Source: a phage. From it: a stretch of 64,000 nt of DNA. How positions within the stretch are numbered: the first letter of the stretch is position 1; each line of letters opens with the position of its first letter. Positions 1 through 64,000 of this stretch are shown here, one piece after another. The notes under the pieces were generated by a model. The model made no database searches and was not told where the DNA came from. It was given only the letters and a program-made list of their open reading frames with translations. The position numbers and the translations under genes were made by a program. The stretch is taken from the sequence record PZ445444.1. One strand, given 5' to 3'.

Positions 1-14
1 TTCTGAGGTCAGTT

Positions 15-593
15 ATGAAATGCAAACGTTGTGGAGAGGACAAGGAGGCCTCCGACTTCTACACCAGTAACAAATCAACGTGCAAAGAGTGTTGCAAGAA
101 GGCCAGCAGGGAGGCTGACCAATTTGCTAGAGACTCTTCAGAAAAAGGTGTAATACGTGTGTTGTACAAGGCTCAAAAGTGCAACAGCAAGCAAAGAGGT
201 CACCCTCCTCCGACTTACACCAAAAAAGAGTTTAAGGAGTGGCTATACCTTAACGGTTACAAAGAGTTGTATGATCAGTGGGTAGCCAGCGGATACGACA
301 AAAGGAAAAAGCCTTCTTGTGACAGGATAGATGATTTCAAAGGGTACTCTTTTGATAATATCCGTTTAACGACTTGGGGAGAAAATAAAGACAAGCAGAC
401 AGAGGATATTCTGTTACATAGAAGCACCAGCGGTAGACGGTGCAAAAATGTAAGGAGGTTGGACATGAATGGTAACGTTCTTAAAGAATGGGTATCTCAC
501 AACTCTTGTAGCAGAGAAACCGGAATATATATTGGTTACTACATTCATGAAAAAATTCCAGCTCCAGATGGATACTTATACGAATACTTTTAA
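15..593 (+). CDS. putative HNH-type homing endonuclease with N-terminal CxxC zinc finger
   Basis: 192-aa ORF with GAGG RBS; N-terminal CxxC...CxxC resembling the zinc finger of ORF 63303-63893; nuclease-like core (CDRIDDF...DNIRL). Family assignment by eye only. Confidence 0.45.
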   Translation: MKCKRCGEDKEASDFYTSNKSTCKECCKKASREADQFARDSSEKGVIRVLYKAQKCNSKQRGHPPPTYTKKEFKEWLYLNGYKELYDQWVASGYDKRKKPSCDRIDDFKGYSFDNIRLTTWGENKDKQTEDILLHRSTSGRRCKNVRRLDMNGNVLKEWVSHNSCSRETGIYIGYYIHEKIPAPDGYLYEYF

Positions 594-655
594 CACATAA
601 CTAACATAGCCCTGCCCGAAAGGGTGGGGCATTTTTGTATAAGGAGATCTGAAAA

Positions 656-1072
656 ATGACATTAGAAGATATCATTGTTAAACCTGAGAACTATGACCAA
701 TACAACCTGTCAACTCAATCTGTAGACCTTGGATGCGCCACGGTCAGTGCGTGGCTGGTTAACGGAAAAGAGCTGGATAAATGCTTAGAAGCTCACATGT
801 CTATTAACAAGTTTCTGGATGAAAATACTCACTGGCTTGAGGGTGCAGGCGTATATGCTTCATGGTTGGAGAGTATGGGATTCGACTACCAATCTGAAGA
901 GGGGTGGTGGAGCTATTTAGCTATCTGTCCAGAGACGCTACAATGCTTCATGAAATATTCTGAAGATTTGGAGTACCGGGCGGTGGTTGATAGTGCTATT
1001 GCCCGTTATAGCCGTAAACCTTTTTCCCACGACATTAAAACTGTGGAAGAATTTGTTGAAGTTTTCTGTTGA
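656..1072 (+). CDS. hypothetical protein
   Basis: 138-aa ORF, AAGGAG RBS 8 nt upstream of ATG. Confidence 0.6.
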   Translation: MTLEDIIVKPENYDQYNLSTQSVDLGCATVSAWLVNGKELDKCLEAHMSINKFLDENTHWLEGAGVYASWLESMGFDYQSEEGWWSYLAICPETLQCFMKYSEDLEYRAVVDSAIARYSRKPFSHDIKTVEEFVEVFC

Positions 1073-1168
1073 CACAGATTGAAAGGTGTGCAATTATAAC
1101 TTCATAGAACGGGAGGACGTGATGAACGAAGAAAACTGGGATGTATAACTAACAGGAGGCCACTGCCC

Positions 1169-1366
1169 ATGATTTATCGAATCCGTGTAAGAGAAGATGC
1201 ACCAGGCTGTTACTTTGACTGGCGTGGGTGGTGGTTTATCCACCCAATGGATGGACTCACAGATAGAATGCTGGATGCTGCCCTTTATACAGATACCGAC
1301 ATAGAATATAATCTCTATCTGAAGGACGGTATAGATAACGGCCTGTTTGAAGCAATTCCTGTGTAA
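1169..1366 (+). CDS. hypothetical protein
   Basis: 65-aa ORF, AGGAGG RBS. Confidence 0.5.
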   Translation: MIYRIRVREDAPGCYFDWRGWWFIHPMDGLTDRMLDAALYTDTDIEYNLYLKDGIDNGLFEAIPV

Positions 1367-1434
1367 GAGACTGTGATAGCTATGTTTTATGATCTTCCTG
1401 TAGCACCACCACCTGTTGAACCCGGAGAACTAAG

Positions 1435-1860
1435 ATGATCTATGAAATGCCAAAACTGATTCGTGACGATGCCCAAAACGCCCACACCTTTATCATGGGC
1501 AAGCGCATGGATATTATTTGTCATAAAGATTTCTGGGAAGGTAGTTACTTCACAGAATATTTTGGTAAACTGGATAATGGTCTGCTGATCCAGTTCTACA
1601 CCGATGCGGAAAACAATATCTGCTGGGAGTTCGAAACTGAAGATATCCATAAACTTTTCACCTTCCTAGGTATTAAGGTTGAGGCCAAGTTTGAAGAAGG
1701 CGAGTGCGACGATTGTGGATTCTACGAGGTAACAGATTTCTATCTCCCAAGTGGTGAGAACCTTTACTATGAAAGCCACTTCGGCAACTCAAATATGCCA
1801 CAAGGTTGGGATGAGTTTTTTGAAATTGCGGAAGAGGAGCTGACATACCGTGATTATTGA
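1435..1860 (+). CDS. hypothetical protein
   Basis: 141-aa ORF, GGAG RBS; stop overlaps next start. Confidence 0.6.
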   Translation: MIYEMPKLIRDDAQNAHTFIMGKRMDIICHKDFWEGSYFTEYFGKLDNGLLIQFYTDAENNICWEFETEDIHKLFTFLGIKVEAKFEEGECDDCGFYEVTDFYLPSGENLYYESHFGNSNMPQGWDEFFEIAEEELTYRDY

Positions 1861-2308
1861 TACTGTAGCGGGAGATTTAATCTCCCTTTTTAAGAGCGGT
1901 GCTGGTCACCTGATCCACGGTTGTAACTGCTTTCATACAATGGGTGCAGGCATAGCGAAAGATATTGCCCGTGAGTTCCCTCAAGCACTGGCAGCCGACA
2001 AAGAGACTGCCTATGGTAATCTGGACAAGCTGGGTATGTTTTCTTGTTGGGAGCATTTTGCCAAGAACAGGGTCGTATATGGAATCAACCTGTATACCCA
2101 GTTCTACCCAGGGCCCAATGCTGAATACTTCTCAATAATGAAAGGTTTTGAGCGAGTCAACGAGGTATTCAAAGGTGTGTCATTGCCGTTCTACATTCCT
2201 AAAATTGGATGCGGTATTGGCGGTCTAAAGTGGGAACATGTAGAAGATGTAATTAATCTTGCAACCACAGATATTGATGTGGTTGTAGTAGAGTACAAAA
2301 AGTGTTGA
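1850..2308 (+). CDS. macrodomain protein, TARG1/OARD1/DarG-like ADP-ribosyl hydrolase
   Basis: 152-aa ORF (GTG start overlapping upstream stop); motifs GDL...HGCNCFHTMGAGIA...FP and IPKIGCGIGGLKWEHV match my recollection of human TARG1 (GDLF...HCISEDCRMGAGIA, PRIGCGLDRLQWENV) and the same length. Confidence 0.7.
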   Translation: MIIDTVAGDLISLFKSGAGHLIHGCNCFHTMGAGIAKDIAREFPQALAADKETAYGNLDKLGMFSCWEHFAKNRVVYGINLYTQFYPGPNAEYFSIMKGFERVNEVFKGVSLPFYIPKIGCGIGGLKWEHVEDVINLATTDIDVVVVEYKKC

Positions 2309-2559
2309 CGACCATCTTCTGAGGTGATATAGTTTCCACAACAACTAAGAGAGGAGAGCACTGTGGAGACTAAAATCTTAATTCTTGCTGTGGTAGATAC
2401 AACCGAAGGAGCTATATTCGAATCTGCAGGGGGGTATTTCTACCTACCATACGGAAAAAGAACTTCCGAGCCAAGTAAAGATTCAATCCTCAAGGTGTTC
2501 CCGTGTGCTTTCTGGCTGGAGATTTTGGTATAAGATTGCAGAGGATTTGGGAGAGAATT

Positions 2560-2754
2560 ATGAGAAACAAGAAAGAGCTTTACTCTGGTGAGTGGATCAA
2601 CGATCAACAGGTGGGAGAGGTAACCTGCTTCCGATGTTTTACCAGGTACAATCTTAAAACTGCACCAAAAAGTGTTCCAAAGACTGATGGTTATTACATA
2701 AAAGAACCTCATTGCCCAAAATGTAAATGCCGATTATACTGGAGTAACCTGTAA
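2560..2754 (+). CDS. small zinc-ribbon protein
   Basis: 64-aa ORF from internal ATG with GGGAGAG RBS; CxxC...CxxC pairs. Confidence 0.45.
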   Translation: MRNKKELYSGEWINDQQVGEVTCFRCFTRYNLKTAPKSVPKTDGYYIKEPHCPKCKCRLYWSNL

Positions 2755-2817
2755 AAGATTGACATCTGAAAACTGCAGTGTATAATATATGCATAAACTA
2801 ACAGAGAGTGATGTATT

Positions 2818-3009
2818 ATGGTAATTTTTAACCGGGATGGTATCATAGTTAGACAGCACCCCTTCCTTGAATACTATCAAATTGAGCAATGGTGCTACGG
2901 GGATTGCAGTCACTCCTATGGGCAAAGTTGGGGATATCGTACAGTTTTTGAATCCACAGACCTTGACAAAGTAAGACAGAAAGTTTTAGAACTTATTAAC
3001 AACAAGTGA
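2818..3009 (+). CDS. hypothetical protein
   Basis: 63-aa ORF. Confidence 0.4.
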   Translation: MVIFNRDGIIVRQHPFLEYYQIEQWCYGDCSHSYGQSWGYRTVFESTDLDKVRQKVLELINNK

Positions 3010-3019
3010 GCATCGTGCC

Positions 3020-3352
3020 ATGGTAACATTGGAAAGACGTAAAGCTATCGCCGCCACACTGGCAGACATCTTTTGGGATTGCAACTTAAAAGATACCCGA
3101 AATTGTGGCGCATCTGTAGATGTATTATTCCCACGGCCCACCATTGTTGCAATGGGCAACCTGCTCGATGTGGTATATGGAGCATGGGACAAGGAAGGTG
3201 GATTCTATATCTGGCAACCTGACTACGGGACCTGGAAAGAGGTTAGTGGTTCTGCGGACTTCACTCCTGCAGAGGCTAAAATGGATGGCTGGAAAATCTA
3301 TGTCGGTAACGACATGAAGCTGAAAGGCGAGATTGTTTACTGGTTACCTTAA
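3020..3352 (+). CDS. hypothetical protein
   Basis: 110-aa ORF. Confidence 0.5.
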   Translation: MVTLERRKAIAATLADIFWDCNLKDTRNCGASVDVLFPRPTIVAMGNLLDVVYGAWDKEGGFYIWQPDYGTWKEVSGSADFTPAEAKMDGWKIYVGNDMKLKGEIVYWLP

Positions 3353-3372
3353 GAGAATGCAGGAGATAAGGT

Positions 3373-3618
3373 ATGAACAAAGGGTGGACATTTGTAGACG
3401 GCGTTAAAAACATGCCTCTAGGAAAGTATATTGTAGCCATGGCAGATGAGAATGGCAAGGTGGATTTCGGAGTTTGCGAGGTTGTTCTTGCAGGATCTGG
3501 TGACTATGCTCACAAAACTGGGATAATTAACGGTCATTTCTACTTTGATTACAACCCTGTTGTGGCGTATATGGCTATGCCAGAGTTAGAGCTCCCAAAG
3601 GAGGGTGCAGATGTTTAA
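3373..3618 (+). CDS. hypothetical protein
   Basis: 81-aa ORF, AGGAG RBS. Confidence 0.55.
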   Translation: MNKGWTFVDGVKNMPLGKYIVAMADENGKVDFGVCEVVLAGSGDYAHKTGIINGHFYFDYNPVVAYMAMPELELPKEGADV

Positions 3619-3808
3619 GCTTAAATCTGCATGGAACATCGCTGTGGGGGACGAGATCCGTATCCCAGGTGGAAAGACCATTATGAAGATATCTCGTATC
3701 GAGTACGAAGGTGATCGTGTATTTCATATCTTTGCAGAGGATGGTCGAGAAATTTATATACAGGCAGGCTCTCACATCTATATTCGTAAGAAAGGGGACG
3801 ACAAATGA
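3605..3808 (+). CDS. hypothetical protein
   Basis: 67-aa ORF, AAGGAGG RBS, overlaps upstream stop. Confidence 0.5.
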   Translation: MQMFKLKSAWNIAVGDEIRIPGGKTIMKISRIEYEGDRVFHIFAEDGREIYIQAGSHIYIRKKGDDK

Positions 3809-4134
3809 CAGAGATCATCATTTCAACTGCAGGGTATGTGTTCCTGACAATCATTGCACTGACCATTCTGGTTGTGGTATATGGAATTGTTATTCTCCCT
3901 ATTCTTGAGACAATTAGTTTGTGTCGGTGTTGGAGAAAGGCTTACGGTCCACAGCCGTGGAAGGACTGGCCCCACCTTGTGCACATAGCGTTCTCTTATG
4001 CTTATGATCACGCCAGCAGTGCATGCATAACCGGGTATCACGCCCACAACTGGAGCTGGGAAGGGTTGAGGAAATGGAATGTTACAAAGACCATACCTCT
4101 GCGCATGTACAAACCTAAAAACAAAGACAGCTGA
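3805..4134 (+). CDS. hypothetical membrane protein
   Basis: 109-aa ORF, AGGGG RBS; hydrophobic segment VFLTIIALTILVVVYGIVILPIL. Confidence 0.5.
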   Translation: MTEIIISTAGYVFLTIIALTILVVVYGIVILPILETISLCRCWRKAYGPQPWKDWPHLVHIAFSYAYDHASSACITGYHAHNWSWEGLRKWNVTKTIPLRMYKPKNKDS

Positions 4135-4445
4135 TACTTGAAAATTTCTGGCATATCAAGTGTAAGGAGGATTTCTAAAATGGATTTCCTCCTTTTGATA
4201 TTTCACCGGGCTAGATATTTTAAAATTCTTAGAAAATCAGAAAATGGATCGAAAACTAAAATGGATTTTTCAGAGCAGGCACGACGAGATGAACCACTCA
4301 TCCTATCGTCTGCACCATATTCCAGACCACCATTACAGATTTCCCGCACATGCTCACATCCTTCTACTAGAACTTCCCCCACTTACCCTTGACCTTTTAT
4401 AGTAATAATCCAACCACTACCTTGAAGTTGTGGCGCAGCTTTCCA

Positions 4446-4640
4446 AGTACTCGATCTGTTTTTCGTTTCAAAGATTGAATTTTCTGAAAATTTTTCTCGA
4501 TAAATTTCTCAGTACTCGATCTGTTTTTCGTTTTCTGAATCGGATTTTCTGGAAATCGTTCCGGCTCTCGACCTGAAATTTTTGGGGACGAAATCGATTT
4601 TTCGTTTTCAGAAATGGATTTTTAAAATTTCTATATGGGA
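4446..4640. repeat. degenerate tandem direct repeats (about 65-bp unit, roughly 3 copies)
   Basis: CAGTACTCGATCTGTTTTTCGTTT occurs at 4446 and 4511; recurring TTTTCGTTTTC and GATTTTCTGGAAA-like motifs. Confidence 0.6.
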
Positions 4641-4736
4641 ATATTTTAGTGGATACTATTTTATAGGAAATTGTTACGGAGGGTAATTAGCGTGCTAATT
4701 AAATTTATTAAATGCGAGGAGTTCTCATTTAGAATT

Positions 4737-4950
4737 TTGAATGATAATCATTCTCGTTTGCAGAATAACGGGCAGGCCCGGTGATTGTCTCCCGGCCCCT
4801 ACTGCCCCGGCTTGTTATTATAGTAACACACAGGACAAAGAAAGCAAGAAGTTTTTGCATAAATTTTTAGACGATAATGATAATCGTTCTCATTTCATGC
4901 AGCGCCCATCCCCGGTGGTTGTCTCCCCCGTCACCGGTGCCTGCCGTCCT
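4737..4950. repeat. two diverged ~75-bp direct repeats, each starting with a Fur-box-like sequence and ending in a GC-rich hairpin
   Basis: aATGATAATCATTcTC near 4740 and GATAATGATAATCgTTcTC at 4873-4891 (17/19 to GATAATGATAATCATTATC), each followed by CCGGTG(A/G)TTGTCTCCC. Confidence 0.5.
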
Positions 4951-5157
4951 TTCGATAGGTATATTTTGCCACCTAGCGGGGCCGCTGTCAACACTTTTCA
5001 AAAAAAAAAAAAAATTTCTAACCTGATGCGCTGACCGCTGCAACCTGGCGGGGCCAGCCTGGCAGGGCCTAACTGACCAGGTAGGAGAGAATGAAGGCTT
5101 GCAAACCTGGTGGGCCTATGCTATAGGATAGATAACAATTGAAGAGGAGGTACAAAA

Positions 5158-5334
5158 ATGGAAGGTAATATGATCCCCCTGGAAAATGTAGCTATTAATG
5201 ACGCTGAGGCTATCGCCCTGGTTGAAAAGGCTATGGCGGGAGCGTTGGAACATAAAGAAGAGTACGAAAAAATGATGGTTAACCTGGCAGGGGCGGCGGC
5301 TGGAGAATTCTACCCAAAAAATAATTTTAACTAA
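5158..5334 (+). CDS. hypothetical small protein
   Basis: 58-aa ORF below the ORF-track cut-off; strong GAGGAGG RBS. Confidence 0.4.
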   Translation: MEGNMIPLENVAINDAEAIALVEKAMAGALEHKEEYEKMMVNLAGAAAGEFYPKNNFN

Positions 5335-5419
5335 TGGTTGACAGCTCGGACAGTTCTTGTTATTCTTATCCTCGCAAGGTGAACAACACCACACCAATTA
5401 ACAGAGAGGATAAAAAATC

Positions 5420-5617
5420 ATGAACGCCTACGGAATTAAAGTACGTCGCAACACTCGCCAGGTGGTCACCAATCAAGTGATTTGCCGGGTGGATGTAACC
5501 ATCAACAACGGGCAAGGCCTTTATAAATTTCGTCGCGGTCATAGCTATACCCTGCAACAGCTTAATCGTTGCGCCCTGACAAAAGGTCAGATCAACCACT
5601 GGTTTAATAAAAAATAA
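5420..5617 (+). CDS. hypothetical protein
   Basis: 65-aa ORF, GAGGA RBS. Confidence 0.5.
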   Translation: MNAYGIKVRRNTRQVVTNQVICRVDVTINNGQGLYKFRRGHSYTLQQLNRCALTKGQINHWFNKK

Positions 5618-5681
5618 GTATTGACATATAGTCCGACACCAAATACACTAAAAGCACAAAAGACACTAAGAGGATAAAATC

Positions 5682-6080
5682 ATGAAAACCACTACCTTTA
5701 ATTTTGATAATGCAGACTTTTCTTTTTCTGATGTCAAGAACTGCCGCCGTGATCGTGGATTTTACAAGGCTTATAATCTGGTGGGCCTGGACGATGACAA
5801 TAATTTGCACGAAGTAGCTGAGATCCGGTATTATGCCGCCGCCAGTGGTAACACTCACTACTGCGTGTTTTGGATTCACGACAACAAGAACAATAAGTAC
5901 GGTTATACTGGCGGCAAGGCGAGCGGTCACGGTTACGATAAAGCTAACGCAGCACTTGAGAGCGCATTAAATGCTATGGGGATCACTGCCGACGGCTGGA
6001 TCTACGAAGAAGAGTTTTTGTCGGCACTTGCTGACCACCTGGGCTATAAAAAGCACATTGTGACATGCGCCCACGAATAA
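5682..6080 (+). CDS. hypothetical protein
   Basis: 132-aa ORF, GAGGA RBS, promoter-like TTGACA upstream. Confidence 0.6.
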   Translation: MKTTTFNFDNADFSFSDVKNCRRDRGFYKAYNLVGLDDDNNLHEVAEIRYYAAASGNTHYCVFWIHDNKNNKYGYTGGKASGHGYDKANAALESALNAMGITADGWIYEEEFLSALADHLGYKKHIVTCAHE

Positions 6081-6163
6081 AAATCATTGACACGCTGCAA
6101 AATTTAAGTAAACTAGACACAAAAGGCGGGAATGTTTCCCGCCAGCACAAAGGAAAAAAGATC

Positions 6164-6559
6164 ATGAATAAGAACGTACGCCGCATCATGAACGAACTGG
6201 CAAACGATGAAAAAATTATTGACATGCATTTAGTCAACATTTGCCGCCGTTGTGTAACATATAACAACCGCGCCGCAAAAGCGCGTGAGATGAACGCAAA
6301 AGGCACCTTAAAGCCCTTTCAGGTGGTTGTAAAATCTATAACCAGTGCAGCAGGCCAGGCGCATGACCACAACAACGGGAGCACTAATATTGATCCGTCT
6401 TACGTAATGAAACGGATCCGGACTTGCAAGAATAAAGAGCAGGTGTATAATGTCATAGACTGGTTGGACTCTATGGGCGATGTGGTTTACAATAGGTTTT
6501 CTGCAGCTATCGAGATCCAGCTTGACAGGTTGGACGGTAAAGTACTGAAAACTTACTAA
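6164..6559 (+). CDS. hypothetical protein
   Basis: in-frame ATG with AAAGGA RBS chosen over the track start at 6065; preceded by promoter-like sequence and leader hairpin 6125-6143. Confidence 0.55.
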   Translation: MNKNVRRIMNELANDEKIIDMHLVNICRRCVTYNNRAAKAREMNAKGTLKPFQVVVKSITSAAGQAHDHNNGSTNIDPSYVMKRIRTCKNKEQVYNVIDWLDSMGDVVYNRFSAAIEIQLDRLDGKVLKTY

Positions 6560-6565
6560 GATTAT

Positions 6566-6606
6566 TTTTAGATGGCCTTGACTTCAGGGCCATCAATAAA
6601 GTAAAC
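6566..6606 (+). repeat. conserved intergenic hairpin/promoter-like element, copy 1
   Basis: TTTTTAGATGGCCTTGACTTCAGGGCCATCAATAAAGTAAAC; 7-bp stem GATGGCC/GGCCATC with TTGAC in the loop. Confidence 0.6.
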
Positions 6607-6759
6607 TAATCCCAGTTAAGCGAAAAAGGAGGCTTGAAGATGAGCACTACACGCCAACACACAAAGGTAACGATTATCGTTTGCATCATTGGTTACATCC
6701 TGGCGCAAATGTTGATGGGTAGCGCCAATGATTTCGCAAAATTTTTCTTAGACTTTTAA

Positions 6760-6787
6760 TTGACAAGCTAACTTAAATCAGTATAAT
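6760..6787 (+). promoter_or_regulatory. sigma70-like promoter
   Basis: TTGACA, 16-nt spacer, TATAAT upstream of ORF 6840. Confidence 0.5.
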
Positions 6788-6839
6788 ACTAAGCACATAA
6801 ACGGGAAAACTTCCCAGAACACCAAAAGGAGAAAACATT

Positions 6840-7190
6840 ATGAATACTTCCATCACTATGACCGCCGAAGAAAAAGCCCTGCAGATCGCCGCTCTGAAAA
6901 AACAGATTGCAGAACTTGAAGACAAGATCGACAATTTTGAAATCGACGAAGACAAGTACGACGATAAATATGATGAATGGTTAGACGAGATCTACGGCGA
7001 AATCATGATCGGAAACATTTCTTTTCTTCCGTCGCGTATCCTCAAGGAGCTAGATCCTATCGCTTACCGCTGCGGATTTAGCGACTACATCGACAGCCTG
7101 GATATTGAGGACGATGAAGAATACCAGGAATTACAGACAGAGCTCGAAGAAGTGAAAGAAGAGCTTGCAGAACTGGAAGAAAACGAGTAA
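6840..7190 (+). CDS. hypothetical acidic coiled-coil protein
   Basis: 116-aa ORF, AGGAGA RBS; D/E-rich. Confidence 0.6.
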   Translation: MNTSITMTAEEKALQIAALKKQIAELEDKIDNFEIDEDKYDDKYDEWLDEIYGEIMIGNISFLPSRILKELDPIAYRCGFSDYIDSLDIEDDEEYQELQTELEEVKEELAELEENE

Positions 7191-7195
7191 ATTTA

Positions 7196-7237
7196 TTTTT
7201 AGATGGCCTTGACCCCAGGGCCATCAATAAAGTAAAC
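7196..7237 (+). repeat. conserved intergenic hairpin/promoter-like element, copy 2
   Basis: near-identical to 6566-6606 (one or two substitutions in the loop). Confidence 0.6.
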
Positions 7238-7279
7238 TTTAGACTGTTAACACTTAACCAATACAGAGGAGTTAAAACC

Positions 7280-7525
7280 ATGGCAGCACTAATCACCAAA
7301 TATTATGCCCCTACCAACACCAAAAGCGCCCGTATCATGGTAAAAGGCTTCGGACGTAAAAAGGTGTACACCTGGGATTATGCCTTAGACACGGAAGACA
7401 ACTACACCAACGCAATGACCGATTTTATTAATGAACTAAATAAGCAGATCTTGACAAGTTATAAAGTGACCGATATTGCTTATATAGGTGAAGGCGGGAT
7501 CTGTTTTGTAGGCATTGTGAAATAG
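7280..7525 (+). CDS. hypothetical protein
   Basis: 81-aa ORF, GAGGAG RBS. Confidence 0.55.
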   Translation: MAALITKYYAPTNTKSARIMVKGFGRKKVYTWDYALDTEDNYTNAMTDFINELNKQILTSYKVTDIAYIGEGGICFVGIVK

Positions 7526-7575
7526 TTATTTTTTCGGTGGTCCTGGTTGCAGGGCCATCTATAAAGATAATTTAT
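7525..7575 (+). repeat. diverged variant of the intergenic hairpin element
   Basis: TTATTTTTTCGGTGGTCCTGGTTGCAGGGCCATCTATAAAG, same arrangement with a substituted stem. Confidence 0.4.
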
Positions 7576-7599
7576 TAACACCATGAAAGGAGAAAGTAC

Positions 7600-7953
7600 A
7601 TGATCAGCGGGGCAAGTTTTATTATTGGCGCTATTGCTACGGCTTTAATTGTAAATAAGATCCAGGATAAAAAGGAAAGAGGAAGTACCGCCCTTGCAGA
7701 ATATCCATTTTGGGCATTCAACGATAACGAAGATTATATTATAAAGTATAAAAATAAAGAAGGTGACCAAGTAACACCGCGACCGATCCCGGCTTACAAA
7801 ATGCAGGAAACACTATACCGCCTGGAGGCGGGAGGCGCAAAAATTGTAGACTTTTGGGGATACGACCACACAGATCAGGAAGTTATAAAGCGCCGTATCC
7901 GGGCTATTCAGGCCAATATTGAAGTTAGCAAGGGGGGAATATATGAAGATTAA
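7600..7953 (+). CDS. hypothetical protein with N-terminal membrane anchor
   Basis: 117-aa ORF, AGGAGA RBS; N-terminal hydrophobic helix. Confidence 0.6.
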   Translation: MISGASFIIGAIATALIVNKIQDKKERGSTALAEYPFWAFNDNEDYIIKYKNKEGDQVTPRPIPAYKMQETLYRLEAGGAKIVDFWGYDHTDQEVIKRRIRAIQANIEVSKGGIYED

Positions 7954-8140
7954 TTTTGAGAAGATTGTAAAGCGATCTCATGATTCCGAAGAGCTGCCGG
8001 AACGACGCCAGCGTAACAATAAACTGAATAAGCCAAAAAGATTTGGAAAGATCTGGCGAAATCATTATGATCGTAAATTGCCTGGCCTACTTTTGGAACG
8101 TGAACGACAGGCAGAACGATACCGCCATAAAGACAAATAA
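7943..8140 (+). CDS. hypothetical basic protein
   Basis: 65-aa ORF from ATG with GGGGGGA RBS, overlapping the upstream gene end. Confidence 0.45.
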   Translation: MKINFEKIVKRSHDSEELPERRQRNNKLNKPKRFGKIWRNHYDRKLPGLLLERERQAERYRHKDK

Positions 8141-8146
8141 CAACCA

Positions 8147-8176
8147 ACGCCCCGCCATTGTGCGGGGCTTTTTATT
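8147..8176 (+). terminator. rho-independent terminator
   Basis: GCCCCGC-cattg-GCGGGGC hairpin followed by TTTTTATTT. Confidence 0.7.
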
Positions 8177-8321
8177 TCTATCCTACAAATAGCGCCCCTG
8201 GTTGGCCCTGTAAGCGCCAAAAAGGCCCCACCTATGCAATCGCCCCCCTTTAACCTGAAAACATCGCTTAGGGCCGTTTTATGGCGTTAAAAATATCATT
8301 GACAGTGATTTTATTTAAAGC

Positions 8322-8349
8322 TTGACATCTTAAACAGGTTAGCTATACT
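8322..8349 (+). promoter_or_regulatory. sigma70-like promoter
   Basis: TTGACA, 16 nt, TATACT. Confidence 0.5.
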
Positions 8350-8381
8350 AACCACATCAAAGAGAGAAAGGAGTAAACGCC

Positions 8382-8642
8382 ATGCGTAAATTAAAAAATT
8401 TTGATAAAGTTGATGTTGTCCTGAATAATTTTTACTACTGCAACAACAAGGCCATTTGGTGGCGTGATAGTTCCACCGATAAAGTTAAAGCTCGCTTTCT
8501 CCAAGGGCACTGGCAAGGCCGTCCAGTGATTAAAATACTGGGGCAACTGGTAGCGTTTAAAAATTGCCGCCGTGTTGATGACGTTGAAGAGATCTTGAAC
8601 ATTTTACGCCACAATAATTTAAAAAATAGTGTTGACAAGTAA
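8382..8642 (+). CDS. hypothetical protein
   Basis: 86-aa ORF, AAGGAG RBS. Confidence 0.55.
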   Translation: MRKLKNFDKVDVVLNNFYYCNNKAIWWRDSSTDKVKARFLQGHWQGRPVIKILGQLVAFKNCRRVDDVEEILNILRHNNLKNSVDK

Positions 8643-8659
8643 ATCTCGATAAGTATACT
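8632..8659 (+). promoter_or_regulatory. sigma70-like promoter
   Basis: TTGACA, 16 nt, TATACT; followed by leader hairpin GGCGGGAAAACTTCCCGCC (8670-8688). Confidence 0.5.
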
Positions 8660-8716
8660 TAAACACACAGGCGGGAAAACTTCCCGCCACTAACAAAGAA
8701 AATAGGAGAAAATATC

Positions 8717-9340
8717 ATGACCACCGTTAACATTACCACAGGTTACAATTTATCTTTCGACGTGCTGACCGACGAACAAAAAGAAAAAGCTATTGAAATG
8801 GTCCGCGAAAGAGAAGAACACAGCGGGGATAATTTTTTTGCAGAAAGTGTAATTGAACACTATAAAGAATATGTCTTTCCAGAGTACGGCCTTGAAGATA
8901 CCGAAGTACGTTGGTCCGGCTTTTGGTGTCAAGGCGATGGCGCGTCAATCAGTGCTGAAAACGTGGATTTAGAAAAATTCTTGCGTAAAGTAAAGGCCCT
9001 GACCAAGTTCCGATCAATTCGTCACTTGTTCGGCACAATGCACGATGGCGAGTTATCAGCCAGTGTTGAACGTATCCCGTTTAGCCATTATCATCACGAA
9101 AACACAATAGGAGGGTGCATCGATACTAATTGGCTAGACCTGACCACCAAGCAAGAGGACAAAGTTGAAGAGCTGGAAGAGCTGATCACCGAGACGGTAC
9201 GGGAGCTATCCCGCAAGGTTTACGTAGACCTGGAGGAGGCCTATCTTGAACAGTTTACTACCGAAAACCTGATCGGCCTTATTGAAGCCAATGATTGGCG
9301 GTTTGATGTGGATGAATATGGGGAGATGAGTTTTTCATAA
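8717..9340 (+). CDS. hypothetical acidic protein
   Basis: 207-aa ORF, AGGAGA RBS. Confidence 0.65.
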   Translation: MTTVNITTGYNLSFDVLTDEQKEKAIEMVREREEHSGDNFFAESVIEHYKEYVFPEYGLEDTEVRWSGFWCQGDGASISAENVDLEKFLRKVKALTKFRSIRHLFGTMHDGELSASVERIPFSHYHHENTIGGCIDTNWLDLTTKQEDKVEELEELITETVRELSRKVYVDLEEAYLEQFTTENLIGLIEANDWRFDVDEYGEMSFS

Positions 9341-9429
9341 ATAAAGTGTTGCAATAATCTAAAAACCTGCTATATTAAAAACTCAAGGGGCGAGATGACT
9401 TGCCCCCACAAAACAAAGAGGAAAACATC

Positions 9430-9810
9430 ATGAAAAACACTACTAAAGCTATTGACACCGTTATGTTTAACCTGGTTACATTCCGTGAAGATATGAAAGA
9501 TCTTCCACGTGAAACAGTGTGCGACCATATCGAAAACTATCGCAAACTAATCAAAGAGTTGCCTTTAAAACGTGACCAGTACGCGGCTAACGCTATGCTT
9601 AACGCCATGATCAAAAAGATGATCCAGTGTGATTTAACTCTGGCCTATGATTATGCAGGCGGTCGTTTTGCAGTATACAATCAGCCCGTGCCCGGTATGA
9701 GCACCACCGAAGAATTGCACGCGTTAAATCTGAAACAAGATGTATGGGATAACATGCCCCGCGTGGTGGTGTGGGCAGAAAGCGGAAAGATTTACGGCGA
9801 TAATTTTTAA
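9430..9810 (+). CDS. hypothetical protein
   Basis: 126 aa from ATG with AGAGGAAAACATC leader, preferred over track start 9400. Confidence 0.6.
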   Translation: MKNTTKAIDTVMFNLVTFREDMKDLPRETVCDHIENYRKLIKELPLKRDQYAANAMLNAMIKKMIQCDLTLAYDYAGGRFAVYNQPVPGMSTTEELHALNLKQDVWDNMPRVVVWAESGKIYGDNF

Positions 9811-9874
9811 TCAGGTAACAGGCGGCATATTTGCCGCCTTATTGTTAAACAGAACTGCAAAAGAGGTACATAGA

Positions 9875-10246
9875 ATGGAATTTATTATTTTGGCTGTAGT
9901 AGTTGCCTTGTTCAACGCCTGGATCGCTGGCAAGATGGGTAGATCCGCTTTTTTATGGTTTATTATATCTATTTTCCTGGGGGTGGTTGCAACTATTGTA
10001 CTTGTTATCCTTGCAATTGTTGACAAGGGGAATAATAGAAAGGGTAAAGTATTTTCAGACCTGTACGACGCTCAAACATTTGTCAACGCCTACTACAGCG
10101 ATCTTCCAGTCTCCCTACGTTGCAGCCTTGCACAACAGGTTTTCGATGAAGCTAAAACCAGAGATCACGCCCATGAGATTTGTTTAACTGAGGCGGATCG
10201 CCTATTTGAGAGGAATAGAAAATATGTGGACCAGCCGTTTAAATAA
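9875..10246 (+). CDS. hypothetical membrane protein
   Basis: 123 aa from ATG with AGAGG RBS; two or three predicted TM helices at the N-terminus. Confidence 0.55.
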   Translation: MEFIILAVVVALFNAWIAGKMGRSAFLWFIISIFLGVVATIVLVILAIVDKGNNRKGKVFSDLYDAQTFVNAYYSDLPVSLRCSLAQQVFDEAKTRDHAHEICLTEADRLFERNRKYVDQPFK

Positions 10247-10465
10247 TGCCACGTTAATTAACCCCTTTAGTGAAGATTTGAAGCCAGCCGCCTGGCGGGA
10301 TGGATTCAATAACGAAAGCTTTATTTTCAGGCCTGATCTTAAGGAATTTTATAACAATGGATCGAACAACGACAGAGATAATTTTTCTTGTAATGTGCGT
10401 GGTGATAATACTCCTGGGGGCCATTGCAAACCACGTCACTGCTAACAGGAGGAAAGGGGGAGACG

Positions 10466-10585
10466 ATGACACCTAAGGATAAGCCCCGCACCGATAAGGC
10501 GCGCCGTGTTATGGTATGGCTTGAGATCATCGCCCTTGAAATATTGTTAGGCGTAGGGATGTATTTTATCGCTGTAAGTAATTGA
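10466..10585 (+). CDS. small membrane peptide
   Basis: 39-aa ORF with strong AGGAGGAAAGGGGGAG RBS; C-terminal hydrophobic helix. Confidence 0.35.
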   Translation: MTPKDKPRTDKARRVMVWLEIIALEILLGVGMYFIAVSN

Positions 10586-10588
10586 TAA

Positions 10589-10630
10589 CGGCCCCGATCC
10601 CTGGGGCCTAACTTTTCAAATTTTTTTCTC
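10589..10630 (+). terminator. rho-independent terminator
   Basis: GGCCCCGATCCCTGGGGCC hairpin followed by a T-rich tract. Confidence 0.55.
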
Positions 10631-10725
10631 CCTGAGTGTTGCAATCCGATCCAGAATATGGATAATAACAATCAACGGGGAGACACTCCCCACCGCATAG
10701 ACAAAGTTCCAAAAGGAGAAACAAA

Positions 10726-10927
10726 ATGAGCAACAATATCCGCGTTATTAACTTCAAAAAAGAAGAAAAAAATTGCCGTGCTGATTGACGGTCAAGAAAT
10801 CTTTAAAGGTGATTATGAAGATCATCAAACGGCGATTAGTATCACTCGCGTGATTGGTTACCATAATTTTTACCCTCAAGGCGCTGAGGCAGCAGTAAAA
10901 CGAATTAAAGAGATTGTAGGCCTGTAA
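10726..10927 (+). pseudogene. small ORF interrupted by a +1 frame break at an A7 tract (possible slippage site or homopolymer error)
   Basis: ATG with AAGGAGA RBS; frame 0 stops after 20 codons; removing one A from GAAAAAAATTG gives a continuous 65-codon ORF ending at 10927. Confidence 0.4.
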
Positions 10928-10934
10928 AATTTAT

Positions 10935-10975
10935 TTTTAGATGGCCTTGACTCCAGGGCCATCAATAAAGTAAAT
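10935..10975 (+). repeat. conserved intergenic hairpin/promoter-like element, copy 3
   Basis: TTTTTAGATGGCCTTGACTCCAGGGCCATCAATAAAGTAAA. Confidence 0.6.
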
Positions 10976-11018
10976 TTAAACCCTGTTAAAATAATCAGTG
11001 CAAAAAGGAGTAATGATC

Positions 11019-11318
11019 ATGTTTATCCAGGCTAATAATCTTTATTTCTTTGATGGTCAGATCGTAGACGGCGTGGAGGTGGAAATCACCGGGTGCCCTG
11101 GCGGTCAGGTTATGACTTTTCGGAATAATGCCTTTGATGATTCTCATATCGTTATGAGAATGGAAGTTAGTAAGCTGGATGACAAGAAAACACTCATTGA
11201 TTATTCCGTGAAAGATCATCCAGACTACCACATGATCTATGGTGATTTGTGCATTGTTGACCGTGACAAGGTGGGCGGCATTGTGATCGCTATTGTGAAC
11301 GATGTTTTCTCAAACTAA
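11019..11318 (+). CDS. hypothetical protein
   Basis: 99 aa from ATG 8 nt after AAGGAG. Confidence 0.55.
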   Translation: MFIQANNLYFFDGQIVDGVEVEITGCPGGQVMTFRNNAFDDSHIVMRMEVSKLDDKKTLIDYSVKDHPDYHMIYGDLCIVDRDKVGGIVIAIVNDVFSN

Positions 11319-11335
11319 TTTCAGCAGGTGATTTT

Positions 11336-11686
11336 ATGAAAGTAAAACTATATTACCTTAATGAGCTTAACCCCCTTGCCCAGGTCCGCGCCCTGGCTAA
11401 TACCTTGATTTGTGAGAAATCTGTATATTGTGTTGAGCTTAACTCCATGCGTGAACGTCTCAAAGGTGGTTACTTTGACATCCATGCTGCAATCAACGGC
11501 CTGAATATGGAATTTATCCGCTTACGTAACAGCCGCCAGAATCTGGCAAGAATGGAACAAGATCCGGCCCACCTTCGTAAGCTGGTTATTGAAAATCATC
11601 TAATGTTTAATGCCGATGGTGATTATTACCATTTTCACCGTAAACGCTGGTACCGTAGCGGCAATATAGGAAAGAATGCAAAATAA
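11336..11686 (+). CDS. hypothetical protein
   Basis: 116-aa ORF. Confidence 0.6.
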   Translation: MKVKLYYLNELNPLAQVRALANTLICEKSVYCVELNSMRERLKGGYFDIHAAINGLNMEFIRLRNSRQNLARMEQDPAHLRKLVIENHLMFNADGDYYHFHRKRWYRSGNIGKNAK

Positions 11687-11720
11687 GGCCCCTGGCAGGG
11701 CCTGCAGCGATATAATCACA

Positions 11721-11756
11721 TAAAGGCTATGCGGTTGCATAGCCTTTATTATTTTG
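11721..11756 (+). terminator. rho-independent terminator
   Basis: AAGGCTATGC-ggtt-GCATAGCCTT hairpin followed by TATTATTTT. Confidence 0.65.
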
Positions 11757-11891
11757 GCGTTACAGCGGCCCCCAAGGCGCTTAAAAAAATTTTTAAAGAA
11801 GTACTTGCATCAAGTCCTACAATATGGATAATAAAGGGTGTCGGGGGGGTGAGGCCTCCAATCATTAACCGGATAGATAGGAGTTAAAACC

Positions 11892-12176
11892 ATGGCTATT
11901 GTTACCGTTGGCGATGTAGTAGAAATGGAAGCCAAATACTTAAAAGCTGGTATGCATATCATACGGAATGATCAAGAATTGTTATTAACCATGGTTGAAT
12001 ATAATCCCGGTCAGGATTATCCAAGCACTGACTACTTTTTCCAGTATGTTGATGAAGAATTAAAAGAGGATGAGGCTTATCAGGGTGAATTTTGTAATTT
12101 CTTTTGCCCTGATGAGGTTGTAAAAGTTATCTATCAACCTGGCGTACCTTTCCCGCTGCACGCTATCAACAAATAA
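11892..12176 (+). CDS. hypothetical protein
   Basis: 94-aa ORF, AGGAG RBS. Confidence 0.6.
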   Translation: MAIVTVGDVVEMEAKYLKAGMHIIRNDQELLLTMVEYNPGQDYPSTDYFFQYVDEELKEDEAYQGEFCNFFCPDEVVKVIYQPGVPFPLHAINK

Positions 12177-12231
12177 ACCTGGCGGGGCCGAAAAGGCCCC
12201 CAATTATGAAAATAAAGAGAGGCAAATCATC

Positions 12232-12465
12232 ATGATGGAACAAATTAAACGCGCCGAGGCTATTAATGGCAACGTGATCTATTTTGTCAGCAAAAACGAA
12301 AAAGGCGTACCCTATGCGGCGGTAATAGTACAGCCTGACGGCGATTATTGGTGTACTGTGTACGGCGCTTATTCTTTTGGGCGTCCAGTGCATGATAAAA
12401 TTTTGAAAGTAGCGAACCCTACCGGGAAAAATATCACAGCAGAAAAATTTTTTGAAAATAGTTGA
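12232..12465 (+). CDS. hypothetical protein
   Basis: 77-aa ORF, AGAGAGG RBS. Confidence 0.55.
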   Translation: MMEQIKRAEAINGNVIYFVSKNEKGVPYAAVIVQPDGDYWCTVYGAYSFGRPVHDKILKVANPTGKNITAEKFFENS

Positions 12466-12489
12466 CATGACCATATAAGACTGTAGTAT
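12462..12489 (+). promoter_or_regulatory. sigma70-like promoter
   Basis: TTGACA, 16 nt, TAGTAT; then leader hairpin GGGGCAAGCCCC. Confidence 0.45.
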
Positions 12490-12536
12490 ATAAATCAAAG
12501 GGGCAAGCCCCACCAACCACAAAGAGGATAAAAATC

Positions 12537-12716
12537 ATGGCTATTATTGCAAAGACTGAGATCGTAGGCTTGGATTCTATTCTCCTCGCATATGAGGAAG
12601 CTATAGAAATGTATGTGGTTTCCTATGGTGAGTATATCCGTGAATATAAATCTATTGATCTGGCTTTTGAATGTTATATTCGCCAGGTTAATAAAGCGTA
12701 CGATGATTATCGTTAA
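12537..12716 (+). CDS. hypothetical small protein
   Basis: 59-aa ORF below track cut-off, AGAGGA RBS. Confidence 0.45.
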   Translation: MAIIAKTEIVGLDSILLAYEEAIEMYVVSYGEYIREYKSIDLAFECYIRQVNKAYDDYR

Positions 12717-12806
12717 AATAGTTTGAAAACAAACAACCATCTTACAAAGCATAATACATAAGGCGGTGGAATGGTCCGCCACCTGGAACAAGAAGAGGAA
12801 AACAAA

Positions 12807-12911
12807 ATGAAACAGAAATTAATTGATGCGGTGATCCTGGTTATTGCCCTGGGTATTGGCCTGATTGCAACCATGGCTAATGTGATCTTGTCTTCCAACG
12901 GTATCGGGTGA
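12807..12911 (+). CDS. small membrane peptide
   Basis: 34-aa ORF, AGAGGAAAAC leader; hydrophobic core. Confidence 0.35.
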   Translation: MKQKLIDAVILVIALGIGLIATMANVILSSNGIG

Positions 12912-12920
12912 GGTTGGCAA

Positions 12921-13136
12921 ATGATCACTAACAAAACAGGCAAAACGGAATTTTTACGCAACTTACAGATCGGCAAGCCTGAGATCTGGTATTGCACTAA
13001 AACACCACGTGACGAAATGAAAGACTTCACCGCCACGCTGCAACGGGTAAAGATATCCATCACGCAGAAAAAGGCCTTGATAGTGGTGGAAGGTGAGATC
13101 CCTCAAACCGTTGTTATAGTTGAGCGTACAGCATAG
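12921..13136 (+). CDS. hypothetical protein
   Basis: 71-aa ORF. Confidence 0.5.
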   Translation: MITNKTGKTEFLRNLQIGKPEIWYCTKTPRDEMKDFTATLQRVKISITQKKALIVVEGEIPQTVVIVERTA

Positions 13137-13227
13137 TTTAATTTATACCGATACCCGAAAATTAACCAACAAAGCATAAACAGGCGGTTACCGCCGCCTT
13201 AAACGTAGCAGAAAGAGGATAGACACA

Positions 13228-13512
13228 ATGAAAAAGATGATCGCAGTGGTTGCCCTGGTTGTTGGACTTAATGCGCCTGTAATGGCTAAAGAGCTGGCAA
13301 AAGAGGTTAATCTAACGGATATTCATGCCGTCAATCGAATCGGGGTTACTTATCGCTTATGCCTTGCCGCTAAAACTTTTAAGGACGGCACGACAGAGTA
13401 CTACGGATTCGAAGGTGTCCGGTGCGGTGAACTTGCTCGCGACCTTAAGGAAGATCCAGACCTGGAGGATCTGCCCATCACCGTAAACGGGAAAACTTAC
13501 GTAAACCGTTAA
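13228..13512 (+). CDS. hypothetical secreted/periplasmic protein
   Basis: 94-aa ORF, AGAGGA RBS; N-terminal signal-peptide-like MKKMIAVVALVVGLNAPVMA. Confidence 0.6.
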   Translation: MKKMIAVVALVVGLNAPVMAKELAKEVNLTDIHAVNRIGVTYRLCLAAKTFKDGTTEYYGFEGVRCGELARDLKEDPDLEDLPITVNGKTYVNR

Positions 13513-13514
13513 CC

Positions 13515-13649
13515 ATGATAAAGATAATCATCACCTTGGGGATTGTGGCGGGATCGCTGGCGCTCTTTCTCCTTATGGTTAGGTATGTGCTGATCGGTAT
13601 TGTCCTGGTAGTCAGTGATCTATTGGAAACGGTTGGCACCTTGTTTTAA
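13515..13649 (+). CDS. small membrane peptide
   Basis: 44-aa hydrophobic ORF starting 3 nt after the upstream stop. Confidence 0.3.
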   Translation: MIKIIITLGIVAGSLALFLLMVRYVLIGIVLVVSDLLETVGTLF

Positions 13650-13661
13650 AGAGCGGTAAAA

Positions 13662-13853
13662 ATGAATATCGAACAAGTTAGAAAGGTATTGGCGGTACTG
13701 CGTTATCATAATCATAGAAAGGTCATAGACGATCCTGATTATGTCGATTCAAGCCTGGAAGGGGATACACTACAAGCCATAAGTAACATGCAAGAATTGC
13801 TAAAGCGCATGACAGAGAAAAACCGACCGGACTACATAGGCGAAAAAATATAA
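13662..13853 (+). CDS. hypothetical protein
   Basis: 63-aa ORF. Confidence 0.5.
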   Translation: MNIEQVRKVLAVLRYHNHRKVIDDPDYVDSSLEGDTLQAISNMQELLKRMTEKNRPDYIGEKI

Positions 13854-14065
13854 TCCTTATAAACTACAAAACAGGGCTTGCAATGGTCCTGTTTTTTGTT
13901 ATACTTGTTTCACGGCAGGCACCTGGTGACGGGGGGAGACAATCACCGGGTGTGCCTGCTATATAAAAACTATAAAAACCGTTGACATCTGCCAGGTGGT
14001 GGGGTAGCATTTATCTCGAAGGGGGCAAAAGCGCCCACACAACAACCGGAAGAGAGGAAAACGCC

Positions 14066-14338
14066 ATGTTAAGCTGGATTAACCAAGAAGTTGAATCACG
14101 TTTCAATGCTATTTGGGATCTCATCGAAAAAGAGGACGGAACATCAAGCCCTTATCTCAATAATCTTGAATTCCATTTCGTGGAAGCGATGAACGCAGAA
14201 CATGATCACGAAGGTGGTGCGGATGAATTCGCTAAAGGATATGGCTTCAACAATGCCAACGAAATGATCGAGGCGGTTGTACTCCAGGCTGAGGAAGATT
14301 ATCAATTAAAAACGCTTGAATTCTGCCGCCGTAAGTAA
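14066..14338 (+). CDS. hypothetical acidic protein
   Basis: 90 aa from ATG with AGAGGAAAAC leader, preferred over track start 13982. Confidence 0.55.
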   Translation: MLSWINQEVESRFNAIWDLIEKEDGTSSPYLNNLEFHFVEAMNAEHDHEGGADEFAKGYGFNNANEMIEAVVLQAEEDYQLKTLEFCRRK

Positions 14339-14400
14339 TAAGATAATGACACAGGCCAAAAGGCCCACTAAACAAAAACCACATAAAGAGGAAAAACATC

Positions 14401-14664
14401 ATGAAACGCCTTGATCAGCTCAAATTAGTTCAATATATGGCTTATCGTGTTCTTGAAGTCCAGAAAGGTAGCAAAAAAGAGGTTTGCGAGAAAGCTTATA
14501 AGATCTTCACTCGCAAAAAAGATGATTGGATGTTACGCCAGACCAAAAAAGCCGATATCTTGGGGTACCTGGAAGAAGAGATCCGGCTTGAAGAGCAAGA
14601 AGAGATCCGCCGCAGTGAGGCAGATTATCAGGCAGCTTGGGAAAACTGGATGAATAACAAATAA
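14401..14664 (+). CDS. hypothetical protein
   Basis: 87-aa ORF, AGAGGAAAAACATC leader. Confidence 0.55.
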   Translation: MKRLDQLKLVQYMAYRVLEVQKGSKKEVCEKAYKIFTRKKDDWMLRQTKKADILGYLEEEIRLEEQEEIRRSEADYQAAWENWMNNK

Positions 14665-14730
14665 TACAACAAGTTACATGGTCAGGGGCAATAAAGCCCC
14701 TTGATCACATAAAAATTATGCCATCCTTGG

Positions 14731-14759
14731 TTGACAGGGATCGGCAGTTTTGCTATATT
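14731..14759 (+). promoter_or_regulatory. sigma70-like promoter
   Basis: TTGACA, 17 nt, TATATT upstream of ORF 14809. Confidence 0.5.
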
Positions 14760-14808
14760 CTTTTTTGAAGGGAAGTTGTAAGAAAATTAACTAAGAGGTA
14801 AAAACACC

Positions 14809-15228
14809 ATGAACATTAAATCTAATAATCCGGCATATAGCTTTGATAACGCTTTTTGTCACGGTCCGGCGGCGAAAGGATTCGAAATCGATGGTAAACT
14901 AGTTATTGTCAATGTTGACGGGGAAGAGGTTGCAGTATATCCGGTGGCAGACGTTAAAAGCCGTCTACAATGCCGCATCGATGTTACCGCCTACCAGCTT
15001 GATCCGGTCCGGGTAGTTGCCCTGGTCCTGGAAGAAGAAATTAAAGCAATGCACCACAGCAACAAGTTTATTGGTGACGCTCAAGATAATATGAAGGTGT
15101 GCCGCCATAAAGTTAATGAAGTGCTTAAAGAATATGGCTTTAAAGATCTGATGATCAAACGTGAGGAAAAATTCCGCTACCGTAACGACCTGGCAAATCG
15201 GATTTTTGAAATATACGAATCATTATAA
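14809..15228 (+). CDS. hypothetical protein
   Basis: 139-aa ORF, GAGG RBS; last gene of the rightward block. Confidence 0.6.
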   Translation: MNIKSNNPAYSFDNAFCHGPAAKGFEIDGKLVIVNVDGEEVAVYPVADVKSRLQCRIDVTAYQLDPVRVVALVLEEEIKAMHHSNKFIGDAQDNMKVCRHKVNEVLKEYGFKDLMIKREEKFRYRNDLANRIFEIYESL

Positions 15229-15246
15229 TTTCTTAACTGAATTATC

Positions 15247-15275
15247 AAGGGGCTTAAAGGCCCCTTTCTTTTTGT
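15247..15275 (+). terminator. rho-independent terminator
   Basis: AAGGGGC-ttaaa-GGCCCCTT hairpin followed by TCTTTTTG. Confidence 0.65.
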
Positions 15276-15879
15276 CTGCTCTTCTCCTACCATAAACGGC
15301 CCTACCTGGCAAGTGGAATAATTGACTAGCCATCAATCCCACATACTGTACAAATATACATTGAAAATAACTATTGCATAATTTTTCATTGTGTGGTAGC
15401 AGGGCCATTTTTACCCGTTTTCTCTCCCAAAAGTGCACGTAATGCCGCTATTGCACAAATTTTAACCTGATGCACATCTCCAATATCTTGTCAACAACTA
15501 AAAATCTTTATAAGTCATACACTTACACAGCATCGAAAGCGTGTTCTACGCGAAAAATAGAGTATAACTATAGCCGCCAGATCTCAGAATTCACGTACGC
15601 ACGCCATTCTATAGCCTGCAAAGTATTTATTCCAACCACAGAATAAAGGAATAGTCAATACCTGCATAAAATAATTATTCGTGTAAACTGCATAACATAA
15701 ATCAGCTCAGGTGTCAACATTTTTCGTAAACAGCCCGAAATTATCACGATGAGTTATCATAAACAGAGAAATCTTTAGTCGTCTAATGTTTACTGTACAT
15801 TACTATACTGACTGGAATCATTAGATGACTAAGAGAAAGATAAGAAATAATTAATAATGTAATTGTTTTACCTGTAACA

Positions 15880-16145
15880 ATAAGGCAACTATGCAAACGA
15901 ATGGCATGGCGCGACGGAGTCGCGACATAATATAAAAGCAGTAACCATCACCCCCGTGATAGTTTGTCTGCAAACTATTAATCAGATCATAGTTGCCTTG
16001 TATTTAGTTAATCATGACATAACAAGCAAGGCAACTATAGATCTTATAATAGTTGCCCTGCTTTTATATTATGTCATGCTAATTATAATCAGTGCGATTA
16101 TTGTCATGTATAATTATTGTCATGCAAACGAATGGCATGGCTGAT
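15880..16145. repeat. cluster of direct and inverted repeats
   Basis: GCAAACGAATGGCATGGC at about 15893 and 16125; CAAGGCAACTAT with inverted ATAGTTGCCTTG copies; ATTGTCATG repeated. Confidence 0.55.
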
Positions 16146-16153
16146 TATCGGTG

Positions 16154-16239
16154 TGTAAACAGTCAATCATGTAAATGGTTAGCATGTGAACAATCAGGAA
16201 TGTAAACAATCCAGTGTGTAAACTAATAGGTGTGTAAAA
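16154..16239 (+). repeat. iteron array: six TGT(A/G)AA(C/T/A) heptamers at a regular 15-16 bp spacing
   Basis: heptamers start at 16154, 16170, 16185, 16201, 16217, 16233. Confidence 0.65.
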
Positions 16240-17693
16240 GTGTCATGTTGTGTCAGTTAGGTCACATTATGTCAGACAAGTTTTTCTCCTCTTTGTCAAG
16301 TGCTGCATGAAAAATTTACAATCTTGTATGGTAGCATTTTTGCGGCCCTGTTTACATTCAGGAGTGTATGTATAATCCTTGGTGTGTGGGCGTTTAGACG
16401 TCTAGACGGTCAGAAGTCTGCAGGTCAATATCTAATCTATTGGCTGCTAACTATATCCCCCACAAATAATAAGAAATATAATTGTTATGTGCGTAAACAG
16501 TAACCCATGTTATCAATCCCTGTATGTATCGCCAGTGGTGCGCATAATGGGTATTATGTTAAATTGCCCGTAATGATAACTATTCTCACAATGATAGGTA
16601 TTCTCATTCACTCCCACAAGATAGGTTGCAAATGTTGTGCCATTGTGTGAACGGCCTCACCTATTAATTTGCCTCACTGCCTCGATATTTGAGAATTGTT
16701 ATAAGAATGAGAATGATTCCCATTTCGTCCGCCTAGCAGCACTCCTGTAGGACAAGCACAAAATCGTGGCATAGCTGGACCTGTTCAGATATTTCTGGCT
16801 GGCTCTTCAGGTCTGTGTGGGAAAAGCCAACCCCCTCCGGCGGCGGGGAGGGTGTCAATTAAAAAATTTACGGGGTATATGAAGCGCTCTTCAGGTAAGG
16901 CATGTACTATGGGATGAAACCCTCTTCGGGCAATGATATTTGTGGGTGTGATATTTGCTGGAAAGCCAGATATGACGGGACTCCCGGCGGGGCAGGGGTA
17001 GTACAGACAGGGAAAATATGGGGATGTAGTTGGGTGAATTGATCGGGCAGGTAGAGTATGGAATATGTTACAAGTATGTTAAATATGGAGGGTGAATATC
17101 TGCAGGATTTGTGTGTAAAATCAAAGACTTAAGTAGTGTTGTGGTATTTTCTATAAATAATTCAAGTTTAATAGGTAATATTTGTCTCTATCCACTTTGT
17201 GTGGTAAACAAATTCAAATGAGATTGGTTTACAAGTGTATACATAATATACAAATTAAAGATACAAGAAACCCCCCTCCCCCTTCGGCTACCATTCACCT
17301 TTTCCTCTGACTGGTACTTAAACACTTATTCAGACTCTTCAGGTTATCACCCATATACCATATGGCAGTGACTGGTGTCCTCCGGCCCCTCTTTCGTCAC
17401 CCGTCCGCTTCGCCATGCTAATGCCATAGCCAAATGTTCGGTTGTTCACCCTGTTCACTCAGGTGTATCTCCATACCCCTTCAAACCGAAGAGAACAGAA
17501 AACCCGAATTACTCGGTAAAAGAAAAGAGAAGAACTTAATTTTATCAGGATAGGCAAGAATGTCAAGGCATGACTGCTCACTAAACAAGCAAACAGTCAT
17601 GTGTGGGAGGTAAGTGATTGTGGTGGTAGGAAATTTAGTTGAAAGATGTGTTATAGGTGCTTCCAGCACTTTAGCCTGGCAGCTAATTGTGTG

Positions 17694-17909
17694 TCAGTCC
17701 AGCGGTTCATCCTCTACTTCACTGAAATCAATGTTCATGGTCTCTTCCCAACCATCGATCTCAGCACAAGAGTGGAGTTCTTTAGGGTTTACTCCCAAAG
17801 CCTCAGCAACAGAGTCTATATTTAACACCTCTGGCAGGTATGATTCATCGAATTCAAGGTAAATCAGGCCACGAGTGTTGTCAACTCCACCAAATATTTC
17901 TATCTTCAT
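17694..17909 (-). CDS. hypothetical acidic protein
   Basis: 71-aa ORF. Confidence 0.5.
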   Translation of the reverse strand: MKIEIFGGVDNTRGLIYLEFDESYLPEVLNIDSVAEALGVNPKELHSCAEIDGWEETMNIDFSEVEDEPLD

Positions 17910-18029
17910 GAAATCTCCTCTGGAAATGAGAGTGTGAACGGGTTTTATACGTCACAATGCACAGGAATTATGCACGTTTGCCTCTTCAGGCCATGCTTTA
18001 GCATGAGGAACCTGTGTGGGCTCGGTGCT

Positions 18030-18242
18030 TCATAGTCTACCACCCCTGAACTCTTCGTGCTCAGGCATAATAGAGAACCAGATATCTACGATGTCCTCCC
18101 ACGTCAGGTCATCAGCCTCAGGATCTGTCTGGGACGAAGATGAAGAGTCCTCAGAATCTAAGTTTTCCTCTTTAACTGGCTCATCCAAGGGACATATGGT
18201 CACTCCTTCGGATGTCTCTTCAGATGCATGTGTGTTGATCAT
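18030..18242 (-). CDS. hypothetical acidic protein
   Basis: 70-aa ORF; start overlaps stop of the upstream small ORF (ATGA). Confidence 0.45.
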   Translation of the reverse strand: MINTHASEETSEGVTICPLDEPVKEENLDSEDSSSSSQTDPEADDLTWEDIVDIWFSIMPEHEEFRGGRL

Positions 18243-18340
18243 GTTCCACCCGTGAGTATTCCGGCAACAGCCGCTATGGAAGTAATGATCATCAGGATCA
18301 CCACTAAAACTTCAGACAATGTTCTCATTGTGTATTCCAT
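18239..18340 (-). CDS. small membrane peptide
   Basis: 33-aa hydrophobic ORF (MEYTMRTLSEVLVVILMIITSIAAVAGILTGGT). Confidence 0.3.
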   Translation of the reverse strand: MEYTMRTLSEVLVVILMIITSIAAVAGILTGGT

Positions 18341-18545
18341 ATTCTCCAAACTGTGTGTGGATACTATCACGGGAGCGGTAATGTGTCAACAGCAACGCCG
18401 CGAGGGTTTGGTTAAAATCCGAGCGTATGGTGATTTGGGTCAAAACGGACGTGCGTTCTCGCTACGCTCGAAATATGGAGTTGTTTGTAGGGAGCTCTTA
18501 AACGCTCTGTAATGAGATTAACTACCCAAGGTATGCAATCGTGCA

Positions 18546-18579
18546 CCAGATAAAGAAAAGGACGCCACAGAGCGTCCTA
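18546..18579 (-). terminator. rho-independent terminator (leftward)
   Basis: on the minus strand AGGACGC-tctgtg-GCGTCCT hairpin followed by TTTTCTTTATCT. Confidence 0.55.
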
Positions 18580-18602
18580 GGTGTCTTAAATTTGATATTT
18601 TG

Positions 18603-18914
18603 CTATACCCACGAGGGCTTATCAAGGTTGGAGTAGCTGAAAGGTGTCAAAAGGTGACTGTCAAAATCTCTCAAACTATCCAAATCTTTTTCCTCGTCCT
18701 GACACCATCTGTGCCTACATTTGTTGTTGTAGTGCATGGAATGCATAGCGTTCTGCAACTTAACAGGCACAAGTGATTCAGGAGTAGATAGTATTGTTGG
18801 GTATGCCAGAACCACCTCAAACAGTGGAAACACATCGAAACTAAAGTCTACCTCTGCAGAGGTTGATGGCATATAGGAGTATTTAGCCGCCTTTGTAGAC
18901 ATAATCCACCTCAC
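18603..18914 (-). CDS. hypothetical protein
   Basis: 103-aa ORF. Confidence 0.55.
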   Translation of the reverse strand: MRWIMSTKAAKYSYMPSTSAEVDFSFDVFPLFEVVLAYPTILSTPESLVPVKLQNAMHSMHYNNKCRHRWCQDEEKDLDSLRDFDSHLLTPFSYSNLDKPSWV

Positions 18915-19288
18915 ACAGGTTTGATAATACCTTCACCGAATAACTCTTCATATCTAATCTTATCCGGATCCCACTCCTGGATAATTTCGAAGACAATATC
19001 CAACCCAGGAATAATCACTTCTCCAGTGTCAAGTTTGGCAAGAACAAAACCAGAAGGCTGAATGGTTTCCCAGTTGCGACGATTGGAATAGAAGACCTCG
19101 AAAATATCACCGACCTTGATCTGTTGATCAAGATGTTCAAGATTCTCTTTCATATAGACGCAGCGGATTTTTCGTGCAGGCCATAGACCACCTGCATCAC
19201 GTTCATTTAGCTCTTTCACAGTGATTGGCATTCTCATAGCTGGTTCCTTTTGCAAATAGTGAAAGAGGGGCCGTAGCCCCTCTGCCAT
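18911..19288 (-). CDS. hypothetical protein
   Basis: 125-aa ORF, overlapping stop/start. Confidence 0.6.
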   Translation of the reverse strand: MAEGLRPLFHYLQKEPAMRMPITVKELNERDAGGLWPARKIRCVYMKENLEHLDQQIKVGDIFEVFYSNRRNWETIQPSGFVLAKLDTGEVIIPGLDIVFEIIQEWDPDKIRYEELFGEGIIKPV

Positions 19289-19289
19289 A

Positions 19290-19595
19290 TTATTCTACAG
19301 AGCGTTTGAACAGAATGTCTGCCTCAGACATGTGCTCAACCTCTTCTTCAATCTTAGCGCGACGTTTTTCAGCTTCGTAGCGGATATCAAACTCTGTAGC
19401 CACCAAAGATTTGATGAATTTAGGAGAATACAGATGATCCTGCTTCTCAACAAGAATGATATCCTTGATGGCATCTTTCAAATCTTTAATCTGAAGCTGG
19501 AGTTCCACCAGTTCTTCAATTGTTTTGCGAAGGCGATCACGTTCTGCAGTGTCAGAAGGAAGAGAGGTGAACAGTTCAACTTTAGATTTAGCCAT
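19290..19595 (-). CDS. hypothetical coiled-coil protein
   Basis: 101-aa ORF. Confidence 0.6.
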   Translation of the reverse strand: MAKSKVELFTSLPSDTAERDRLRKTIEELVELQLQIKDLKDAIKDIILVEKQDHLYSPKFIKSLVATEFDIRYEAEKRRAKIEEEVEHMSEADILFKRSVE

Positions 19596-19623
19596 AGTAA
19601 GAGTCTCCTTATGTTGTTTTAAA

Positions 19624-19941
19624 TTAACGTTCTACAAAAATACCGTTCAGTTCAATAACCAGGAATTTCTGGTCTTCACTATCGTCACGAGCCAGCACCT
19701 CACAGACGTAACGGTCATCTCCGTCATCATCACAGTCAAATACAAGACTGAGGACTTTATCATGATAAACCTTCGCCACTACCGCCTCGTAAGTATTGCC
19801 GATTGTGAATCCAAGATAATCTCCAATGCATTTGACAACAACATGATCACCAGCATTCAAGTCAATCTTCGTCATTACTGCGCTCCTTGGGTAATAATAC
19901 TGTATGTAAAACTTTAACCAGAGATGTGAATAACGCCCCAA
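19624..19941 (-). CDS. hypothetical protein
   Basis: 105-aa ORF. Confidence 0.6.
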   Translation of the reverse strand: MGRYSHLWLKFYIQYYYPRSAVMTKIDLNAGDHVVVKCIGDYLGFTIGNTYEAVVAKVYHDKVLSLVFDCDDDGDDRYVCEVLARDDSEDQKFLVIELNGIFVER

Positions 19942-20030
19942 AACACACCGATAGCGCTAAAACAGACAAGGCCATCATTAAAGCTTCAGTAAAATCAGTC
20001 ACCCCTCACCTCTTGTTAGTCACTATACTG

Positions 20031-20294
20031 TCATTTATCCTTGCCGTCAAGAACTTTTTTAAATCTTTCAGGGATATCGCCTGTTCTTAGATAGCTCATG
20101 ACCTCACAAGGTTCCCACTTAAATTTCTTACAGAGCAGGGCGGCTGAGATTGTTTCATTGCGAAAAGAAAGGATATTAATATCCCACTCTGAGAACCCCA
20201 ACTTCCGAAGGGTAGCTACAGAAATCCTCACCGCAACCCAGCAGCAAAAACATGCAACAAACGCCACTGCTACAACCCACATCAGGATGTTCAT
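20031..20294 (-). CDS. hypothetical membrane protein
   Basis: 87-aa ORF; N-terminal TM helix with Cys cluster. Confidence 0.5.
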   Translation of the reverse strand: MNILMWVVAVAFVACFCCWVAVRISVATLRKLGFSEWDINILSFRNETISAALLCKKFKWEPCEVMSYLRTGDIPERFKKVLDGKDK

Positions 20295-20303
20295 ATAAGC
20301 ACC

Positions 20304-20387
20304 TTACTGAAATACAAGACACAGTGTTAAGGTTACTGACCAGCAAATAATTAACAGTGCCGTTGCAACCTTGGCAAGATTTATCAT
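20304..20387 (-). CDS. small membrane peptide
   Basis: 27-aa hydrophobic ORF; start overlaps upstream stop (ATGA). Confidence 0.3.
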   Translation of the reverse strand: MINLAKVATALLIICWSVTLTLCLVFQ

Positions 20388-20671
20388 AGTGCCTCTAAGA
20401 TTTCATATCCTTCGGGTCGGAATACAAGCCACTCCGTGGCTCCGTTTGGTCGATACGCTTTATACAGAACAACCTGATCTCGGCACATGCACATAGCTAC
20501 ATAGTTTTCATCCACACCTGCAGCCTGCATTGCAGCTTCTTCTCCGGCAACTGCTTTGCTTACAACTTCCTTGGTAGGCAGGTGTGCGATCAGCTCGTCA
20601 CCATCATTAATTCCAAAATGGCTGAGTTCGCCGTTGGTATCTTTAATCTTAATCTTAACCAGATCTTTCAT
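20384..20671 (-). CDS. hypothetical protein
   Basis: 95-aa ORF. Confidence 0.6.
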   Translation of the reverse strand: MKDLVKIKIKDTNGELSHFGINDGDELIAHLPTKEVVSKAVAGEEAAMQAAGVDENYVAMCMCRDQVVLYKAYRPNGATEWLVFRPEGYEILEAL

Positions 20672-21000
20672 TAGTCTTCCTCCAGGTTCAAAGGTCCTAA
20701 GATTTCATATGCCAGATTAGAAGTTACAAGAGGGTCTTCTGCGTCTTTAGTATTATACCACCCGTGAATAACCAGAGTCCCACTTTGTTTCATGTCCAAC
20801 TGGAACTCTTCTGCCGTTACCTCATCCAGCTCCAAGATTTCCATAAGGTATTTGATGTTAGGGAGGTATGCAGCTGTTACAGTCCCCTCTACCAGACCTT
20901 CAGGCCAACCTACATCTGGATGACAAGTAGGAACCAGGTTGGTCAGCTTAATGGTGTACGCTTTTTCTGCACGAGCCTTCAGTAACGGGTCAATCTTCAT
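20671..21000 (-). CDS. hypothetical acidic protein
   Basis: 109-aa ORF. Confidence 0.6.
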   Translation of the reverse strand: MKIDPLLKARAEKAYTIKLTNLVPTCHPDVGWPEGLVEGTVTAAYLPNIKYLMEILELDEVTAEEFQLDMKQSGTLVIHGWYNTKDAEDPLVTSNLAYEILGPLNLEED

Positions 21001-21350
21001 TATTCGTCCTCCTCTTCGGTACCTGCTTCCAGTAATAAGTTAAGAATATCTTCTGCACAAGGTTCATAGAACTCTTGGCCTTCATTATCGATGATTTTGT
21101 AGTCATCTCCACGAATAATCAGGGGATCACTATCAAAATTATCGAGACCTTTAACAACGACAACACGATCGATTGCCATCATTGTAAGAACTTTATCGAC
21201 ATCTTCCTCTGCTACACCATACTGCAGCAGAATGTCTTTGGTAGGAGGAACAGCATCCACCACAACGCCGTTACCAAAACCTTCTGGAAGTTTAGCTAAA
21301 ATATCTTCCGGAACCACATTCACATCAAAACCGGTAATTTCTACTTTCAT
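21000..21350 (-). CDS. hypothetical acidic protein
   Basis: 116-aa ORF. Confidence 0.6.
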   Translation of the reverse strand: MKVEITGFDVNVVPEDILAKLPEGFGNGVVVDAVPPTKDILLQYGVAEEDVDKVLTMMAIDRVVVVKGLDNFDSDPLIIRGDDYKIIDNEGQEFYEPCAEDILNLLLEAGTEEEDE

Positions 21351-21611
21351 TTACAGCACCTCTTCGTCAACTACTTCATAAAAATGGCCTGGGATTGCAA
21401 TAGCGTTATCACCTTCACCTACAAACACAGTTCCGTCAAGAATCAACATCATAAGAATTTCTGTAATATCCTCTTCCGGAACGTTGCCAAAACCTTTAAT
21501 CAGCTCGTAGGTTGGAATATTTACCTCTAAGATGTCACCATCTTTAGAACGGAAATCAACACCGTCCTGAATCTCTGCCGTTTCAAGGTTTTTCAATTTA
21601 ATCTTCATCAA
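21351..21611 (-). CDS. hypothetical acidic protein
   Basis: 86-aa ORF. Confidence 0.6.
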   Translation of the reverse strand: MMKIKLKNLETAEIQDGVDFRSKDGDILEVNIPTYELIKGFGNVPEEDITEILMMLILDGTVFVGEGDNAIAIPGHFYEVVDEEVL

Positions 21612-21687
21612 TCGGTCCCCTGTCTTGTTAAGATGAAGGTATTATTTCACACAGGGTTGGCGTTGTCAACACCTGTGTGCAAGAAAA

Positions 21688-22083
21688 TTACTGAAACAGT
21701 GCGGATAAATTACCTTCTGGTGGGAACTTATCTGCCAAAAACGGTGTTAGCACAGTAGCCTTCTGAAGATCTGGGGTCCACTCGTTGTTCAGAACATCCC
21801 AGTAGTACGCAATGTTGCTGTGTGGGTGCCGCATTACGAACTTTTTCCCTTCGTAGTCGTCTGAAACCTCTACAGAAGAAATAACAACAGAATCTTCAAG
21901 GGTTTCCTCGTAGAAAGATCCACCTTCAAATTTCCAACGAGATGCAAGAGCTCCTGCCTTGAACGCTGCAGATAACGGACTGTCGGCAAGAACATACATT
22001 TCTTGCACTCTGTCGCTGCGATCTTTGCTTCTTACATTGTATACAGTATCTGAGCTATACTCAACACGGTATAGGCTTACCAT
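21688..22083 (-). CDS. hypothetical protein, paralogue of 23890-24288
   Basis: 131 aa; shares a conserved ...HP.S....YW......WTP....AT.L... pattern with the 132-aa ORF at 23890. Confidence 0.6.
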   Translation of the reverse strand: MVSLYRVEYSSDTVYNVRSKDRSDRVQEMYVLADSPLSAAFKAGALASRWKFEGGSFYEETLEDSVVISSVEVSDDYEGKKFVMRHPHSNIAYYWDVLNNEWTPDLQKATVLTPFLADKFPPEGNLSALFQ

Positions 22084-22442
22084 TACCGCACCTCCTCAAT
22101 AACTTCCACATCTGAACCTACCACAAATGCAAAAGGACAGGTTTCATGAAAGATATCCGGATCGCCGCCAAGCTTGCTAACAATTTCTCCACCACTAATA
22201 AACACAAGCTCACCGATATTCATCAGATTGCTGAAATAGTACCCATAATGATTAAAGAATGCAGCAGGGTCAGGTAGACTAGTAGCCTCAAGCACTACAT
22301 CAGTTGAGGTTACTTTCTTATCATAACCTCTCGCCTTTTGAGATGCAAGATCTGCAGAATCCTCAGGCGACCGGAGATGCACAGGAATTGTTTCACCAAT
22401 AAAGCGTACTTTCATATTATCACCCAACAACCATAGCTTCAA
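22083..22442 (-). CDS. hypothetical protein, distant member of the MKVK small-protein family
   Basis: 119 aa; internal MKVRFIGE... and C-terminal VGSDVEVIEE resemble ORFs 24301, 24545, 28186. Confidence 0.55.
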   Translation of the reverse strand: MKLWLLGDNMKVRFIGETIPVHLRSPEDSADLASQKARGYDKKVTSTDVVLEATSLPDPAAFFNHYGYYFSNLMNIGELVFISGGEIVSKLGGDPDIFHETCPFAFVVGSDVEVIEEVR

Positions 22443-22683
22443 AAGGGGTCATGAACGAATAAACGGCATCATCATCTGCTTCAGGGAATGCTCCCAAAGA
22501 CTTCATGTCTGAGCCCTTGACAAATACAAGGTTTTGATCAAAAGCTTCTTGAGGATCAATCCGATACATATTTCGTAGAATATCGCCTACCTCCTCATCA
22601 AGAGGTGAGTATGCTGTGCACGTTTTTCCGATCAAGCTTTGAGAATCAGGGTATCCACCTGAAGTTTTAAAATAAACAATCAT
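22420..22683 (-). CDS. hypothetical protein
   Basis: 87-aa ORF. Confidence 0.55.
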   Translation of the reverse strand: MIVYFKTSGGYPDSQSLIGKTCTAYSPLDEEVGDILRNMYRIDPQEAFDQNLVFVKGSDMKSLGAFPEADDDAVYSFMTPFEAMVVG

Positions 22684-22774
22684 ATAGTATCACCTCTGGT
22701 AAGAGATTGGGATTCCTTTCCCACAAATAATTACAAACCTTCCTTATCGAGGAAGTATGCTAATCCAAGCAGGA

Positions 22775-23044
22775 TTATTCCTCTACAATCTCATACACAT
22801 CCGGAGTTACAATCAACTCTTCTCCGTTACCCGGTGCAACAAACACCACCATGCCTTCAGGTGTGTGCTTTTTAGCCATCTCGATAACATCTTCTCGCAG
22901 AGCTGGCTCCATCAGATCAAAACCTTCACCCAGGGCATCACGAACCACCTTCATATAGTCAACTGGTTGTGCTTCGACAATCATACCTTCAACCAGTCCA
23001 CAGTTTTTGTCTGCCAGCTCAGTTTTGAATAATTTAATTTTCAT
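22775..23044 (-). CDS. hypothetical acidic protein
   Basis: 89-aa ORF. Confidence 0.6.
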   Translation of the reverse strand: MKIKLFKTELADKNCGLVEGMIVEAQPVDYMKVVRDALGEGFDLMEPALREDVIEMAKKHTPEGMVVFVAPGNGEELIVTPDVYEIVEE

Positions 23045-23070
23045 TTAGAGGTCTCCTCAATTATTTGATA

Positions 23071-23172
23071 TTAATAGCCGTAACCTAACACATTAACTAC
23101 AACTGCGATTGCAAACATAATTTCAAAGCATGCAATCTCTACATTTGGGACTAATTTCTTGATCACACCCAT
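23071..23172 (-). CDS. small membrane peptide
   Basis: 33-aa ORF with GAGGTG RBS; hydrophobic. Confidence 0.35.
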   Translation of the reverse strand: MGVIKKLVPNVEIACFEIMFAIAVVVNVLGYGY

Positions 23173-23181
23173 TGTAGCACC

Positions 23182-23499
23182 TCATTCTCTAAAGTCAATC
23201 TTTACTTTGCCTTTCCCCTTACCTTTCTTTCCACCGCATTTAGCCAGTTGACGTGCTGCAACATCTACCATACGGTCAGTTGCCTCGTAAGCATCACTGC
23301 CTTTAGCTTTGGCAATAACTTCTTTTCCAGAATTGTCAAAAATGAACGCCATAACTTCCTGGTGATCATTTTCAACTTTTACACTCACACGTGCATAGTT
23401 GGCAGAGGGATGCAAACGCTCCAGCTTAGACATTTTGTGGGAAATGAAAGACACCATACCTTCAGTGATTTCTACGTTGCCAGTGATTTCAATTTGCAT
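23182..23499 (-). CDS. hpf: ribosome hibernation-promoting factor / RaiA-family homologue
   Basis: 105 aa; N-terminus MQIEITGNVEITEGM...KLE...VSVKVE...AKAKGSDAYEATD...ARQLAK aligns along its length with my recollection of E. coli HPF (MQLNITGNNVEITEAL...KLEQY...VVLKVE...ASAEGQDMYAAIDGLIDKLARQLTK); lysine/glycine-rich tail. Confidence 0.75.
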   Translation of the reverse strand: MQIEITGNVEITEGMVSFISHKMSKLERLHPSANYARVSVKVENDHQEVMAFIFDNSGKEVIAKAKGSDAYEATDRMVDVAARQLAKCGGKKGKGKGKVKIDFRE

Positions 23500-23581
23500 A
23501 ACGTGTTCCTTTTAAAGAAGAGGGAACCAAACCCTCTTTGAAAACAATGATACTAAATCTGAAGCGTTGTGTCAACAGTTT

Positions 23582-23872
23582 TTACAGATTGTTGTCGATA
23601 GTTTTTAAAATATCCACAGCAAGATCTGCCATTTTTCGAACATACTCTGCAAACTCAACAGGATCCTTGATCAAAGAATTCACAGGGTCGTACCCTAGAG
23701 CGTTCAAAATGGCTGCAGCATCTACAACCTTCTCATCATTTGCGAAGATCTCTCCATCAAACTTGTAGGTCCATTTTGAGTCAATCTTGGCAGGGAATGA
23801 TTGGTCAACGCTTGTTACACCATCCTTTTTAAACGCTCCGGTGTTATCAGTGTCTAGAACTAAATCCATCAT
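23582..23872 (-). CDS. hypothetical protein
   Basis: 96-aa ORF. Confidence 0.55.
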   Translation of the reverse strand: MMDLVLDTDNTGAFKKDGVTSVDQSFPAKIDSKWTYKFDGEIFANDEKVVDAAAILNALGYDPVNSLIKDPVEFAEYVRKMADLAVDILKTIDNNL

Positions 23873-23889
23873 GTTAGTACCTCACCGTT

Positions 23890-24288
23890 TCAGTTTAGCT
23901 TTTCTTCAACAACCCCATAGCTCGGGACAGAGTCAAGAGCTTTCTGGTTTAAAAGTGGTGTAGCAGAATCTGCAAACGGTGTCCAAGTTTTTGTTCTGGC
24001 GTTCCAGTAATGCTTCACTCTGGAATCTGGATGCACTATAACAAAAACTTTTTCACTTGTCAACACATTAATTTCTTCCACACCCCTGCTGATAATTTCT
24101 CCGTCATATCCCCCGGTCTGGTATCCTTCGTACCAGGTTCTTGCATAGGCATAGCCAGCCTGCCAGCATGCAGCCTCCTCCGAGGTGGAGACTACGTAGA
24201 AGTCTTTCTCAAATTCTGGGATACGCCCTTGCTTTACGCTCCAAGCTCCGCGAATTTTCATTGTAACTTTGAATAGTTTATTTTTCAC
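23890..24288 (-). CDS. hypothetical protein, paralogue of 21688-22083
   Basis: 132-aa ORF. Confidence 0.6.
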   Translation of the reverse strand: MKNKLFKVTMKIRGAWSVKQGRIPEFEKDFYVVSTSEEAACWQAGYAYARTWYEGYQTGGYDGEIISRGVEEINVLTSEKVFVIVHPDSRVKHYWNARTKTWTPFADSATPLLNQKALDSVPSYGVVEEKLN

Positions 24289-24300
24289 AACGGTTACCCA

Positions 24301-24555
24301 TCACAGTTCTACAATATCTGCATCTGACCCTGCCCCAAAGGCATAATAGGACTCTTCCCCGAAATAATATTCCGGTGCACCAGCAGCGATCAGGTCTGAT
24401 CCCAAAATGAATACCACGTTGTGGCCTACATAGCTGTGATTTTGCCGCACAGGATCATCCCACGGCAACCCTTCGAAGTATACCGCAGGGACGACCTTTC
24501 CTTTCAGGAAGGATTGCCCCAAGTAGACGTTAGAATCAAGAATTTTAACCTTCAT
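24301..24555 (-). CDS. hypothetical protein, MKVK small-protein family
   Basis: 84 aa, MKVKILDSNVYLGQ...GKVV...DLIAAGA. Confidence 0.6.
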   Translation of the reverse strand: MKVKILDSNVYLGQSFLKGKVVPAVYFEGLPWDDPVRQNHSYVGHNVVFILGSDLIAAGAPEYYFGEESYYAFGAGSDADIVEL

Positions 24556-24772
24556 GATCGTCCTCCACTATCTCTACATCCTCACCTAGGGCAAAGTTGT
24601 AGGTCCACTGACTGTCAAAGCATTCCTGAGATGCACCAGCGGCAATAAGATCTGCCCCTTTTATTTTTAAAAGGTCAGGGTAATCTTCGTTAGGGACAGC
24701 AGTAAACACTTTCCCTACTAAAGGCTCCTGACCAATATAGAAGCTTGAATCTAAAACTTTAACTTTCATCAA
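24545..24772 (-). CDS. hypothetical protein, MKVK small-protein family
   Basis: 75 aa, MMKVKVLDSSFYIGQ...GKVF...DLIAAGA. Confidence 0.6.
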   Translation of the reverse strand: MMKVKVLDSSFYIGQEPLVGKVFTAVPNEDYPDLLKIKGADLIAAGASQECFDSQWTYNFALGEDVEIVEDDHEG

Positions 24773-25056
24773 CGGTCTCCATCAGGTGGTTGTGGGACGT
24801 AAACACTGTTACGAATATCGTCCGCAGTATAGTAATAAGTGTCTCCAACCCTATCTCTGGCTGCAATGTACTCTGCTATACCAATAAGTGCCATTGATTT
24901 GGTGGCGTATCTTCCCCACTCGTTAGCTCCCCAGTAGAATTTAGACCAGTAGGGAATAATACCGAACAAATATACCTTTTGACGAACTTCCCAGTAAGTG
25001 CCTTTTCCGACAAGTTTAAACTCTACTTCACTACTGTTAATCTTTTTCATTATCAA
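24769..25056 (-). CDS. hypothetical protein
   Basis: 95-aa ORF. Confidence 0.6.
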   Translation of the reverse strand: MIMKKINSSEVEFKLVGKGTYWEVRQKVYLFGIIPYWSKFYWGANEWGRYATKSMALIGIAEYIAARDRVGDTYYYTADDIRNSVYVPQPPDGDR

Positions 25057-25349
25057 TCTCCCTCTACCGTGGTCGGATTGTCAGTAAGAAATTGAGCATT
25101 GGCTGGAGGCACGCCTGACATTTTCCACACAACCATAAGTTTGTAACCAGGAACTCTATTAAGTGCAGATCGAGTAGAGTTTGTGCACGTATACTTTCGC
25201 TTTCCAAACCCGTTCTCCATCATAATCCAGTACCCAGTATCTTTGTCACCAGGTATCGGTAGACCACCTTCATCAACCCACTGAATGGACCACGGCACGA
25301 TGGCTACAGCTTTATATTTAAACTTTTTAAACCACTCAAAAAGTTTCAT
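25053..25349 (-). CDS. hypothetical protein
   Basis: 98-aa ORF. Confidence 0.6.
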   Translation of the reverse strand: MKLFEWFKKFKYKAVAIVPWSIQWVDEGGLPIPGDKDTGYWIMMENGFGKRKYTCTNSTRSALNRVPGYKLMVVWKMSGVPPANAQFLTDNPTTVEGD

Positions 25350-25352
25350 AAT

Positions 25353-25442
25353 TCAGCCTCGCATAGACATAATCACTATAAACAGGCAAACAATGAATCC
25401 GAATGCCACGCCACCCATAAACGTTAATATTGATGCAATCAT
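25353..25442 (-). CDS. small membrane peptide
   Basis: 29-aa hydrophobic ORF, GAGG RBS, ATGA overlap with upstream stop. Confidence 0.3.
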   Translation of the reverse strand: MIASILTFMGGVAFGFIVCLFIVIMSMRG

Positions 25443-25444
25443 AG

Positions 25445-25642
25445 TCAATCAGCCTCGCTTGGCAACTCTTCTACCTTAACATGCCGAAAAGTGTTACCGT
25501 AATGGTTGATCCATGACATCAGCTCGCTTTCTTGCTCTTCCTCTGGGATGAACTCTCGAATGCTGACAAGTTTTAAGAAAACCCAATCACAATCTGCACC
25601 CATTCTACCAGACAGGCAATAGTGCTTCATAAAACCCCCCAC
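25445..25642 (-). CDS. hypothetical protein
   Basis: 65-aa ORF. Confidence 0.5.
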   Translation of the reverse strand: MGGFMKHYCLSGRMGADCDWVFLKLVSIREFIPEEEQESELMSWINHYGNTFRHVKVEELPSEAD

Positions 25643-25647
25643 CTGGT

Positions 25648-25842
25648 TTAGAATATTGCTTCTTCCATTGCACCTGAGAGCAACAAAGAGGTGATCTGGC
25701 TAACATTCATCTCAGACTCTACTTCCTCCCCTTTGAAAGGTTCGCGGCAGAATAGGACTGTTTCAGGACTTTTACTTCGAACAATATAATACAAATCATT
25801 CAATGTGTTGTAGTAATAAGTGTTAAAACGTAAGTTTTTCAT
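25648..25842 (-). CDS. hypothetical protein
   Basis: 64-aa ORF. Confidence 0.5.
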   Translation of the reverse strand: MKNLRFNTYYYNTLNDLYYIVRSKSPETVLFCREPFKGEEVESEMNVSQITSLLLSGAMEEAIF

Positions 25843-26126
25843 TTTCTAGTCCCCTTCTTAGATTTTTGTGTAGAAACGCTTTCTGCAATACGAGACAAAC
25901 GTTCTTCTGAAGCCTTGCCTATTCCAGGTTTTTTGAGTGGGTTATCTTTATGACCACAATCCAATTGGATATTGGATACCTCTCCAACCTTGTAAGTCAA
26001 TTCTAGCAAAAGGTTGTCGTCCTTGTCAAATGTTCTTACGATAAATTTTTTATCGTTCTCCTGAACTTCGTATCGGGTACCCGCAGTATACAGCATGGTG
26101 CCATCCGCATAGGATATCCAGATCAT
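25839..26126 (-). CDS. hypothetical protein
   Basis: 95-aa ORF. Confidence 0.55.
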   Translation of the reverse strand: MIWISYADGTMLYTAGTRYEVQENDKKFIVRTFDKDDNLLLELTYKVGEVSNIQLDCGHKDNPLKKPGIGKASEERLSRIAESVSTQKSKKGTRK

Positions 26127-26470
26127 TGAACCTCCTTCTGCTGCAACAGCATTAACTCTTTGTTGGAGATTTTTACTGCTGTTTTTATTGTTCCATCTTC
26201 ACGAAACCACGACCAGAACTCTACAGTGTCCCCACTGTCAAGCAAAGCATACCCGTGGTAGAAGTCTTTGTCCTTAGACAGTTTCTCATCTATGTCTGCA
26301 TCGACACATTCGTGATCCATAGCATTTTGCCTGAATGCATCGGTTATACCAATGCACGCCTTGCTCTCAAGACTGGTATATCCGATATCTTTTAATTCAG
26401 TTTCCCAAGTCCAGTACCCTATAAAAGCTAAAACAGCTACCCACATTAATAACGTTTTAATCTTTGGCAT
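26123..26470 (-). CDS. hypothetical protein with N-terminal signal/anchor
   Basis: 115 aa; N-terminal hydrophobic segment LLMWVAVLAFIGYWTW. Confidence 0.55.
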   Translation of the reverse strand: MPKIKTLLMWVAVLAFIGYWTWETELKDIGYTSLESKACIGITDAFRQNAMDHECVDADIDEKLSKDKDFYHGYALLDSGDTVEFWSWFREDGTIKTAVKISNKELMLLQQKEVQ

Positions 26471-26532
26471 TCTCTCTACCTCTTTCTTAGTTTATTTCAC
26501 TATGGCACATCCTTTGTGCCATATCTCAACCA

Positions 26533-26940
26533 CTACTTAAATAGTAGTCCAAAATAGTGCAAAATTAACAGAAGTTGAACTACACCTAGTGCAACGGCGA
26601 GTATGTTAATCTTAGAATCGAAAAACTTCTTAACTTTTACTCTAAAAGGTTCCTTAATGTCCTTTACGATCCTATTTATAGATGATTTCATATCCCTGAT
26701 TACCATCCTAAACATTAGAGACGGATCTTCCTTCTCTGTAATAGAATCGAAAACATACTCTCTTCGGTCATAAGGACCTCCAGATCTGCGTATTAACCTC
26801 TCCACAGAGACCTCGTACGACACACCTGTAACGTAATCATCTATGATAAGTAGTGACGGGTCTTTATCGTCCAAGGGTATTAAAGTTATCTTTCCAGATT
26901 TTGTTAAAATTTCTCCTTTTTCAAGCAAGGTGTACCCCAA
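26533..26940 (-). CDS. hypothetical protein with C-terminal TM helix
   Basis: 135 aa; C-terminal ILAVALGVVQLLLILHYFGLLF. Confidence 0.55.
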   Translation of the reverse strand: MGYTLLEKGEILTKSGKITLIPLDDKDPSLLIIDDYVTGVSYEVSVERLIRRSGGPYDRREYVFDSITEKEDPSLMFRMVIRDMKSSINRIVKDIKEPFRVKVKKFFDSKINILAVALGVVQLLLILHYFGLLFK

Positions 26941-26992
26941 TGCTCTCTACCAAGATTGTTGAGGCACGTTTTTACATATTTAACAAACATCG

Positions 26993-27178
26993 TCACCCCT
27001 CATCGCACGTCTGATATAACCACTCTATGAAATCTTGATACCATTCGCCCTCTGAGCGCTCCGTAGGCCAATAATCTTCACCCTCTCGTGCATTAAAATC
27101 TGAGTATTCAACTTTCCACTCCTTTACCAGCTCGTGGAGAAGGTTTTCAGCCTGCTCTAAAGATTTATTTTTTGCCAT
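26993..27178 (-). CDS. hypothetical acidic protein
   Basis: 61 aa from internal ATG with AAGGAGA RBS (track start at 27196 is TTG). Confidence 0.5.
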   Translation of the reverse strand: MAKNKSLEQAENLLHELVKEWKVEYSDFNAREGEDYWPTERSEGEWYQDFIEWLYQTCDEG

Positions 27179-27272
27179 TGCTGTCTCCTTTTTCAAGATA
27201 GTTATACATCAGAACTGCACCACCTAAGATGGCTACCAGTAACAATATCCCAGATAGCATCTCAATAAACAT
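27165..27272 (-). CDS. small membrane peptide
   Basis: 35-aa ORF MFIEMLSGILLLVAILGGAVLMYNYLEKGDSNGKK. Confidence 0.3.
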   Translation of the reverse strand: MFIEMLSGILLLVAILGGAVLMYNYLEKGDSNGKK

Positions 27273-27414
27273 GGCTTGAAACACTGTAAGGTCTCCCTAA
27301 ATTAACGCACCATTTTAAATACATGCTCTTTTCCCATAAAGGTGCCTGGCTAAGATCTGCGTAGAACGCAATCTCTTTAAGAACAGTATAGATAGTTTTA
27401 GGTGCGGTCTCCAT
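27262..27414 (-). CDS. hypothetical small protein
   Basis: 50 aa from internal ATG with GAAGGAGAG RBS. Confidence 0.3.
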   Translation of the reverse strand: METAPKTIYTVLKEIAFYADLSQAPLWEKSMYLKWCVNLGRPYSVSSHVY

Positions 27415-27625
27415 CCCTACTCTCCTTCCTGATATTCTTGTAGTAATCAACTAGGCACATTATTACGATGAAGATAACAACAGGCCAAAAAGGTGCAGCA
27501 GTGATGATGGTGATAAAATCATCAAACTTCACCCTTCGTCTGGACACGATGCATACACCTGTCAAGAATACCGCTGTTATAACGGACATTACCAGGTAAC
27601 CTATTAGCACAACATTTATACTCAT
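27398..27625 (-). CDS. hypothetical membrane protein
   Basis: 75 aa, two predicted TM helices. Confidence 0.5.
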   Translation of the reverse strand: MSINVVLIGYLVMSVITAVFLTGVCIVSRRRVKFDDFITIITAAPFWPVVIFIVIMCLVDYYKNIRKESRDGDRT

Positions 27626-27655
27626 TGGTCCTCCCTTTGTAGGTTAAATTGTATA

Positions 27656-28189
27656 CTACAAATGGTCGCTGAGGGTGTCAAGAAAATTATCCCGTTCTTT
27701 CTCAGAGTTTTCATGTGTGTAGCTGAAAAACATATCGAGAATAACCTTATTGATATATTCCAGCTCCTCTGTGTTCAGATGCTTAGCAGGATCTACAATG
27801 ACATCCCAAATATCATACAGACCACACTCATGATACCCATAACGCCACTCAATTGTCAAGCTGAGCGGCAAATCTTTACCTTCACAAACAACCTTCCATC
27901 TACATATGTTGGTATCTGGTCGTACCTGTGCACGGTAAACCTGCACAAAATCCAATTTGAATTTGAGGTACTCGTCATACAATTTAAGCACAAAGCTCTC
28001 GATTTGTGGAGACACTTTTGCAGCAAACTGTGCGTATTTGTACTTGCACTGGATGATCTTTCTACGTTTTGCAGTTAAATTTTTTGCCGCCAGTTGTTCT
28101 TCAGTGTATCTCCACCTACGATCAACAAACGCAACAGGGTCTTTGTCCCCATAGAGGTCTTCCCAGTTAATCAGAAGCATACCTGTCAC
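27656..28189 (-). CDS. hypothetical protein
   Basis: 177-aa ORF. Confidence 0.6.
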   Translation of the reverse strand: MTGMLLINWEDLYGDKDPVAFVDRRWRYTEEQLAAKNLTAKRRKIIQCKYKYAQFAAKVSPQIESFVLKLYDEYLKFKLDFVQVYRAQVRPDTNICRWKVVCEGKDLPLSLTIEWRYGYHECGLYDIWDVIVDPAKHLNTEELEYINKVILDMFFSYTHENSEKERDNFLDTLSDHL

Positions 28190-28419
28190 TCCTCCACAAC
28201 TTCAAGGCCTTTACCGCCTCGCTCTGGCAGATTACTTAAAGATAGGTAATACATATAATCAGGAGAGATCCTGCCAGACTCTGCACCTGCAGCTAGTAAA
28301 TCCTTCCCTTTAACCAGGACAACATTCTCGTTTGCAGATAGCCGTTTTGCTTCCACAATTTTACCAACACAGTCAACCAAGGAAGGGTACCCTAAATCTG
28401 TAAGAAATTTAACTTTCAT
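28186..28419 (-). CDS. hypothetical protein, MKVK small-protein family
   Basis: 77 aa, MKVKFLTDLGY...GKIV...DLLAAGA. Confidence 0.6.
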   Translation of the reverse strand: MKVKFLTDLGYPSLVDCVGKIVEAKRLSANENVVLVKGKDLLAAGAESGRISPDYMYYLSLSNLPERGGKGLEVVEE

Positions 28420-28456
28420 GCTACCTCCTACCTACCGTCCCTGGTAAGATAAATTA

Positions 28457-28855
28457 TTACTGAACAGAGCGCGGTGCTGGGAAGGATAACTCTTCTAAAG
28501 AGAAGATTTCATTTCCTACCACCCAAGTTGCTGGGTCATCTGGATCAATAGGTTGGATAATCATTACCTCATCCGCCTCGCACACACGTTTCCCACCCAT
28601 AGTAGCGTCAGCCACTAACATACGCGGCTCTTCAGAAATGCACAGGTAGCCACCTCGGCCCACTGTTCCTTCCACGGGATCCTGCCCTTTGACCACAATG
28701 AATACCTTCTCTCCTGTGGCGATATTACTTTTCACACTAACAGTTTGACCAACTTTAGATGTACCGACCTTGGTGGCTTCAAACATTAAATCCCGAATTA
28801 CTGTTGCATAGTTGCCGGACACTTTCTTACCTTCTTTAGTAATCTCAATCTTCAT
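28457..28855 (-). CDS. hypothetical protein
   Basis: 132-aa ORF. Confidence 0.6.
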   Translation of the reverse strand: MKIEITKEGKKVSGNYATVIRDLMFEATKVGTSKVGQTVSVKSNIATGEKVFIVVKGQDPVEGTVGRGGYLCISEEPRMLVADATMGGKRVCEADEVMIIQPIDPDDPATWVVGNEIFSLEELSFPAPRSVQ

Positions 28856-29124
28856 AATCTAGGCTCCTTAAATGAATCTATGTAATCAATTAAATCCCAA
28901 GCATCCCTATGACCTGTCAGAGGGTATACTTCTCCAAGAGGGATCATAGCAATAAGTCTATCAAAAACCCAATCTGGACGCAACATTTTATGGTGATACT
29001 CCCACTCACCTTCTACAGACTTTTTCTGAGTGATCAGGATCTCTGTGTAGTGTTTCGCCTGTCTTGAGTAGATTGAGAATGACTTGTACATAAATGGCCC
29101 CCTCTTGTTGAAAACAAAATACAC
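28852..29124 (-). CDS. hypothetical protein
   Basis: 90-aa ORF. Confidence 0.55.
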   Translation of the reverse strand: MYFVFNKRGPFMYKSFSIYSRQAKHYTEILITQKKSVEGEWEYHHKMLRPDWVFDRLIAMIPLGEVYPLTGHRDAWDLIDYIDSFKEPRL

Positions 29125-29126
29125 TA

Positions 29127-29411
29127 CTACCAGGTCACTGTCAAGTAGGCAACTGTGTTATTTTTCTCCGGAGAGATGCCAACAACATCCACCTGCAGAC
29201 CTCCTGCCCTCAAATCCCCAACAATGTGTGGGAAGTAGTCTGAGAGGTGTGATGGGAGATTTATCGAAAATCCACATCCCAGAAAGCCTGCTAACGCTTT
29301 ATTTTGTATCTCCCCAACAATCGCATCATAAATAGAGTTAAGCTCGTCAGGAAGCGTTACAGGACGTTTTAGCGCTAACTGGTGCAACTTGTCCTTAGCA
29401 CTCATTTTCAT
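29127..29411 (-). CDS. hypothetical protein
   Basis: 94 aa from ATG overlapping the methyltransferase stop (ATGA); the longer track ORF would overlap the upstream gene by 73 nt. Confidence 0.45.
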   Translation of the reverse strand: MKMSAKDKLHQLALKRPVTLPDELNSIYDAIVGEIQNKALAGFLGCGFSINLPSHLSDYFPHIVGDLRAGGLQVDVVGISPEKNNTVAYLTVTW

Positions 29412-29941
29412 TTCAAGTCTGCCTCTGGTGGTGCCAACCACATAAATGGCGGCAAGTCTAGACGGTTTTTCTTGTCCCATACAAAATATGCATATGCCTG
29501 CCCATCCGTTCTACCATTAGATTGGAATGACGGACGCTTAGATATTGTGATCACAGTGGTAGGTGCATTATCAAGCCACCATTCAAATCTGGCCTTGCTT
29601 TCCAGAAAATTAAGACGCAAAAGCATAATAACTACGTCGGCATCTTTCAACGCCTTGTCCACAAACTCACGAGCCAGGCTGTACGGCGGGTTGGTGATAA
29701 TACAGTCAACATGGTTGTATTCTGTATTCAGATAGTCAACACCTTCTTGGATTTCTCCCCATGCAGATCCTAACGGCATACGGGAGTAGAACACACCTGA
29801 GGCACTATTCCTGCAAGGCTCTAAGTAGGTCCAGTCTTCTGGGAACGGAATAAGGTCATACAGTCCTTCTGCACACCACTCCGGTGTCACATACTCATCG
29901 TAGGCGTTACGTTGTTCATCAGGTTTTCTAGCACAAGTCAT
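29408..29941 (-). CDS. small DNA methyltransferase-like protein (NPPY motif)
   Basis: 177 aa; catalytic-type motif IITNPPY. Confidence 0.55.
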   Translation of the reverse strand: MTCARKPDEQRNAYDEYVTPEWCAEGLYDLIPFPEDWTYLEPCRNSASGVFYSRMPLGSAWGEIQEGVDYLNTEYNHVDCIITNPPYSLAREFVDKALKDADVVIMLLRLNFLESKARFEWWLDNAPTTVITISKRPSFQSNGRTDGQAYAYFVWDKKNRLDLPPFMWLAPPEADLK

Positions 29942-29992
29942 GCAAATCTCCAGATCATAAAAGCCCTCCGAAGAGGGCTTTAGAATTAATGT

Positions 29993-31042
29993 TTAAGCTT
30001 CTTCGACAATTCCTGCACCCAGGATTTTTTCATTGAGCTCTTTTGCTGTTTTAATAATATTGTCCACAAGACGCTTGCGAGTCTTATCTTTCACCTTAAC
30101 CTCTTCACCGCCGTTCAGAGTAGTCTTCAATTGAGACAGAATATCCTGAAGTTCAACGACAGAGAATCTCTGCAGATCTTCTGAAGTAATCTCACCCAGG
30201 GCAATTCGGACGGTCTCGCCACTTTCCATCTGCAGATTCAGGAACACAGTGTGAACATCACCTTTCGAACCACCCGCTTTTGCAGATTCAACAGCATGAA
30301 CTAACTCATCTAAAGATGTGCACTGATGAATCTCCGGAAGACCTGCTTCACCTAACACGCCTTCTTCATCACCTTTTGCCAGAAGCTTTTTCGGTTTTTG
30401 TCCGTTCTGGATGCGTTGTATGTTGCCTTCATCCAGAATAATAGCTCCAGTGCGTGCTGCCAACTCTTCTCCGTCCAACCACACTTCGCCACCAGCTGTG
30501 ATGGATGCGATCTCATCTTCTGTCAGCACCCCACCGTAGTATTTTTCGATCAGGTGTTCAAAATGTTTTTTCCAGTAGCTGACCTGAGTATTCATGTTAA
30601 CACCGTTACCATAAGTGCCACCTTGATAGTAGTGGAACATAAATTCTGTGTCCGGAGCCACAGTACGTTCTTTGCAACCAAGCCATAAGATTGTTCCAGC
30701 AGAGCAGCACATCCCTTCAGCATGTGCAACAACGCTTGCCTGAGACTCGCGGAATGCCTGCAGATAGGCCATTGCAATGTGCACGCAACCACCAGGGCTA
30801 TTGATGATCACACGAATGCTTTCTTCCGGCTGAGCCATACGGATCGTCTGCAGACGAGACATATGATCCTGCAGGTCCTCCAAATCGTCGATATAAAGAA
30901 CGTGGTCAACAACAGGTGTTGGGTAGCTGTATGTTTCCATGATACCGCCCGGCATACCAAACATTTTATTACTCATAGGTTCGAAACCGTTCTGTTTTTC
31001 TTTCATGCCGTGTACCATGGTGCTGCGAGGTGTTAAATTCAT
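29993..31042 (-). CDS. ClpP-like (S14 family) serine protease with C-terminal extension
   Basis: 349 aa; INSPGG oxyanion-hole motif, GMCCSAG serine motif, downstream His; AAGGA RBS. Confidence 0.7.
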   Translation of the reverse strand: MNLTPRSTMVHGMKEKQNGFEPMSNKMFGMPGGIMETYSYPTPVVDHVLYIDDLEDLQDHMSRLQTIRMAQPEESIRVIINSPGGCVHIAMAYLQAFRESQASVVAHAEGMCCSAGTILWLGCKERTVAPDTEFMFHYYQGGTYGNGVNMNTQVSYWKKHFEHLIEKYYGGVLTEDEIASITAGGEVWLDGEELAARTGAIILDEGNIQRIQNGQKPKKLLAKGDEEGVLGEAGLPEIHQCTSLDELVHAVESAKAGGSKGDVHTVFLNLQMESGETVRIALGEITSEDLQRFSVVELQDILSQLKTTLNGGEEVKVKDKTRKRLVDNIIKTAKELNEKILGAGIVEEA

Positions 31043-31102
31043 GAGAAATCCTTAATATTGGAAGTTGAAAGCTATTTATTTAAACCTGATTCACATTTAC
31101 CT

Positions 31103-31414
31103 TTATTTAGCAATCACTATGGAGTACTTACGATTGTCAGAAGCATCACAACTCAATGATTGCCAATCTACCACATACCACGTATCATTGTCAACAATTA
31201 CTTTATCGCCTGTTCTGTAGCAAGTGCTGCTTTCAATAATTCGAGACTCGATAAAGAATCTGTGTCGGCGCTCACGTAGCAACGCTAAGTTGATTATATT
31301 ACCACCGCTGTCCTTGATCCACACATTCTTGGATCCTTTATTTGCCAAAATTGTCTCGCCGTTATAGACAAACAGGCAGTATATTTTATTCAGTCTCTCT
31401 TGTATTGTAGCCAT
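31103..31414 (-). CDS. hypothetical protein
   Basis: 103-aa ORF. Confidence 0.5.
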   Translation of the reverse strand: MATIQERLNKIYCLFVYNGETILANKGSKNVWIKDSGGNIINLALLRERRHRFFIESRIIESSTCYRTGDKVIVDNDTWYVVDWQSLSCDASDNRKYSIVIAK

Positions 31415-31517
31415 ACTATCTCCTTCTCCTTGTCTTGTCCGATAATAATATCTAAAGCTTACCTGTTTGTCAACAACTGTTTTAGATATTTAAGGGTGGA
31501 ATAACCACCCTTCTGTA

Positions 31518-32306
31518 TTACTCGGAAACAGGGGTCCAAATATGATTTGCACGATCCTCAATAAGATTGAGTGCGATTTGACGACCCAACCCGGAACGAA
31601 CGACATCGTCTGGACTATCAAAGCTGATCATTCCAACCTCAGGATCTGGATGACGAGTAAAGAAATCCGTCACCCATGCAAGGCCAGATTTACCAGGGAT
31701 GTCACGTTGGCTATTATCACCCATAATTACAAGGGTGGCTTGATCAGAGATCCTTGTGATAATTGACAACATTTCTTCAGGGTTAGTTTGCTGTGCCTCG
31801 TCAATCAGGACAAAGCATCGCTCATCGAAACTACGACCACGAATGCTTTCAACTTCACAAATCTCGATACGACTGTTCTGACCGTCTCCCAGCATTGCGG
31901 CAAAAGCACCTTTGCCAACACGACGACAAATCGTGTCCATCATGCTTCGAAGATAGGGCCACAGTTTCTGCATTGCATTTCCGGGTTTAAATCCTGAAGT
32001 CTTTCCTGTCTGGACGTAAGGACGTGCAACAATGATCTTATCAATCTCGTTCTTACGCAGAAGATCACCTGCATATGCAGATGCCATAAATGTCTTACCG
32101 GATCCAAACACACCGTTTACAATAATAATCTTACGTGACCCTAGATAATCAAGATACTTTTGCTGCTTCTTATTCATTGGTCGGAGAGCTGGAGCGGTGT
32201 GCTCTCTTTCGTCAGCAAATTTCTCAGCAGCCTTACGCAGGCGATCAGATTTGCGAGCCTCTCTAGCTTCATCACGCATGCGTTTTGTTTCTTTAGCTCG
32301 ACCCAT
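31518..32306 (-). CDS. phoH: PhoH-family ATPase
   Basis: 262 aa; Walker A GVFGSGKTF, PhoH-like layout. Confidence 0.85.
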   Translation of the reverse strand: MGRAKETKRMRDEAREARKSDRLRKAAEKFADEREHTAPALRPMNKKQQKYLDYLGSRKIIIVNGVFGSGKTFMASAYAGDLLRKNEIDKIIVARPYVQTGKTSGFKPGNAMQKLWPYLRSMMDTICRRVGKGAFAAMLGDGQNSRIEICEVESIRGRSFDERCFVLIDEAQQTNPEEMLSIITRISDQATLVIMGDNSQRDIPGKSGLAWVTDFFTRHPDPEVGMISFDSPDDVVRSGLGRQIALNLIEDRANHIWTPVSE

Positions 32307-32344
32307 GTTGGGACTCCTTTCAGATTGAGATGTGCCAAGTACTT

Positions 32345-32695
32345 TTACTGCAACAGTTTTTCAATAGCCGCTTCCATGCTGCTTGCAACAGCCTGAACTC
32401 GGATATTCATCTCTTCTTGGTGGATCAGCTCCTTAAGCTCTTTAATGGTAAATTCTTTAGAGAAACCTTCCACCATAATCTTGTGTAAGTCTTCTTGCGT
32501 ATCTACTTGCAAGAACTTTTCCAGTTTGTTGGCAGAGGCTTCTAAATCAGCTCGAATACGAGGATCATCTGTGCGATTCAGCATTAGGCGTAAGCCATCA
32601 AGATTAGTAGAAATAGCGTCTGCATGTTGAGTAACTAACCGTGGCAAAATGAGATCTACAAACTTATTAGCCAAATCGATACGTTCTTGTGTCAC
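32345..32695 (-). CDS. hypothetical protein
   Basis: 116-aa ORF, GTG start overlapping upstream stop. Confidence 0.5.
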   Translation of the reverse strand: MTQERIDLANKFVDLILPRLVTQHADAISTNLDGLRLMLNRTDDPRIRADLEASANKLEKFLQVDTQEDLHKIMVEGFSKEFTIKELKELIHQEEMNIRVQAVASSMEAAIEKLLQ

Positions 32696-32805
32696 TGTTG
32701 CACCCCCTCTTCATCTTCATGATGTTTCTTTTCACGCTTGTGTTTTTTCTTAAGCTCAAGCGCAATCTCTTTCTTGTACGCCTTCTTCAAGGCTTTTTTA
32801 GCCAT
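32692..32805 (-). CDS. small lysine-rich basic protein
   Basis: 37-aa ORF MAKKALKKAYKKEIALELKKKHKREKKHHEDEEGVQQ with strong GAGGAGGTG RBS. Confidence 0.35.
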   Translation of the reverse strand: MAKKALKKAYKKEIALELKKKHKREKKHHEDEEGVQQ

Positions 32806-32867
32806 TTGGCACCTCCTCTGCTTTCATTACGACAATTATAACCGACTTAACAAAGCTTTGTCAACGA

Positions 32868-33341
32868 TTAGTCAACCTGAACCCAACCATCTGCTACCTT
32901 TTTAAACATTCTTTGGTTATCACTGCCTCTAAAGGGTTTTTTGGTGGGGTTATCTTTTTCGTACTTACCGTCCATAATGTAATCAACACTATCTTTAATG
33001 TAATCGGGGACTTCTTCAAACAAATACCCTGTGTACACCCAGATAGTTTTTGTGTTGCCGAAGCGTTCACGGATAGCGCAAATGATTGAATACATACCAT
33101 CAATATTGTAAGGCGCTAAAGGCTCTCCACCGCATAATGTAACGCCGGTAATATGGTTTGGTTCTATAGAGCTAAGTATGCTCTCGATTGTGTCATTTGT
33201 TAACGGTTCCCCTTTAGCGGGTGACCAAACACTTTTGTTTTGGCAACCAACGCAGTGATGTGGACAACCAGAACAGAACACCGTTGTCCTAATGCCTGGG
33301 CCGTCAACCATACTACACTCTATAATATTAACAACATTCAT
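32868..33341 (-). CDS. nrdG: anaerobic ribonucleotide reductase activating protein (radical SAM)
   Basis: 157 aa; N-terminal Cys cluster CSGCPHHCVGC and GGEP motif. Confidence 0.8.
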   Translation of the reverse strand: MNVVNIIECSMVDGPGIRTTVFCSGCPHHCVGCQNKSVWSPAKGEPLTNDTIESILSSIEPNHITGVTLCGGEPLAPYNIDGMYSIICAIRERFGNTKTIWVYTGYLFEEVPDYIKDSVDYIMDGKYEKDNPTKKPFRGSDNQRMFKKVADGWVQVD

Positions 33342-33573
33342 TCCTTATCCTCTTTGAGGTAGGGATATTCAGGCCACAATAAGCTCGATCTAAGAAAACA
33401 GCTTCTTCCCCTCTGGAATCGGTAGATCTATAATACCCATCACCATGGTAACTAACGAACCAGTAGCACCCATCATCGCTTTCCACTGTTGTGGCTCTGT
33501 CCGAATGAAAGATAATTTCGTAATCCTTACCGAGTGTAAACCATCTGTTAGCTTTTACACAGACACCTATCAT
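33328..33573 (-). CDS. hypothetical protein
   Basis: 81-aa ORF. Confidence 0.45.
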   Translation of the reverse strand: MIGVCVKANRWFTLGKDYEIIFHSDRATTVESDDGCYWFVSYHGDGYYRSTDSRGEEAVFLDRAYCGLNIPTSKRIRNECC

Positions 33574-33724
33574 AAGTAACCTCTCTTCTGTGGTGCGCTT
33601 CTATTCAAGATAGACCTATAAAAGTCCATTTGATGAAGCCGTATAACTTTTTATACTTACACTTCAGTGCTAACAATTTTATCTTGATTTTCTTGATAGA
33701 TTTCCGCATTTCGACCCCTTATGC

Positions 33725-33841
33725 TTATAAGTACTCCGCGTCGCATTCAGGACAATGCCAAATAAAATCGTCCAGTGCCTTGCACCAACGAAGATTGCAA
33801 CGACAACCACACTTGCAAATTTTATAAATGCCTGATGACAT
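33725..33841 (-). CDS. small Cys-rich zinc-ribbon protein
   Basis: 38-aa ORF with AAGGAGGTG RBS; CKCGCRC...CPEC. Confidence 0.4.
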   Translation of the reverse strand: MSSGIYKICKCGCRCNLRWCKALDDFIWHCPECDAEYL

Positions 33842-33889
33842 GCTGCACCTCCTTTAGTTTATACCATGTTTAAAGGTTGATATATGGCT

Positions 33890-34882
33890 CTACAGGCTAT
33901 TACCTGTCCTATGTTTACAACAAATCTCTCTATGCGCTGATTCTACCATACTGAACACTTCAGGTCTGTAGTTAAAGAATTCGGTACTACCATCAAATTT
34001 TACAGGGAAGTTTATTTTATATTTACTGAAGGCTTTGTGCACAGATTTTTCTACAGCCAGCATGTTTTCAGTTGATCCTTCCAACGTTTTCACTATGTGA
34101 AGATCGCGGATACTAGCTCCAGATCTTTGTGCACTTTTAAGTATCTGGTCTCTTCGCTTACTTTCATTATGACTGACCCCTATTTTCATAAATGTAGGCA
34201 CTTCTGGATCATCAACCATAATGTAGAGTTTTCCGTTATCGTGTGATAAAAATCCTGTTTTAGCACATCTAGGGCAAGCATGTCCCTGCTTAAGACTGCT
34301 TGGTACGGTTAACCATGTGTGGCTACAATTTTTACAGCAGCACAGGACTTTCTTATCCCACCTAATAATTTCTTCCAATATCTCAACATAAGGATTTCTA
34401 CTTCTTATGGACTCAACCCACTTTTCGTGTGGTGATGTTTTACTTTGTGAGATTCTTGACCCCTTACAAACTGGACAACCTCTTTTCAAATTTATATGGT
34501 TATCAGGTGTCTGTGTAAAGTGATTTCCACAAGTGTTGCAGATTATTTCTACCCTGTCTTTGCAAGTCTTGTAGTATACGAGAGAGTAGTCATATTTATC
34601 TCCATGGATTTCTTTGGCCCTTTCTACAAATTTAAGACCTTTATTACACTTTGCAGCACGAGAAAGTTTTGCACAAAAAGGACAACCACGACCTTGCAAG
34701 TGTTTACAAGGTGCTTGCATAAAATCCCCATGGATTTGGCAGGTAATGCAAACCTTCGCATAGCAATCCACGTACACTGTTTTCGTGTAATCGTATTTAT
34801 AACCGTGAATGATTTTCGCCTTCTCTATAAACTCTTCTGTTGATAATTTAGCCATTTCTTGTTTCCTAACTTCTCTAAACAT
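33890..34882 (-). CDS. T5orf172-domain (GIY-YIG-like) protein with tandem N-terminal zinc-ribbon repeats; putative homing endonuclease
   Basis: 330 aa; two repeats of HG-KYDYS...C..C...GCP.C; C-terminal GKLYIMVDDPEVPTFMKIGVSHN...R matches my recollection of the T5orf172 domain. Confidence 0.6.
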   Translation of the reverse strand: MFREVRKQEMAKLSTEEFIEKAKIIHGYKYDYTKTVYVDCYAKVCITCQIHGDFMQAPCKHLQGRGCPFCAKLSRAAKCNKGLKFVERAKEIHGDKYDYSLVYYKTCKDRVEIICNTCGNHFTQTPDNHINLKRGCPVCKGSRISQSKTSPHEKWVESIRSRNPYVEILEEIIRWDKKVLCCCKNCSHTWLTVPSSLKQGHACPRCAKTGFLSHDNGKLYIMVDDPEVPTFMKIGVSHNESKRRDQILKSAQRSGASIRDLHIVKTLEGSTENMLAVEKSVHKAFSKYKINFPVKFDGSTEFFNYRPEVFSMVESAHREICCKHRTGNSL

Positions 34883-34919
34883 CTGTATAGTGCCACATCC
34901 TTGTGGCTTTTGTCAAGTA

Positions 34920-36164
34920 TCAGCAACTACAACTTCCATAGTGCTTAACTCGCTCGATAACTTCCGCTTGCTTACCTTTATTGTAAGGACGGGAGTTAGG
35001 ACTGGAAAGGTATCCAGACACACGTCGAATTACACTGATCGTTCCCTCTTCATGGTTTCCACACTCTGGGCATACAAAGCCTTTAGCTGTTGCACTGAAC
35101 TCACCAGAGAAACCACACTTGAGACATTTATCCACAGGTTGGTTAATACCAAAATACATAATGTGTTTATACCCGAAGTCAACAAGAGCCTCTAAAGCAT
35201 CCAGGTTGTTTTTCAGGTTGGGTGTTTCTACGTATCCGATGTTGCCACCAGAGGAGATCATAGCAAAACCTTCCTCATACTCCCACTTATCAAAAGGAGA
35301 GCTATTTATCCATACTGGCTGATGGAAACTGTTGGTGAGATATTCATGCTCGTGCTTCAACACTTCCGGATATTCACGATCCAGACAGGTTGCAGCTTTA
35401 TAGCATAGACTCTCAGAAGGAGTGCCGTACAAGCTAAATGCTAGTCTACTTTCCTTCTTGTATCGCTCACAAGCATCTCTCATGTGCTGAAGGATTCCAA
35501 GAGCTAAAGCCTTGTCACCCTCTCTGCCCAAAATCTGACAGGTTTCATACACACCGATATACCCAATACTGATGGAAGCGTACCCGTCATAGAAGAGTTT
35601 ATCAATACTCTCTTCAGGATCCAGGCGAGCAAGAGCGCCTTCACACCACATGATGGGGTTCTGCCCTGCCTTTGTTCCTTTTAGACGATTAACCCTTACA
35701 AGGTGAGCCTCGTATGCAAGATCCAAGTATTCGTCAAGAACTGCAAAGAAATCAACACCTTCAGTCTTGGCTTTTGCCGCAATCATTGGCAGGTTAAGGC
35801 TAACAACGCCTAAGTTAAATCTGCCAAGGTATTTCTCCTCGCCTGTTTCCAAGTCATTGTATTTGCTAAGAAAACTCCTGCAACCCATGCTAGTTACTTT
35901 GCCATCTGTCGAGCCTGTCACTTTTCTATTTAGTGGTACAGATACGAAGTCAGGATAGATACGTTCTGCACAGCATTCCAGAGCTAATCGTTTCAAATCA
36001 TAGTTAGGATCCCCAGGGTTCATGTTGACACCCTCTTCCAGGAAGAACAGCACTTTAGGGAACACAGGTGTGATACGTTCTTCACCAAGACCCATTTTGT
36101 GGACTTTCAGGTAGTTTTTGGTAATCATTCTACCAAAGACCGAGGTATCCAGTCCTAAACTCAA
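34920..36164 (-). CDS. nrdD: anaerobic ribonucleoside-triphosphate reductase, C-terminal part
   Basis: 414 aa; NLGVVSLNLP motif, C-terminal zinc site CLKCG...CPECG and glycyl-radical motif RRVSGYL. Confidence 0.8.
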   Translation of the reverse strand: MSLGLDTSVFGRMITKNYLKVHKMGLGEERITPVFPKVLFFLEEGVNMNPGDPNYDLKRLALECCAERIYPDFVSVPLNRKVTGSTDGKVTSMGCRSFLSKYNDLETGEEKYLGRFNLGVVSLNLPMIAAKAKTEGVDFFAVLDEYLDLAYEAHLVRVNRLKGTKAGQNPIMWCEGALARLDPEESIDKLFYDGYASISIGYIGVYETCQILGREGDKALALGILQHMRDACERYKKESRLAFSLYGTPSESLCYKAATCLDREYPEVLKHEHEYLTNSFHQPVWINSSPFDKWEYEEGFAMISSGGNIGYVETPNLKNNLDALEALVDFGYKHIMYFGINQPVDKCLKCGFSGEFSATAKGFVCPECGNHEEGTISVIRRVSGYLSSPNSRPYNKGKQAEVIERVKHYGSCSC

Positions 36165-36976
36165 TGTGATGAATGGAGTCTGCTGTCTCCTCCCTGTGTT
36201 TCCACAGGGCCAGACTATCTCTTACTCTACTTCAATAAGATAATAACCCTTTATTGTGAGATGCTTACCTTCGGCATTTCCTTCGATAGCCCTATGAACG
36301 TTACCTACGTTCAAATTTAAGGCTTTTGCACAGGCATAGAGTGAAGGATATTCACCCACCAAGGTTTTCCCTTTGTATGCCTGCACTTTCCTATAGCACT
36401 TACCTGGACAAAGTCCTGTTCGGAAAGCATGTCTCTTATTATCTTCCGGCAAAACCCACTCTAGGTTAGACGGATGATCATTCAATGTATTGCCATCTTT
36501 ATGATTCACTTCCCAGTTTTCAGGGTCTTCTGGGACATCCGGCAAACAATACAAGGCAACAATCCTTGAGGTTTGGATTCGAATCTTTTTACCTTTGTGG
36601 TTGAAAGAGTACATATAACGGCGTTTAACATGCTTGTTACCTTTTCCATAACCTCCCCACAATATTGGGTGTAGCATTCCACGTTTTCCGTATACGTTTC
36701 CAACCTCATCAATCACATAGTTTGATTCTTCACCATTAAGAATGATCTTTTTCATAGAGCCTCTCCATTTCGAAGTTAGTATTTCAACTAACCCCTACAC
36801 TACTTGGTTCAGAAATGTTTGTCAAGCATCTCTGCCTTTCGTTAGTCGTTACAACCGTTCCAACTCCTGTAAGAACTAGTCACGGGATTGGCATAGCTTT
36901 CGCCTTAGCGTTCCCCGTTAGCCGGATTTACCGACCCCTCTTATGAGGTTAGGAGAGTTTTACAACGGCCAGTTTG
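36165..36976 (-). mobile_element. insertion splitting nrdD: probable group I intron carrying an HNH homing-endonuclease ORF
   Basis: about 810 bp between the two nrdD ORFs; flanks are non-AT-rich and non-coding. Confidence 0.5.
36222..36755 (-). CDS. HNH homing endonuclease
   Basis: 177 aa; HNH motif region NHKDGNTLNDHPSNLEW. Confidence 0.75.
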   Translation of the reverse strand: MKKIILNGEESNYVIDEVGNVYGKRGMLHPILWGGYGKGNKHVKRRYMYSFNHKGKKIRIQTSRIVALYCLPDVPEDPENWEVNHKDGNTLNDHPSNLEWVLPEDNKRHAFRTGLCPGKCYRKVQAYKGKTLVGEYPSLYACAKALNLNVGNVHRAIEGNAEGKHLTIKGYYLIEVE

Positions 36977-37840
36977 TTAACCGTTGACAGAAGTTAACGT
37001 ATTGATTTGATAGAGCAAAGTCTGCATGCTGTCAAATACGTCTTTATCTGTCATTTGCATTGCAACAGTCTCAGCATCTGGCAACCAATGTTCCTGGCAA
37101 AATTTAAGGTTCTTCTCATAGGTCGCTTCAGCATACTGTGCCAGATAATGATCAATATGGCTCATAGTCTGACCCCCATATTGAGCACTAGCTACTGCAC
37201 TAGAGATTTGGCTAAGGATTGTTGTTGCAACCCCTATTGACTTAGGCTTACTGACATGGGCGTTACCAATGTTGAATCCGTTTTCCAACATATCTGGATA
37301 ATTTACCAAACAACAGTTTGTTAACGGACTGATCAAGTAGTCAAGATCATGCACATGGATGAAGCCTCTATTGTGCTCTTCTGAGACACGGTCTGGCAGG
37401 ATCTGTGTTGATGCAAGGTGTTTGCTAAGAATGCCTGCAAGCAGGTCACGATGAGTGTGTACATGATTGGTAGGCTTATTTGCGTTTTCTTTTGTAAATT
37501 CATCACAAGTGCGATCCAAGAAGCCACTAATATCTGCAAGCAGTTTTCCACCTGCCTCTCTGTTATTATCTCTTGTCTGCCTATACTGGATGTATTCTCT
37601 GGCTGCACATTTTAAACCCATATCCATAAGAGCGTCTTCAACAAGGATATGGATATTTTTTACAGAGATCGTGCACTGGTCGGTTGGTAGATTGTTAGCA
37701 ACAACTTCATTAACCGCGCAGGCGATCCGGTAAGCTTCTTCTTCAGTATGTCCAGACTCAAGTAAGGCGGACTCTGCCGCCTTGATCACCTTAATTCCGT
37801 TATAGACCTCTTCTCTACCGTCCCGTTTTACAACTTTCAC
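36977..37840 (-). CDS. nrdD: anaerobic ribonucleoside-triphosphate reductase, N-terminal part (ATP-cone)
   Basis: 287 aa; N-terminal ATP-cone-like VVKRDGREEVYNGIKVIKA. Confidence 0.75.
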   Translation of the reverse strand: MKVVKRDGREEVYNGIKVIKAAESALLESGHTEEEAYRIACAVNEVVANNLPTDQCTISVKNIHILVEDALMDMGLKCAAREYIQYRQTRDNNREAGGKLLADISGFLDRTCDEFTKENANKPTNHVHTHRDLLAGILSKHLASTQILPDRVSEEHNRGFIHVHDLDYLISPLTNCCLVNYPDMLENGFNIGNAHVSKPKSIGVATTILSQISSAVASAQYGGQTMSHIDHYLAQYAEATYEKNLKFCQEHWLPDAETVAMQMTDKDVFDSMQTLLYQINTLTSVNG

Positions 37841-38115
37841 TTTTTCTCTCCAAAACCATTCTTAACAAAAGAGATGAAATCGTCGGCACCGCCTATATGG
37901 ACACTTTCAAGATTACTTTCTAAGAAGATCTGCGGCAACGTTCTGGGTACGATTGGACTGCACTTCTCAATAAGCTCTTCTTTTGTGTAACCCTCGCCAA
38001 GTGTCTTATATACAAAAGGCAGACCCTTACTGACTGCAAATTCTTTTGCTCTTACACAATGTGGGCAGTTATCTTTACCGTAAATAATAAAGAAAAAAGA
38101 TTTTTCACAGCTCAT
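37837..38115 (-). CDS. glutaredoxin-like protein
   Basis: 92 aa; CPHC active-site motif near N-terminus. Confidence 0.7.
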   Translation of the reverse strand: MSCEKSFFFIIYGKDNCPHCVRAKEFAVSKGLPFVYKTLGEGYTKEELIEKCSPIVPRTLPQIFLESNLESVHIGGADDFISFVKNGFGEKK

Positions 38116-38118
38116 GTA

Positions 38119-39207
38119 TTAAAACTCCCAAATTTCTTCTTCAGCGTCGTTAACAGTTGTGTTGACGCGGTAGTCAGTGTTCGACATTTCTTGGTTCGCC
38201 GTCTGTTGCAATGAAGGTTTCATCCACACCTGCATAAACGGTAGCGGGTCCTTTGTTGGCGGCACAAAGTCTTTGTCGATATCGTAGTAATCATAAATCG
38301 GTGAGCAGTTATAGTCAACCCATTCTTTAAGCAACGGTGAGTTAAGGCCTATAATCGCTCTTCCTTCGCTGAAAATATAGTCGCTCCAACCGTACTCCTT
38401 GGTTCGTACTTCATCAAGAATCTCTTTTAACTCCCCTTTTATCTCCAGGAAGCTTTTCTCCCATGCTGGATCGTTAAGCAGGATATCAATGATGGCAAAA
38501 TCACCTTTCGAATGTAGCATTTCGTCAAGCATGATTTTTTGAACAAGCTGTGCCACCTGAACAAAAATACCCTGTTCAGCTACTGCGAAAGTGCATGCAA
38601 AACTTGCAATAAACTCAATACTTTCCAGAGCTAAAAGTGCAAAAAGCGCTCTAAGAATGCATTTCCGCACAACATCTTCTTCAACACTAGAAGGATCCAG
38701 TCGGTATTTTGCACCAATAACCTCAAGCTCTTGCATGTATTTGACAATAACGCCGGATCTGCTCAGAACGTTTTGGTTTTCCTGAATCTCTTCTATAATC
38801 TCACGGGCATTGGGGAGGCATTGTCTAACAATCTCTGAGTAAGTTAGTGCGTGAAGAACTTCAATCTCTGACTGTTTCATCAATAGAGTGAAAAGCTCAC
38901 TATTGGTGATAAATGGTGAAAACAGACAAATGATAGATCTTGCCGCAACGCTATCAGCCTCCCATTGCCACATCAAGGTCTGCACCATCACGTCATAAGT
39001 TGACTTTGAGCATGTTACAAAATCTGAAATAGATTGCGACAAATCCACTTCATCCTCTGCCCAGTCTTGTTCTTTTTGTTTTTTGTATAGTTCAAACAGT
39101 TGTGGATATTTTTTGTTGATAGAGTCGTACATACCCATTTGCTGTCCTAGAAACAGCGGATAGTCACCAGTTTTATGAGCGGTGTTCTCAGCATTAAATA
39201 CAGCCAT
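38119..39207 (-). CDS. nrdB: ribonucleotide reductase class I beta subunit
   Basis: 362 aa; adjacent to nrdA; NrdB-like sequence, size and position. Confidence 0.9.
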   Translation of the reverse strand: MAVFNAENTAHKTGDYPLFLGQQMGMYDSINKKYPQLFELYKKQKEQDWAEDEVDLSQSISDFVTCSKSTYDVMVQTLMWQWEADSVAARSIICLFSPFITNSELFTLLMKQSEIEVLHALTYSEIVRQCLPNAREIIEEIQENQNVLSRSGVIVKYMQELEVIGAKYRLDPSSVEEDVVRKCILRALFALLALESIEFIASFACTFAVAEQGIFVQVAQLVQKIMLDEMLHSKGDFAIIDILLNDPAWEKSFLEIKGELKEILDEVRTKEYGWSDYIFSEGRAIIGLNSPLLKEWVDYNCSPIYDYYDIDKDFVPPTKDPLPFMQVWMKPSLQQTANQEMSNTDYRVNTTVNDAEEEIWEF

Positions 39208-39246
39208 TATTCTAACCTCTAAAATGGGGCCGAAGCCCCTTTAAAA

Positions 39247-41562
39247 TTATAGTGCACAACTTTCACAATACTGATCTTCAACTGAACTATCTGCATTCAA
39301 AGGATAGTTCTTTCTGGTTTCATCTTCAGCCTGTTTCTTGGCATGAAGTTCCTCTGCCAAGGAGTCGCCAGCACCAACCCTAGAGTTTAAATAATACCAT
39401 GTCTTCATTCCGAATTTAGTGGCACGGATAAGGTACCCTAGCTGCTCCTTCATTGAAATTTTACCATCTTTCAACTTGGTGTAGTCTATGTACAAATCCG
39501 CGCTGATTGCCTGACCTGTGAATTTTTGAATCACAGCATACATATCGATCATGTCGTTAGTATCAACGTCCCAAGCCGAAGTGTAATACTCTTTCAACTC
39601 ATCATAGTCAGGAACGATAAACAGCACCTGCCCTTGTGGCGACTTTTTAAAGATAATGTGCTCACGGACAGGATAGACCCCGTTAGTGGTGTTTGTTGCC
39701 AGCGAAGAGCTTTCATTAGGCATATATGCTTCAAGAACGCTATTACGTAGCCCACCATTTTCAATGATTTCTTTACGTAACCCTTCCCAATCCTGTTTAA
39801 GAGAAGGATCTTTCACCACGCTATCGACCTCTTTGTTATAGGTGTCGATTGGTAACCAACCTTCTGGATATTTTGTCTTATGCATCCACTCGCAGACACC
39901 ACGCTCTTTTGCCAACCGTAAACTTGCCTTATGCAAGCTGTAGCTGTGAAGTTCTGCAAGATCGTGAACAAGCTGTTTACTTTCAGGAGATCCGTAAGTA
40001 ACCTTGTGGCTGGCAATAAAATGTGCAACATTGGTAAGGCCAACCCCGATGGATCTGCGTTTTTTAACAGTACTCTCCATATTTTCATACGGATATGTCA
40101 TGATTTCCATAACATTGTCAATCATAAGCACCGTGTAGTATGCAACATCCTCATACTCCTCTGGGGTAACCCTTCCAGCTACAAGGGATGACAGGAAGCA
40201 CAATGCAACCTCACCATCATCAACATCGTACTTGAAGATATTACGCATATCTGAATAGCCTTTTGTCGGGAGAGCTATTTCTGCACACAGGTTACTTGAA
40301 TAGATCACATCTTTAAAAGGTGTATGTCTATTCATCTCATCTGTCCAGTATACGTACAGTCTTCCCACCTCGGTACGCTGCGTGATCAGCTCAACAGCAA
40401 GATCTCTAGCTCGGATCCATGTTTTAGGAATACTGTCATCTTTAGCGATACGATCAACCTCTGCATCAAACTCCTCCATAGACATGGTGAAGATACCTTC
40501 ATGCAGTTGAGGCGCGTGCTTATAAGAAACAAGCATCCAATCTAAATTCTTAGCCACACGGTTGATAAACGACCTATTAATACCTATGGAGTAGTCCATG
40601 GTGTTGATTCTTTTTGAAGCAACAGTCATAGGGTTTCTCAAACGGATTAGCTCATCAATCTGCGGGTCTAGTGCAAGGAATGATACTGTTGCAGAACCGC
40701 CACGTGATTGTTGTCTGTTCTCCTTAACCCCAGCATCAATACCTCGATAATATGGAATCTTACCCATATGTTTAATAGTGTTACCACGAACACCATCGCC
40801 TGCAGATCTTGAGGATAAGTAGTAGCCGATACCTGCTTGGTTAACCGTCATTGTGTACGCAACTTCACGTGCCACACCAATCGATTTTGCTGTATCATCA
40901 GCTTTTATTACACAACAAGATGCATACCCTGTCTTACCTGTGCGCAGCCCGTTTAAGTATGGTGTCGGGGCATTGATCTTTAAGTCGGACAGATAAGTGT
41001 ATAATTTTACAACATCGTTGATACGACGTTCTTTCGGCATATTCTTCATGACAGCCATTGCTATCCCCATAAACATCATCTGGGGAGATTCAAACAGGGT
41101 GTCTTTAAGAGTATCCTTGATCCCGTATTTGTCGCGAAACTGTTTAAGGACTGCATAGCCATAACCGAGATCTTTACTGTGGTCAATAACAGCGTCTAAA
41201 GTGTTTAGCTCGGTAAAGCTATAACCCATATCCTCCCAATAACCTTTCTCAACCATGGTATTGTAAAAGGATGGTAAGGAAGGGATCTTTGTAAACCCTC
41301 CAAAAGCCTCTTTATAAATCTGACCAATAAGAACACGACCAGCCATACGGGAATGTGCTTCGTCTTTACGGCTAACACAGGAGTCTATGATAGCTTGGTT
41401 AACTTCTTTGGTTGTACATCTATCATACAGTCGTTTGTATGCATCCAGTGCAATGTGTGACCAATTGCCGTTACCGTCGTCACCGAAAATAGCTGCCTTA
41501 TTTAAACGTTCTGGATCGAATGCCACTTCACATCCGTTGCTTTTAATTACCTTGGTGATCAA
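39247..41562 (-). CDS. nrdA: ribonucleotide reductase class I alpha subunit
   Basis: 771 aa; N-terminal ATP cone, active-site NLCAEI motif; TTG start with GGAGG RBS. Confidence 0.9.
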   Translation of the reverse strand: MITKVIKSNGCEVAFDPERLNKAAIFGDDGNGNWSHIALDAYKRLYDRCTTKEVNQAIIDSCVSRKDEAHSRMAGRVLIGQIYKEAFGGFTKIPSLPSFYNTMVEKGYWEDMGYSFTELNTLDAVIDHSKDLGYGYAVLKQFRDKYGIKDTLKDTLFESPQMMFMGIAMAVMKNMPKERRINDVVKLYTYLSDLKINAPTPYLNGLRTGKTGYASCCVIKADDTAKSIGVAREVAYTMTVNQAGIGYYLSSRSAGDGVRGNTIKHMGKIPYYRGIDAGVKENRQQSRGGSATVSFLALDPQIDELIRLRNPMTVASKRINTMDYSIGINRSFINRVAKNLDWMLVSYKHAPQLHEGIFTMSMEEFDAEVDRIAKDDSIPKTWIRARDLAVELITQRTEVGRLYVYWTDEMNRHTPFKDVIYSSNLCAEIALPTKGYSDMRNIFKYDVDDGEVALCFLSSLVAGRVTPEEYEDVAYYTVLMIDNVMEIMTYPYENMESTVKKRRSIGVGLTNVAHFIASHKVTYGSPESKQLVHDLAELHSYSLHKASLRLAKERGVCEWMHKTKYPEGWLPIDTYNKEVDSVVKDPSLKQDWEGLRKEIIENGGLRNSVLEAYMPNESSSLATNTTNGVYPVREHIIFKKSPQGQVLFIVPDYDELKEYYTSAWDVDTNDMIDMYAVIQKFTGQAISADLYIDYTKLKDGKISMKEQLGYLIRATKFGMKTWYYLNSRVGAGDSLAEELHAKKQAEDETRKNYPLNADSSVEDQYCESCAL

Positions 41563-41810
41563 TTTGCTTCCTCCACTTCATTAACGTATTTATCAAGGCA
41601 GGTATCAGTATCTTGCTGGACAAAGGTATCCTCTTCTACAGAGATATTTATAATTTTACCTGTATACTCGTCATAATAAACATCATCATACATTTTAATA
41701 TCGTTTGTCAGGCCGTTGAACCAAAGCCAGCCAACATATTCTGCCCGACTTGCAAAACCAAGATCCTTCCACTTGGAGTTATGACTCATCTTCACCACCT
41801 TAGCTTTCAA
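41559..41810 (-). CDS. hypothetical protein
   Basis: 83-aa ORF. Confidence 0.5.
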   Translation of the reverse strand: MKAKVVKMSHNSKWKDLGFASRAEYVGWLWFNGLTNDIKMYDDVYYDEYTGKIINISVEEDTFVQQDTDTCLDKYVNEVEEAN

Positions 41811-42300
41811 TACCGAATAATTTTTCTAGGCGATGCAGATCTTCAAAATTGAAAGGTTCATCAACAATATGAATATCTTCAGCCTTTTCAGATTGTTTTG
41901 TATACTTTCTTACATTAACACGATCCTCTACAGGGATATCATACGGAAGATCTTGAACAAGCATTGCCTCACCAGGTGCTTTATCTACATCTAAAATATC
42001 TACACCGTTATACATTTGTGGGTATCTAAAGTCTGCACGCATGACACCAGCAAATACATCTGCCTTTCGATAATGGGTTGGCTTATTTTTGCATCTAACG
42101 TTTTTTCCACGAAGAACATCAATATTTTTTAAATCAAACCCTACGGCGAAGAGTGCAGCTCGGAGACCGTTTCGTGTGCGAACGTTAAACCCAGGGACGG
42201 TAGCTAGGAAATCTAAAGTAACTGAAATAAATGTCTTTTTAGGAATCATAACATTACTCATATCTGTCTCCATTTCTGGCTCACCAACAAAGTGAGCCAT
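41800..42300 (-). CDS. hypothetical protein, possibly dUTPase/dCTP-deaminase-like
   Basis: 166 aa; weak motif resemblance (AVGFDL, RTRNG, GVMRADFRY); sits in the nucleotide-metabolism cluster. Confidence 0.3.
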   Translation of the reverse strand: MAHFVGEPEMETDMSNVMIPKKTFISVTLDFLATVPGFNVRTRNGLRAALFAVGFDLKNIDVLRGKNVRCKNKPTHYRKADVFAGVMRADFRYPQMYNGVDILDVDKAPGEAMLVQDLPYDIPVEDRVNVRKYTKQSEKAEDIHIVDEPFNFEDLHRLEKLFGIES

Positions 42301-42359
42301 TATTATAGATTATCTGATACTATTAGTCAACACAAAAGTTACCTATCGCTGTGATAGGA

Positions 42360-43343
42360 TTAACCTTTCACGAAGTGGTTATTAAGCAGTTGTCTGTGCT
42401 GAACCCACCCACAAAAGTTGGCAGACCAGAATTTACCATCACGGTCTTGATGGGTTACACCTTCCTGCCAAGTACTAATGTCTTGTGTGATTTCACATGA
42501 AGACAGGTAGTAGTTTAAACGTTCCATTGCGTTATCATGATCCATAGGTGTTGCCTGGTGTTCGTAAGGGCTTGCATGAATACGATCCCCACCAATCAAT
42601 TTTTTAGCCACACTGTCTGCCTTTTCAAACGTACTGTCAATATTTCGATAAGATACTTGTGCACAGCAACTAGCACTAATAGACAGAGCTTCTTTAGTAT
42701 CAAGAATGCAGAGCTTTCCTTCTGTGTCACGTACAGCGTAGTTAAACTCTCCGTCCAAATAAACGTGCTCTACATATGGAGTGTGCCATTGACCAGGTTT
42801 AAGGATTTCAGGAGTGCTATTAGTCATAGCCTCCCACATACAATTAGCCAACATATGAATCGTAGGATCTGCATCGTGCCAGCAACGGAGGTGGAAAAAA
42901 TTATTCCACTCGGTGCTTGTTACAACTGTTTTCATGCGCTGAAACGGCTCTACTAAGCGGTTACACACCTGCTTATGGTATCCAGCAAGAGCAAACTTCT
43001 CAGCGTGCCAGGCTGCATTTTTGGCAGCTTCTTTCCAGAACTCTTCAGGAGAGAACTCAAGATCAGTATACTCTACACGGATCTTCTGATCGTGATCGCC
43101 ACCATCCTCCATACCTCGCTGGTTTACACCAAAACGAACTGGCATTGCAGGATTTTCCATAACCTGCTGCAGCATTTTGTTAACAGGTACTGCACGAGAG
43201 GACATGGCGTTTCTGCTGAAAACTCGGTGTGTCATGAGTTCAGAGTGAATGATTCTAGGATACTCTAGCTCAAAAGTGGTTATACGCTTACCTTTCTCGG
43301 AAATGCTGTCAGCAATAATCTTTGCAGTGCACAGTTTTAGCAT
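42360..43343 (-). CDS. thyX: flavin-dependent thymidylate synthase ThyX-like
   Basis: 327 aa; THR-x7-S-x-R signature (ThyX RHR-x7-S with first Arg replaced by Thr). Confidence 0.6.
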   Translation of the reverse strand: MLKLCTAKIIADSISEKGKRITTFELEYPRIIHSELMTHRVFSRNAMSSRAVPVNKMLQQVMENPAMPVRFGVNQRGMEDGGDHDQKIRVEYTDLEFSPEEFWKEAAKNAAWHAEKFALAGYHKQVCNRLVEPFQRMKTVVTSTEWNNFFHLRCWHDADPTIHMLANCMWEAMTNSTPEILKPGQWHTPYVEHVYLDGEFNYAVRDTEGKLCILDTKEALSISASCCAQVSYRNIDSTFEKADSVAKKLIGGDRIHASPYEHQATPMDHDNAMERLNYYLSSCEITQDISTWQEGVTHQDRDGKFWSANFCGWVQHRQLLNNHFVKG

Positions 43344-43543
43344 TATTTAGCTCTCCTTGTTTTAATTTTGGAAATTTCGTCTGGGTTTATGTTGGCCTTA
43401 AATGCAAGGTACCTGTTAAACATGTCAGAGCACATATCCTGGGTGATCCTGGAAGCATACACTAGCTTTCCCTCCAGATTATATACCTCTAGCCAGTCTC
43501 CGTATCTGACTACAGGATCGCCACCTTTAGAACATCTGCCCAT
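43343..43543 (-). CDS. hypothetical protein
   Basis: 66-aa ORF. Confidence 0.45.
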   Translation of the reverse strand: MGRCSKGGDPVVRYGDWLEVYNLEGKLVYASRITQDMCSDMFNRYLAFKANINPDEISKIKTRRAK

Positions 43544-43544
43544 T

Positions 43545-44138
43545 TCAAATACCTTCTAAAAACTTTCCTATTTTATACCAGCTATTAGCGGTATAGTCAA
43601 TACTGACCTTTAACTCCTCGAATTGCTCATAAGGCGTATCTTTTAGGATTTTAATAACTTCAGGTCGTGAAGCGAATTGGTTCAGGTATTCATGCCTGTC
43701 GTCAATTATAACATCTACAGCCACATTTCCTTTGAAATGTGTGGCGTAGAAGCCGTGGCCCTGGGTGTGATCGTCCAGATCCATAAAATCACTGGTCCAA
43801 CGCTTTAAGAACCTTGATTTAGATGCAAGGTGGCCTTTCTTGCATACCGAGATAAATGCAAGCTTGTGACCACGAGCCACCAAATCTTTCATAACCTCAA
43901 TAGCCCCCTCTTCAGGCTTAAGGAAGTCGTAGAGGAACGGGTCACTCCAGAAATCAAAAGGCCCTATGATGTTTTCTTTGGGGCGATCAGGCCAATACTT
44001 CGACAGATCGTAATACATTAGCCCATTAGAAGGTTTAGCGACTGTCTTACTGGCTGGACCATACAAACGCTCCAACCACTCCCACCATGCTGTTCCTGAA
44101 TCTACCAGTGTCAAATCTACATCAATTCCGATTAACAT
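43545..44138 (-). CDS. HAD-family 5'(3')-deoxyribonucleotidase-like hydrolase
   Basis: 197 aa; N-terminal DxDxT motif (GIDVDLTL) and VIIDDR motif. Confidence 0.65.
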   Translation of the reverse strand: MLIGIDVDLTLVDSGTAWWEWLERLYGPASKTVAKPSNGLMYYDLSKYWPDRPKENIIGPFDFWSDPFLYDFLKPEEGAIEVMKDLVARGHKLAFISVCKKGHLASKSRFLKRWTSDFMDLDDHTQGHGFYATHFKGNVAVDVIIDDRHEYLNQFASRPEVIKILKDTPYEQFEELKVSIDYTANSWYKIGKFLEGI

Positions 44139-44746
44139 TCTTCTTGGGCCTCTTTAGCATCAATATACTTGCACACAATCTCCGATGCACACTCCCAAGG
44201 TGCACCTTCAGGGTTTACAACATCAAACTCAACCCCTTTTATTCCGTTCTTTTCCAGACTTAGATAGGTTCTGGAATCATTTCCCCAGCCATATCCTACA
44301 CGGTGAATACGGAACAACAACAGATCTCCACCTGTGCTGTATGCGTACTCGCTAAGGCATGCCAGCTCCTCTTTGAATCCACCATCGGAGTAAACAATAA
44401 CCCCTTTACTTTCAGGAAAATCTTTCTTCAAAGATGCGACTGCGGCTTTACCGAAAGCATCTTCACCAAAGATAGGTTTAATCAGATTTTCACTACAATG
44501 GATCATCCATTCTCGCGGAGAAACATGCTTGCCGTCTATCATTAAGAAAGGGCAAGGCCCTTCTTTGTAGTGGCGGTCATAAAGTGCATTCCAGAGTTGA
44601 GGAGTTACACCAGCTGCCTTAATTGCCACACTGAAGAGCATTTCCTTAACCTCACGGTGGTGTGAGTTAGGAATAGCTTCCAACAAGAGATCTGCAATGT
44701 GATCCTTACCACTGCTGGGTGGGGCGTTAAGAACAATAATATCCAT
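44132..44746 (-). CDS. P-loop nucleotide kinase, dNMP-kinase-like
   Basis: 204 aa; N-terminal P-loop-like PPSSGKD resembling the SGKD signature I recall for T4 gp1. Confidence 0.5.
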   Translation of the reverse strand: MDIIVLNAPPSSGKDHIADLLLEAIPNSHHREVKEMLFSVAIKAAGVTPQLWNALYDRHYKEGPCPFLMIDGKHVSPREWMIHCSENLIKPIFGEDAFGKAAVASLKKDFPESKGVIVYSDGGFKEELACLSEYAYSTGGDLLLFRIHRVGYGWGNDSRTYLSLEKNGIKGVEFDVVNPEGAPWECASEIVCKYIDAKEAQEEC

Positions 44747-44949
44747 TAAAAACCTCCGTGGTATTCTTCAACTGCATCAATAATACTTTTACACTTATCT
44801 ACCAGCTCGTTAGCCACTACAGCATCGTCTTCCCAAACAGCCTCCTCAATCTGATCAAGCAATGATCGCATCTTACTCATCATTTCTGGGATAAAGTTTT
44901 CTGAAAAGCTGTCTGGAATTGTTAACTCTAGTGTCATTTCGGTCTCCAA
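44746..44949 (-). CDS. hypothetical acidic protein
   Basis: 67-aa ORF. Confidence 0.45.
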   Translation of the reverse strand: METEMTLELTIPDSFSENFIPEMMSKMRSLLDQIEEAVWEDDAVVANELVDKCKSIIDAVEEYHGGF

Positions 44950-44964
44950 TCATACTATGCGTTA

Positions 44965-45423
44965 TTAGAAGTTTGTTTTTACACGTCCCTTCTCATCAAC
45001 CTCGTTGTTAGCTAAAAGCGTTACAAAGTCTGTGAAACGAACATGAAGAACCCTTTTCTTATCAAGGTATCCTAAAGCCACCCCTGAGAAATTTAGCATC
45101 AAAGGGGCTAAAGAAGCTCTGGCACTGAAATGCTGTTGTTCTACCCTTCCAACACCCTTAGTGTAGGATGGGTTAAGATTGTAAGTTCTGAATCCCAGTT
45201 TTGTTGGAGCTTTAGAATTAAAAACGACTTTATAGCGTTTCTTACTCAACTTATGCTCCAGGATAAGCATTCCCTTATCACCTTTGATAAGTTGAAAATC
45301 TGTAAAGTGCTCTTTTAAGACGAAAGGTAGTGCCAGTCCCATCGCCTGTCCTCTTTGTACCGCTGTCTCACCAAAAGCTTTTGCATCAGTAAGTTCTTTG
45401 GTCAAGTCTATGCTTTTGATCAT
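44965..45423 (-). CDS. hypothetical protein
   Basis: 152-aa ORF. Confidence 0.5.
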   Translation of the reverse strand: MIKSIDLTKELTDAKAFGETAVQRGQAMGLALPFVLKEHFTDFQLIKGDKGMLILEHKLSKKRYKVVFNSKAPTKLGFRTYNLNPSYTKGVGRVEQQHFSARASLAPLMLNFSGVALGYLDKKRVLHVRFTDFVTLLANNEVDEKGRVKTNF

Positions 45424-46234
45424 ACCTGGTCTCCAAAATGTATTGTAGTTCTTTCTTACCTATACTCTTCATTCCAGCAGTCTTACCTGCTTCTTCTTGA
45501 AAAGAAGAATAGCATTCAGCAAACACTCTGTCAACACCGTCAACTAAAGATTTTATGAAATATGTTGATTCTTCAGATTTTGGGTCATCATCCCCCAATA
45601 CTTTTCCAGCATTATACCCAACACGTCTTACACAGAAGTCGTAGTCATCTGGTGTGCTAAAAGAAAATAACTTATTCTCTCCAATCTCTACAGGATCCCT
45701 ATTGCACACCTTTTTCTCCCAAATTTGGAAAACACATGGCACGTCATAAGGTTTGCCATTAAGTAAAAACGAATTCTTAGGGCACCTTTCGCTGTAGACA
45801 AGGTGCATCGACATGTCCAGTTTGTTTGCAAAAAATATTTTTTCAAATGTCCGTGGCAAGATGAAGGCTATAGCCCCTCCAAGCTCTAGCAATGATGCAC
45901 AATGGTTAAAGAATTTGCAAGCTAAGGATGAATTCTTGCCAAATGGTGGGTTACCTATGAAGACATCTGCCTTGGGATGCACCTCCAAGAAGTTTGCCTG
46001 AATGCACGGTGTTGGTCCTTCAAATTCAGGATCTGGTACTAAATCGTACGACAGTATCTCTGAAAATAGTTTTGAAAAAGAACCCCTTCCAGCAGAAGGC
46101 TCAACGTATGCACAATTCCCATACTTATCTTTTACTTTACCAACAAGATATTCTGCATACTCAGGGTTTGTGTAGTATTTGTCGTTGGACTCTTTCTTGC
46201 TCAAAGTGCCTCCAAAAGGAAAAGGGAGGCGCAA
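45386..46234 (-). CDS. DNA N6-adenine methyltransferase-like
   Basis: 282 aa; AdoMet-binding-like EPSAGRGSF then catalytic GNPPF. Confidence 0.7.
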   Translation of the reverse strand: MRLPFPFGGTLSKKESNDKYYTNPEYAEYLVGKVKDKYGNCAYVEPSAGRGSFSKLFSEILSYDLVPDPEFEGPTPCIQANFLEVHPKADVFIGNPPFGKNSSLACKFFNHCASLLELGGAIAFILPRTFEKIFFANKLDMSMHLVYSERCPKNSFLLNGKPYDVPCVFQIWEKKVCNRDPVEIGENKLFSFSTPDDYDFCVRRVGYNAGKVLGDDDPKSEESTYFIKSLVDGVDRVFAECYSSFQEEAGKTAGMKSIGKKELQYILETRYDQKHRLDQRTY

Positions 46235-46249
46235 GCCTCCCTATAATTG

Positions 46250-47233
46250 TTAGATTATCTGAATCAGGGTATTTTTCATTTCTTCTCTGGTGCGGATGTT
46301 GTTACGGTCACGAACAACAGATCCACAACCTTCGCAGCGGTATGTTTTAAATGCACTCAGTTGAGTATACGCCAAAGCTTCTTCCTCGTGAAGGTGTTCT
46401 CCACCACAGCGTGGGCAACGAACTTTTGGCTCCTCATCCTGGTAGTACAATGACATGTTGGGGTGCTGCTTAGCAAACGGGCGAGCCAGCAAATACAGGC
46501 CTTCCAGAGATAGGATATCGCCAACATTGTACTCCCGCATCTGTTTAAACGCCTCAAGATCACCGTGAACACACTTGATCCACATTTCAAATGTGTGGTC
46601 AATCAGTTTCTGTCGGGCAAGTTGGAAGTATTTGCATGCATACTCCAAAGTGTTTGCATTCAAACGGAATGCCTTCTTGATCATTTTAAGGGTGTCAACC
46701 TCTTTGTAGGGGCTTGTTGGAGGCAATCCGTGAAATGCAAATCGTTGGTTGGCCCACCCACAGTCAAAACCTGAATTGTGGGCTACTGCGACATCACATT
46801 TATCCAGATAATACCACAAATCCTGAATCAATTCGAGATCATTGTGAATATCCTCATCCCACATTTTGTAATCAGGAAGAGCGCAGTCAACCACACTAGG
46901 ACTGTCTAACCACTTACCTGCGAAAGTTAGCATGTAGGGCATAATTTCAATACCGCAGGTTTGAATGTTGGTCTTATAGTGCCCAAAGAACCAGCCGTTT
47001 GTTGGAGATGTCTCTGTATCATACACCCAAACTTTAGCACCTTTGTGCTCTTCAAGGAAGCGCTCCGTTGCTTCTCCTACAATCTCTGACATATTCTCTT
47101 GTGCACGTTTAAGCTGTAGTCGGATCCAGCTCTCACGTGACTCACGGCCTAAAAATTCACGAGCAATTTGTCTATTAGTGTATCCCTGTTGCTTTAGTGT
47201 TAAAATTTGCTCAAGAGTTAACTTTGTCATCAT
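46250..47233 (-). CDS. DEDD-family 3'-5' exonuclease with N-terminal HTH-like region and C-terminal zinc ribbon
   Basis: 327 aa; Exo I VYDTET, Exo II HNSGFD, C-terminal CPRCGG...CEGCG. Confidence 0.65.
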   Translation of the reverse strand: MMTKLTLEQILTLKQQGYTNRQIAREFLGRESRESWIRLQLKRAQENMSEIVGEATERFLEEHKGAKVWVYDTETSPTNGWFFGHYKTNIQTCGIEIMPYMLTFAGKWLDSPSVVDCALPDYKMWDEDIHNDLELIQDLWYYLDKCDVAVAHNSGFDCGWANQRFAFHGLPPTSPYKEVDTLKMIKKAFRLNANTLEYACKYFQLARQKLIDHTFEMWIKCVHGDLEAFKQMREYNVGDILSLEGLYLLARPFAKQHPNMSLYYQDEEPKVRCPRCGGEHLHEEEALAYTQLSAFKTYRCEGCGSVVRDRNNIRTREEMKNTLIQII

Positions 47234-47245
47234 CGTTAAGATTCC

Positions 47246-47467
47246 TTAGTAAAACTGAAGAATGTCTTTTAAAGCGAAGTCACGATATTCGCCCTTGTCT
47301 ACATCGAAGGCACGCATCAACCACTGCTCTTCTTTATGATACTCTGTAGAGCCAAACCATAAATTAGGCTCAGTAACGCAGCGATCTGCAACAACACCTT
47401 TCCAGTTACGGTATTTCATCCTGATCAGAACTGAATCGCAAGGATTGAATACCTTTTTCATCCCCAT
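47246..47467 (-). CDS. hypothetical protein
   Basis: 73-aa ORF. Confidence 0.45.
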   Translation of the reverse strand: MGMKKVFNPCDSVLIRMKYRNWKGVVADRCVTEPNLWFGSTEYHKEEQWLMRAFDVDKGEYRDFALKDILQFY

Positions 47468-48011
47468 AGAAATCTCTCTCCTCAGTTTTCTTTATAAACT
47501 CCTGCATGTAGAACTCAATAGCCTCATGCTTGGTGCACTCCGGATTAATGACAAGATTGAGATCTGATTCTGCTCGTGCAATGATCGTAGCTTTAGAGCA
47601 TCTCCTCAAGAACTTTGTCATATCATCTCTGTAGTTTTTGTGGAGCGGGAAGTCGCTGTAGTCTTTCTCCAAATAGTCAGCCATCCGGCGCAACGCCTCT
47701 GATAAACTGCAATCTGTATACTCGTTACAGTATTTCATCCAGTATTTAAGCACATACCCCTCAAAGGTATTAGTGCATTGGGACAAAACACCCCTGCAAC
47801 GACCAGTCAGATGGTCATGATCCAAACAAGGCTTACGAAGTGGCTCGCACAAGATAGGATCAAGACCATCCTGCTCCTCTGACAATTCTTTTCGAAAGTT
47901 GGCTATGTCCTTAGAATCTTTTAACCACCCGTTATGAACGGGGGCTTTGACAGCTTTCTTTCTTATTTTACGCTTTGCGATAATCCCTCCAGATGCGCCC
48001 TGCCTATCCAA
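47406..48011 (-). CDS. recombination endonuclease VII-like nuclease
   Basis: 201 aa; Endo VII signature CLDHDHLTGRCRGVLSQCTN. Confidence 0.7.
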   Translation of the reverse strand: MDRQGASGGIIAKRKIRKKAVKAPVHNGWLKDSKDIANFRKELSEEQDGLDPILCEPLRKPCLDHDHLTGRCRGVLSQCTNTFEGYVLKYWMKYCNEYTDCSLSEALRRMADYLEKDYSDFPLHKNYRDDMTKFLRRCSKATIIARAESDLNLVINPECTKHEAIEFYMQEFIKKTEERDFYGDEKGIQSLRFSSDQDEIP

Positions 48012-48592
48012 TAAGCATCTGCGAGATCGGCCTTACCTTGTACCAAATTGATCCCATCTAGGAACCCAGGTTCAGATACTTCGCAGGCCTTAACCATCAA
48101 CTTTTTATCCATCGTAACAGGTTTCTTCACAGTATGCTCTTTACCTGTCTTTTTGTCAAGCTTTTTCTTCTCCTCGAAAGCAAGTTCCTCAGGAAGATGA
48201 CCACGAGCAAACTTTTTGGCAGTTGTTGGTGTCACTGTGTGGACCTTAAACAGGCCGTCATTTTCACAATCAGCTAAGGCATCCCAAAGCATAACTTCAA
48301 GACCGTAAAACAACCCAGCCAGTTCACGTGTGGCATCCCCGCGTGATCCAAAGGAAAGCCCTTCCATAACTACAGTGTCAACGCCGTGCGTGTGGATATA
48401 ATATCTGACCTGTTTGCAGATCCAGTCAATACGCTCAGCAGCTGTTGCAAAAGAAACCGTCCCTGGTTTCTTCTCTTTTGCAGATGAGCTTTGAGTTCGT
48501 AACACAACCTTATGAACAGGCTTTCCATCGTCCCATACAACGCAAGCTGTGTGTGTCAACGACTGGTCTATGGATAATAGACGCTCTCTCAT
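47963..48592 (-). CDS. RuvC-like Holliday junction resolvase
   Basis: 209 aa; N-terminal LSIDQSLTHTAC and C-terminal DAYWIGRAH patterns typical of RuvC-fold resolvases. Confidence 0.55.
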   Translation of the reverse strand: MRERLLSIDQSLTHTACVVWDDGKPVHKVVLRTQSSSAKEKKPGTVSFATAAERIDWICKQVRYYIHTHGVDTVVMEGLSFGSRGDATRELAGLFYGLEVMLWDALADCENDGLFKVHTVTPTTAKKFARGHLPEELAFEEKKKLDKKTGKEHTVKKPVTMDKKLMVKACEVSEPGFLDGINLVQGKADLADAYWIGRAHLEGLSQSVK

Positions 48593-48924
48593 GCTTCCTC
48601 ATCCTCCTCTCCTTCATCAGGAGCATAAGCCTTATCTTTGAACAATACGAGAGAGCAAAGCTTAACATCTGTTTCCACACTGGTGAACATGCATAACCGC
48701 TCGCCCTCAATCAGCTCACAATCCTCTTTTAAAACAGCAGACCATACACGGTCATCTGCGTAATCATCCGTGTACAGGATGTATGAAATGGTGTCATCTT
48801 CATACAACCGCCACATACCTGTGGCAACAACGAATGTATTTTTTGTTTTAAGTGTCCCTGTTGTGTGATCATCCTCAAAAACAGCTTCCATAATTGCGTT
48901 ATCTACAGAATTTTTAGTCATCAA
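48589..48924 (-). CDS. hypothetical protein
   Basis: 111-aa ORF. Confidence 0.5.
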   Translation of the reverse strand: MMTKNSVDNAIMEAVFEDDHTTGTLKTKNTFVVATGMWRLYEDDTISYILYTDDYADDRVWSAVLKEDCELIEGERLCMFTSVETDVKLCSLVLFKDKAYAPDEGEEDEEA

Positions 48925-50060
48925 ATTGCTCCAACATTTCTAAGAACGTTAACAAGTTTTGTTTGATCATTGAATGTTCGCTTCATATACAAACAGTCAA
49001 AAATTATACTCATCCATTGACCTACGGAGATTCTACGATCAATACCATTGAAGTCAGTATACTTAACAACACCTTTCGGGAACCACTTCTTGTACTGATC
49101 AATAATAGCCACCCACATCTCCTTTGGAGTGCTGCACTGAGACAGTAGGTAGAATGCTGAGGCATCTCCGAACTTACCCTTACCGATAAGTCCTTGATAC
49201 GGCTTGATGTTGTCAGCAGAGTCACCACACAGCATTTGGTATCCGAAGAACAGCATTCCGTAACCACCAACCTCTCCATTAGGCTTCATGAAGATGTTCC
49301 CCATACCGTTATCGATCAGCATAGGGGTTTCCCTTACAAAATCTCCCTTATCGTTTCGCATGGGATCGAACACAAGCCCCGGTAGTGTTCTTTGGTCCTT
49401 ATCAATAGAGATAATAAACTTGTTGAACTTACCTGTTTTTTGGTAGTGGTTCCAACCTTCAAATTGCTGGATAGCTAACCAGTCATCAGCCTCGATACCG
49501 TTGATCACTTGAGCATTATACTGCTTTTGGAGATACTGTCTTGCATCTCCAAGCAGCAGTGGTCGAAGAGTATTGTTACGGTTGGCTTTGTATCTTTCCG
49601 GCATTGGAAGATCTAGTCTGAAGTTACCTGTGCCTCCCAACACCCCGACACATCGCTCTTCCGGAATACCAAGATAGTTAAGAACTGCATTTGCCTTACA
49701 TTTTATTGTGTGCAAGCAGTTCTCTACAGGGTCAGGTGTTTGGATATCCAAGACATCAAAATCTTCACGTGTCCACGGAATAAACTCCTTACCAGACTTT
49801 TTACATGCGGCTTCACGGTTGGTATTCTCAGCTTTTAGCCAACCACCAACGGTGTTCTTCTGCCGCCCCCAGAACTCTGTTCGTGTTTTAAACATCTTCT
49901 TACGTCCGGAGGCTTTGTGTGTTACCTCAATTGTCCTTTTTTCACAACTTGCTGCAGCTTGATATGCAACCTGATCGAAGTCATAATAAACTATAGCGTC
50001 AGGTTCAAGAAGATCAGCCAGACAATCTATGGACTCAATAAGTGGATATTCTCTACTCAA
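48921..50060 (-). CDS. 5'-3' exonuclease / flap endonuclease (RNase H-like)
   Basis: 379 aa; GIEADDWLA motif and H3TH-like GDSADNIKPYQG. Confidence 0.75.
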   Translation of the reverse strand: MSREYPLIESIDCLADLLEPDAIVYYDFDQVAYQAAASCEKRTIEVTHKASGRKKMFKTRTEFWGRQKNTVGGWLKAENTNREAACKKSGKEFIPWTREDFDVLDIQTPDPVENCLHTIKCKANAVLNYLGIPEERCVGVLGGTGNFRLDLPMPERYKANRNNTLRPLLLGDARQYLQKQYNAQVINGIEADDWLAIQQFEGWNHYQKTGKFNKFIISIDKDQRTLPGLVFDPMRNDKGDFVRETPMLIDNGMGNIFMKPNGEVGGYGMLFFGYQMLCGDSADNIKPYQGLIGKGKFGDASAFYLLSQCSTPKEMWVAIIDQYKKWFPKGVVKYTDFNGIDRRISVGQWMSIIFDCLYMKRTFNDQTKLVNVLRNVGAI

Positions 50061-50361
50061 AGACCCTCCTGTTAGTTATTCTGCAAGATGGTTGGATGCT
50101 GTAATGGAATGCATCATCACTCTCTGCAATAAGTGACTCAACATCCCAATACTTTTCAAAAAGGAACGGATTAGACCCCCAGTGGTGGGTTATTTTCATC
50201 AAGGAGTCTGGTATCATATAACCACAGATCTTAATTACATCGCCAGGTTGAATTGTGTTTTCATGAAGGTTGCTTGCCTTCTTCAGAATCATACCTTTAT
50301 GATTCTCGTTTGCATACAACTGGACAATATCTTTATCTTCAACAATAAAAATTTTAAGCAT
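50053..50361 (-). CDS. hypothetical protein
   Basis: 102-aa ORF. Confidence 0.5.
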   Translation of the reverse strand: MLKIFIVEDKDIVQLYANENHKGMILKKASNLHENTIQPGDVIKICGYMIPDSLMKITHHWGSNPFLFEKYWDVESLIAESDDAFHYSIQPSCRITNRRVFE

Positions 50362-50420
50362 ACCTAGTTCTCCTAGTTTATAGATATCTGACCGATAATA
50401 TCAGATTAATAACACTTTTG

Positions 50421-50714
50421 TCAAGACTTTTTAGTCTTTCTTGGAGAGCTTTTTGTTGATCTTTTCCTTTTGTGGTAGATTCCAAGTGCAGCGTTTTCTT
50501 GGGCGCACGTTTTAACAGTTCTCAGACAAGAGCTTTCAGCTTTAGGCAGGTTTAACTCCCACCAACCAAGCCAGTAAAGTTCTGATTCAGACAACTGCTC
50601 AGATTCAGCCTTCCGATACAAGGCTTGCATACCCCTGATGATATCGTCCAGAGGTGTATCGAATACAAAAGCTGTCTTATCGAATTTCTCTTTTACAGAT
50701 CTCTTAGCCATCAA
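50421..50714 (-). CDS. hypothetical protein with basic C-terminus
   Basis: 97-aa ORF. Confidence 0.45.
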   Translation of the reverse strand: MMAKRSVKEKFDKTAFVFDTPLDDIIRGMQALYRKAESEQLSESELYWLGWWELNLPKAESSCLRTVKTCAQENAALGIYHKRKRSTKSSPRKTKKS

Positions 50715-51168
50715 GGTAACCCTCTATCCACGAAAAGTCAGTCTTCCATTCTGGAACTTTACTAAGCTCGCGCCACTCTGCAAAGCAGTCTCGGTAATAC
50801 GCCTCTGCCATACCTCTGGTGATCTTATTCACCTTAGCCAACTGATTAACTGCCTGAGCATACTTTCCACGGATATTTGCTAATCCAGGATGTACCGATG
50901 TGTGACAATCTGGGCACAACGCTATCAGTCCGACAAGCCGGATCACTCCCTCTTCGAAAGTGTAAAGTTCATGACACTCCACTGGATGTTTGCTGCCTTT
51001 ACCGCCGCACACCTCGCAAGTGTAGTTTGCCTCTCTGTAGCACTTCTTACGGATCTTATCCCACTCACTCTTCTTCACAGCGTTTCGGAGGTTATTATAC
51101 CAAGCTGTTTCTGGGATCAGTTGCACAATAAGCCTGCGTTCAGACCTCATTAAACGTCCGTCTTCCAC
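50704..51168 (-). CDS. putative HNH endonuclease
   Basis: 154 aa; Cys/His pattern CEVCGG...HPVECHE...CPDCH. Confidence 0.5.
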   Translation of the reverse strand: MEDGRLMRSERRLIVQLIPETAWYNNLRNAVKKSEWDKIRKKCYREANYTCEVCGGKGSKHPVECHELYTFEEGVIRLVGLIALCPDCHTSVHPGLANIRGKYAQAVNQLAKVNKITRGMAEAYYRDCFAEWRELSKVPEWKTDFSWIEGYLDG

Positions 51169-51177
51169 GTATCCCCC

Positions 51178-51384
51178 TTATTCAAAGAAATGGGTGCGAG
51201 GGCAGGAACCTGCCTCGCCTTGTTTCACAAGCTCGTAGAGCTCACCTTGGCTTGTCTCATAAAGGCAAATACGTTTACCATTGTCCCGATATACATCGAC
51301 AAGATACGCTGTTTCACCTGCAAACACTACACCACAGGCCAGACATGCCGCCATGAACAAAATTGCCAACAGAAAATCTTTCAT
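51178..51384 (-). CDS. small putative lipoprotein
   Basis: 68 aa; signal peptide with lipobox-like ...FMAACLAC; two further Cys in the mature part. Confidence 0.5.
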   Translation of the reverse strand: MKDFLLAILFMAACLACGVVFAGETAYLVDVYRDNGKRICLYETSQGELYELVKQGEAGSCPRTHFFE

Positions 51385-51447
51385 GGTTAAACCCTCTCAA
51401 ACATTTTATGAGGTGACAATACCACGTCCGTGTGGTTATGTCAATGA

Positions 51448-51918
51448 TCAATCCAGGGCAACACCGCCTGCCTTTTTAAACACCTCGATCAACTTCTCGA
51501 TCTTCTGTTCATGCTGACCATATCCAGCGCCGGGTAACGAAGCCCAGCGGGAACGGCATTTGCGGATAGCTTCGTGGATACGCCCTTCGTCAATGTCGGC
51601 GAGAGCCTTGCACTCACGGATCAGTTGCAACGCAATCTTGTCCTGACTGGCAGGGCCAAAATCTGGTAATCCTAACTGTTTCATGTAGTGTTTAGCAAAC
51701 TTCTCCAAAACCTGGTAACGACCAGCAGCGGAGGAGGTAAGTTTAGCATTTAGCTTAACGTAAACACCTGGATGCTTGCTGTAATCGCTGAACAGCTTGC
51801 CGCCGACTATGACATCGTACCCCCGATCCTTGGTAGGTTGTCTACCATTATCTGTTCCTTCCGAATATGCGATCATATCCAAGAAAGCTTTTCGTTGAAC
51901 ATTTTTATCAAGTTTCAT
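51448..51918 (-). CDS. lysozyme (lambda R-type lytic transglycosylase endolysin)
   Basis: 156 aa; QRKAFLDMIAYSEGTDNGRQ...GYDVIVGG...RWASLPGAGYGQHE closely parallels my recollection of lambda R. Confidence 0.85.
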   Translation of the reverse strand: MKLDKNVQRKAFLDMIAYSEGTDNGRQPTKDRGYDVIVGGKLFSDYSKHPGVYVKLNAKLTSSAAGRYQVLEKFAKHYMKQLGLPDFGPASQDKIALQLIRECKALADIDEGRIHEAIRKCRSRWASLPGAGYGQHEQKIEKLIEVFKKAGGVALD

Positions 51919-52042
51919 TTTTCATACTCTCCAGTTTGCTCATAACTAACCCGATCAACAACACTGCATAGTGTGGTTATGTAGGTGCCAATTGAAAAAC
52001 CATCATTCAATTGGCTACCGTTACCTACTAAACCATCCTACA

Positions 52043-53326
52043 TCATTCCAGAACCTCCCAAGTGTCTGGGTTAACATTTCGGACGCAGATACCGACAGGG
52101 AATTGGTAGTTGTTGTCTTCTGTCCTTGCTTGATATTTGAAGGTGACAAACTTGCCGATCATTTCCTGCATCCTGTCATAGCTACGCTCCTCGTGCGTGC
52201 CTTTCATCTTCATTTTAACAACAACACCTTCCTTGTCAACACAGATAAGAACACCTTCATCATTCTTATCTTTCTCAACGTCAATAACTTTCACCTCTGC
52301 GTCGTTGAACTTTTTCCATTTCAATGCTTCAGATGTTCGCTGACCATACTCATATTTACCGCAGAAGTTACGCATAATGGTACCTTCATATCCTTCAGAC
52401 ATAAATATACCAACAGACTCTTCGCACCGATCAACCGTATATGCAAGCTCTGCATCAACAACCTTAATATGATCAAGCATCAAAGAAGTAATAGCACCGT
52501 TTGCCTCCATAAGATCCTTACAGCGACCAGACTCTGTTTCAGGATCCCACCACACCTTATCGCTAGGGATATCGAAAATATGATACTCTAGGTCGTAGCT
52601 GCAGTACCCTCCGTAACGCAAATCATCACGAACAGGATCAACATCAACAGGAATATCCATCTTGTTGAAGTTTTTGTATGTTGCTAAACCTGCCTTAATC
52701 GCAGCCTGACGGCGTTTTTTATCTGCCTCGTAGTCTTTATCGATCTCGGCCTGAATTTCTTCCTGTGTGCGCCACCGTTTAGCAAGAGACACTATTTTCT
52801 GCAGAGGCAGACCATGAATATAGAGCTCTCCGTCGAGCTGTTTAATCCCGGTGGTTAGGTGGAAAGAGCGAAGTTGCTCCAGAAGCTTTCCTTGAATAGG
52901 GTAGGATTTATTACCACGGGAAATAAATTTAGGCTCACCATTCTGGAAAACAACAAGTAGACGAAGGCCATCTAACTTACGCAAGATCCAGCAAGGTAAT
53001 TTAAGTGCCTTGCCACGCTTCAGGTAGTCATGCACTAACATTGGTAAAAGATCAACACCTTGCTCACAATCTTCCATACTCTCCACGTACCCTAGTCGGA
53101 CCTGTTTTTCCCACTTACTGATCGCTTCCAGCTCGGCCTGTTGCTCAGCTGTAGTCTCATTGGCGCGACCCACGTTCTTAGGTGTGCAGATCGTCTCTTT
53201 GTATTGCAGTTTACCATCAAGCTTGCCAAACTCTACGATAACCTTATCACCATCCGTGAATACTTTCCACTGTTGGTAGCTGCCATCTTTGTTCAGTGCG
53301 TACAGTGTTGTTTTGATTTGATGCAT
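52043..53326 (-). CDS. ATP-dependent DNA ligase
   Basis: 427 aa; motif I KLDGLR, LDGELYIHG (cf. T7 ligase LDGELMVKG as I recall it), EGYEGTIMR, LKWKKF. Confidence 0.75.
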   Translation of the reverse strand: MHQIKTTLYALNKDGSYQQWKVFTDGDKVIVEFGKLDGKLQYKETICTPKNVGRANETTAEQQAELEAISKWEKQVRLGYVESMEDCEQGVDLLPMLVHDYLKRGKALKLPCWILRKLDGLRLLVVFQNGEPKFISRGNKSYPIQGKLLEQLRSFHLTTGIKQLDGELYIHGLPLQKIVSLAKRWRTQEEIQAEIDKDYEADKKRRQAAIKAGLATYKNFNKMDIPVDVDPVRDDLRYGGYCSYDLEYHIFDIPSDKVWWDPETESGRCKDLMEANGAITSLMLDHIKVVDAELAYTVDRCEESVGIFMSEGYEGTIMRNFCGKYEYGQRTSEALKWKKFNDAEVKVIDVEKDKNDEGVLICVDKEGVVVKMKMKGTHEERSYDRMQEMIGKFVTFKYQARTEDNNYQFPVGICVRNVNPDTWEVLE

Positions 53327-53595
53327 TACTCTACCTCTTCCTTAAAAATTTTAAACATCTCTTCTTTACTCATTACCAACCAGTCCCCCATAAAATCAAC
53401 AAGCCAATCACCCTGGTGCAAGACTAGGTTACCAAACGGCTCTACAAGCTCACACATACGACGAAGATCTCTGGTCCGAACAGGTGACGATGTAAACACA
53501 CCTGTATCAATCCACCGTTGCAGATCAGATACTGATGAAGAGCTTCCGTCAAACTGGTGTGCTTCTACAGGTTTAGCAAGATTAAATAACGGCAT
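53326..53595 (-). CDS. hypothetical protein
   Basis: 89-aa ORF. Confidence 0.5.
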   Translation of the reverse strand: MPLFNLAKPVEAHQFDGSSSSVSDLQRWIDTGVFTSSPVRTRDLRRMCELVEPFGNLVLHQGDWLVDFMGDWLVMSKEEMFKIFKEEVE

Positions 53596-53920
53596 TGCAG
53601 TCCTCCTTATCTAATAGGTCTTTTATCGGGTAAACAAGCAGATGTGGATCGTAATAATTTATAGTTTTATTCTGCCACACTATGAACTTAATTACAACTA
53701 AATTTACCACATCTTTATCTCCATGTAGTCCAACACACAGATTTGTCCATATTTTGTGGTTGAATACTTTGCTGTCGATGTAGATCTTAGTGTCAAACTT
53801 ATCCTCTATCCTGCCTATGAGTTTAACCAACTCTTTCATCTGATCCCCAAACACAGCATCGTTTTCAAGATCTCTAGAGTGCTTGTACATAACTATCTGC
53901 CTCACTTGCATACTTTCCAC
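53582..53920 (-). CDS. hypothetical protein
   Basis: 112-aa ORF. Confidence 0.5.
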   Translation of the reverse strand: MESMQVRQIVMYKHSRDLENDAVFGDQMKELVKLIGRIEDKFDTKIYIDSKVFNHKIWTNLCVGLHGDKDVVNLVVIKFIVWQNKTINYYDPHLLVYPIKDLLDKEDCNAVI

Positions 53921-53953
53921 AACAAGTAAAGCCGGGTAATCCCGGCTATGTTG

Positions 53954-54667
53954 TTAAATATACTCTGTTACATCCTTGAAGCTCGAAGGCTTCATGATCT
54001 TACCTTTACTGTCAAGGAATATGATAACTTTATTACCGTTGTAGAATTCTTCCTTAGCAACAAAACCTTCATATCGACCATCAAAGCGTCGCTCAAGATC
54101 TTTAATCTCCAACTCGATGAGTTGTTCAGCAGGCATATCTGCACTGGCACCGTGTGAATACCGTAGATGGTTGACCCGTGCAAACTTGCTGTCATTCGAT
54201 TTGAGAACCTTACGCATCATCCCGCACACATCGCCGCGAAGCTGGAACAGCAAAGCTGTTGACAACTCTGCTAAGCGGTAAGCGGATGCTCTTTGCCTAG
54301 AGGTGTTTTTCGCAGCGATCAGTGTATCATAGAACTCACCGATCTTGAACTTAAGACCTCGTGGATTATCAAACAGGTTTGACCACTTTTCGTGATTGTC
54401 ATTAACAAGATAAGCGGCATAACTTGTGACAACGTGAAGATCGCAGGCCTCTTTTAGCAGGTGATCTCCACCATCCCCTTTTTCCAGCTCTTCCAAAACT
54501 TCATTGAACTCTTCCTCAATGAAGCTAAGCTGTAATTCGAACGGTGTGTATGATTTTTTCACTTTAGCTGCCACACGGTTCCAGTTTTCCACCCAGTTGG
54601 CAGACCAAAGGTAGTTTTCAGGTTGGGACAGTTTTTCCAGGTTGTCAATTAATTTAGTATTCAGCAT
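53954..54667 (-). CDS. hypothetical protein, possibly MazG-like NTP pyrophosphohydrolase domain
   Basis: 237 aa; E-rich helix IEEEFNEVLEELEKGD...LLKEACDLHVV; weak. Confidence 0.3.
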   Translation of the reverse strand: MLNTKLIDNLEKLSQPENYLWSANWVENWNRVAAKVKKSYTPFELQLSFIEEEFNEVLEELEKGDGGDHLLKEACDLHVVTSYAAYLVNDNHEKWSNLFDNPRGLKFKIGEFYDTLIAAKNTSRQRASAYRLAELSTALLFQLRGDVCGMMRKVLKSNDSKFARVNHLRYSHGASADMPAEQLIELEIKDLERRFDGRYEGFVAKEEFYNGNKVIIFLDSKGKIMKPSSFKDVTEYI

Positions 54668-54680
54668 TAAAGGTCTCCTT

Positions 54681-55442
54681 TTAAAGTTCCATAAAGTTTT
54701 CTACGGTCTCAATGAATGTTTTATCAGAGAAGGCATCAACCGCACCGTTAAACCAAACTGGGATGCCGCGATCCTCATACTGGTAAATATCACTACGTGA
54801 AATGCCATTCTCCTCTAGATGCTGTGAGTCGTATTTATTAACGATCAGTAGTTTGGTTCCCTTATTGCAGGCAGGGAATAGCTCCCAGTTAAAATTGATA
54901 ACTGTGTTGGAACACCCTACAAGGATAACCATATCATTGCTTGTAAGAGAAGTCAACAGGTCATACATGTCTGTATACTTCGGAGCTACTTCTCCGAAGA
55001 ACACCACATTAGGTTTAACCCAGGTATACTTTCCTGCATCTACCTCAGAGTATCCAATGTCCTTAATGACGTCACTTCCTTCATCGTCCTCATAGACTAT
55101 TTCTGGCAAATACCCGTGAACATGTAAAATATCTTCATGTTTTACACCCGCACGCTCCAGCAAATCATCTACATTGGTGGTAAGGTTGATCACACGACCA
55201 GACCAGCGGGAATACCACTCAGCGATCCGAAGATGTGCAAGGTTAGGCTCAACACCGCCTAGAGCTACACGACGTGCATTGTAAAAGTCATGCACCTTGT
55301 AGTAGTTCTTGGCAAAGGTGTGGATGTTGCACACCTCATCGATGCTGAAATTCTCCCACATTGCAGTGCTACCAGATCGGAAAGTGGGAATACCAGATTC
55401 AGCGCTCAAACCAGCACCGGAGATAATAATCAGTCGTCGCAT
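54681..55442 (-). CDS. Sir2-family NAD-dependent deacylase / ADP-ribosyltransferase-like
   Basis: 253 aa; GAGLSAESGIPTFR NAD-binding motif, catalytic HG. Confidence 0.8.
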   Translation of the reverse strand: MRRLIIISGAGLSAESGIPTFRSGSTAMWENFSIDEVCNIHTFAKNYYKVHDFYNARRVALGGVEPNLAHLRIAEWYSRWSGRVINLTTNVDDLLERAGVKHEDILHVHGYLPEIVYEDDEGSDVIKDIGYSEVDAGKYTWVKPNVVFFGEVAPKYTDMYDLLTSLTSNDMVILVGCSNTVINFNWELFPACNKGTKLLIVNKYDSQHLEENGISRSDIYQYEDRGIPVWFNGAVDAFSDKTFIETVENFMEL

Positions 55443-55450
55443 AAGTGTCC

Positions 55451-55801
55451 TCAGTAGATGTTTTGTTTAATCTCTATTCCAAACTTTTTAAACGAGTCAG
55501 CTGCAAGCATGAATTTACGAGCCGCTGATGGGTTAGAAGTATGCACGAAAATCTTCACGTTGTCAACTACAGGGGGCTTACCAAATACAAATTTTTCCTC
55601 CAACATAGATAGGCAATCGTACCCTTCGAACACCTCTCCAAGGTCGTTGTCCATGTGCCACTCAGAAACGCGTCTGTAGAGCTTTCCCCTATCGTTAATA
55701 AAATCTATAAACTCGGAGGAATTCTTTAGCCAAATAGCGTCTGGGAGCCCATAATTTGACGGATCTCTCAAGTCATCCAGCCACACAATCAACTTCTTCA
55801 T
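55451..55801 (-). CDS. hypothetical protein
   Basis: 116-aa ORF between Sir2 and RNA ligase. Confidence 0.5.
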   Translation of the reverse strand: MKKLIVWLDDLRDPSNYGLPDAIWLKNSSEFIDFINDRGKLYRRVSEWHMDNDLGEVFEGYDCLSMLEEKFVFGKPPVVDNVKIFVHTSNPSAARKFMLAADSFKKFGIEIKQNIY

Positions 55802-56712
55802 TGCATATAGTTCTCGTTGTGGAAATAGTAATCAAGTATCTCACGGCGTTCCTGCTCCAGGAGGCAGTTCCACACATCTTCTGTGTAATTGTTACTAATG
55901 AAGTTTACCATGCCGTAAAACTCTTCGTCAACACGTTTAAAGATATCATCATCCCAAATCTTCCAAGCTTTACCCCTCATTACGGCCTTCCGTGCCAGGT
56001 AGTATGGAGACTTGATCTTCAGCTGCAGGTCATAAGGGTAGTAAGGCTTACGGATCATATACCCTTCGCCCCTTGTTTCTGCGGCTAATTCTTTTGCATA
56101 GCTGAACGGGATTTCACGCACAGTGTGAGGACGTTTTGCACCAAGGTATTTGGCAATCCCATCTAAAGCTGCTTCTGGTAGCATTATTCCAGAATCATTA
56201 TATCTGCAACCTATCAAATATGCGCCATGGTCTTCTTGAACAATATGCGGATCTGAAGGGTGACAAATTTCAAACATGAATGTCATGTTTTCATTGCCCA
56301 TAACCTTCTTGATAAGATCTAAATTACCACATTGCTCTTGGATGGTTTCCTTTGCAAGGTTACAATATGGAGAATCAAGAGACCCGGTTGTTGAGAACAA
56401 TAGGTCACCTTTATGAGATGATACCACACCAAGGAATCCGTTCTTTTTCTCTACCGCAGTCACAAGCTTATTGTCAGGCAGGTTGGTGGAGTTTTCTCCC
56501 AAGTTAAACACTTTTGTGAAGGGCCATGCCACAACATTTCCTTCATTACCTACAACAATGCCTCGGCACTCCAGTAAACGAGGGGACAAATGCCATAAAT
56601 TGTTGTAAAATACTTTTCTAGCATATTTATAGATCTTTAACCCGAGATCTGGGTAATACCTACTGGTTACAAGACCTTTGTCAACTAGGTCGTCTGCATT
56701 AAAATACTTCAT
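55798..56712 (-). CDS. RNA ligase-like nucleotidyltransferase
   Basis: about 304 aa from ATG with GAGG RBS (track start 56733 also possible); motif I-like KKNGF, motif IV EGYMIRK, motif V LKIKSP. Confidence 0.65.
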   Translation of the reverse strand: MKYFNADDLVDKGLVTSRYYPDLGLKIYKYARKVFYNNLWHLSPRLLECRGIVVGNEGNVVAWPFTKVFNLGENSTNLPDNKLVTAVEKKNGFLGVVSSHKGDLLFSTTGSLDSPYCNLAKETIQEQCGNLDLIKKVMGNENMTFMFEICHPSDPHIVQEDHGAYLIGCRYNDSGIMLPEAALDGIAKYLGAKRPHTVREIPFSYAKELAAETRGEGYMIRKPYYPYDLQLKIKSPYYLARKAVMRGKAWKIWDDDIFKRVDEEFYGMVNFISNNYTEDVWNCLLEQERREILDYYFHNENYMQ

Positions 56713-56776
56713 TATATGTTCCTCATTTATCATTTTGTCAGTCTATCCTGCCACACAAATAACCTAGTGTCAACAC

Positions 56777-56805
56777 TTGAAATTAACAAAACAGTTAGGT
56801 ATACT
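56777..56805 (+). promoter_or_regulatory. sigma70-like promoter in divergent intergenic region
   Basis: TTGAAA, 17 nt, TATACT upstream of the kinase gene. Confidence 0.45.
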
Positions 56806-56833
56806 ACCGTTGAAATTAAAACGGAGGGTCACT

Positions 56834-57244
56834 ATGTCTAAAATGCTATATATCGTGCGTGGTCTACCAGGGTCTGGCAAATCAACACTGGCAAATGCGC
56901 TATCTTTAGAGGGTCTGTATCCACATTTTGAGAACGACATGTTCTGGTATGACGATGACGGCAATTACAACTGGGATGCAAGTAAAGTAACACTCGCAGC
57001 AAAATGGTGCAAAGATAACGTAGAAGATATGATGCGTATGGGATACGACCGTATCGTGGTAAGTAATACGTTTACAAAAGAAAAACATGTGCAGGAATAT
57101 GTTGACATGGCAATCAGTCATGGGTATAGTTATACCGTGATCGTGGTTGAAAACCGCCACGGTAATAAAAGCATTCATGATGTTCCAGACAAGGTTGTGG
57201 ATCGTATGGAACGCCAGCTTAAAAACTGCATTAAACTTAAATGA
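56834..57244 (+). CDS. P-loop kinase (polynucleotide-kinase-like)
   Basis: 136 aa from ATG with GGAGGG RBS; Walker A GLPGSGKST near N-terminus. Confidence 0.65.
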   Translation: MSKMLYIVRGLPGSGKSTLANALSLEGLYPHFENDMFWYDDDGNYNWDASKVTLAAKWCKDNVEDMMRMGYDRIVVSNTFTKEKHVQEYVDMAISHGYSYTVIVVENRHGNKSIHDVPDKVVDRMERQLKNCIKLK

Positions 57245-57251
57245 GGAATGT

Positions 57252-57806
57252 ATGAAATACTTTGTAACAAGCGACACACACTTTCTCCACCAGCGGGTCA
57301 TGGAGTTTGATTCATGTCAAAAACACAGATCTCAGTATGATCACAATCTTGACAGTATGAATGCGGGAATCATCGCCGAGTGGAACTCTGTTGTGTCACC
57401 TGCAGACACTGTGTTCCACTTGGGAGATATTGCGTGCACTAATGATAAGAATATCAACAACTTACTTCCAGATATTCTAAATATGTTGAACGGACATATT
57501 ATTCTTGTTCGTGGCAACCATGACACAAGGACGACTGTCAGAATTATGAAAGAGTTCGGTCATGAGGTTGTAGATTATTACGAGCTTCGCCACAACAAGA
57601 ATTTGATCTGTATGAGCCATTACCAGTTTGCAAAGTGGAACAGAAAGCCTCACGGATCAGTCCAACTGTTCGGTCATGCTCACGGAACCACACAACAGTT
57701 GTTTGGCAGGCAGCTTGATGTCGGTTGGGATGTGTGGGGGAGACTCTTACCATTAGAAGAGGCATACCGTATTGCAATGAGTTTTGATATTGACAGCAGG
57801 GAGTAA
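57252..57806 (+). CDS. calcineurin-like metallophosphoesterase
   Basis: 184 aa from ATG with GAGGAA RBS; motifs SDTHF, GDIA, GNHD. Confidence 0.75.
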   Translation: MKYFVTSDTHFLHQRVMEFDSCQKHRSQYDHNLDSMNAGIIAEWNSVVSPADTVFHLGDIACTNDKNINNLLPDILNMLNGHIILVRGNHDTRTTVRIMKEFGHEVVDYYELRHNKNLICMSHYQFAKWNRKPHGSVQLFGHAHGTTQQLFGRQLDVGWDVWGRLLPLEEAYRIAMSFDIDSRE

Positions 57807-57853
57807 TCCCTGCTATTTTAAAGAAAATTGCCACACAAGGAGAATCAGGAGAT

Positions 57854-58204
57854 ATGAAAGATGGGGATAAGCTGCTATATCTTAAAGTCCCCCTTGAAAT
57901 ACTATCTATGTCAAAAGTTTTGAATGACACAACTGGGGAGGTTGTTGTTCTTGACTTGTATGACAAGATCGTATACTGCTACCTGCACAACTGGTATAAG
58001 CTTGGAGGAAATTCACGCTTCACACCAAGCACAAGGAAAATTGCAGCAGATGTTGGGATAAAGAAAACAAAAGCAGCAGCGTGCGTTAAAACTTTAGAAT
58101 GTGCAGGAGTGGTTGAAACATCCACACAAGGGAGAGGTAAAAGATGCACATTTTCCAAAGTTTTGCCACCAGAAGAAGTTATTCGGATGTCAACAACTGG
58201 TTAG
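57854..58204 (+). CDS. hypothetical protein, possible HTH DNA-binding
   Basis: 116 aa; helix-turn-helix-like segment STRKIAADVGIKKTKAAACVKTLECAGVV. Confidence 0.5.
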   Translation: MKDGDKLLYLKVPLEILSMSKVLNDTTGEVVVLDLYDKIVYCYLHNWYKLGGNSRFTPSTRKIAADVGIKKTKAAACVKTLECAGVVETSTQGRGKRCTFSKVLPPEEVIRMSTTG

Positions 58205-58278
58205 ACCAGTAAAAACTTAAATATCTGTACTATAAGGATTCGTATGTTTTATGTTCGTCATGGAACGGATACTATTAA

Positions 58279-58361
58279 CTGTCCGTGATACGGACACTAC
58301 TGTCCGTCACGCGGACACATCTGCCCGTAATACGGACACTAACTGTCCGTGATACGGACAC
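58279..58361 (+). repeat. four tandem ~21-bp repeats, each an inverted repeat TGTCCGT-nnn-ACGGACA
   Basis: CTGTCCGTGATACGGACACT / ACTGTCCGTCACGCGGACACAT / CTGCCCGTAATACGGACACT / CTGTCCGTGATACGGACAC. Confidence 0.7.
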
Positions 58362-58494
58362 ATAAAGAATATAACTAAAATAACTAAATAATAAAAAATA
58401 AAAGATCTAGTACTTATGGTACTAAGTACATATACTTAACTTATGTAGAATATACTAGATCCTAAGTACCATGTTTTAAATTTATTACTTACTA

Positions 58495-58745
58495 TGGGCA
58501 GTGTCGGCCCTTCATTGGCACTCGCCTACGAGGGGCGAGATGCCGGGCCTCCTTGGTGCACACAATAACAGAAGTTCATACATGCAGGTCTGTTAACATG
58601 TGTGGGAGCGAAGCGATAGCGCAGGCCAAAGGCCGAGCACTGATGTGGACCACCGACGAAAGCTTGCCAGCGCCGTAAGGAGTCGGTTGAGAGTCTCCCG
58701 CGCGAGCTTGGATGAAGTTTATGTGTGGAAACTGACAAGAAGGCC
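58495..58745 (+). ncRNA. GC-rich structured non-coding island (unassigned candidate RNA)
   Basis: local GC well above the window average; nested complementary stems such as GGCACTCGCC/GGCGAGATGCC; the only ORF here (minus, 70 aa) has a non-protein-like translation. Confidence 0.3.
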
Positions 58746-58864
58746 CCTAAATCGCTCCACAGCTATATAAACTATACCAGGTAATGCAATCGCACCAGTT
58801 TGATAGAAAAGCTCGTTACAAAGCGATACAGTGAGTTTTTCTATAACTTGAAGAGGAGGCAGCT

Positions 58865-59443
58865 ATGGGTTCACGCAAAGATGACCGTGAAAAGATTGCA
58901 AAACGTTATCAGAATGAAGAACAGATGGAGAAAACTTTCAAGTGGAAGCCCGGTTTCCAGCGTAATCATTCTAACGCTCGTGATCGTAAGCATCCGGATA
59001 AGTGGCTAACACCGCCAAATGATGGCATGCAGGTTGGGGATGAGAAGGAGATGTCGCCTGGAAAAGATGGCAACTACATTCGCACTAAGGACGCTGGTCC
59101 AAAGGATGACAGCTATCTTGTAGATAAGGTTCTTGATGGTATCAATGTAGATGTTGACACTGCACGAAACCTTTTTCTTGGGTGGTATCGCACAGGTTTT
59201 TTCGACATCAAGGCTATTCGTCGTGTTTGTGATATTAAAAAGTCTGCCTATGATGATGACTCTCTACATCGCACTCTGAGACAATACTCAGAGAGATACG
59301 GTCATCCAGTTATCACTCTTGACGATATTAACGAAGTGATGTATCATGCAGAGGTTGTTGCAGGTAGATTCGGTGATGCATATCTCGGTATTCTTTCTGC
59401 AAAAGATGAGGTAATGTTAAATAAAGTTTACTATGAACGCTGA
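58865..59443 (+). CDS. hypothetical protein
   Basis: 192-aa ORF, GAGGAGG RBS. Confidence 0.6.
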   Translation: MGSRKDDREKIAKRYQNEEQMEKTFKWKPGFQRNHSNARDRKHPDKWLTPPNDGMQVGDEKEMSPGKDGNYIRTKDAGPKDDSYLVDKVLDGINVDVDTARNLFLGWYRTGFFDIKAIRRVCDIKKSAYDDDSLHRTLRQYSERYGHPVITLDDINEVMYHAEVVAGRFGDAYLGILSAKDEVMLNKVYYER

Positions 59444-59453
59444 GGAGCGCTTA

Positions 59454-59642
59454 ATGAACAACCCGGTAGCAAAGAACTGTAATAAGTTCAACAAGTCTGC
59501 AATTCACACTGACAGGAAAAAGAGCTGGTCTCCTGACATTGACGAGGAGCTTGAGAGTTACTTTGAAGACCTGGTCACTAATGCAGATGAGGTTGCGATT
59601 AAAGAATACGCAGACAGGAAGGATAAGGCCGGAATCTGTTGA
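59454..59642 (+). CDS. hypothetical protein
   Basis: 62 aa from ATG with GAGGAG RBS. Confidence 0.45.
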   Translation: MNNPVAKNCNKFNKSAIHTDRKKSWSPDIDEELESYFEDLVTNADEVAIKEYADRKDKAGIC

Positions 59643-59718
59643 CAAAAATAGTGTTACCTGATAAGATCTGCAATATGATGTGATGCAATTTTAACTTACG
59701 AGGTCTACAGGTAATGCC

Positions 59719-59961
59719 ATGTTTAAGGTCAAGCTCGTTTTTCGTTCCATGAATGAGGATTATTTAGAAGATGAAGGTGAATTTCGTGCACTGGATGATG
59801 CAATAGATTTTGCCAACGACTTAGCTTGTATGAATACAGGTTATGGGCTATGTTGTTGGGATGGTGGTGTTCAGATCGGTGATAGCAAGATCTTCTACTT
59901 CTACCCTGAGCCTGATAACAAACAAATTAAGTATGTTTTATTTATTTGTGCTTTACAATGA
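59719..59961 (+). CDS. hypothetical protein
   Basis: 80-aa ORF. Confidence 0.45.
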   Translation: MFKVKLVFRSMNEDYLEDEGEFRALDDAIDFANDLACMNTGYGLCCWDGGVQIGDSKIFYFYPEPDNKQIKYVLFICALQ

Positions 59962-60019
59962 GGTTGTTTTCGTGTATCATGATGAATATCCAATTTAAAG
60001 ATGAATTTGATGGCTTTAT

Positions 60020-60250
60020 CTCTGGATGCTTTGAAACAGGGTTCGGAGAAGACTGAGTTCCCCTTAGAGGGCTTGATAGTGCACCACACTTAAAATGGTA
60101 GGGGCAGCCAGCACATGACGATGTGACCCCAGCCAACCTGTAACAAGGTCGAGCCGAAGCGCGGGTAATAGGCCTCTGGTAACCCACTTGTTGGGTCTTG
60201 CTGGTCCAGGACGCTGGACAAGTCGCAGGGAACACCACCCTGCGGCGAAC
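60020..60250 (+). ncRNA. GC-rich structured non-coding island (unassigned candidate RNA)
   Basis: GC-rich non-coding stretch upstream of promoter 60251-60279; overlapping minus ORF translation is low-complexity. Confidence 0.3.
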
Positions 60251-60279
60251 TTGACAATCAGTATTTGCTATGATAAAAT
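60251..60279 (+). promoter_or_regulatory. sigma70-like promoter
   Basis: TTGACA, 17 nt, TAAAAT upstream of ORF 60308. Confidence 0.5.
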
Positions 60280-60307
60280 CCACCTATCACGTGATAATGG
60301 AGGAAAC

Positions 60308-60646
60308 ATGGCGGATACAACTAAAAAGCGTCGCCGTAGAGGCAGACCTCTGAAAGAGGAGTCCAACGCCATTCAGCTAGAGAAGAACATCCTTGATATG
60401 AAGGAATCTTTTATAGCGATGGTTCCAGAAGCTCACAAAGTTTTAAGAGAGCTGATGTTGGACCCGAAAACCAAACAAAATATTCGTCAAAGCATTGCAG
60501 AGTATGTTCTTGATAAGGCAGACCGAATGCAGGAAGAATATGATGAGATGTTTGGTGAAGAGGAAGAGGTGGTAGTAGAAGAGGCTGAAAAACCAGCACC
60601 TTTTATGCCATTCACCACAGAAATACAGCCTGTTGGCAATAGTTAA
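60308..60646 (+). CDS. hypothetical protein with basic N-terminus and acidic C-terminus
   Basis: 112 aa from ATG with GGAGG RBS; N-terminal KKRRRRGRPLK. Confidence 0.55.
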   Translation: MADTTKKRRRRGRPLKEESNAIQLEKNILDMKESFIAMVPEAHKVLRELMLDPKTKQNIRQSIAEYVLDKADRMQEEYDEMFGEEEEVVVEEAEKPAPFMPFTTEIQPVGNS

Positions 60647-60742
60647 AATATTTTCTTGACAAACTTTGCTTAACAGTGTAATATTGTAAACATGGTCTCC
60701 CACCTTTTCTGGCGGCTAAGGTGTAAAAGAAAGCCACCCAGT

Positions 60743-60817
60743 GCCCTGTTAGCTTAGTGGATAAAGCAGCGGCCTTCTAAGCCGTTGACACTGGTTCGAG
60801 TCCAGTACGGGGTGCCA
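60743..60817 (+). tRNA. tRNA-Arg (anticodon TCT)
   Basis: hand-folded cloverleaf: 7-bp acceptor GCCCTGT/ACGGGGT, D stem GCTT/AAGC, anticodon loop CTTCTAA, T loop TTCGAGT, encoded CCA. Confidence 0.75.
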
Positions 60818-60821
60818 AATT

Positions 60822-60908
60822 GGGGAGTTATCCCGTAGAGGTAGCGGTGTAGACTGTAAATCTATTGTCATTGCGACTCGGGTGGTTCGACTCCACCACT
60901 CCCCACCA
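60822..60908 (+). tRNA. tRNA-Tyr (anticodon GTA), long variable arm
   Basis: acceptor GGGGAGT/ACTCCCC, anticodon stem-loop GTAGA-CTGTAAA-TCTAT, T arm GGTGG-TTCGACT-CCACC, CCA. Confidence 0.7.
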
Positions 60909-61022
60909 AATTTATATTTTTAGATGCATAAATAATACAGATAATGGCATTGATATTTATCGTCGTTTATACTAGTCACTAACTGCTCGAAAATCAGTGT
61001 CATTATCAGTATAATTTATAAA

Positions 61023-61113
61023 GGAGGGTAGGGAGCAATGGTGCTCAAGCGGTCTTGAAAACCGTCCCGTTGAGGATGACTCGATGATGGTTCGATTCCA
61101 TTACTCTCCGCCA
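61023..61113 (+). tRNA. tRNA-Ser (anticodon TGA), type II
   Basis: acceptor GGAGGGT/ACTCTCC, anticodon loop CTTGAAA, long variable arm, T loop TTCGATT, CCA. Confidence 0.6.
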
Positions 61114-61211
61114 CATTGTTGACCTTGTAATTAAGCGAAAGCCGGAAGCAGAACCGGATTATCAAATGTTACAGTCGTCATCGCCGACTAGCAACATGGT
61201 CAACATACTGA

Positions 61212-61310
61212 GCTAGGTAAGCCCTTTGGCAAGGGCGAGGATTTTTAATCCTGAAAATAGACGAGGTAGTCGTTGAATACATAGGTGGTTCGATTCCATC
61301 ACCTAGCACC
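61212..61310 (+). tRNA. tRNA-like gene, atypical (99 nt; anticodon loop TTTTTAA suggests TTT/Lys; ~28-nt variable region)
   Basis: acceptor GCTAGGT/ACCTAGC, D arm GCCC-TTTGGCAA-GGGC, 4-bp anticodon stem AGGA/TCCT, T arm GGTGG-TTCGATT-CCATC; CCA not fully encoded. Confidence 0.4.
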
Positions 61311-61315
61311 TTTTT

Positions 61316-61391
61316 GCTGATGTAGCACAATCGGTAGTGCAATTGATTTGTAATCAATAGGTTGTAGGTTCAAGTCCTGCCATCAGCACCA
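61316..61391 (+). tRNA. tRNA-Thr (anticodon TGT)
   Basis: acceptor GCTGATG/CATCAGC, D stem GCAC/GTGC, anticodon arm ATTGA-TTTGTAA-TCAAT, T loop TTCAAGT, CCA. Confidence 0.8.
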
Positions 61392-61392
61392 A

Positions 61393-61467
61393 GGCCCTGT
61401 AGCTGGAAGGTTCAAGCAAGCGACTCATAATCGCCAGACGGTGGTTCAATTCCACCCAGGGCCACCA
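61393..61467 (+). tRNA. tRNA-Met (anticodon CAT; initiator, elongator or Ile-lysidine type not resolved)
   Basis: acceptor GGCCCTG/CAGGGCC, anticodon loop CTCATAA, T arm GGTGG-TTCAATT-CCACC, CCA. Confidence 0.75.
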
Positions 61468-61478
61468 AATAATAAATA

Positions 61479-61555
61479 CTCCGCGTAGCTCAGCTTGGTA
61501 GAGCGCCTGATTTGGGATCAGGAGGTCGAGTGTTCGAATCACTCCGTGGAGACCA
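61479..61555 (+). tRNA. tRNA-Pro (anticodon TGG)
   Basis: acceptor CTCCGCG/CGTGGAG, D arm TAGCTCAGCTTGGTAGAGC, anticodon arm CCTGA-TTTGGGA-TCAGG, T arm GAGTG-TTCGAAT-CACTC, CCA. Confidence 0.8.
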
Positions 61556-61601
61556 CTTTCAGTTATACTTTAAACATATACAAACAAAAGGAACCTTTAA
61601 A

Positions 61602-61871
61602 ATGTATACACTTAAAATTGTAGAGCGTGTAAATACAACCTATACCGTAGATTTTCGTGACGATTTCAATCCTCTGGCTGTAAATCTTCGAGAGTCATAT
61701 CATGAACTCAGCTGCGATGCAGTGGTGGTCTTTTTTGAAGACAACTCTGAAGGGGCAGTAGCTTGTGTTGTTGATAGTGAGCAGAAGTTTTATATTTACA
61801 GAGATGTAGATGCATACTTGATGAATGAAAATGCAGTTACTGTTAGAATCATCCACCGAGTGCCTCGATAA
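61602..61871 (+). CDS. hypothetical protein
   Basis: 89 aa from ATG downstream of tRNA-Pro (the track start at 61512 lies inside the tRNA). Confidence 0.5.
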   Translation: MYTLKIVERVNTTYTVDFRDDFNPLAVNLRESYHELSCDAVVVFFEDNSEGAVACVVDSEQKFYIYRDVDAYLMNENAVTVRIIHRVPR

Positions 61872-61976
61872 GTATTAGTCTCCTTTTAGTTAGTTTCGAT
61901 CTATTTAGGTTACTCAATTTTAACCCGCCCCGTTAGCTGTATAGCTGCGGGGTTTTTTCGTTTCTGGAGCCTTAAA

Positions 61977-62375
61977 ATGATTTCAGGTTTAACATGGCTG
62001 AGTAGGTATAGAGGGATCATAAAAGGTTTAGTTTTTGCAGCGGCTATAGGTACAGCTTATCTTGGGGCCGTGTATTGGTTTAACTCTAAGCTTAATGAAG
62101 CCTACCAAAAAGGTGTGTTAGCAACAGAGTTGAAGTGGGAACGGATCCTTGATCAGCAACAAAAGCAGGCCGACAAAATTAAAATGGGCCACGCGGAGGA
62201 GGTTAAAAACCTTGAAAAATCCCTTTCTGATCTACAGGATAAATTAAATATAGCTGAGAGGGCAGGTAGAGAAAAGCAGATTATCTACCTCCAATCACCT
62301 GAAGGTAAGAAGTCAACACTTCCTGATCAGCTTATAGATATTTATAATGAGAGTATCAATCAGGAGGATCGATGA
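61977..62375 (+). CDS. putative i-spanin (Rz-like)
   Basis: 132 aa; N-terminal TM helix then charged coiled-coil region; immediately followed by a lipoprotein ORF. Confidence 0.55.
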   Translation: MISGLTWLSRYRGIIKGLVFAAAIGTAYLGAVYWFNSKLNEAYQKGVLATELKWERILDQQQKQADKIKMGHAEEVKNLEKSLSDLQDKLNIAERAGREKQIIYLQSPEGKKSTLPDQLIDIYNESINQEDR

Positions 62376-62659
62376 GAGTTGCCACACTGTTTATTGCGTG
62401 CTTGTTATTATGTGGGTGTGCAACCAGCGTTGAGAGAGAATACAAGATTGACCCTCCGGATGTAGGAAGGTTGATTGTTAAACCCCCAGAAGGTGCCATG
62501 AAACCACCTGCTAAAGCTATGCCTTTGAAGAAAGGTGCGCCAGATGCAGTGAATTCTGGCATTATGAGGGATAATAATCTGTCTTGTAGCAATGATAGAG
62601 CTAAATTGATCATTTTGCAAGACTATATTAGAACACTGTTTCCAAAGGAGAGAGGTTAA
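62372..62659 (+). CDS. putative o-spanin (Rz1-like lipoprotein)
   Basis: 95 aa; signal peptide with Cys-containing lipobox-like LLLCGC; proline-rich mature region; overlaps upstream stop by 4 nt. Confidence 0.55.
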   Translation: MRVATLFIACLLLCGCATSVEREYKIDPPDVGRLIVKPPEGAMKPPAKAMPLKKGAPDAVNSGIMRDNNLSCSNDRAKLIILQDYIRTLFPKERG

Positions 62660-63087
62660 TGTCTAAGATTTACGGACCGTGTTCTGAAAAGCAGAAGATG
62701 ATCCTCGAAAACGATGCAGATATCTTGGTAATCGGCGGTGCCGCAGGGTCTGGCAAGTCGTTCCTCTTGCAGTTGATGCCACTTAAAATTATTGATGACC
62801 CCCACAGCTCTGTGGTTATGTTCCGAAGAACAACCCCACAGTTGGAAGGTGAGGGTGGATTATGGCCTAAAGCAGTAGCTATTTATAGTGATCTGCCTGA
62901 AAACATTAAGCCAAAGTTTAGAGAGAAGGATCATAAGTTCATTTTTCCACGGTTTGATCCGAACACTGGCAAGTGGGATAGAAGCAAAAAGGGAGCTGTT
63001 GTAAAATACTGCCACATGGAGTATGTACAAGATAAGCTTAACCATCAGGGGCTTGAGTACACCATGGTTTGCTTCGATGAGGGTTAA
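62659..63087 (+). CDS. terminase large subunit, N-terminal ATPase part (exon 1 or split-gene fragment)
   Basis: 142 aa; Walker A VIGGAAGSGKSF, ORF ends right after Walker-B-like MVCFDEG. Confidence 0.65.
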   Translation: MSKIYGPCSEKQKMILENDADILVIGGAAGSGKSFLLQLMPLKIIDDPHSSVVMFRRTTPQLEGEGGLWPKAVAIYSDLPENIKPKFREKDHKFIFPRFDPNTGKWDRSKKGAVVKYCHMEYVQDKLNHQGLEYTMVCFDEG

Positions 63088-64000
63088 TTTGTAGCTCTCG
63101 TAAAACCTCCCTAATTGCGGGGAAATCTTTATTATTGACACCACCAACCTGTCATGGTAACATGACAGAGGCTTCGAAGAGAGATCGAAGGTATGGTAAC
63201 AGTGTGTTAATTTAGATAATCCGCAGCGAAGCATCCGAGAGGATGAACGTTCAACGACTAGTCGAAAGACGTAGAATCAAGCGATTCGAAACGGGAGGGT
63301 GAATGTGTAATACTAAAAAATGTATGGATTGCCAAAGAGTTCTACCTATTGATGATTTCTTTTTATCATCTAAGAGCAAGGATGGATACTCAGGTACATG
63401 CAAGGAATGCTATATGTACTACAGGAAGGGTGGATCTCGTAAAAACAAAAATATGGTTAAGAGAGATGATGCAGCATTGTTTATTCAAGACTTGCTGAAG
63501 AAAGGTGAACTTTTTGAATGCAAATCTTGTCATGAAAGTATGCTCGCTGATAGTTTTTACACAAAACGTGACTATGGTAAAGTATATCTGGTTACGAACA
63601 GGTGTAAGATGTGTGAAAAGTTTTATCAGATTGAGAAGAAATTTCACATAACAAAAGATGAATACTATCGTCTACTCTCAGATCAAGATCATAAGTGTGC
63701 CATTTGTAGAATATCCCTTGATGAGTATAGGACGCAAGGGTATAGAGATTTCTTTTGTGTTGATCATGACCATAAAACTGGTGCTGTAAGAGGGTTGCTT
63801 TGTGATAAATGCAACAGAGCTTTAGGTTTCTTCCAAGAGGATGAGGAAACTATTCTTAGAGCGGCAGAGTATTTACACATTCATAAGATATAGTCTGGTC
63901 TGCATGGAGACATGCAGCTGCCTGAAAATGGCGGGGCAAGACTAGCGACCTTGCCCGAACATAAACGACACAATTCGAATGGGAGCAGATAGACTACCTG
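63088..64000 (+). mobile_element. probable group I intron (partial, continues past window) with an Endo VII-type nuclease ORF
   Basis: 215-nt non-coding stretch after the truncated terminase ORF, then the nuclease ORF, then further non-coding sequence to the window end. Confidence 0.45.
63303..63893 (+). CDS. Endo VII-type (HNH-like) homing endonuclease with N-terminal zinc fingers
   Basis: 196 aa, GGGAGGG RBS; CMDCQ...CKEC and CKSC zinc-finger motifs; Endo VII signature VDHDHKTGAVRGLLCDKCN. Confidence 0.7.
   Translation: MCNTKKCMDCQRVLPIDDFFLSSKSKDGYSGTCKECYMYYRKGGSRKNKNMVKRDDAALFIQDLLKKGELFECKSCHESMLADSFYTKRDYGKVYLVTNRCKMCEKFYQIEKKFHITKDEYYRLLSDQDHKCAICRISLDEYRTQGYRDFFCVDHDHKTGAVRGLLCDKCNRALGFFQEDEETILRAAEYLHIHKI

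Follow-up and report, generated by a model that had tools for sequence, protein, structure and literature searches.

Three duplicated families of small proteins, two with predicted SH3-like barrel folds, form an accessory gene array in an rV5-like phage

The window analysed here, a 64,000-nucleotide stretch of phage DNA (sequence record PZ445444.1), comes from a Vequintavirus, an rV5-like E. coli phage, and is 99.7% identical to phage JohannBauhin. It carries an array of small genes that is the accessory part of a leftward gene block. Most of this array consists of three families of small proteins that arose by repeated duplication and are acidic in the majority of cases, here designated A, B and C, together with tiny membrane peptides. 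In the near-identical phage Bas54, one three-gene A-A-B cassette of the array (22683 to 21688) is required on a clinical E. coli strain, CFE311, and the second family B copy (23890) is partly required, while the array is dispensable on K-12. We read it as an accessory array of host-interaction genes; an anti-defence role is plausible and has partial support, but is unproven. As an explanation of the whole, we lean slightly towards a duplicated array of small barrels serving as a host-specific counter-defence or takeover repertoire. Genes are named below by their lowest coordinate.

Results

Family A comprises five genes

The original prediction proposed that four ORFs of the array are paralogues. 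The paralogy is statistically sound by all-against-all BLASTP, HMM, hhalign and leave-one-out comparisons, and it extends further than first described. BLASTP connected 24545 with 24301 (E=7e-15), 24545 with 28186 (E=1e-6) and 24301 with 22083 (E=3e-3), and a profile built from foreign sequences only, i.e., homologues outside the window, recovered all four as well as an overlooked fifth gene, 22420 (E=1e-25 to 2.5e-6).

28186–28419, minus strand: family A, 77 aa, solitary copy (HMM E=3.9e-21; phrog_5009 E=8e-36; pN/pS 0.12)
24545–24769, minus strand: family A, 74 aa, opens A-A-B cassette 1, chosen for the family A model (HMM E=1.3e-25)
24301–24555, minus strand: family A, 84 aa, middle gene of cassette 1; a short insertion separates strands 2 and 3 (HMM E=2.6e-18)
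22420–22683, minus strand: family A, 87 aa, first gene of cassette 2 (HMM E=6.9e-8)
22083–22415, minus strand: divergent family A, 110 aa, second gene of cassette 2 (HMM E=2.5e-6; hhalign against 24301 58%, E=1e-4)

The proteins of 24301 and 24545 share 50% identity over match columns. Judging from the sequence, 22420 contains an insertion of about 20 residues between strands 2 and 3 that is presumably helical. In 22083, the C-terminal half alone aligns with the family A profile; its start, placed earlier at TTG 22442, is more likely ATG 22415 according to annotation, and its stop overlaps the start of the next gene in the sequence TAATG. Five family A copies are present in 10/10 related genomes. 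Elsewhere family A is sparse: unrelated phages and mEp021-type prophages carry it, at moron or early positions. In mEp021 it is flanked by Q and the lysis genes, and one homologue in a 42.5-kb phage contig adjoins prim-pol and AAA_24 genes. The solitary gene 28186 is the member nearest to the mEp021 gp40-type prophage proteins.

Families B and C and the repeated A-A-B cassette

Two further genes, proposed earlier as clear paralogues of each other, indeed constitute a family of two (BLASTP 3.6e-9, hhalign 94%), which we found in Vequintavirus only.

23890–24288, minus strand: family B, 132 aa (start GTG 24288), last gene of cassette 1 (phrog_7379)
21688–22083, minus strand: family B, 131 aa, third gene of cassette 2 (phrog_7379 E=2e-66; pN/pS 0.05)

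The GTG start at 24288 is correct, all seven substitutions within 24262–24288 being synonymous (7/7). The order A-A-B occurs twice, as 24545, 24301, 23890 in cassette 1 and as 22420, 22083, 21688 in cassette 2.

A third family of four or five genes, unnoticed before, is confined to this genus.

22775–23044, minus strand: family C, 89 aa, chosen for the family C model
21351–21608, minus strand: family C, 85 aa (BLASTP against 21000–21350 E=1e-4; leave-one-out rank 1; pN/pS 0.21)
21000–21350, minus strand: family C, 116 aa, net charge -21, the C-terminal tail being very acidic (leave-one-out HMM E=1.4e-5, rank 1)
20671–21000, minus strand: probable family C, 109 aa, with an N-terminal extension (leave-one-out rank 2)
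20384–20671, minus strand: family C, 95 aa (leave-one-out HMM E=7e-5, rank 1; pN/pS 0.06)

The probable member 20671 matched the family C HMM built without it at E=0.0077 and was the sole non-training match below E=1 among all six-frame ORFs of the window.

All members of the three families are under purifying selection (pN/pS 0.04–0.21, with most off-frames above 1), and third-position variation is present in every paralogue. None of these proteins has a predicted transmembrane segment. Their description as small acidic proteins fits most members but not all, net charges ranging from -1 (28186) and -2 (23890) to -21 (21000). The array is also plastic: phage MaxBurger carries a natural 1.9-kb deletion (block 25053–26940), and two contigs (L018 and L019) contain a hybrid 24545/24301 gene.

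Families A and C are predicted to adopt SH3-like barrels

The AlphaFold model of the family A protein 24545 is a compact SH3-like five-stranded barrel (pLDDT 91). The model of the family C protein 22775, computed from a five-sequence alignment, is likewise an SH3-like five-stranded barrel, in which three helices are inserted between strands 2 and 3 (pLDDT 85). Both families have the motif MK(V/I)K(L/I/F) in the N-terminal strand 1 and E(V/I)(V/I)EE in the C-terminal strand 5. As hhalign found no sequence link between A and C (4% probability), their common ancestry is unproven. In a BFVD fold search with the family A model, the second match was the 87-residue 22420 orthologue of Shigella phage CM1 (TM 0.80). 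The fold matches are generic for the SH3 fold; a Pfam search gave no hit at E<=0.1, and neither KOW nor S1 motifs were detected in the sequences.

Hydrophobic micro-ORFs between the families

The four hydrophobic micro-ORFs reported earlier are all present at the positions given for them, each with one strongly hydrophobic 19-residue segment (Kyte-Doolittle 2.27–2.59).

27165–27284, minus strand: micro-gene with good support as coding, for a peptide that spans the membrane once (39 aa if started at GTG 27284, 35 aa if at ATG 27272)
25353–25442, minus strand: micro-gene, hydrophobic peptide of 29 aa (variable sites 4/0/7 at codon positions 1/2/3; pN/pS 0.21, frame +1 3.5)
23071–23172, minus strand: hydrophobic micro-ORF of 33 aa that follows the HPF gene, ambiguous as to coding
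20304–20387, minus strand: 27-aa hydrophobic micro-ORF with ATGA overlap, intact in 10/10 genomes

They were said to be mostly coupled by ATGA overlaps, which applies literally to 20304 only; 25353 starts 2 nt and 23071 9 nt past the upstream stop, and 27165 overlaps both neighbours. By substitution pattern across 10 related genomes, 27165 and 25353 are coding, while 23071 and 20304 are ambiguous. For 27165, variable sites fall 3/2/17 by codon position, with pN/pS of 0.06 (other frames, about 1.9); GGGAG lies 7 nt upstream of the GTG, and phrog_15251 matches over the full length at 39 aa. On these sequence grounds at least two tiny single-pass membrane peptides (27165 and 25353) are real genes, although 25353 is naturally dispensable, being inside the block absent from MaxBurger.

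Whether 20304 and 23071 are instead frames left open by chance within short spacers or regulatory sequence is a close call, and we would put that reading slightly short of an even chance. At 20304 no coding signature was found (pN/pS about 0.5 in all three frames in 10 genomes; variable sites 3/5/7), no PHROG matches and JohannBauhin has no annotation there. At 23071, variable sites are 3/2/3 with pN/pS of 0.32, phage Mangalyan has a premature stop, a 10/12 promoter-like site lies over the start, and transposon insertions gave no phenotype (bioRxiv 10.1101/2025.11.20.689424). Against a non-coding origin, both frames are open in 9–10/10 genomes, keep their hydrophobic core and have Shine-Dalgarno-like sequences, and 23071 is annotated in many records, has its own PHROG (phrog_15151) and follows a strong GAGGTG Shine-Dalgarno 5 nt upstream.

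A hibernation factor gene, promoters and a terminator-like hairpin

23182–23499, minus strand: ribosome hibernation factor (HPF) homologue (Pfam Ribosomal_S30AE E=1.8e-12), so annotated in many records
23547–23575, minus strand: sigma-70-like promoter preceding the HPF gene, within a gap of 82 nt (TTGACA-17-TATCAT, 11/12)
21641–21669, minus strand: sigma-70-like promoter within the 79-nt gap that precedes the run of four C genes (TTGACA-17-AATAAT with TG extension, 11/12)
22739–22755, minus strand: weak hairpin resembling a terminator, in the gap of 91 nt that separates 22775 from cassette 2 (stem of 6 bp, then GTTTGTAATT)

With one cassette on either side, the HPF gene belongs to none of families A, B and C. 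The five largest intergenic gaps contain promoter-like sites matching 10–12 of 12 positions; the site at 23547–23575 has an extended TGTTGACA motif common to other intergenic sites, and that at 21641–21669 precedes the run of four consecutive family C genes headed by 21351. Transcription would start from these sigma-70-type promoters in the gaps, and expression would then be early, a temporal class read solely from consensus promoter matches.

In Bas54, one cassette is required on a clinical E. coli strain

Transposon-insertion data for Bas54/MaxBurger on K-12 and on CFE311 are available from a 2025 HIDEN-SEQ preprint (bioRxiv 10.1101/2025.11.20.689424). We verified the orthology with the window proteins (95–100% identical); the CFE311 data were assigned by the data file named in the table header. 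On K-12, all scorable array genes (bas54_0135–0168) are non-essential or intermediate. On CFE311, zero reads (q=0) were recorded for bas54_0150, 0151 and 0152, which correspond to 21688, 22083 and 22420 (log2FC -6.77, -6.17 and -7.16, respectively), and 0157 (23890) showed a four-fold drop (log2FC -2.14, q=0). The family C gene 0153 (22775) had a log2FC of -2.78 that was not significant, and no phenotype was seen for C genes 0146–0149, for A genes 0158, 0159 and 0166 or for micro-ORFs 0154 and 0162, both of which were tested (bioRxiv 10.1101/2025.11.20.689424). Eight of the 12 paralogues therefore have no significant CFE311 phenotype. Polar effects are not widespread, the preprint authors argue; the effect of an insertion in 0152 or 0151 could nevertheless pass through the translationally coupled downstream gene. 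Their table header gives 27 significant genes on CFE311, and conditional essentiality there extends to many tail-fibre genes and to further small genes whose role is unknown. The text of the preprint does not discuss bas54_0150–0152 or 0157. It validates bas54_0140 (window 18603–18902) as an inhibitor of defence system DS-28, its knockouts against cloned defence systems covering bas54_0140 and bas54_0063 only (bioRxiv 10.1101/2025.11.20.689424).

Discussion

The array had been proposed as an anti-defence or host-takeover locus. The loss of 22420, 22083 and 21688 insertions on CFE311 and the nearby anti-DS-28 gene lend this proposal indirect experimental support, but no defence system has been matched to the A, B or C genes, and duplication alone, invoked earlier as a hallmark of such loci, is not diagnostic. 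Vequintavirinae are, moreover, reported to be exceptionally sensitive to restriction-modification systems (PMC8594841), which limits the anti-defence reading. According to the explanation that we slightly favour, the barrels would be stoichiometric binders of host proteins, acting as adaptors or inhibitors, each paralogue may have a separate target, and the A and B proteins of one cassette may act together. The membrane peptides might modulate envelope proteins. Collectively, the paralogues would give the phage a host-specific set of counter-defence or takeover factors.

Host differences unrelated to immunity could also account for the CFE311 result, the A-A-B cassette fitting the development of the phage to wild E. 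coli, be it to their envelope, their physiology or their growth state. We consider this unlikely, yet worth weighing: tail-fibre and other small genes are likewise among the conditionally essential ones, PADLOC, Pfam and NCBIfam found no immunity link for the array proteins, and the hibernation factor and several membrane proteins in the array suggest physiological manipulation. The absence of predicted transmembrane segments from A, B and C, in contrast, makes a direct envelope role unexpected, and a neighbouring gene within the array has been validated as anti-defence. Counter-defence loci also typically contain small, duplicated accessory genes with a fast turnover.

It is rather improbable that the SH3/KOW-like barrels are expression regulators that bind RNA polymerase, ribosomes or nucleic acid and, in concert with the hibernation factor of the phage, redirect transcription or translation in the host. 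The HPF gene between the cassettes and the early-type promoters would suit such a role, but the proteins are acidic, disfavouring nucleic-acid binding, the generic fold matches come with neither a KOW/S1 motif nor a Pfam hit, and the array is non-essential or intermediate on K-12. That the paralogues are functionless leftovers of duplication is barely credible, even though the phage can do without them on K-12 and natural deletions and fusions occur; the selection pattern in every member contradicts it, as do the five A copies kept throughout the related genomes and the four genes with a CFE311 phenotype.

The closest of these paralogies can already be read from public clustering, where 24545, 24301 and 28186 match phrog_5009 (1e-32 to 1e-39) and both B genes match phrog_7379 (about 1e-66 to 1e-69). 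PHROGs, however, assigns 22420 (phrog_13920), 22083 (phrog_13661) and each C gene to separate families and gives neither fold, function nor gene arrangement. Small membrane proteins have been predicted in many phage genomes, and the micro-ORFs resemble them in length (29–39 aa), in their one hydrophobic helix, in the tight packing between genes and, for 27165 and 25353, in purifying selection. They differ in that they do not lie beside lysis genes and in the missing coding signature of two of them; comparison with holins, spanins, AcrZ and type I toxins gave no similarity at meaningful E-values.

With SH3 domains, NusG/Spt5 KOW, PsaE and the C-terminal domain of retroviral integrase, the predicted barrels share five strands and a long loop after strand 1, and family A also the short helix behind strand 3. 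They differ from the SH3, KOW and Tudor families of Pfam by the lack of a sequence match, from SH3-like domains of larger proteins by standing alone (74–116 aa), and from the common fold by the insertion between strands 2 and 3 in family C, with three helices in the model, and in two A members. The anti-DS-28 gene bas54_0140 belongs to the same leftward array of small genes and behaves like the cassette genes in the transposon data, being dispensable on K-12 while its insertions are strongly depleted on CFE311; its sequence is not similar to any of families A, B and C. Finally, mEp021_40 and the mEp013 and mEp554 genes, 41–49% identical to 28186, occupy the classic moron position of lambdoid-type prophages, and homologues occur in 35/5426 complete E. 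coli genomes. In those prophages the gene is a single copy and stands without B and C partners, whereas the rV5-like array holds five diversified copies.

Organization of the small-protein array

The array lies in a part of the window, from about 17.7 to 56 kb, in which the minus strand holds all genes. The 9.5 kb around it show 99.7% identity to Escherichia phage JohannBauhin (Bas53) and 88–99% identity to about 120 further Vequintavirus (rV5-like) genomes. The array region is also carried by 18 GenBank records named "Campylobacter phage", six of which, as listed, have 94–97% DNA identity; the product of 28186-28419 is 95–100% identical in these, and the host label of the "Campylobacter phage" records looks doubtful. 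Public records call the genes within 20031-29124 "hypothetical" with four exceptions, namely the ribosome hibernation factor homologue (HPF) at 23182-23499 (Pfam S30AE, 1.8e-12) and the genes 26533-26940, 27656-28180, and 22775-23044, whose labels are inconsistent. Searches of the array against Pfam, NCBIfam, PADLOC, and PDB sequences returned nothing except the HPF gene. Matches to LRAT, AcrZ, YqzM, and MP_p6 were rejected as all far under the family cut-offs, and the RBL4 match of gene 21000 is to a designed repeat protein, aligned through the acidic tail.

We name genes by their lowest window coordinate and group the paralogues into families A, B, and C, the last of which is first defined here. 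Along the minus strand, the order A-A-B is thus present twice.

Gene order of the array (5' to 3', minus strand)
Position 1: A (28186)
Position 2: membrane and other small genes as a block
Position 3: cassette 1, A (24545), A (24301), B (23890)
Position 4: gene 23582-23872
Position 5: promoter-like site, HPF, micro-ORF 23071, C (22775)
Position 6: weak hairpin
Position 7: cassette 2, A (22420), A (22083), B (21688)
Position 8: promoter-like site, C, C, C, C, micro-ORF 20304
Position 9: membrane genes
Further membrane proteins (minus): 19862-20002, 20031-20294, 26123-26470, 26533-26940, 27398-27625

It is uncertain whether a single segmental duplication gave rise to both cassettes, because 24545 and 24301 are closest to each other in sequence (50% identity). 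Sigma-70-type sites with 10–12 of 12 positions matched occur in all five largest intergenic gaps, several of them with an extended TGTTGACA motif, which suggests that host polymerase may transcribe the array from these sites. The HPF gene (minus strand, S30AE family) is preceded by a strong sigma-70-like promoter of its own (23575-23547); its orthologue in Bas54 (phage MaxBurger) is non-essential and shows no phenotype on the clinical E. coli isolate CFE311 (bioRxiv 10.1101/2025.11.20.689424).

Between the divergently transcribed arms, about 15228-17693, there are 2.5 kb without genes or tRNA. Iteron-like repeats, direct as well as inverted (GTGTGTAAAC, ATAGTTGCC), occur in this region, among them a perfect 18-nt inverted repeat (15924/16058). 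The equivalent Bas54 region tolerates no transposon insertions (bioRxiv 10.1101/2025.11.20.689424). The gene-free stretch may serve as an origin of replication or a control region.

Families A and B

The original prediction had placed 28186, 24545, 24301, and 22083 in one family and had paired 23890-24288 with 21688-22083 as paralogues; both groupings are borne out. For family A, all-against-all BLASTP of 48 minus-strand proteins linked 24545 with 24301 (E = 7e-15) and with 28186 (E = 1e-6), and more weakly 28186 with 22420 (E = 2e-3) and 24301 with 22083 (E = 3e-3). The family consensus is of the phrog_5009 type (MKVKLL..GY.GL..VGKVV.A...G.DLI..GA...F....Y.F....E.VEE). Word-indexed homologue searches with family A found nothing beyond close orthologues and prophage copies; only when 1.84 billion representatives were searched exhaustively with a profile did the family widen, to 40 cluster representatives at E ≤ 1e-3, mostly of about 70 residues. 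A profile built from foreign sequences only recovered exactly five genes of the window, 24545 (1.3e-25), 28186 (3.9e-21), 24301 (2.6e-18), 22420 (6.9e-8), and 22083 (2.5e-6), with the next-best protein at E = 0.45. Scanning the window in six frames gave no additional member of A, B, or C. These results therefore confirm the four predicted members and add a fifth, 22420-22683.

Five A copies were present in each of the ten Vequintavirus loci examined. Among the relatives elsewhere is gp40 of mEp021, a temperate phage, and of its kin, sited between Q and the lysis genes; in addition, 35 of the 5426 complete E. coli genomes carry homologues. Unrelated metagenomic phages also have copies in early or replication modules, and one such phage has two. 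In some Vequintavirus genomes (loci L018 and L019, 2501-2713 in each, corresponding to window 24301-24769), a hybrid gene replaces the tandem pair. Its 70-residue product joins the N-terminus of 24545 to the C-terminus of 24301 at the shared DLIAAGA motif, a structure as expected from unequal crossing-over.

The two B proteins are related by BLASTP (3.6e-9) and hhalign (94%), and both match phrog_7379 over the full length (2e-66 and 5e-69). Family B was seen only in Vequintavirus, at 224 places in 118 records, with both copies in nearly every genome; word-indexed searches retrieved near-identical orthologues only. Support for the GTG start proposed at 24288 comes from the 27 nt that precede the alternative ATG, where each of the seven substitutions is synonymous. 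With phmmer, B gave matches to three ubiquitin-conjugating enzymes (E = 0.4–0.8) around an HP...W(S/T)P stretch. We regard this E2/UBC reading as chance: the matches disappeared with a two-sequence profile, and Pfam UQ_con did not match.

Family C and the predicted folds of A and C

Genes 21351, 21000, 20384, and 22775 can be aligned end to end and form family C, which the original prediction had missed. Since all-against-all hhalign with profiles of few orthologues linked the C members only weakly, we used leave-one-out HMMs against 48 real proteins and 4800 shuffled decoys (4848 in total). For each of these four genes the withheld protein came out first, with E = 1.4e-5 to 1.7e-3 for 21000, 20384, and 22775; 21351 was marginal (E = 0.093, 11.4 bits vs. 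9.8 for the best decoy). A probable fifth member, 20671-21000, ranked second (E = 0.036) and was the sole non-training match of the C profile in the six-frame scan (E = 0.0077). Four of the five C genes are consecutive (21608 to 20384).

The AlphaFold2 model of family A (24545-24769; 18-sequence alignment) has a pLDDT of 91 and a pTM of 0.79 and comprises five strands plus a short helix. The model of family C (22775-23044), made with only the five paralogues in the alignment, has a pLDDT of 85 and a pTM of 0.64. Its strands lie at the same relative positions as in A, with three helices (residues 30–60) between strands 2 and 3, and the insertions in the A members 22420 and 22083 fall in this same loop. 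The models thus predict SH3-like small barrels of five antiparallel strands for A and C, and these superpose on SH3/KOW-type structures that have been solved; the assignment is at the fold level only. No A or C protein matched a canonical SH3/KOW family (Pfam SH3_1, KOW, and relatives) or any other Pfam entry at E ≤ 0.1; NCBIfam gave no match for A or C, nor did a PDB sequence search with the A profile. Foldseek against predicted viral structures returned the same fold (TM 0.6–0.8) in many small uncharacterized proteins, none of known function, from T4-like, T1-like, Vequintavirinae, and other phages. A and C have in common the fold, the insertion position, and terminal motifs, and a common origin is plausible though unproven; sequence profiles give no link, as hhalign of C vs. 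A is not significant (probability 4%, E = 0.011, 24 N-terminal columns only).

Selection, natural variation, and micro-ORFs

In a ten-genome comparison, all A, B, and C genes have a pN/pS of 0.04–0.21 and vary at third positions, and most of their off-frames have pN/pS > 1. The segment 25053-26940, comprising seven genes including the micro-ORF 25353-25442, is wholly missing from MaxBurger; the block is therefore naturally dispensable. Two further differences were observed. At 26941-26943, in gene 26533-26990 (minus), a 2-bp insertion (CCCC vs. CC in JohannBauhin and A51.2) shifts the frame at the 5' end of a tail-anchored phrog_7821 "virion structural protein" gene, leaving a 30-residue ORF and a 135-residue ORF from TTG; it could be a homopolymer sequencing error or a real truncation. 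NrdG (anaerobic ribonucleotide reductase activator; 32868-33341, minus) has only 52% identity to its MaxBurger counterpart, with flanking genes at 98–100%, which indicates mosaic replacement.

The four hydrophobic micro-ORFs of the original prediction were assessed by frame conservation, codon-position-specific substitutions, a ribosome-binding site, and a transmembrane segment. Every one of them contains a strongly hydrophobic stretch and has some Shine-Dalgarno-like sequence.

Micro-ORFs (all minus strand; variable sites by codon position)
27165-27284: variable sites 3/2/17, pN/pS 0.06; best start GTG 27284; 39 residues, phrog_15251; coding
25353-25442: variable sites 4/0/7, pN/pS 0.21; missing in MaxBurger; coding, dispensable
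23071-23172: variable sites 3/2/3, pN/pS 0.32; premature stop in Mangalyan; ambiguous
20304-20387: variable sites 3/5/7, pN/pS about 0.5 in all frames; no PHROG; ambiguous

By substitution pattern, ribosome-binding site, and transmembrane segment, 27165-27284 and 25353-25442 are predicted to be small membrane-protein genes. The coding-type substitution pattern is absent from 23071-23172 and 20304-20387; the proposal that the micro-ORFs are genes is supported for two of them. The description of most of them as ATGA-coupled does not hold: an ATGA overlap is present only at 20304, and the other three are just tightly packed.

Transposon-insertion phenotypes of the Bas54 orthologues

Bas54 array proteins share 85–100% identity with their window counterparts, and the A, B, and C proteins among them 95–100%. 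On K-12, each array gene that received a score (bas54_0135-0168) is classed as non-essential or as intermediate (bioRxiv 10.1101/2025.11.20.689424). The array is accordingly dispensable in a permissive laboratory host, as seen in Bas54 on K-12 and in natural deletion and fusion variants. When CFE311 was compared with K-12, bas54_0150, 0151, and 0152 yielded zero reads, each with q = 0 (bioRxiv 10.1101/2025.11.20.689424).

Bas54 orthologues of array genes on CFE311
bas54_0150: 21688-22083 (B), log2FC -6.8, q = 0
bas54_0151: 22083-22415 (A), log2FC -6.2, q = 0
bas54_0152: 22420-22683 (A), log2FC -7.2, q = 0
bas54_0157: 23890-24288 (B), log2FC -2.14 (four-fold drop), q = 0
bas54_0153: 22775-23044 (C), log2FC -2.78, not significant

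Four paralogues thus show significant depletion on CFE311 and the other eight do not; the rest of the A genes, the run of four C genes, and the two micro-ORFs tested are unaffected (bioRxiv 10.1101/2025.11.20.689424). In Extended Data Table 8 of that preprint, the sheets "K-12 vs CFE303" and "K-12 vs CFE311" are numerically identical, and both headers name the CFE311 file. The Bas54 counterparts of window 14066-15227 (plus), bas54_0132-0134, are also depleted on CFE311 (log2FC -2.9 to -5.2); orthologues of bas54_0133 and bas54_0134 are present in the window, at about 14400-14663 and about 14808-15227, and bas54_0132 is missing from it.

The preprint authors do not discuss bas54_0150-0152 and 0157; their knockouts were limited to bas54_0063 and bas54_0140, against DS-28 and Gao_Tmn, and validated both as DS-28 inhibitors (bioRxiv 10.1101/2025.11.20.689424). 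The bas54_0140 knockout shows that this gene is needed for overcoming DS-28 of E. coli CFE311 (same preprint). Its orthologue in the window, 18603-18902 (minus; 99 residues, 99% identical), lies 1.5 kb from the paralogues and has no sequence relation to families A, B, or C.

Discussion

The original prediction was essentially right and understated. What is new is that folds are assigned, that family C is defined and a fifth gene added to family A, and that the repeated A-A-B cassette is tied to a host-specific phenotype which the preprint authors left undiscussed. The suggestion of an anti-defence or host-takeover locus is plausible and, for four genes, partly supported by independent transposon data, its mechanism being unproven. 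Polar effects were uncommon according to the authors (bioRxiv 10.1101/2025.11.20.689424), consistent with insertions in bas54_0158 and 0159 not mimicking 0157; the data leave room for polarity within cassette 2 through translational coupling. The reported exceptional sensitivity of Vequintavirinae to restriction-modification systems (PMC8594841) counts against a broad anti-defence role.

A bolder proposal would make family A an unrecognized, widespread phage counter-defence superfamily with structural relatives in T4-like, T1-like, Vequintavirinae, and temperate coliphages, the roughly ten A and C barrels an inhibitor repertoire, and each A-A-B cassette a three-protein module against an immune system yet to be identified in wild E. 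coli strains such as CFE311. Taken together, we consider these propositions unlikely to be all correct. A literature search on rV5/Vequintavirus transcriptomics, the paralogues, and mEp021 gp40 found nothing relevant.

About a dozen array genes collapse into two or three structural families, and one A-A-B cassette together with a second B gene already has a host-specific phenotype in public data. The result is a shortlist for new counter-defence or host-range factors and for the host system targeted. Prophages and unrelated phages have family A members as well, so that any function established here would carry over to them. Vequintaviruses rank among the coliphages isolated most often and go into therapy cocktails, and about two-thirds of their genes have no assigned role.

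Dispensable phage arrays of duplicated small proteins are a well-known kind. Most A, B, and C proteins carry a net charge of -1 to -13, with one at -21, and the original prediction had proposed a structure-based search for DNA or protein mimics. We rejected a DNA-mimic anti-restriction role of the Ocr/ArdA type, given these charges, the predicted folds, and the high restriction-modification sensitivity reported for this phage group. Ocr and ArdA are very acidic, imitate DNA by their surface charge (helical in Ocr), and confer restriction resistance, whereas the A and C proteins are predicted to be β-barrels.

What the first reader, a model, noticed from the sequence alone, without database searches (positions are those of the whole stretch)
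23182..23499. Phage-encoded ribosome hibernation-promoting factor (HPF/RaiA) homologue
The 105-aa ORF aligns over its full length with bacterial HPF as I recall it and adds a Lys/Gly-rich tail. A phage copy of a factor that silences or dimerises ribosomes suggests manipulation of host translation, for example shutting down host ribosomes or countering stress-induced translational shutdown. It sits among unknown small acidic proteins and is followed by a 33-aa membrane peptide.
Basis: partly seen in the sequence, partly recalled or inferred. Interest (0 to 1): 0.75.

Follow-up and report, generated by a model that had tools for sequence, protein, structure and literature searches.

The report
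Known phage ribosome-hibernation factor homologue
This gene of an rV5-like E. coli phage does encode a diverged relative of the bacterial protein that parks idle ribosomes, but it has been annotated since the rV5 genome was deposited and was tested in 2019, when it did not co-purify with ribosomes, so the gene is not new and only its role in infection remains open.

Summary
Window 23182-23499 (minus strand) is a 105-aa ORF. [quoted passage not shown] Residues 89-105 form a disordered Lys/Gly-rich tail.

The window is a Vequintavirus (rV5-like) genome, and the gene is rV5 ORF144. GenBank calls it 'sigma 54 modulation factor', 'hpf' or 'RaiA' in more than 100 genomes. Mizuno et al. 2019 (Nat Commun 10:752) described it and expressed it in E. 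coli. They found no protein in salt-washed 70S/100S ribosomes and no effect on 100S.

What I add:
- Purifying selection is strong (dN/dS 0.02-0.13).
- A 64%-identical orthologue sits at the syntenic position in a divergent sister phage lineage.
- A near-consensus sigma-70 promoter lies upstream.
- Several contact residues invariant in enterobacterial HPFs are lost (K80, H62, K89, H95, and R33 and H55), while K26, D75, R83 and K87 are kept.

Most likely it is a functional, early-expressed, weakly binding HPF-type ribosome ligand that alters host hibernation. A repurposed HPF fold is the main rival. Novelty: already known.

The parts
23182..23499 (-). CDS of the phage HPF homologue (105 aa plus TGA stop). 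It corresponds to rV5 ORF144 (ABI79209) and to bas53_0151 in phage JohannBauhin.
   Evidence: ORF listing; PF02482 and TIGR00741 above their cutoffs; annotated as 'ribosome hibernation factor' or 'sigma 54 modulation factor' in the closest records.
23236..23499 (-). [quoted passage not shown]
   Evidence: AlphaFold2 core pLDDT is 81-96 by ten-residue block, mostly above 90, with elements E2-7, H13-29, E33-43, E46-55, E60-67 and H70-89. Foldseek gives TM 0.79/0.87 and rmsd 1.1 A to E. coli HPF on the hibernating ribosome, 6h4n_x.
23185..23235 (-). Residues 89-105: the Lys/Gly-rich basic tail GGKKGKGKGKVKIDFRE. It replaces the KDKLKQH end of enterobacterial HPF.
   Evidence: pLDDT below 50 for residues 91-105. 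Net charge +5. None of 18 cellular HPF-family proteins inspected has a Lys/Gly-repeat tail. Length varies through frameshifts in the purine-rich repeat in phages APCEc02 and Murica.
23507..23511 (-). Shine-Dalgarno sequence AAGGA, 7 nt upstream of the ATG.
   Evidence: Read directly from the sequence. Conserved in all orthologous upstream regions.
23547..23575 (-). Sigma-70-type promoter TTGACA-17 nt-TATCAT (11 of 12 consensus positions) in the 82-bp gap upstream of the gene.
   Evidence: Promoter scan. The same element is annotated as 'Sigma70-type promoter; P144' in the rV5 record. The TTGACA hexamer is identical and the -10 hexamer is TATCAT or TATTAT in ten Vequintavirus loci, and TTGACA is also present in the sister lineage.
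23518..23538 (-). Weak 7-bp hairpin (AAGAGGG-TTTGGTT-CCCTCTT) between the promoter and the Shine-Dalgarno sequence. It could be a 5'-end stem-loop or a terminator for read-through from upstream. Its significance is doubtful.
   Evidence: Minimum free energy -9.9 kcal/mol but z-score only -0.36 against shuffles. Partly conserved, with one compensatory pair among six sequences. Absent from the sister lineage.
23071..23172 (-). 33-aa hydrophobic ORF immediately downstream, probably co-transcribed and translationally coupled. No functional link to HPF is shown.
   Evidence: GAGGTG lies 7 nt upstream of its ATG and overlaps the HPF stop codon. It matches phrog_15151 at E=4e-26. Maximum Kyte-Doolittle score 2.34. 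No ORF is called in the 84-bp gap at this position in the sister lineage.

Best explanation
This is a genuine, selectively maintained, diverged short-type HPF. A Vequintavirus ancestor captured it from a gammaproteobacterial host. It is transcribed from its own sigma-70 promoter by host RNA polymerase, so presumably early in infection.

The most likely mechanism is that the conserved core still docks in the 30S decoding channel of vacant ribosomes, using K25 (E. coli K26), D75, R83, K87 and the Y71/D69/D79 scaffold. Binding would be weaker and salt-labile because other contacts are gone:
- K80 is V.
- H62 is I.
- H55 is F.
- T53 is F.
- R33 is S.
- K89, K93 and H95 are replaced by a flexible Gly/Lys tail.

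E. coli HPF ends with His95 stacked on G693 in the E-site mRNA path. A 17-residue polybasic tail leaving the same point would run along the mRNA path toward the platform, which is the direction the longer RaiA/YfiA tail takes when it interferes with RMF.

The expected result is a readily displaced 'placeholder' on idle 70S ribosomes. It would compete with host HPF, RaiA and RMF, so ribosomes stay monomeric, protected and quick to re-enter translation of phage mRNAs when the host is starved or stressed.

Shown here: homology, predicted fold, purifying selection, the promoter motif, and the pattern of kept and lost contact residues.
Inferred: ribosome binding, the path of the tail, competition with host factors, and the timing of expression.

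The confidence of 0.5 applies to the mechanism. Membership of the HPF/RaiA superfamily is close to certain.
For: Family membership:
- PF02482 and TIGR00741 are both above their curated cutoffs.
- The protein is 43% identical to E. coli HPF and 25% identical to YfiA.
- The predicted fold superposes on ribosome-bound E. coli HPF at rmsd 1.1 A.

The gene is functional:
- dN/dS is 0.02-0.13 among eight Vequintavirus alleles. For example, the window against L008 has 28 synonymous and 6 non-synonymous differences.
- The gene is present in 118 phage records.
- A 64%-identical orthologue sits at the syntenic position of a divergent sister lineage. Synonymous sites there are saturated while core pN is only 0.22.

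Expression signals:
- An 11-of-12 sigma-70 promoter and a Shine-Dalgarno sequence lie upstream.
- The same promoter is annotated as P144 in the rV5 record, and its -35 hexamer is conserved in the sister lineage.

Contacts kept:
- R83 (contacts m4C1402), K87, K91, K26, D75 and E60 are retained.
- Both phage lineages carry a basic tail (+5 and +3) and a pI of 9.0-9.4, against 6.5 for E. coli HPF.

Literature:
- The RaiA/YfiA C-terminal tail heads toward the RMF site and antagonises RMF.
- HPF His95 mimics E-site mRNA.
- Hibernation factors protect ribosomes from RNases (PMC7913689, listed).
- Mizuno et al. themselves proposed competition with the cellular homologues.
Against: - The only experiment is negative. 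When rV5 HPF was expressed in E. coli NM522, mass spectrometry found it in crude extract but not in 70S/100S fractions purified under high-salt conditions, and 100S levels did not change.
- Of 62 columns that are at least 90% conserved in 43 Enterobacterales HPFs, only 32 are kept in the window protein and 26 in both phage lineages.
- K80 is one of the four basic residues shared by HPF and YfiA that contact rRNA. It is lost in both phage lineages, as V and as T.
- The protein scores far below the PRK10470 equivalog cutoff (55.8 against 125 bits).
- The last ten or so tail residues differ in several isolates because of frameshifts, so at least the distal tail is not strictly required.
- I found no transcript or proteome data for the timing of expression.
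Confidence: 0.5

Rival explanations
1. The HPF fold has been repurposed. The protein no longer acts on ribosomes and instead binds another host target or a small molecule, as other phage proteins with HPF-like or dsRBD-like folds do. T7 Gp1.2 inhibits the E. coli dGTPase Dgt, and SPO1 Acb4 sequesters cyclic dinucleotides of CBASS.
For: - The protein was not detected in purified ribosomes.
- About half of the positions conserved in enterobacterial HPFs have changed, including the rRNA, uS9 and E-tRNA contacts K80, H62, H55, T53 and R33.
- Several replacements are shared by both phage lineages (R28, L29, P31, D45, F54, K64, K66), as expected for a new, conserved interface.
Against: - Unlike Gp1.2 and Acb4, this protein keeps clear sequence homology to HPF: 43% identity, with R83, K87, K26, D75 and Y71 retained.
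- The Pfam scan up to E=10 returned only PF02482 and a sub-threshold DUF2518 match. The Acb4 family PF13876 was not among the results.
- TM-scores to true HPFs are 0.8-0.9, against 0.43-0.51 to Gp1.2.
- The added polybasic tail suits nucleic-acid binding.
- The negative ribosome experiment used stringent salt washes and a growth phase with few vacant ribosomes.
Confidence: 0.25
2. It is a classical hibernation promoter or host shut-off factor. It would cooperate with host RMF to drive 70S ribosomes into inactive 100S dimers, or lock 70S as RaiA does, in order to silence host translation.
For: - The closest relatives are enterobacterial short HPFs, whose known role is 100S formation together with RMF.
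- The fold and part of the basic alpha-2 track are kept.
Against: - Expression in E. coli had no effect on 100S.
- The residues that contact E-site tRNA and G693 in the 100S structure (R33, K93, H95) are absent.
- General ribosome silencing from an early sigma-70 promoter would also block phage translation. This last point is inference.
Confidence: 0.15
3. It is a decaying passenger gene with no function, a recent capture from the host.
For: - The distal tail is truncated by frameshifts in APCEc02 and Murica.
- Phage inoa has a six-codon N-terminal deletion.
- No phenotype is known.
Against: - dN/dS is 0.02-0.13.
- The gene is retained in 118 records and in a sister lineage where synonymous sites are saturated.
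- It has its own conserved promoter and Shine-Dalgarno sequence.
- Identity to any cellular HPF is at most 45%, so the capture is not recent.
Confidence: 0.03

Closest known systems
rV5 ORF144 'sigma 54 modulation factor' / viral HPF (ABI79209), described by Mizuno et al. 2019 (Nat Commun 10:752) and Mathieu et al. 2020
   Same: It is the same gene. It is 99% identical, differing only at residue 104 (R in the window, G in rV5). It has the same position, the same promoter (P144) and the same neighbours.
   Different: Nothing of substance. The window allele carries R104, as do AlexBoehm, RudolfGeigy and others that are 100% identical.
E. coli / Enterobacterales short HPF (YhbH; PRK10470; PDB 2RQL, 6H4N)
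   Same: - 37-45% identity over residues 1-88.
[quoted passage not shown]
- K26, E60, D69, Y71, D75, D79, R83 and K87 are conserved.
   Different: - Below the equivalog cutoff (55.8 against 125 bits).
- Lacks R17, R33, T53, H55, H62, K80, K89 and H95.
- The C-terminus is a 17-residue Gly/Lys tail instead of KDKLKQH.
- pI 9.0 against 6.5.
- Phage context rather than the rpoN-hpf-ptsN operon.
- Not recovered in salt-washed ribosomes.
RaiA / YfiA (protein Y; PRK10324; PDB 4V8I)
   Same: - Same fold and same Pfam family.
- Like RaiA it is longer than HPF, through a flexible C-terminal extension that could reach toward the RMF site.
   Different: - Only 25% identity, and 17.6 bits against a cutoff of 158.
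- The RaiA tail ends in an acidic stretch (the sequence I used is from memory), whereas the phage tail is polybasic.
- The GenBank label 'RaiA' on many phage records is a family-level name, not evidence of orthology.
HPF-like proteins of jumbo phages (Cronobacter phage GAP32 K4F6Q6; Escherichia phage PBECO4 L7TII8; phrog_8990)
   Same: They are phage-encoded S30AE-fold proteins.
   Different: - Only 19-22% identical to the window protein.
- They belong to a separate PHROG (phrog_8990 against phrog_12469).
- They are best read as independent acquisitions.
T7 Gp1.2 (Dgt inhibitor) and SPO1 Acb4 (PF13876, cyclic-dinucleotide sponge)
   Same: They are small phage proteins whose closest structural relatives are HPF and YfiA. 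They show that phages do reuse this fold for other purposes.
   Different: - Neither has detectable sequence homology to HPF.
- The window protein does not match PF13876.
- It aligns with Gp1.2 only at TM 0.43-0.51.

Membership tests
HPF/RaiA (Ribosomal_S30AE, PF02482; TIGR00741) | Sequence match to the family HMM above the curated threshold | tested here: met
   PF02482 scores 48.3 bits against 23.7, E=1.8e-12, covering profile positions 1-83 of 88. TIGR00741 scores 45.9 against 40.9.
HPF/RaiA (Ribosomal_S30AE, PF02482; TIGR00741) | [quoted passage not shown] | tested here: met
   The AlphaFold2 model has mean pLDDT 83.7, with the core mostly above 90. The top 35 Foldseek PDB matches are all HPF, RaiA or pY chains, with TM up to 0.82/0.93. 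This is a prediction, not a solved structure.
HPF/RaiA (Ribosomal_S30AE, PF02482; TIGR00741) | Basic track on helix alpha-2 that contacts 16S rRNA (K80, R83, K87, K91 in E. coli numbering) | tested here: inconclusive
   R83, K87 and K91 are present. K80 is V in the window and T in the sister lineage. R76 may partly compensate in the window protein but is L in the sister lineage.
HPF/RaiA (Ribosomal_S30AE, PF02482; TIGR00741) | Binds the 30S decoding channel of vacant ribosomes | not testable with these tools
   The only published test was negative for the rV5 protein in salt-washed 70S/100S fractions, with caveats stated by the authors.
Enterobacterial short HPF (NF007780 / PRK10470 equivalog) | Score above the equivalog cutoff | tested here: not met
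   55.8 bits against a cutoff of 125.
Enterobacterial short HPF (NF007780 / PRK10470 equivalog) | C-terminal K89/K91/K93/H95 segment and R33, which contact h23 G693 and E-site tRNA in the 100S ribosome | tested here: not met
   R33 is S32, K89 is G, K93 is G, and H95 is absent. The segment is replaced by the tail GGKKGKGKGKVKIDFRE.
Enterobacterial short HPF (NF007780 / PRK10470 equivalog) | Promotes 100S formation together with RMF | not testable with these tools
   A published profile showed no discernible effect on 100S. No RMF homologue is encoded in the window.
Enterobacterial short HPF (NF007780 / PRK10470 equivalog) | Gene located in the rpoN-hpf-ptsN operon | tested here: not met
   The phage gene lies in an array of small ORFs of unknown function. 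The Salmonella comparator lies between rpoN and ptsN.
RaiA/YfiA (NF007654 / PRK10324 equivalog) | Score above the equivalog cutoff | tested here: not met
   17.6 bits against a cutoff of 158. The protein is 25% identical to E. coli YfiA.
Acb4 cyclic-dinucleotide sponge (PF13876) | Match to PF13876 | tested here: not met
   The Pfam scan up to E=10 returned only PF02482 and a sub-threshold DUF2518 match.

The most novel reading that the evidence does not exclude
The Vequintavirus HPF is an 'anti-hibernation' factor. It would be a deliberately weak decoding-site ligand whose polybasic tail occupies the mRNA-exit and RMF region. It would then displace or exclude host HPF, RaiA and RMF, and keep ribosomes monomeric, protected from nucleases and immediately reusable. 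That would let the phage translate in starved or stationary hosts. A second reading, also not excluded, is that it has left the ribosome altogether for a new target, as T7 Gp1.2 and Acb4 have done with the same fold.
Probability: 0.25. Interest if true: 0.6.

Novelty: already known. Interest (0 to 1): 0.25.

Why it matters
How lytic phages deal with the hibernating ribosomes of non-growing hosts is largely unknown, and non-growth is the usual state of E. coli in gut and sewage. A phage-borne hibernation-factor relative under strong purifying selection is a natural entry point. It could be a viral antagonist of hibernation, a ribosome protector, or an example of this fold being reused.

The existence of the gene is not news. 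What would be new is a mechanism. The residue pattern described here gives concrete, testable hypotheses that the 2019 experiment did not address: the core scaffold and R83/K87 are kept, K80/H62/H55/R33/H95 are lost, and a polybasic tail is gained.

Tried and rejected
1. Later experimental work on phage HPF. Four of the seven full-text searches addressed this. They found only Mizuno 2019, Mathieu 2020 and an unrelated phage that encodes a homologue of the recently described (Balon) family of hibernation factors. A 2025 preprint on the evolution of hibernation factors does not mention phages.
2. Intermediates between phage and cellular HPFs. An exhaustive phmmer search of 1.84 billion representatives found only one other close cluster, P0004 at 65% identity. 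Everything else is at most 45% identical. A 1160-aa hit with eight matching stretches (P0122) is a PPC-repeat protein, so the match is spurious.
3. IMG/VR scan. It returned only two loci, both ordinary rV5-like alleles.
4. A partner in the window. There is no RMF or second HPF/RaiA homologue by tblastn. The ten neighbouring ORFs have no Pfam match and belong only to PHROGs of unknown function.
5. The 89-aa neighbour that some GenBank records label 'sigma 54 modulation factor'. It has no HPF similarity, so the label is an annotation slip.
6. The 5'-UTR hairpin as a regulatory element. Its z-score is -0.36, it is only partly conserved, and it is absent from the sister lineage, so I did not pursue it.
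7. The promoter-like site at 23198-23171, inside the 3' end of the gene. Its -10 hexamer abuts the ATG of the 33-aa ORF, so a transcript from it would start downstream of that start codon. I judged it a chance match.
8. The Polikanov 2012 paper could not be retrieved under the id I recalled. Statements about the tail come instead.

Full report
**What is in the sequence**

Window 23182-23499 holds a minus-strand ORF of 105 codons plus a TGA stop. It starts with ATG, and AAGGA lies 7 nt upstream.

The ORF sits in a long, tightly packed minus-strand array of small ORFs. Most of the neighbouring proteins are acidic (pI 4.0-4.7), whereas this protein is basic (pI 9.0).

A 33-aa ORF at 23071-23172 follows directly. 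A GAGGTG sequence overlaps the HPF stop codon and lies 7 nt before its ATG. Its best 18-residue hydrophobicity window scores 2.34, which fits a single membrane helix.

**Is the resemblance to HPF more than recollection?**

Yes.
- Pfam PF02482 (Ribosomal_S30AE) matches residues 3-88 over profile positions 1-83 of 88, at E=1.8e-12 and 48.3 bits against a gathering cutoff of 23.7.
- TIGR00741 (HPF/YfiA family) scores 45.9 bits against 40.9.
- phmmer against all PDB sequences puts E. coli HPF first (2rql, E=5e-12, residues 1-89 on 1-89), followed by other HPF chains.
- BLASTP gives 43% identity to E. coli HPF and 25% to YfiA.
[quoted passage not shown] Residues 91-105 are disordered.
- Foldseek against the PDB returns HPF, RaiA or pY chains for the first 35 matches. 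These include E. coli HPF on the hibernating ribosome (6h4n_x: TM 0.79/0.87, rmsd 1.1 A, 42% identity).

**Where the window comes from, and whether this is new**

The region is 99.9% identical to Escherichia phage JohannBauhin (BASEL Bas53, Vequintavirus) and 96-99% identical to about 115 other rV5-like phages. Over 24 kb no record is identical; the best is phage naam at 96.9%.

tblastn finds the protein in 118 phage records, all at least 90% identical. They call it 'sigma 54 modulation factor', 'hpf', 'ribosome hibernation factor' or 'RaiA'. In JohannBauhin it is bas53_0151, 'ribosome hibernation factor'. In the rV5 record it is ORF144, with a 'Sigma70-type promoter; P144' annotated upstream.

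Two papers already cover it.
- Mizuno et al. 2019 (PMC6375957) listed rV5 HPF (ABI79209, 105 aa) among virus-encoded ribosomal proteins and placed it among gammaproteobacterial HPFs. They suggested it might compete with cellular homologues to prevent ribosome dimers.
- The same authors expressed it from pBAD24 in E. coli NM522. Mass spectrometry found its peptides in crude extract but none in 70S/100S ribosomes purified under high-stringency salt conditions, and 100S formation did not change.
- They named three possible reasons: inadequate growth phase, true loss of binding, or dissociation during the salt washes.
- Mathieu et al. 2020 noted the hpf gene again in five rV5-like gut isolates.

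Further searches found no later functional work.

**Evidence added here**

*1. The gene is under strong purifying selection.* Nei-Gojobori comparisons of eight Vequintavirus alleles give dN/dS of 0.02-0.13. For example, the window against L008 has 28 synonymous and 6 non-synonymous differences.

*2. A sister lineage exists.*
- P0004 (103 aa, 64% identical) is encoded on contigs of about 125-137 kb, in the same kind of small-ORF array.
- The surrounding DNA aligns with Vequintaviruses over only about 27% of its length, at 77-83% identity, and the HPF gene is at the syntenic position.
- Between the two lineages synonymous sites are saturated (pS 0.77). Core pN is 0.22 and tail pN is 0.45.

*3. 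An exhaustive search finds no intermediates.* In 1.84 billion representatives there is nothing between this phage clade and cellular HPFs. The best cellular hits are at most 45% identical. The capture is therefore old, not recent.

*4. The expression signals are conserved.*
- TTGACA-17 nt-TATCAT (11 of 12 consensus positions) lies at 23575-23547 in the 82-bp gap upstream.
- The TTGACA hexamer is identical and the -10 hexamer is TATCAT or TATTAT in ten Vequintavirus loci. TTGACA is also present in the sister lineage.
- A 7-bp hairpin between the promoter and the Shine-Dalgarno sequence is weak (z = -0.36), only partly conserved, and absent from the sister lineage.

*5. Ribosome-contact residues are only partly kept.* Structural papers give the contacts of enterobacterial HPF:
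- the alpha-2 basic track K80, R83, K87, K89, K91 and K93;
- H95 stacking on G693;
- R33 and K93 on E-site tRNA;
- K26 and Q29 near m3U1498;
- T53 and H62 on m2G966;
- H55 and E60 on the uS9 C-terminus;
- D75.

The phage protein keeps K26 (as K25), E60, D75, R83, K87 and K91, plus the D69/Y71/D79 scaffold. It has V at 80 (T in the sister lineage), I at 62, F at 55, F at 53, S at 33 and G at 89 and 93, and it has no H95.

Of 62 columns that are at least 90% conserved in 43 Enterobacterales HPFs, 32 are kept in the window protein and 26 in both phage lineages. Several replacements are shared by both phage lineages (R28, L29, P31, D45, F54, K64, K66). That points to a derived but conserved surface.

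*6. The tail is a derived feature of the phage clade.*
- GGKKGKGKGKVKIDFRE (+5) replaces KDKLKQH (+2). The sister lineage has a different but also basic tail (+3).
- None of the 18 cellular HPF-family proteins inspected has a Lys/Gly-repeat tail.
- The purine-rich repeat that encodes it is prone to frameshifts. APCEc02 ends ...GRKKGKGERQSKD (101 aa) and Murica ends ...GKGKAK (99 aa). The proximal KKGKGK is always kept, but the distal part is dispensable or is mis-sequenced.

*7. No partner gene was found.* The window has no RMF or second HPF/RaiA homologue. The ten neighbouring ORFs match only PHROGs of unknown function.

**How it most likely works**

*Shown.* It is an HPF-family protein by sequence and predicted fold. 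It is maintained by selection in two phage lineages. It has its own sigma-70-type promoter motif.

*Inferred.* The core still recognises the 30S decoding channel of vacant ribosomes through the retained R83, K87, K26 and D75 contacts. Affinity would be lower because K80, H62, H55, R33 and the K89-H95 segment are gone. That would also explain the loss from salt-washed ribosomes in the 2019 experiment.

E. coli HPF ends with H95 in the E-site mRNA path. A flexible 17-residue polybasic tail leaving from the same point would follow the mRNA path toward the platform. That is the direction taken by the longer RaiA tail, which interferes with RMF.

The outcome I consider most likely is a displaceable placeholder that competes with host HPF, RaiA and RMF. 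It would keep idle ribosomes monomeric and protected from nucleases, so they are available for phage mRNAs in stressed hosts. I give this about 0.5.

**Rival explanations**

- clear sequence homology to HPF is retained;
- there is no PF13876 match;
- TM to Gp1.2 is only 0.43-0.51;
- the added tail is of a nucleic-acid-binding type.

*Classical hibernation promoter or shut-off factor (0.15).* This is disfavoured because 100S did not change, the 100S-specific contacts are lost, and global silencing from an early promoter would also hurt the phage.

*Decaying passenger gene (0.03).* This is contradicted by the dN/dS values.

**Comparison with known families**

The protein is a member of the HPF/RaiA superfamily: the HMM thresholds and the predicted fold are met. 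It is not an equivalog of enterobacterial HPF (55.8 against 125 bits) or of RaiA (17.6 against 158 bits).

The 'RaiA' label in RefSeq is a family-level name only. 'Sigma 54 modulation factor' is the historical name of the family.

Jumbo-phage HPF-like proteins (GAP32, PBECO4) are only 19-22% identical and belong to a different PHROG, so they are separate acquisitions.

**Verdict**

The gene is already annotated, published and once tested. Its function is unresolved. Interest is low as a discovery (0.25). It would be moderate if the anti-hibernation or repurposing reading were demonstrated.

Noticed in passing
window 21688-22083 and 23890-24288; window 24301-24555, 24545-24772 and 22420-22683 (all minus strand): The HPF gene is flanked by paralogous small-protein families of unknown function. 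Two are copies of phrog_7379 (131-132 aa, sharing a YYW...W-TP motif). Two or three belong to phrog_5009 (75-87 aa, acidic, starting MKVK...). This suggests local gene duplication in the small-ORF (presumably early) region.
   Followed up: partly
window 22775-23044 (minus strand); loci L011, L012, L016: The 89-aa acidic ORF two genes downstream is labelled 'sigma 54 modulation factor' in several GenBank records (APCEc02, inoa, A6-1, and as a second copy in nom, naam and others). It has no Pfam or HPF similarity, so the label looks like an off-by-one annotation slip that has spread. Conversely, the true HPF gene is labelled 'ATP-dependent protease La type I' in the bov10K2 and SA_NWU records.
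   Followed up: yes
phage collection hits, e.g. MG065654, MG065666, MG065655: Between 18 and 25 unannotated records named 'Campylobacter phage' (host given as C. jejuni) are 96-98% identical to E. coli rV5-like phages across this region. This suggests mislabelled or contaminating phages in that submission.
   Followed up: no
window 60743-61555 (plus strand): A cluster of seven tRNA calls: Arg-tct, Tyr-gta, Ser-tga, Thr-tgt, Met-cat, Pro-tgg, and one 99-nt call at 61212-61310 with a four-base 'anticodon' atcc and undetermined identity. The last may be a pseudo-tRNA, an intron-containing tRNA or a frameshift-suppressor-like tRNA.
   Followed up: no
window 23185-23235; loci L012, L013, L016, L010: Allelic oddities in the HPF gene:
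- Frameshifted or truncated tails in APCEc02 (101 aa) and Murica (99 aa), arising in the AAAGGTAAGGGGAAAGGCAAAG repeat.
- Phage inoa lacks six N-terminal codons (GNVEIT), a deletion between EIT repeats.
- V18-type alleles carry an extra Asn (GNNVEIT), as bacterial HPFs do.
- JES2013 starts with GTG.
- The window allele has R104 where most have G104.
   Followed up: partly
L002-L005 (contigs ERR6997038_58, ERZ16268152 scaffold_272 and others): A divergent Vequintavirus-like phage lineage of about 125-137 kb is not represented among the cultured phage records searched. It carries a 64%-identical HPF at the syntenic position. No ORF is called in the 84-bp gap where the window has the 33-aa hydrophobic ORF, and the 5'-UTR hairpin is absent.
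   Followed up: partly
window 24035-24063, 26000-26029 and 21641-21669 (minus strand): Three more 11-of-12 sigma-70 consensus sites lie on the coding strand of the small-ORF array. Two are inside annotated ORFs and one is intergenic. This fits multiple host-RNA-polymerase promoters along this presumed early region, although the total count of promoter-like sites is not above the shuffled expectation (18 against 14.6 +/- 3.8).
   Followed up: no

Follow-up and report, generated by a model that had tools for sequence, protein, structure and literature searches.

The window analysed here is a 64,000-nucleotide stretch of phage DNA (record PZ445444.1) from an rV5-like Vequintavirus; in the region studied its identity is 99.6% to Escherichia phage PMBT16, 99.4% to phage JohannBauhin, and 97–99% to more than 100 rV5-like phages of that genus. 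At 29993–31042 on the minus strand it carries a gene for a ClpP-fold serine protease of 349 amino acids, an interval that an earlier note on this DNA had delimited exactly. The gene starts with ATG, is preceded by an AAGGA Shine-Dalgarno sequence 7 nt upstream of the start, and is the ortholog of rV5 gp122 (PHROG 5410), with which it shares length, neighbours, promoter, and terminator, and from which nothing substantive sets it apart. It is an ordinary, long-annotated gene from a well-sampled phage group: rV5 gp122 was listed in 2013 as a "ClpP (ATP-dependent) protease subunit" of 349 aa, and the same gene occurs at 97–99.7% protein identity in more than 100 genomes under the name "ClpP protease subunit", so that it has already been annotated many times. 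A literature search found no expression, essentiality, substrate, knockout, or biochemical data on the gene in rV5-like phages. The features of the locus, in the direction of transcription, are as follows.

31518..32306, minus strand: gene for a PhoH-like P-loop ATPase, the upstream neighbour (Pfam PhoH, 160.9 bits)
31445..31473, minus strand: sigma-70-type promoter, TTGACA-N17-TATTAT, matching 11 of 12 consensus positions and identical to rV5 P121 (Table S4)
31103..31414, minus strand: open reading frame of 103 aa, first gene of the cassette (PHROG 5456; rV5 gp121)
29993..31042, minus strand: gene for the ClpP-fold serine protease, 349 aa plus stop codon
Residues 1–44 of the protease: N-terminal region, predicted to be disordered (AlphaFold2 pLDDT <50)
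30398..30910, minus strand: ClpP-fold catalytic domain, residues 45–215 (AlphaFold2 pLDDT >90)
30701–30703, 30632–30634, and 30485–30487, minus strand: codons of Ser114, His137, and Glu186, respectively
30257..30397, minus strand: flexible Gly/Lys/Glu-rich linker, residues 216–262 (about 47 aa), modelled with low confidence
29996..30256, minus strand: C-terminal domain, residues 263–349, family-specific, a beta-hairpin and three helices
29957..29978, minus strand: Rho-independent terminator, GCCCTCTTCGGAGGGCTTTTAT, identical to rV5 t122
29408..29941, minus strand: gene for a DNA methyltransferase of 177 aa, downstream past the terminator (PHROG 799, E 5e-67; Pfam matches below threshold)

Transcription signals and gene neighbourhood

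The promoter at 31473–31445 stands just after the hairpin that trails PhoH, and the terminator, a GC-rich hairpin with a T-run for which zero chance matches are expected, begins 14 nt past the protease stop codon. With a promoter and a terminator of their own, the 103-aa open reading frame and the protease gene form a discrete two-gene cassette. The earlier note had placed the protease between a methyltransferase and PhoH rather than among portal and capsid genes, which the PHROG 799 and Pfam PhoH assignments bear out, but it had overlooked the 103-aa open reading frame. The product of the latter has no Pfam or PDB relative. A role in defence or anti-defence was considered for the cassette and dropped, as PADLOC returned no defence-system match for either the protease or the 103-aa product.

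The timing of expression has to be approached through related phages. The authors of the rV5 study assigned genes 82–163, which include gp122, to one proposed transcription unit, and the late structural genes 27–66 to a separate unit with a T4-late-like promoter motif; they also found sigma-70-like promoters spread over the whole genome, late regions included. A promoter of this type is consequently no proof of early timing, and expression in the replication phase is inferred. For ICP1, in which gp211 is the homologue of this gene, the published work describes the nucleotide-metabolism genes within gp176–gp211 as a group, with a peak at 12 min, and has the capsid genes peaking at 16 min.

The neighbourhood is conserved well beyond the immediate relatives of the window. 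The block consisting of PhoH, a homologue of the 103-aa open reading frame, the protease, the methyltransferase, and the next open reading frame is syntenic in Vequintavirus, Seunavirus, and Certrevirus. Among 79 IMG/VR loci with relatives of the protease, PhoH lies on the same strand 1.4–2.9 kb upstream in 18 of the 19 with at least 33% identity, all of which encode the long form, and in none of the more distant ones (<33% identity); the methyltransferase is syntenic in 19 loci, and the 103-aa open reading frame is conserved across the Vequintavirinae, with phmmer placing a homologue of it just before the ClpP-like gene in 16 loci. The order of PhoH followed closely by a ClpP-like gene recurs in six or more lineages of lytic phages that are unrelated to one another: PhoH is upstream of the ClpP-like gene in ICP1, IMG/VR L025/L026, and Alteromonas phage V22, the two genes overlap in Pseudomonas phage ventosus, and the Rheinheimera Barbavirus phages have a trio of PhoH, ClpP, and adenine methylase that matches the order in the window. 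Other phages, namely JG004, Alteromonas phage AD45-P3, Xoo-sp13, a T5-like Proteus phage, and IMG/VR L031, carry a ClpP-like gene that has no adjacent PhoH, but in these as well the gene is found among replication or nucleotide-metabolism genes, a setting that applies to ClpP-like genes in at least ten unrelated phage lineages. We found no description in the literature of the linkage between PhoH and phage ClpP-like genes.

A ClpP fold distant from cellular ClpP

The catalytic domain belongs to the ClpP fold. Residues 59–169 match Pfam CLP_protease (PF00574) over profile positions 32–144 of 182 with 47.9 bits (gathering threshold 20.2), and a Foldseek search of the PDB with the predicted structure returned ClpP in all 50 of the matches listed, with a best E-value of 2.6e-10 and target-normalised TM-scores of 0.64–0.73 (0.70 for the best match). 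PHROG 5410, described as "ATP-dependent protease", is matched at E 1.9e-154 by residues 24–345 (profile positions 4–322 of 323), C-terminal domain included. The S49/SppA, NfeD, and SDH-type identities were also considered and dropped, their matches being weaker than those to ClpP and under the respective cutoffs.

To follow individual residues, we used an alignment of 20 homologues with 40–68% identity to the window protein, together with the E. coli ClpP sequence and a list of its docking-pocket residues, which we take to be the reference ones; the numbering is self-consistent and falls on the catalytic and pocket positions known for ClpP. Ser114 and His137, which align with Ser97 and His122 of E. 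coli ClpP, are invariant in the 20 homologues, as are the NSPGG loop and the QGG-x-x-G motif; conservation extends to Gly85 (oxyanion) and to the H-x-x-Q-G-G-x-x-G motif of the handle, which would be compatible with the stacking of rings into a double heptamer. The position equivalent to Asp171 is Glu186 in the window protein and Gln in 16 of the 20 homologues, so that a full catalytic triad does not appear to be conserved.

Beyond the fold and these residues the resemblance to cellular ClpP (MEROPS S14, E. coli), with which the protein has the catalytic Ser/His pair, the oxyanion loop, and the GG of the handle motif in common, falls away quickly. Identity is about 19–23%, and the scores against the cellular models amount to roughly a tenth of the respective cutoffs: 33.0 bits versus 308.6 for TIGR00493, 37.7 versus 249 for NF001368, and 38.5 versus 228 for NF009205. 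The matches to the hidden Markov models leave out the first part of the profile, setting in at position 32 for Pfam and at position 46 for TIGR00493; from the Pfam start it follows that the region of the axial N-terminal loop, which together with helix A gates the pore of cellular ClpP, is missing. In cellular ClpP, a hydrophobic apical pocket receives the IGF or IGL loops of ClpX or ClpA. In the window protein this docking pocket, as defined by the residue list above, is polar, with Y60 replaced by R77, F82 by E99, I90 by H107, M92 by E109, and F112 by T127, and these replacements are invariant in all 20 homologues; furthermore, L48 and F49 are deleted and L114 is Ala or Ser. No Clp-type ATPase was found when the window and the complete JohannBauhin genome were searched by tblastn with a phage ClpX-like query, which gave P-loop-level matches only (E at least 0.13); the candidate ATPases in the JohannBauhin annotation are MoxR, PhoH, and P-loop NTPases only, and no second ClpP-like copy was found in the genome.

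The protein therefore passes on the fold and the Ser/His pair but fails the ClpP-specific tests of profile score, axial loop, docking pocket, and partner ATPase, and the surface for Clp ATPases is missing: it is a divergent ClpP-fold enzyme and not a true ClpP, and probably one that works independently of ATP. The database name of rV5 gp122 and PHROG 5410 implies both ATP dependence and membership in ClpP, and neither is supported by our tests; in light of the low ClpP scores, the polar pocket, and the absent Clp ATPase, we read "ATP-dependent" as name transfer. The earlier label of an S14-type, ClpP-like protease accordingly stands for the fold and the Ser/His pair but does not reach the cellular ClpP profiles, the closest profile being that of the phage ClpP-related head-maturation proteases. 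The best NCBIfam match is Clp_rel_HeadMat (NF045542; 61.6 bits, cutoff 120), and the ClpP-like protease/MCP fusion model (NF045540) gives 53.1 bits, likewise under its cutoff. These ATP-independent phage proteases of the ClpP fold, which are often extended at the C-terminus, probably represent the lineage of origin, and the gene would most likely be an offshoot of that lineage rather than a captured host clpP. The window protein nonetheless differs from them in reaching half of the cutoff or less, in the position of its gene away from portal and capsid genes, and in a C-terminal domain unrelated to known scaffolds.

Among non-structural relatives, ICP1 gp211 and the members of PHROG 1827 (JG004 gp42, ventosus, Barbavirus, V22) have about 32–35% identity to the window protein in the protease domain. 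They resemble it in their non-structural placement, often with PhoH as a neighbour and with a separate head protease, and in ICP1 gp211 and JG004 gp42 the M92 position is likewise taken by Glu; unlike the window protein, most of them are short (182–228 aa) and lack a C-terminal domain. The ClpPs of phage ClpX-ClpP pairs and of jumbo phages are likewise non-structural ClpP-fold proteases with proposed host-protein targets, but they differ from the window protein in being full-length ClpPs (Pfam positions 8–178, 84–107 bits) with a hydrophobic pocket. At IMG/VR L073, for example, ClpP directly follows a ClpX-type AAA+ gene and keeps the hydrophobic pocket positions.

The window protein further departs from cellular ClpP in its added linker and C-terminal domain. 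The earlier note had recognised this extension, at a length of about 150 aa; it measures about 134 aa (residues 216–349), made up of the linker of about 47 aa, which varies in sequence and length among homologues, and a folded domain of about 85 aa. Modelled alone with AlphaFold2, residues 263–343 reach a pLDDT of 84–95, and F293, E297, and R322 are invariant among the homologues. The domain has no significant structural or sequence relative: Pfam gives nothing over threshold, a BFVD search returns only another member of the same family, and no scaffold or capsid protein is matched. Several weak signals from the motif F-x-V-x-E-L-Q-x-I-L ... R-x-x-L-I-x-x-I point towards helix-extended-helix motifs of the SAP/HeH type; they hint at nucleic-acid tethering, and we treat them only as a lead. 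ICP1 gp211 exists in a 326-aa form with an extension of its own; homology between the two extensions was considered and abandoned, as BLASTP found nothing and hhalign gave a probability of about 1%.

The head-module protease

The window stops in the terminase gene, with spanins at 61977–62659, and the structural module lies outside it; the annotation of the complete JohannBauhin genome, 99.4% identical to the window region, was therefore examined for the head genes. There the order is portal, a 139-aa "prohead protease" (bas53_0005), scaffold, decoration protein, and major capsid protein. The product of bas53_0005 matches Pfam Peptidase_S78_2 (XkdF) with 64.8 bits against a cutoff of 24, and its gene is situated about 34 kb from the ClpP-like gene, across the ends of the complete genome. 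Pfam itself calls the XkdF family a "putative" protease only, and no solved structure of the XkdF-type head protein was found by sequence search. The check that the earlier note had proposed, a search of the complete genome for a separate prohead protease, thus yields a candidate in the canonical slot between portal and scaffold, and the ClpP-like gene would then not be the only protease gene of the phage.

Comparison with other phages agrees with this division. Virions of CB7 (Certrevirus) contain a homologue of the XkdF-type protein, whose gene is next to that of the portal protein. The ICP1 homologue is 40–41% identical, is annotated as "capsid protease", and has a position consistent with gp125, the predicted protease of the late capsid operon gp122–126. 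ICP1, Barbavirus, and Curvibacter phage P26059A each combine a protease in the head module with a ClpP-like gene at another locus. The ClpP-like protein, for its part, is absent from the 19 proteins detected in rV5 virions (as gp122) and from the CB7 virion table. Since self-digestion and exit from the capsid are common among prohead proteases, absence from mature virions counts as weak evidence. With the separate XkdF-type gene, the cassette of its own, and the virion data considered jointly, the earlier suggestion that the ClpP-like protein does not serve prohead maturation is well supported by comparison.

Proposed function and rival explanations

The reading that we favour, at slightly better than even confidence, is that of an ATP-independent ClpP-fold peptidase, expressed from its own cassette in the replication phase, which cleaves intracellular host proteins or non-structural phage proteins and is targeted by its C-terminal domain. 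The host sigma-70 RNA polymerase would transcribe the cassette from the promoter through the 103-aa open reading frame and the protease to the terminator, within the replication and nucleotide-metabolism arm and away from the late head genes. Ser114 and His137 would carry out catalysis, and Glu186, a Gln in most relatives, would stand where ClpP has its aspartate. Since the ClpX/ClpA docking surface has been rebuilt as an invariant polar patch, we propose that the host Clp unfoldases are not used; the C-terminal domain, on its tether of about 47 residues, would most likely serve to target a substrate or partner, possibly nucleic acid. The protease most likely acts inside the cell during replication, on host or phage proteins that are not part of the virion, and head maturation would be left to the XkdF-type protease beside the portal gene. 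Action on host proteins or in an early function, as the earlier note had put forward, is plausible, and the idea has already been published for phage ClpPs: in the proposal of Iyer et al. (2021), phage ClpPs of patchy distribution are directed against the host. Other authors list phage ClpPs among auxiliary metabolic genes or in the category "protein catabolism".

The most serious competitor, which we regard as possible though distinctly the weaker account, makes the protein a displaced morphogenetic protease: a ClpP-related enzyme whose C-terminal domain is scaffold-like or capsid-targeting and which, encoded away from the head module, processes scaffold, internal head proteins, or other virion components alongside or instead of the XkdF-type protein. 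It draws on the fact that the two best NCBIfam profiles are those of a head-maturation protease and a protease/MCP fusion, on matches to several PHROG head-maturation protease families (E 2e-22 to 1e-8), and on a layout of protease, linker, and helical domain that resembles protease-scaffold fusions, such as the 412-aa protein encoded in the head module of IMG/VR L027; and as mature virions commonly lack prohead proteases, the virion mass spectrometry is compatible with it. Every one of the head-protease profile matches is, however, far under its family cutoff, the slot between portal, scaffold, and capsid is held by a dedicated gene with a homologue in CB7 virions, the C-terminal domain finds no match among scaffold or capsid proteins, and the gene, equipped with a sigma-70 promoter and a terminator of its own, is situated in the arm for replication and nucleotide metabolism. 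That ICP1, Barbavirus, and P26059A keep both types of protease argues for non-redundant roles. A role as a functional ClpP subunit, in rings that would engage the ClpX or ClpA of the host or combine with its ClpP and so redirect its ATP-dependent proteolysis, appears very unlikely to us. The fold, the Pfam CLP_protease match, the Ser/His pair, and the conserved handle motif would suit it, and true ClpX-ClpP pairs do exist in some phages, as at L073; but the cellular ClpP models score 33–38 bits against cutoffs of 228–309, of the pocket positions checked, six show a polar residue or a deletion in every one of the 20 homologues and a seventh (L114) is Ala or Ser, the axial-loop region is unmatched and residues 1–44 come out as disordered in the model, and the phage genome has no Clp ATPase. 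We give least credence of all to a catalytically dead ClpP-fold protein with a binding or regulatory role, for instance as a decoy for host protease adaptors, which could be read out of the strong divergence from active ClpPs and the Gln at the third triad position in most homologues. That Ser114, His137, the NSPGG oxyanion loop, and the QGG handle do not vary even among homologues with only about 40% identity is, however, the pattern expected of an active enzyme, and in the window protein itself the third residue of the triad is Glu.

The conserved linkage to PhoH suggests a further alternative, in which the PhoH-like ATPase and a ring of the ClpP-like protein form a phage-specific two-component module, with PhoH delivering or remodelling substrates that are possibly ribonucleoprotein or DNA-bound. 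The same-strand PhoH in 18 of 19 long-form loci, the recurrence of the arrangement in ICP1, L025/L026, ventosus (with its overlapping genes), Barbavirus, and V22, and the conversion of the docking pocket into an invariant polar surface, with Glu at the M92 position in ICP1 gp211 and JG004 gp42 as well, are all in keeping with such a module. We still judge it improbable: PhoH belongs to an SF1-helicase-like P-loop class with RNA helicase activity, according to a review, and is not an AAA+ unfoldase; the hairpin and separate promoter between PhoH and the cassette mean that co-transcription of the genes is not strict; a ClpP-like gene with no PhoH nearby occurs in several phages; and a shared place in a conserved metabolic module can arise in the absence of physical interaction. 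The fuller version, in which PhoH would be the working partner of the rebuilt ClpP-fold ring and the SAP/HeH-like domain would tether the complex to nucleic acid, asks for more and is, in our estimation, a touch more doubtful again.

Should the protease indeed degrade host or early phage proteins, it would qualify as a host-takeover factor of phages employed in the biocontrol of E. coli O157. The linkage to PhoH is the sole part of these observations that might open something new: the pairing offers a cheap experimental handle on the function of phage PhoH, a viral marker gene, and if PhoH were indeed the partner of a tethered ClpP-fold ring, this widely used marker gene would acquire a concrete biochemical role.

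Gene order and cassette organization around the protease

A short way upstream of the ClpP-like protease, and on the same strand, lies a PhoH-like ATPase gene, and this order recurs in six or more lineages of lytic phages that are unrelated to one another, namely the Vequintavirinae, ICP1, the phages of IMG/VR loci L025/L026, Pseudomonas phage ventosus, Rheinheimera Barbavirus, and Alteromonas V22. We found no published account of the linkage in the literature. Throughout the subfamily, homologues of a 103-aa ORF also stand upstream of the protease, with which the ORF shares a promoter-terminator cassette; its product, which has no relatives in Pfam or PDB, might serve as a partner, an adaptor, or an inhibitor.

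29408-32306, same strand: PhoH/ClpP-like linkage in the window (other loci: L004-L006, L008-L026, L088, and L090)
31103-31414, (-): 103-aa ORF, PHROG 5456, rV5 gp121

Other features of the window

33890-34882, (-): homing-endonuclease-like ORF of 330 aa, carrying a T5orf172 domain as well as a treble-clef zinc finger
60743-61555, (+): seven tRNA genes in one cluster
62659-63893, (+): terminase large-subunit gene in separate ORFs, at the window end

The 330-aa ORF lies just past the NrdG gene, and because the close relative JohannBauhin annotates only a 38-aa ORF in its NrdG-NrdD interval, it looks, from this comparison of annotations, like a mobile-gene insertion. Within the tRNA cluster, ARAGORN gives a 99-nt gene (61212-61310) a four-base anticodon and no amino acid; a 97-nt tRNA-Lys is annotated at the equivalent place in the tRNA cluster of JohannBauhin. 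The split terminase ORFs are consistent both with the joined terminase CDS of JohannBauhin and with a section heading in the rV5 paper, 'Introns in terminase'.

Database labels

The XkdF-type head protease of JohannBauhin (bas53_0005, L001 4276-4695) has as its best match PHROG 1530, labelled 'DNA methyltransferase', an annotation that this gene type also carries in some phi92-like genomes (hits H81 and H88) and that was probably passed down from fusion proteins within PHROG 1530. Some 19 unannotated 'Campylobacter phage' records of the MG0656xx series (phage database hits H11-H13, H23, H24, H27, H28, H67, and H70), with Campylobacter jejuni as host, are 97-99% identical to rV5-like coliphages, and are probably mislabelled or derived from contaminated propagation.

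Protease systems and the docking surface

An IMG/VR phage contig (L073 8465-10420) carries a ClpX-type AAA+ ATPase gene followed immediately by a full-length ClpP, adjoining a primase-helicase; the two look like a true ClpXP pair carried by a phage, namely the ATPase and the ClpP. Two JohannBauhin genes, about 3.7 kb apart and on opposite strands (L002 1533-2993 and 6645-7829), specify a DUF2201 metallopeptidase, which has a VWA-like domain, and a MoxR-type AAA+ ATPase; together they are possibly a further non-structural protease system.

30662-30814, (-): polar residues R77, E99, H107-A108-E109-G110, and T127 of the ClpP-like protease

These residues, invariant among the 20 homologues aligned, occupy the positions of the hydrophobic docking pocket of ClpP (E. 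coli numbering), and the Glu at the M92 position is common to the protease, ICP1 gp211, and JG004 gp42. Judged from the alignment, this pattern suggests an interaction surface that is conserved and has been remodelled.
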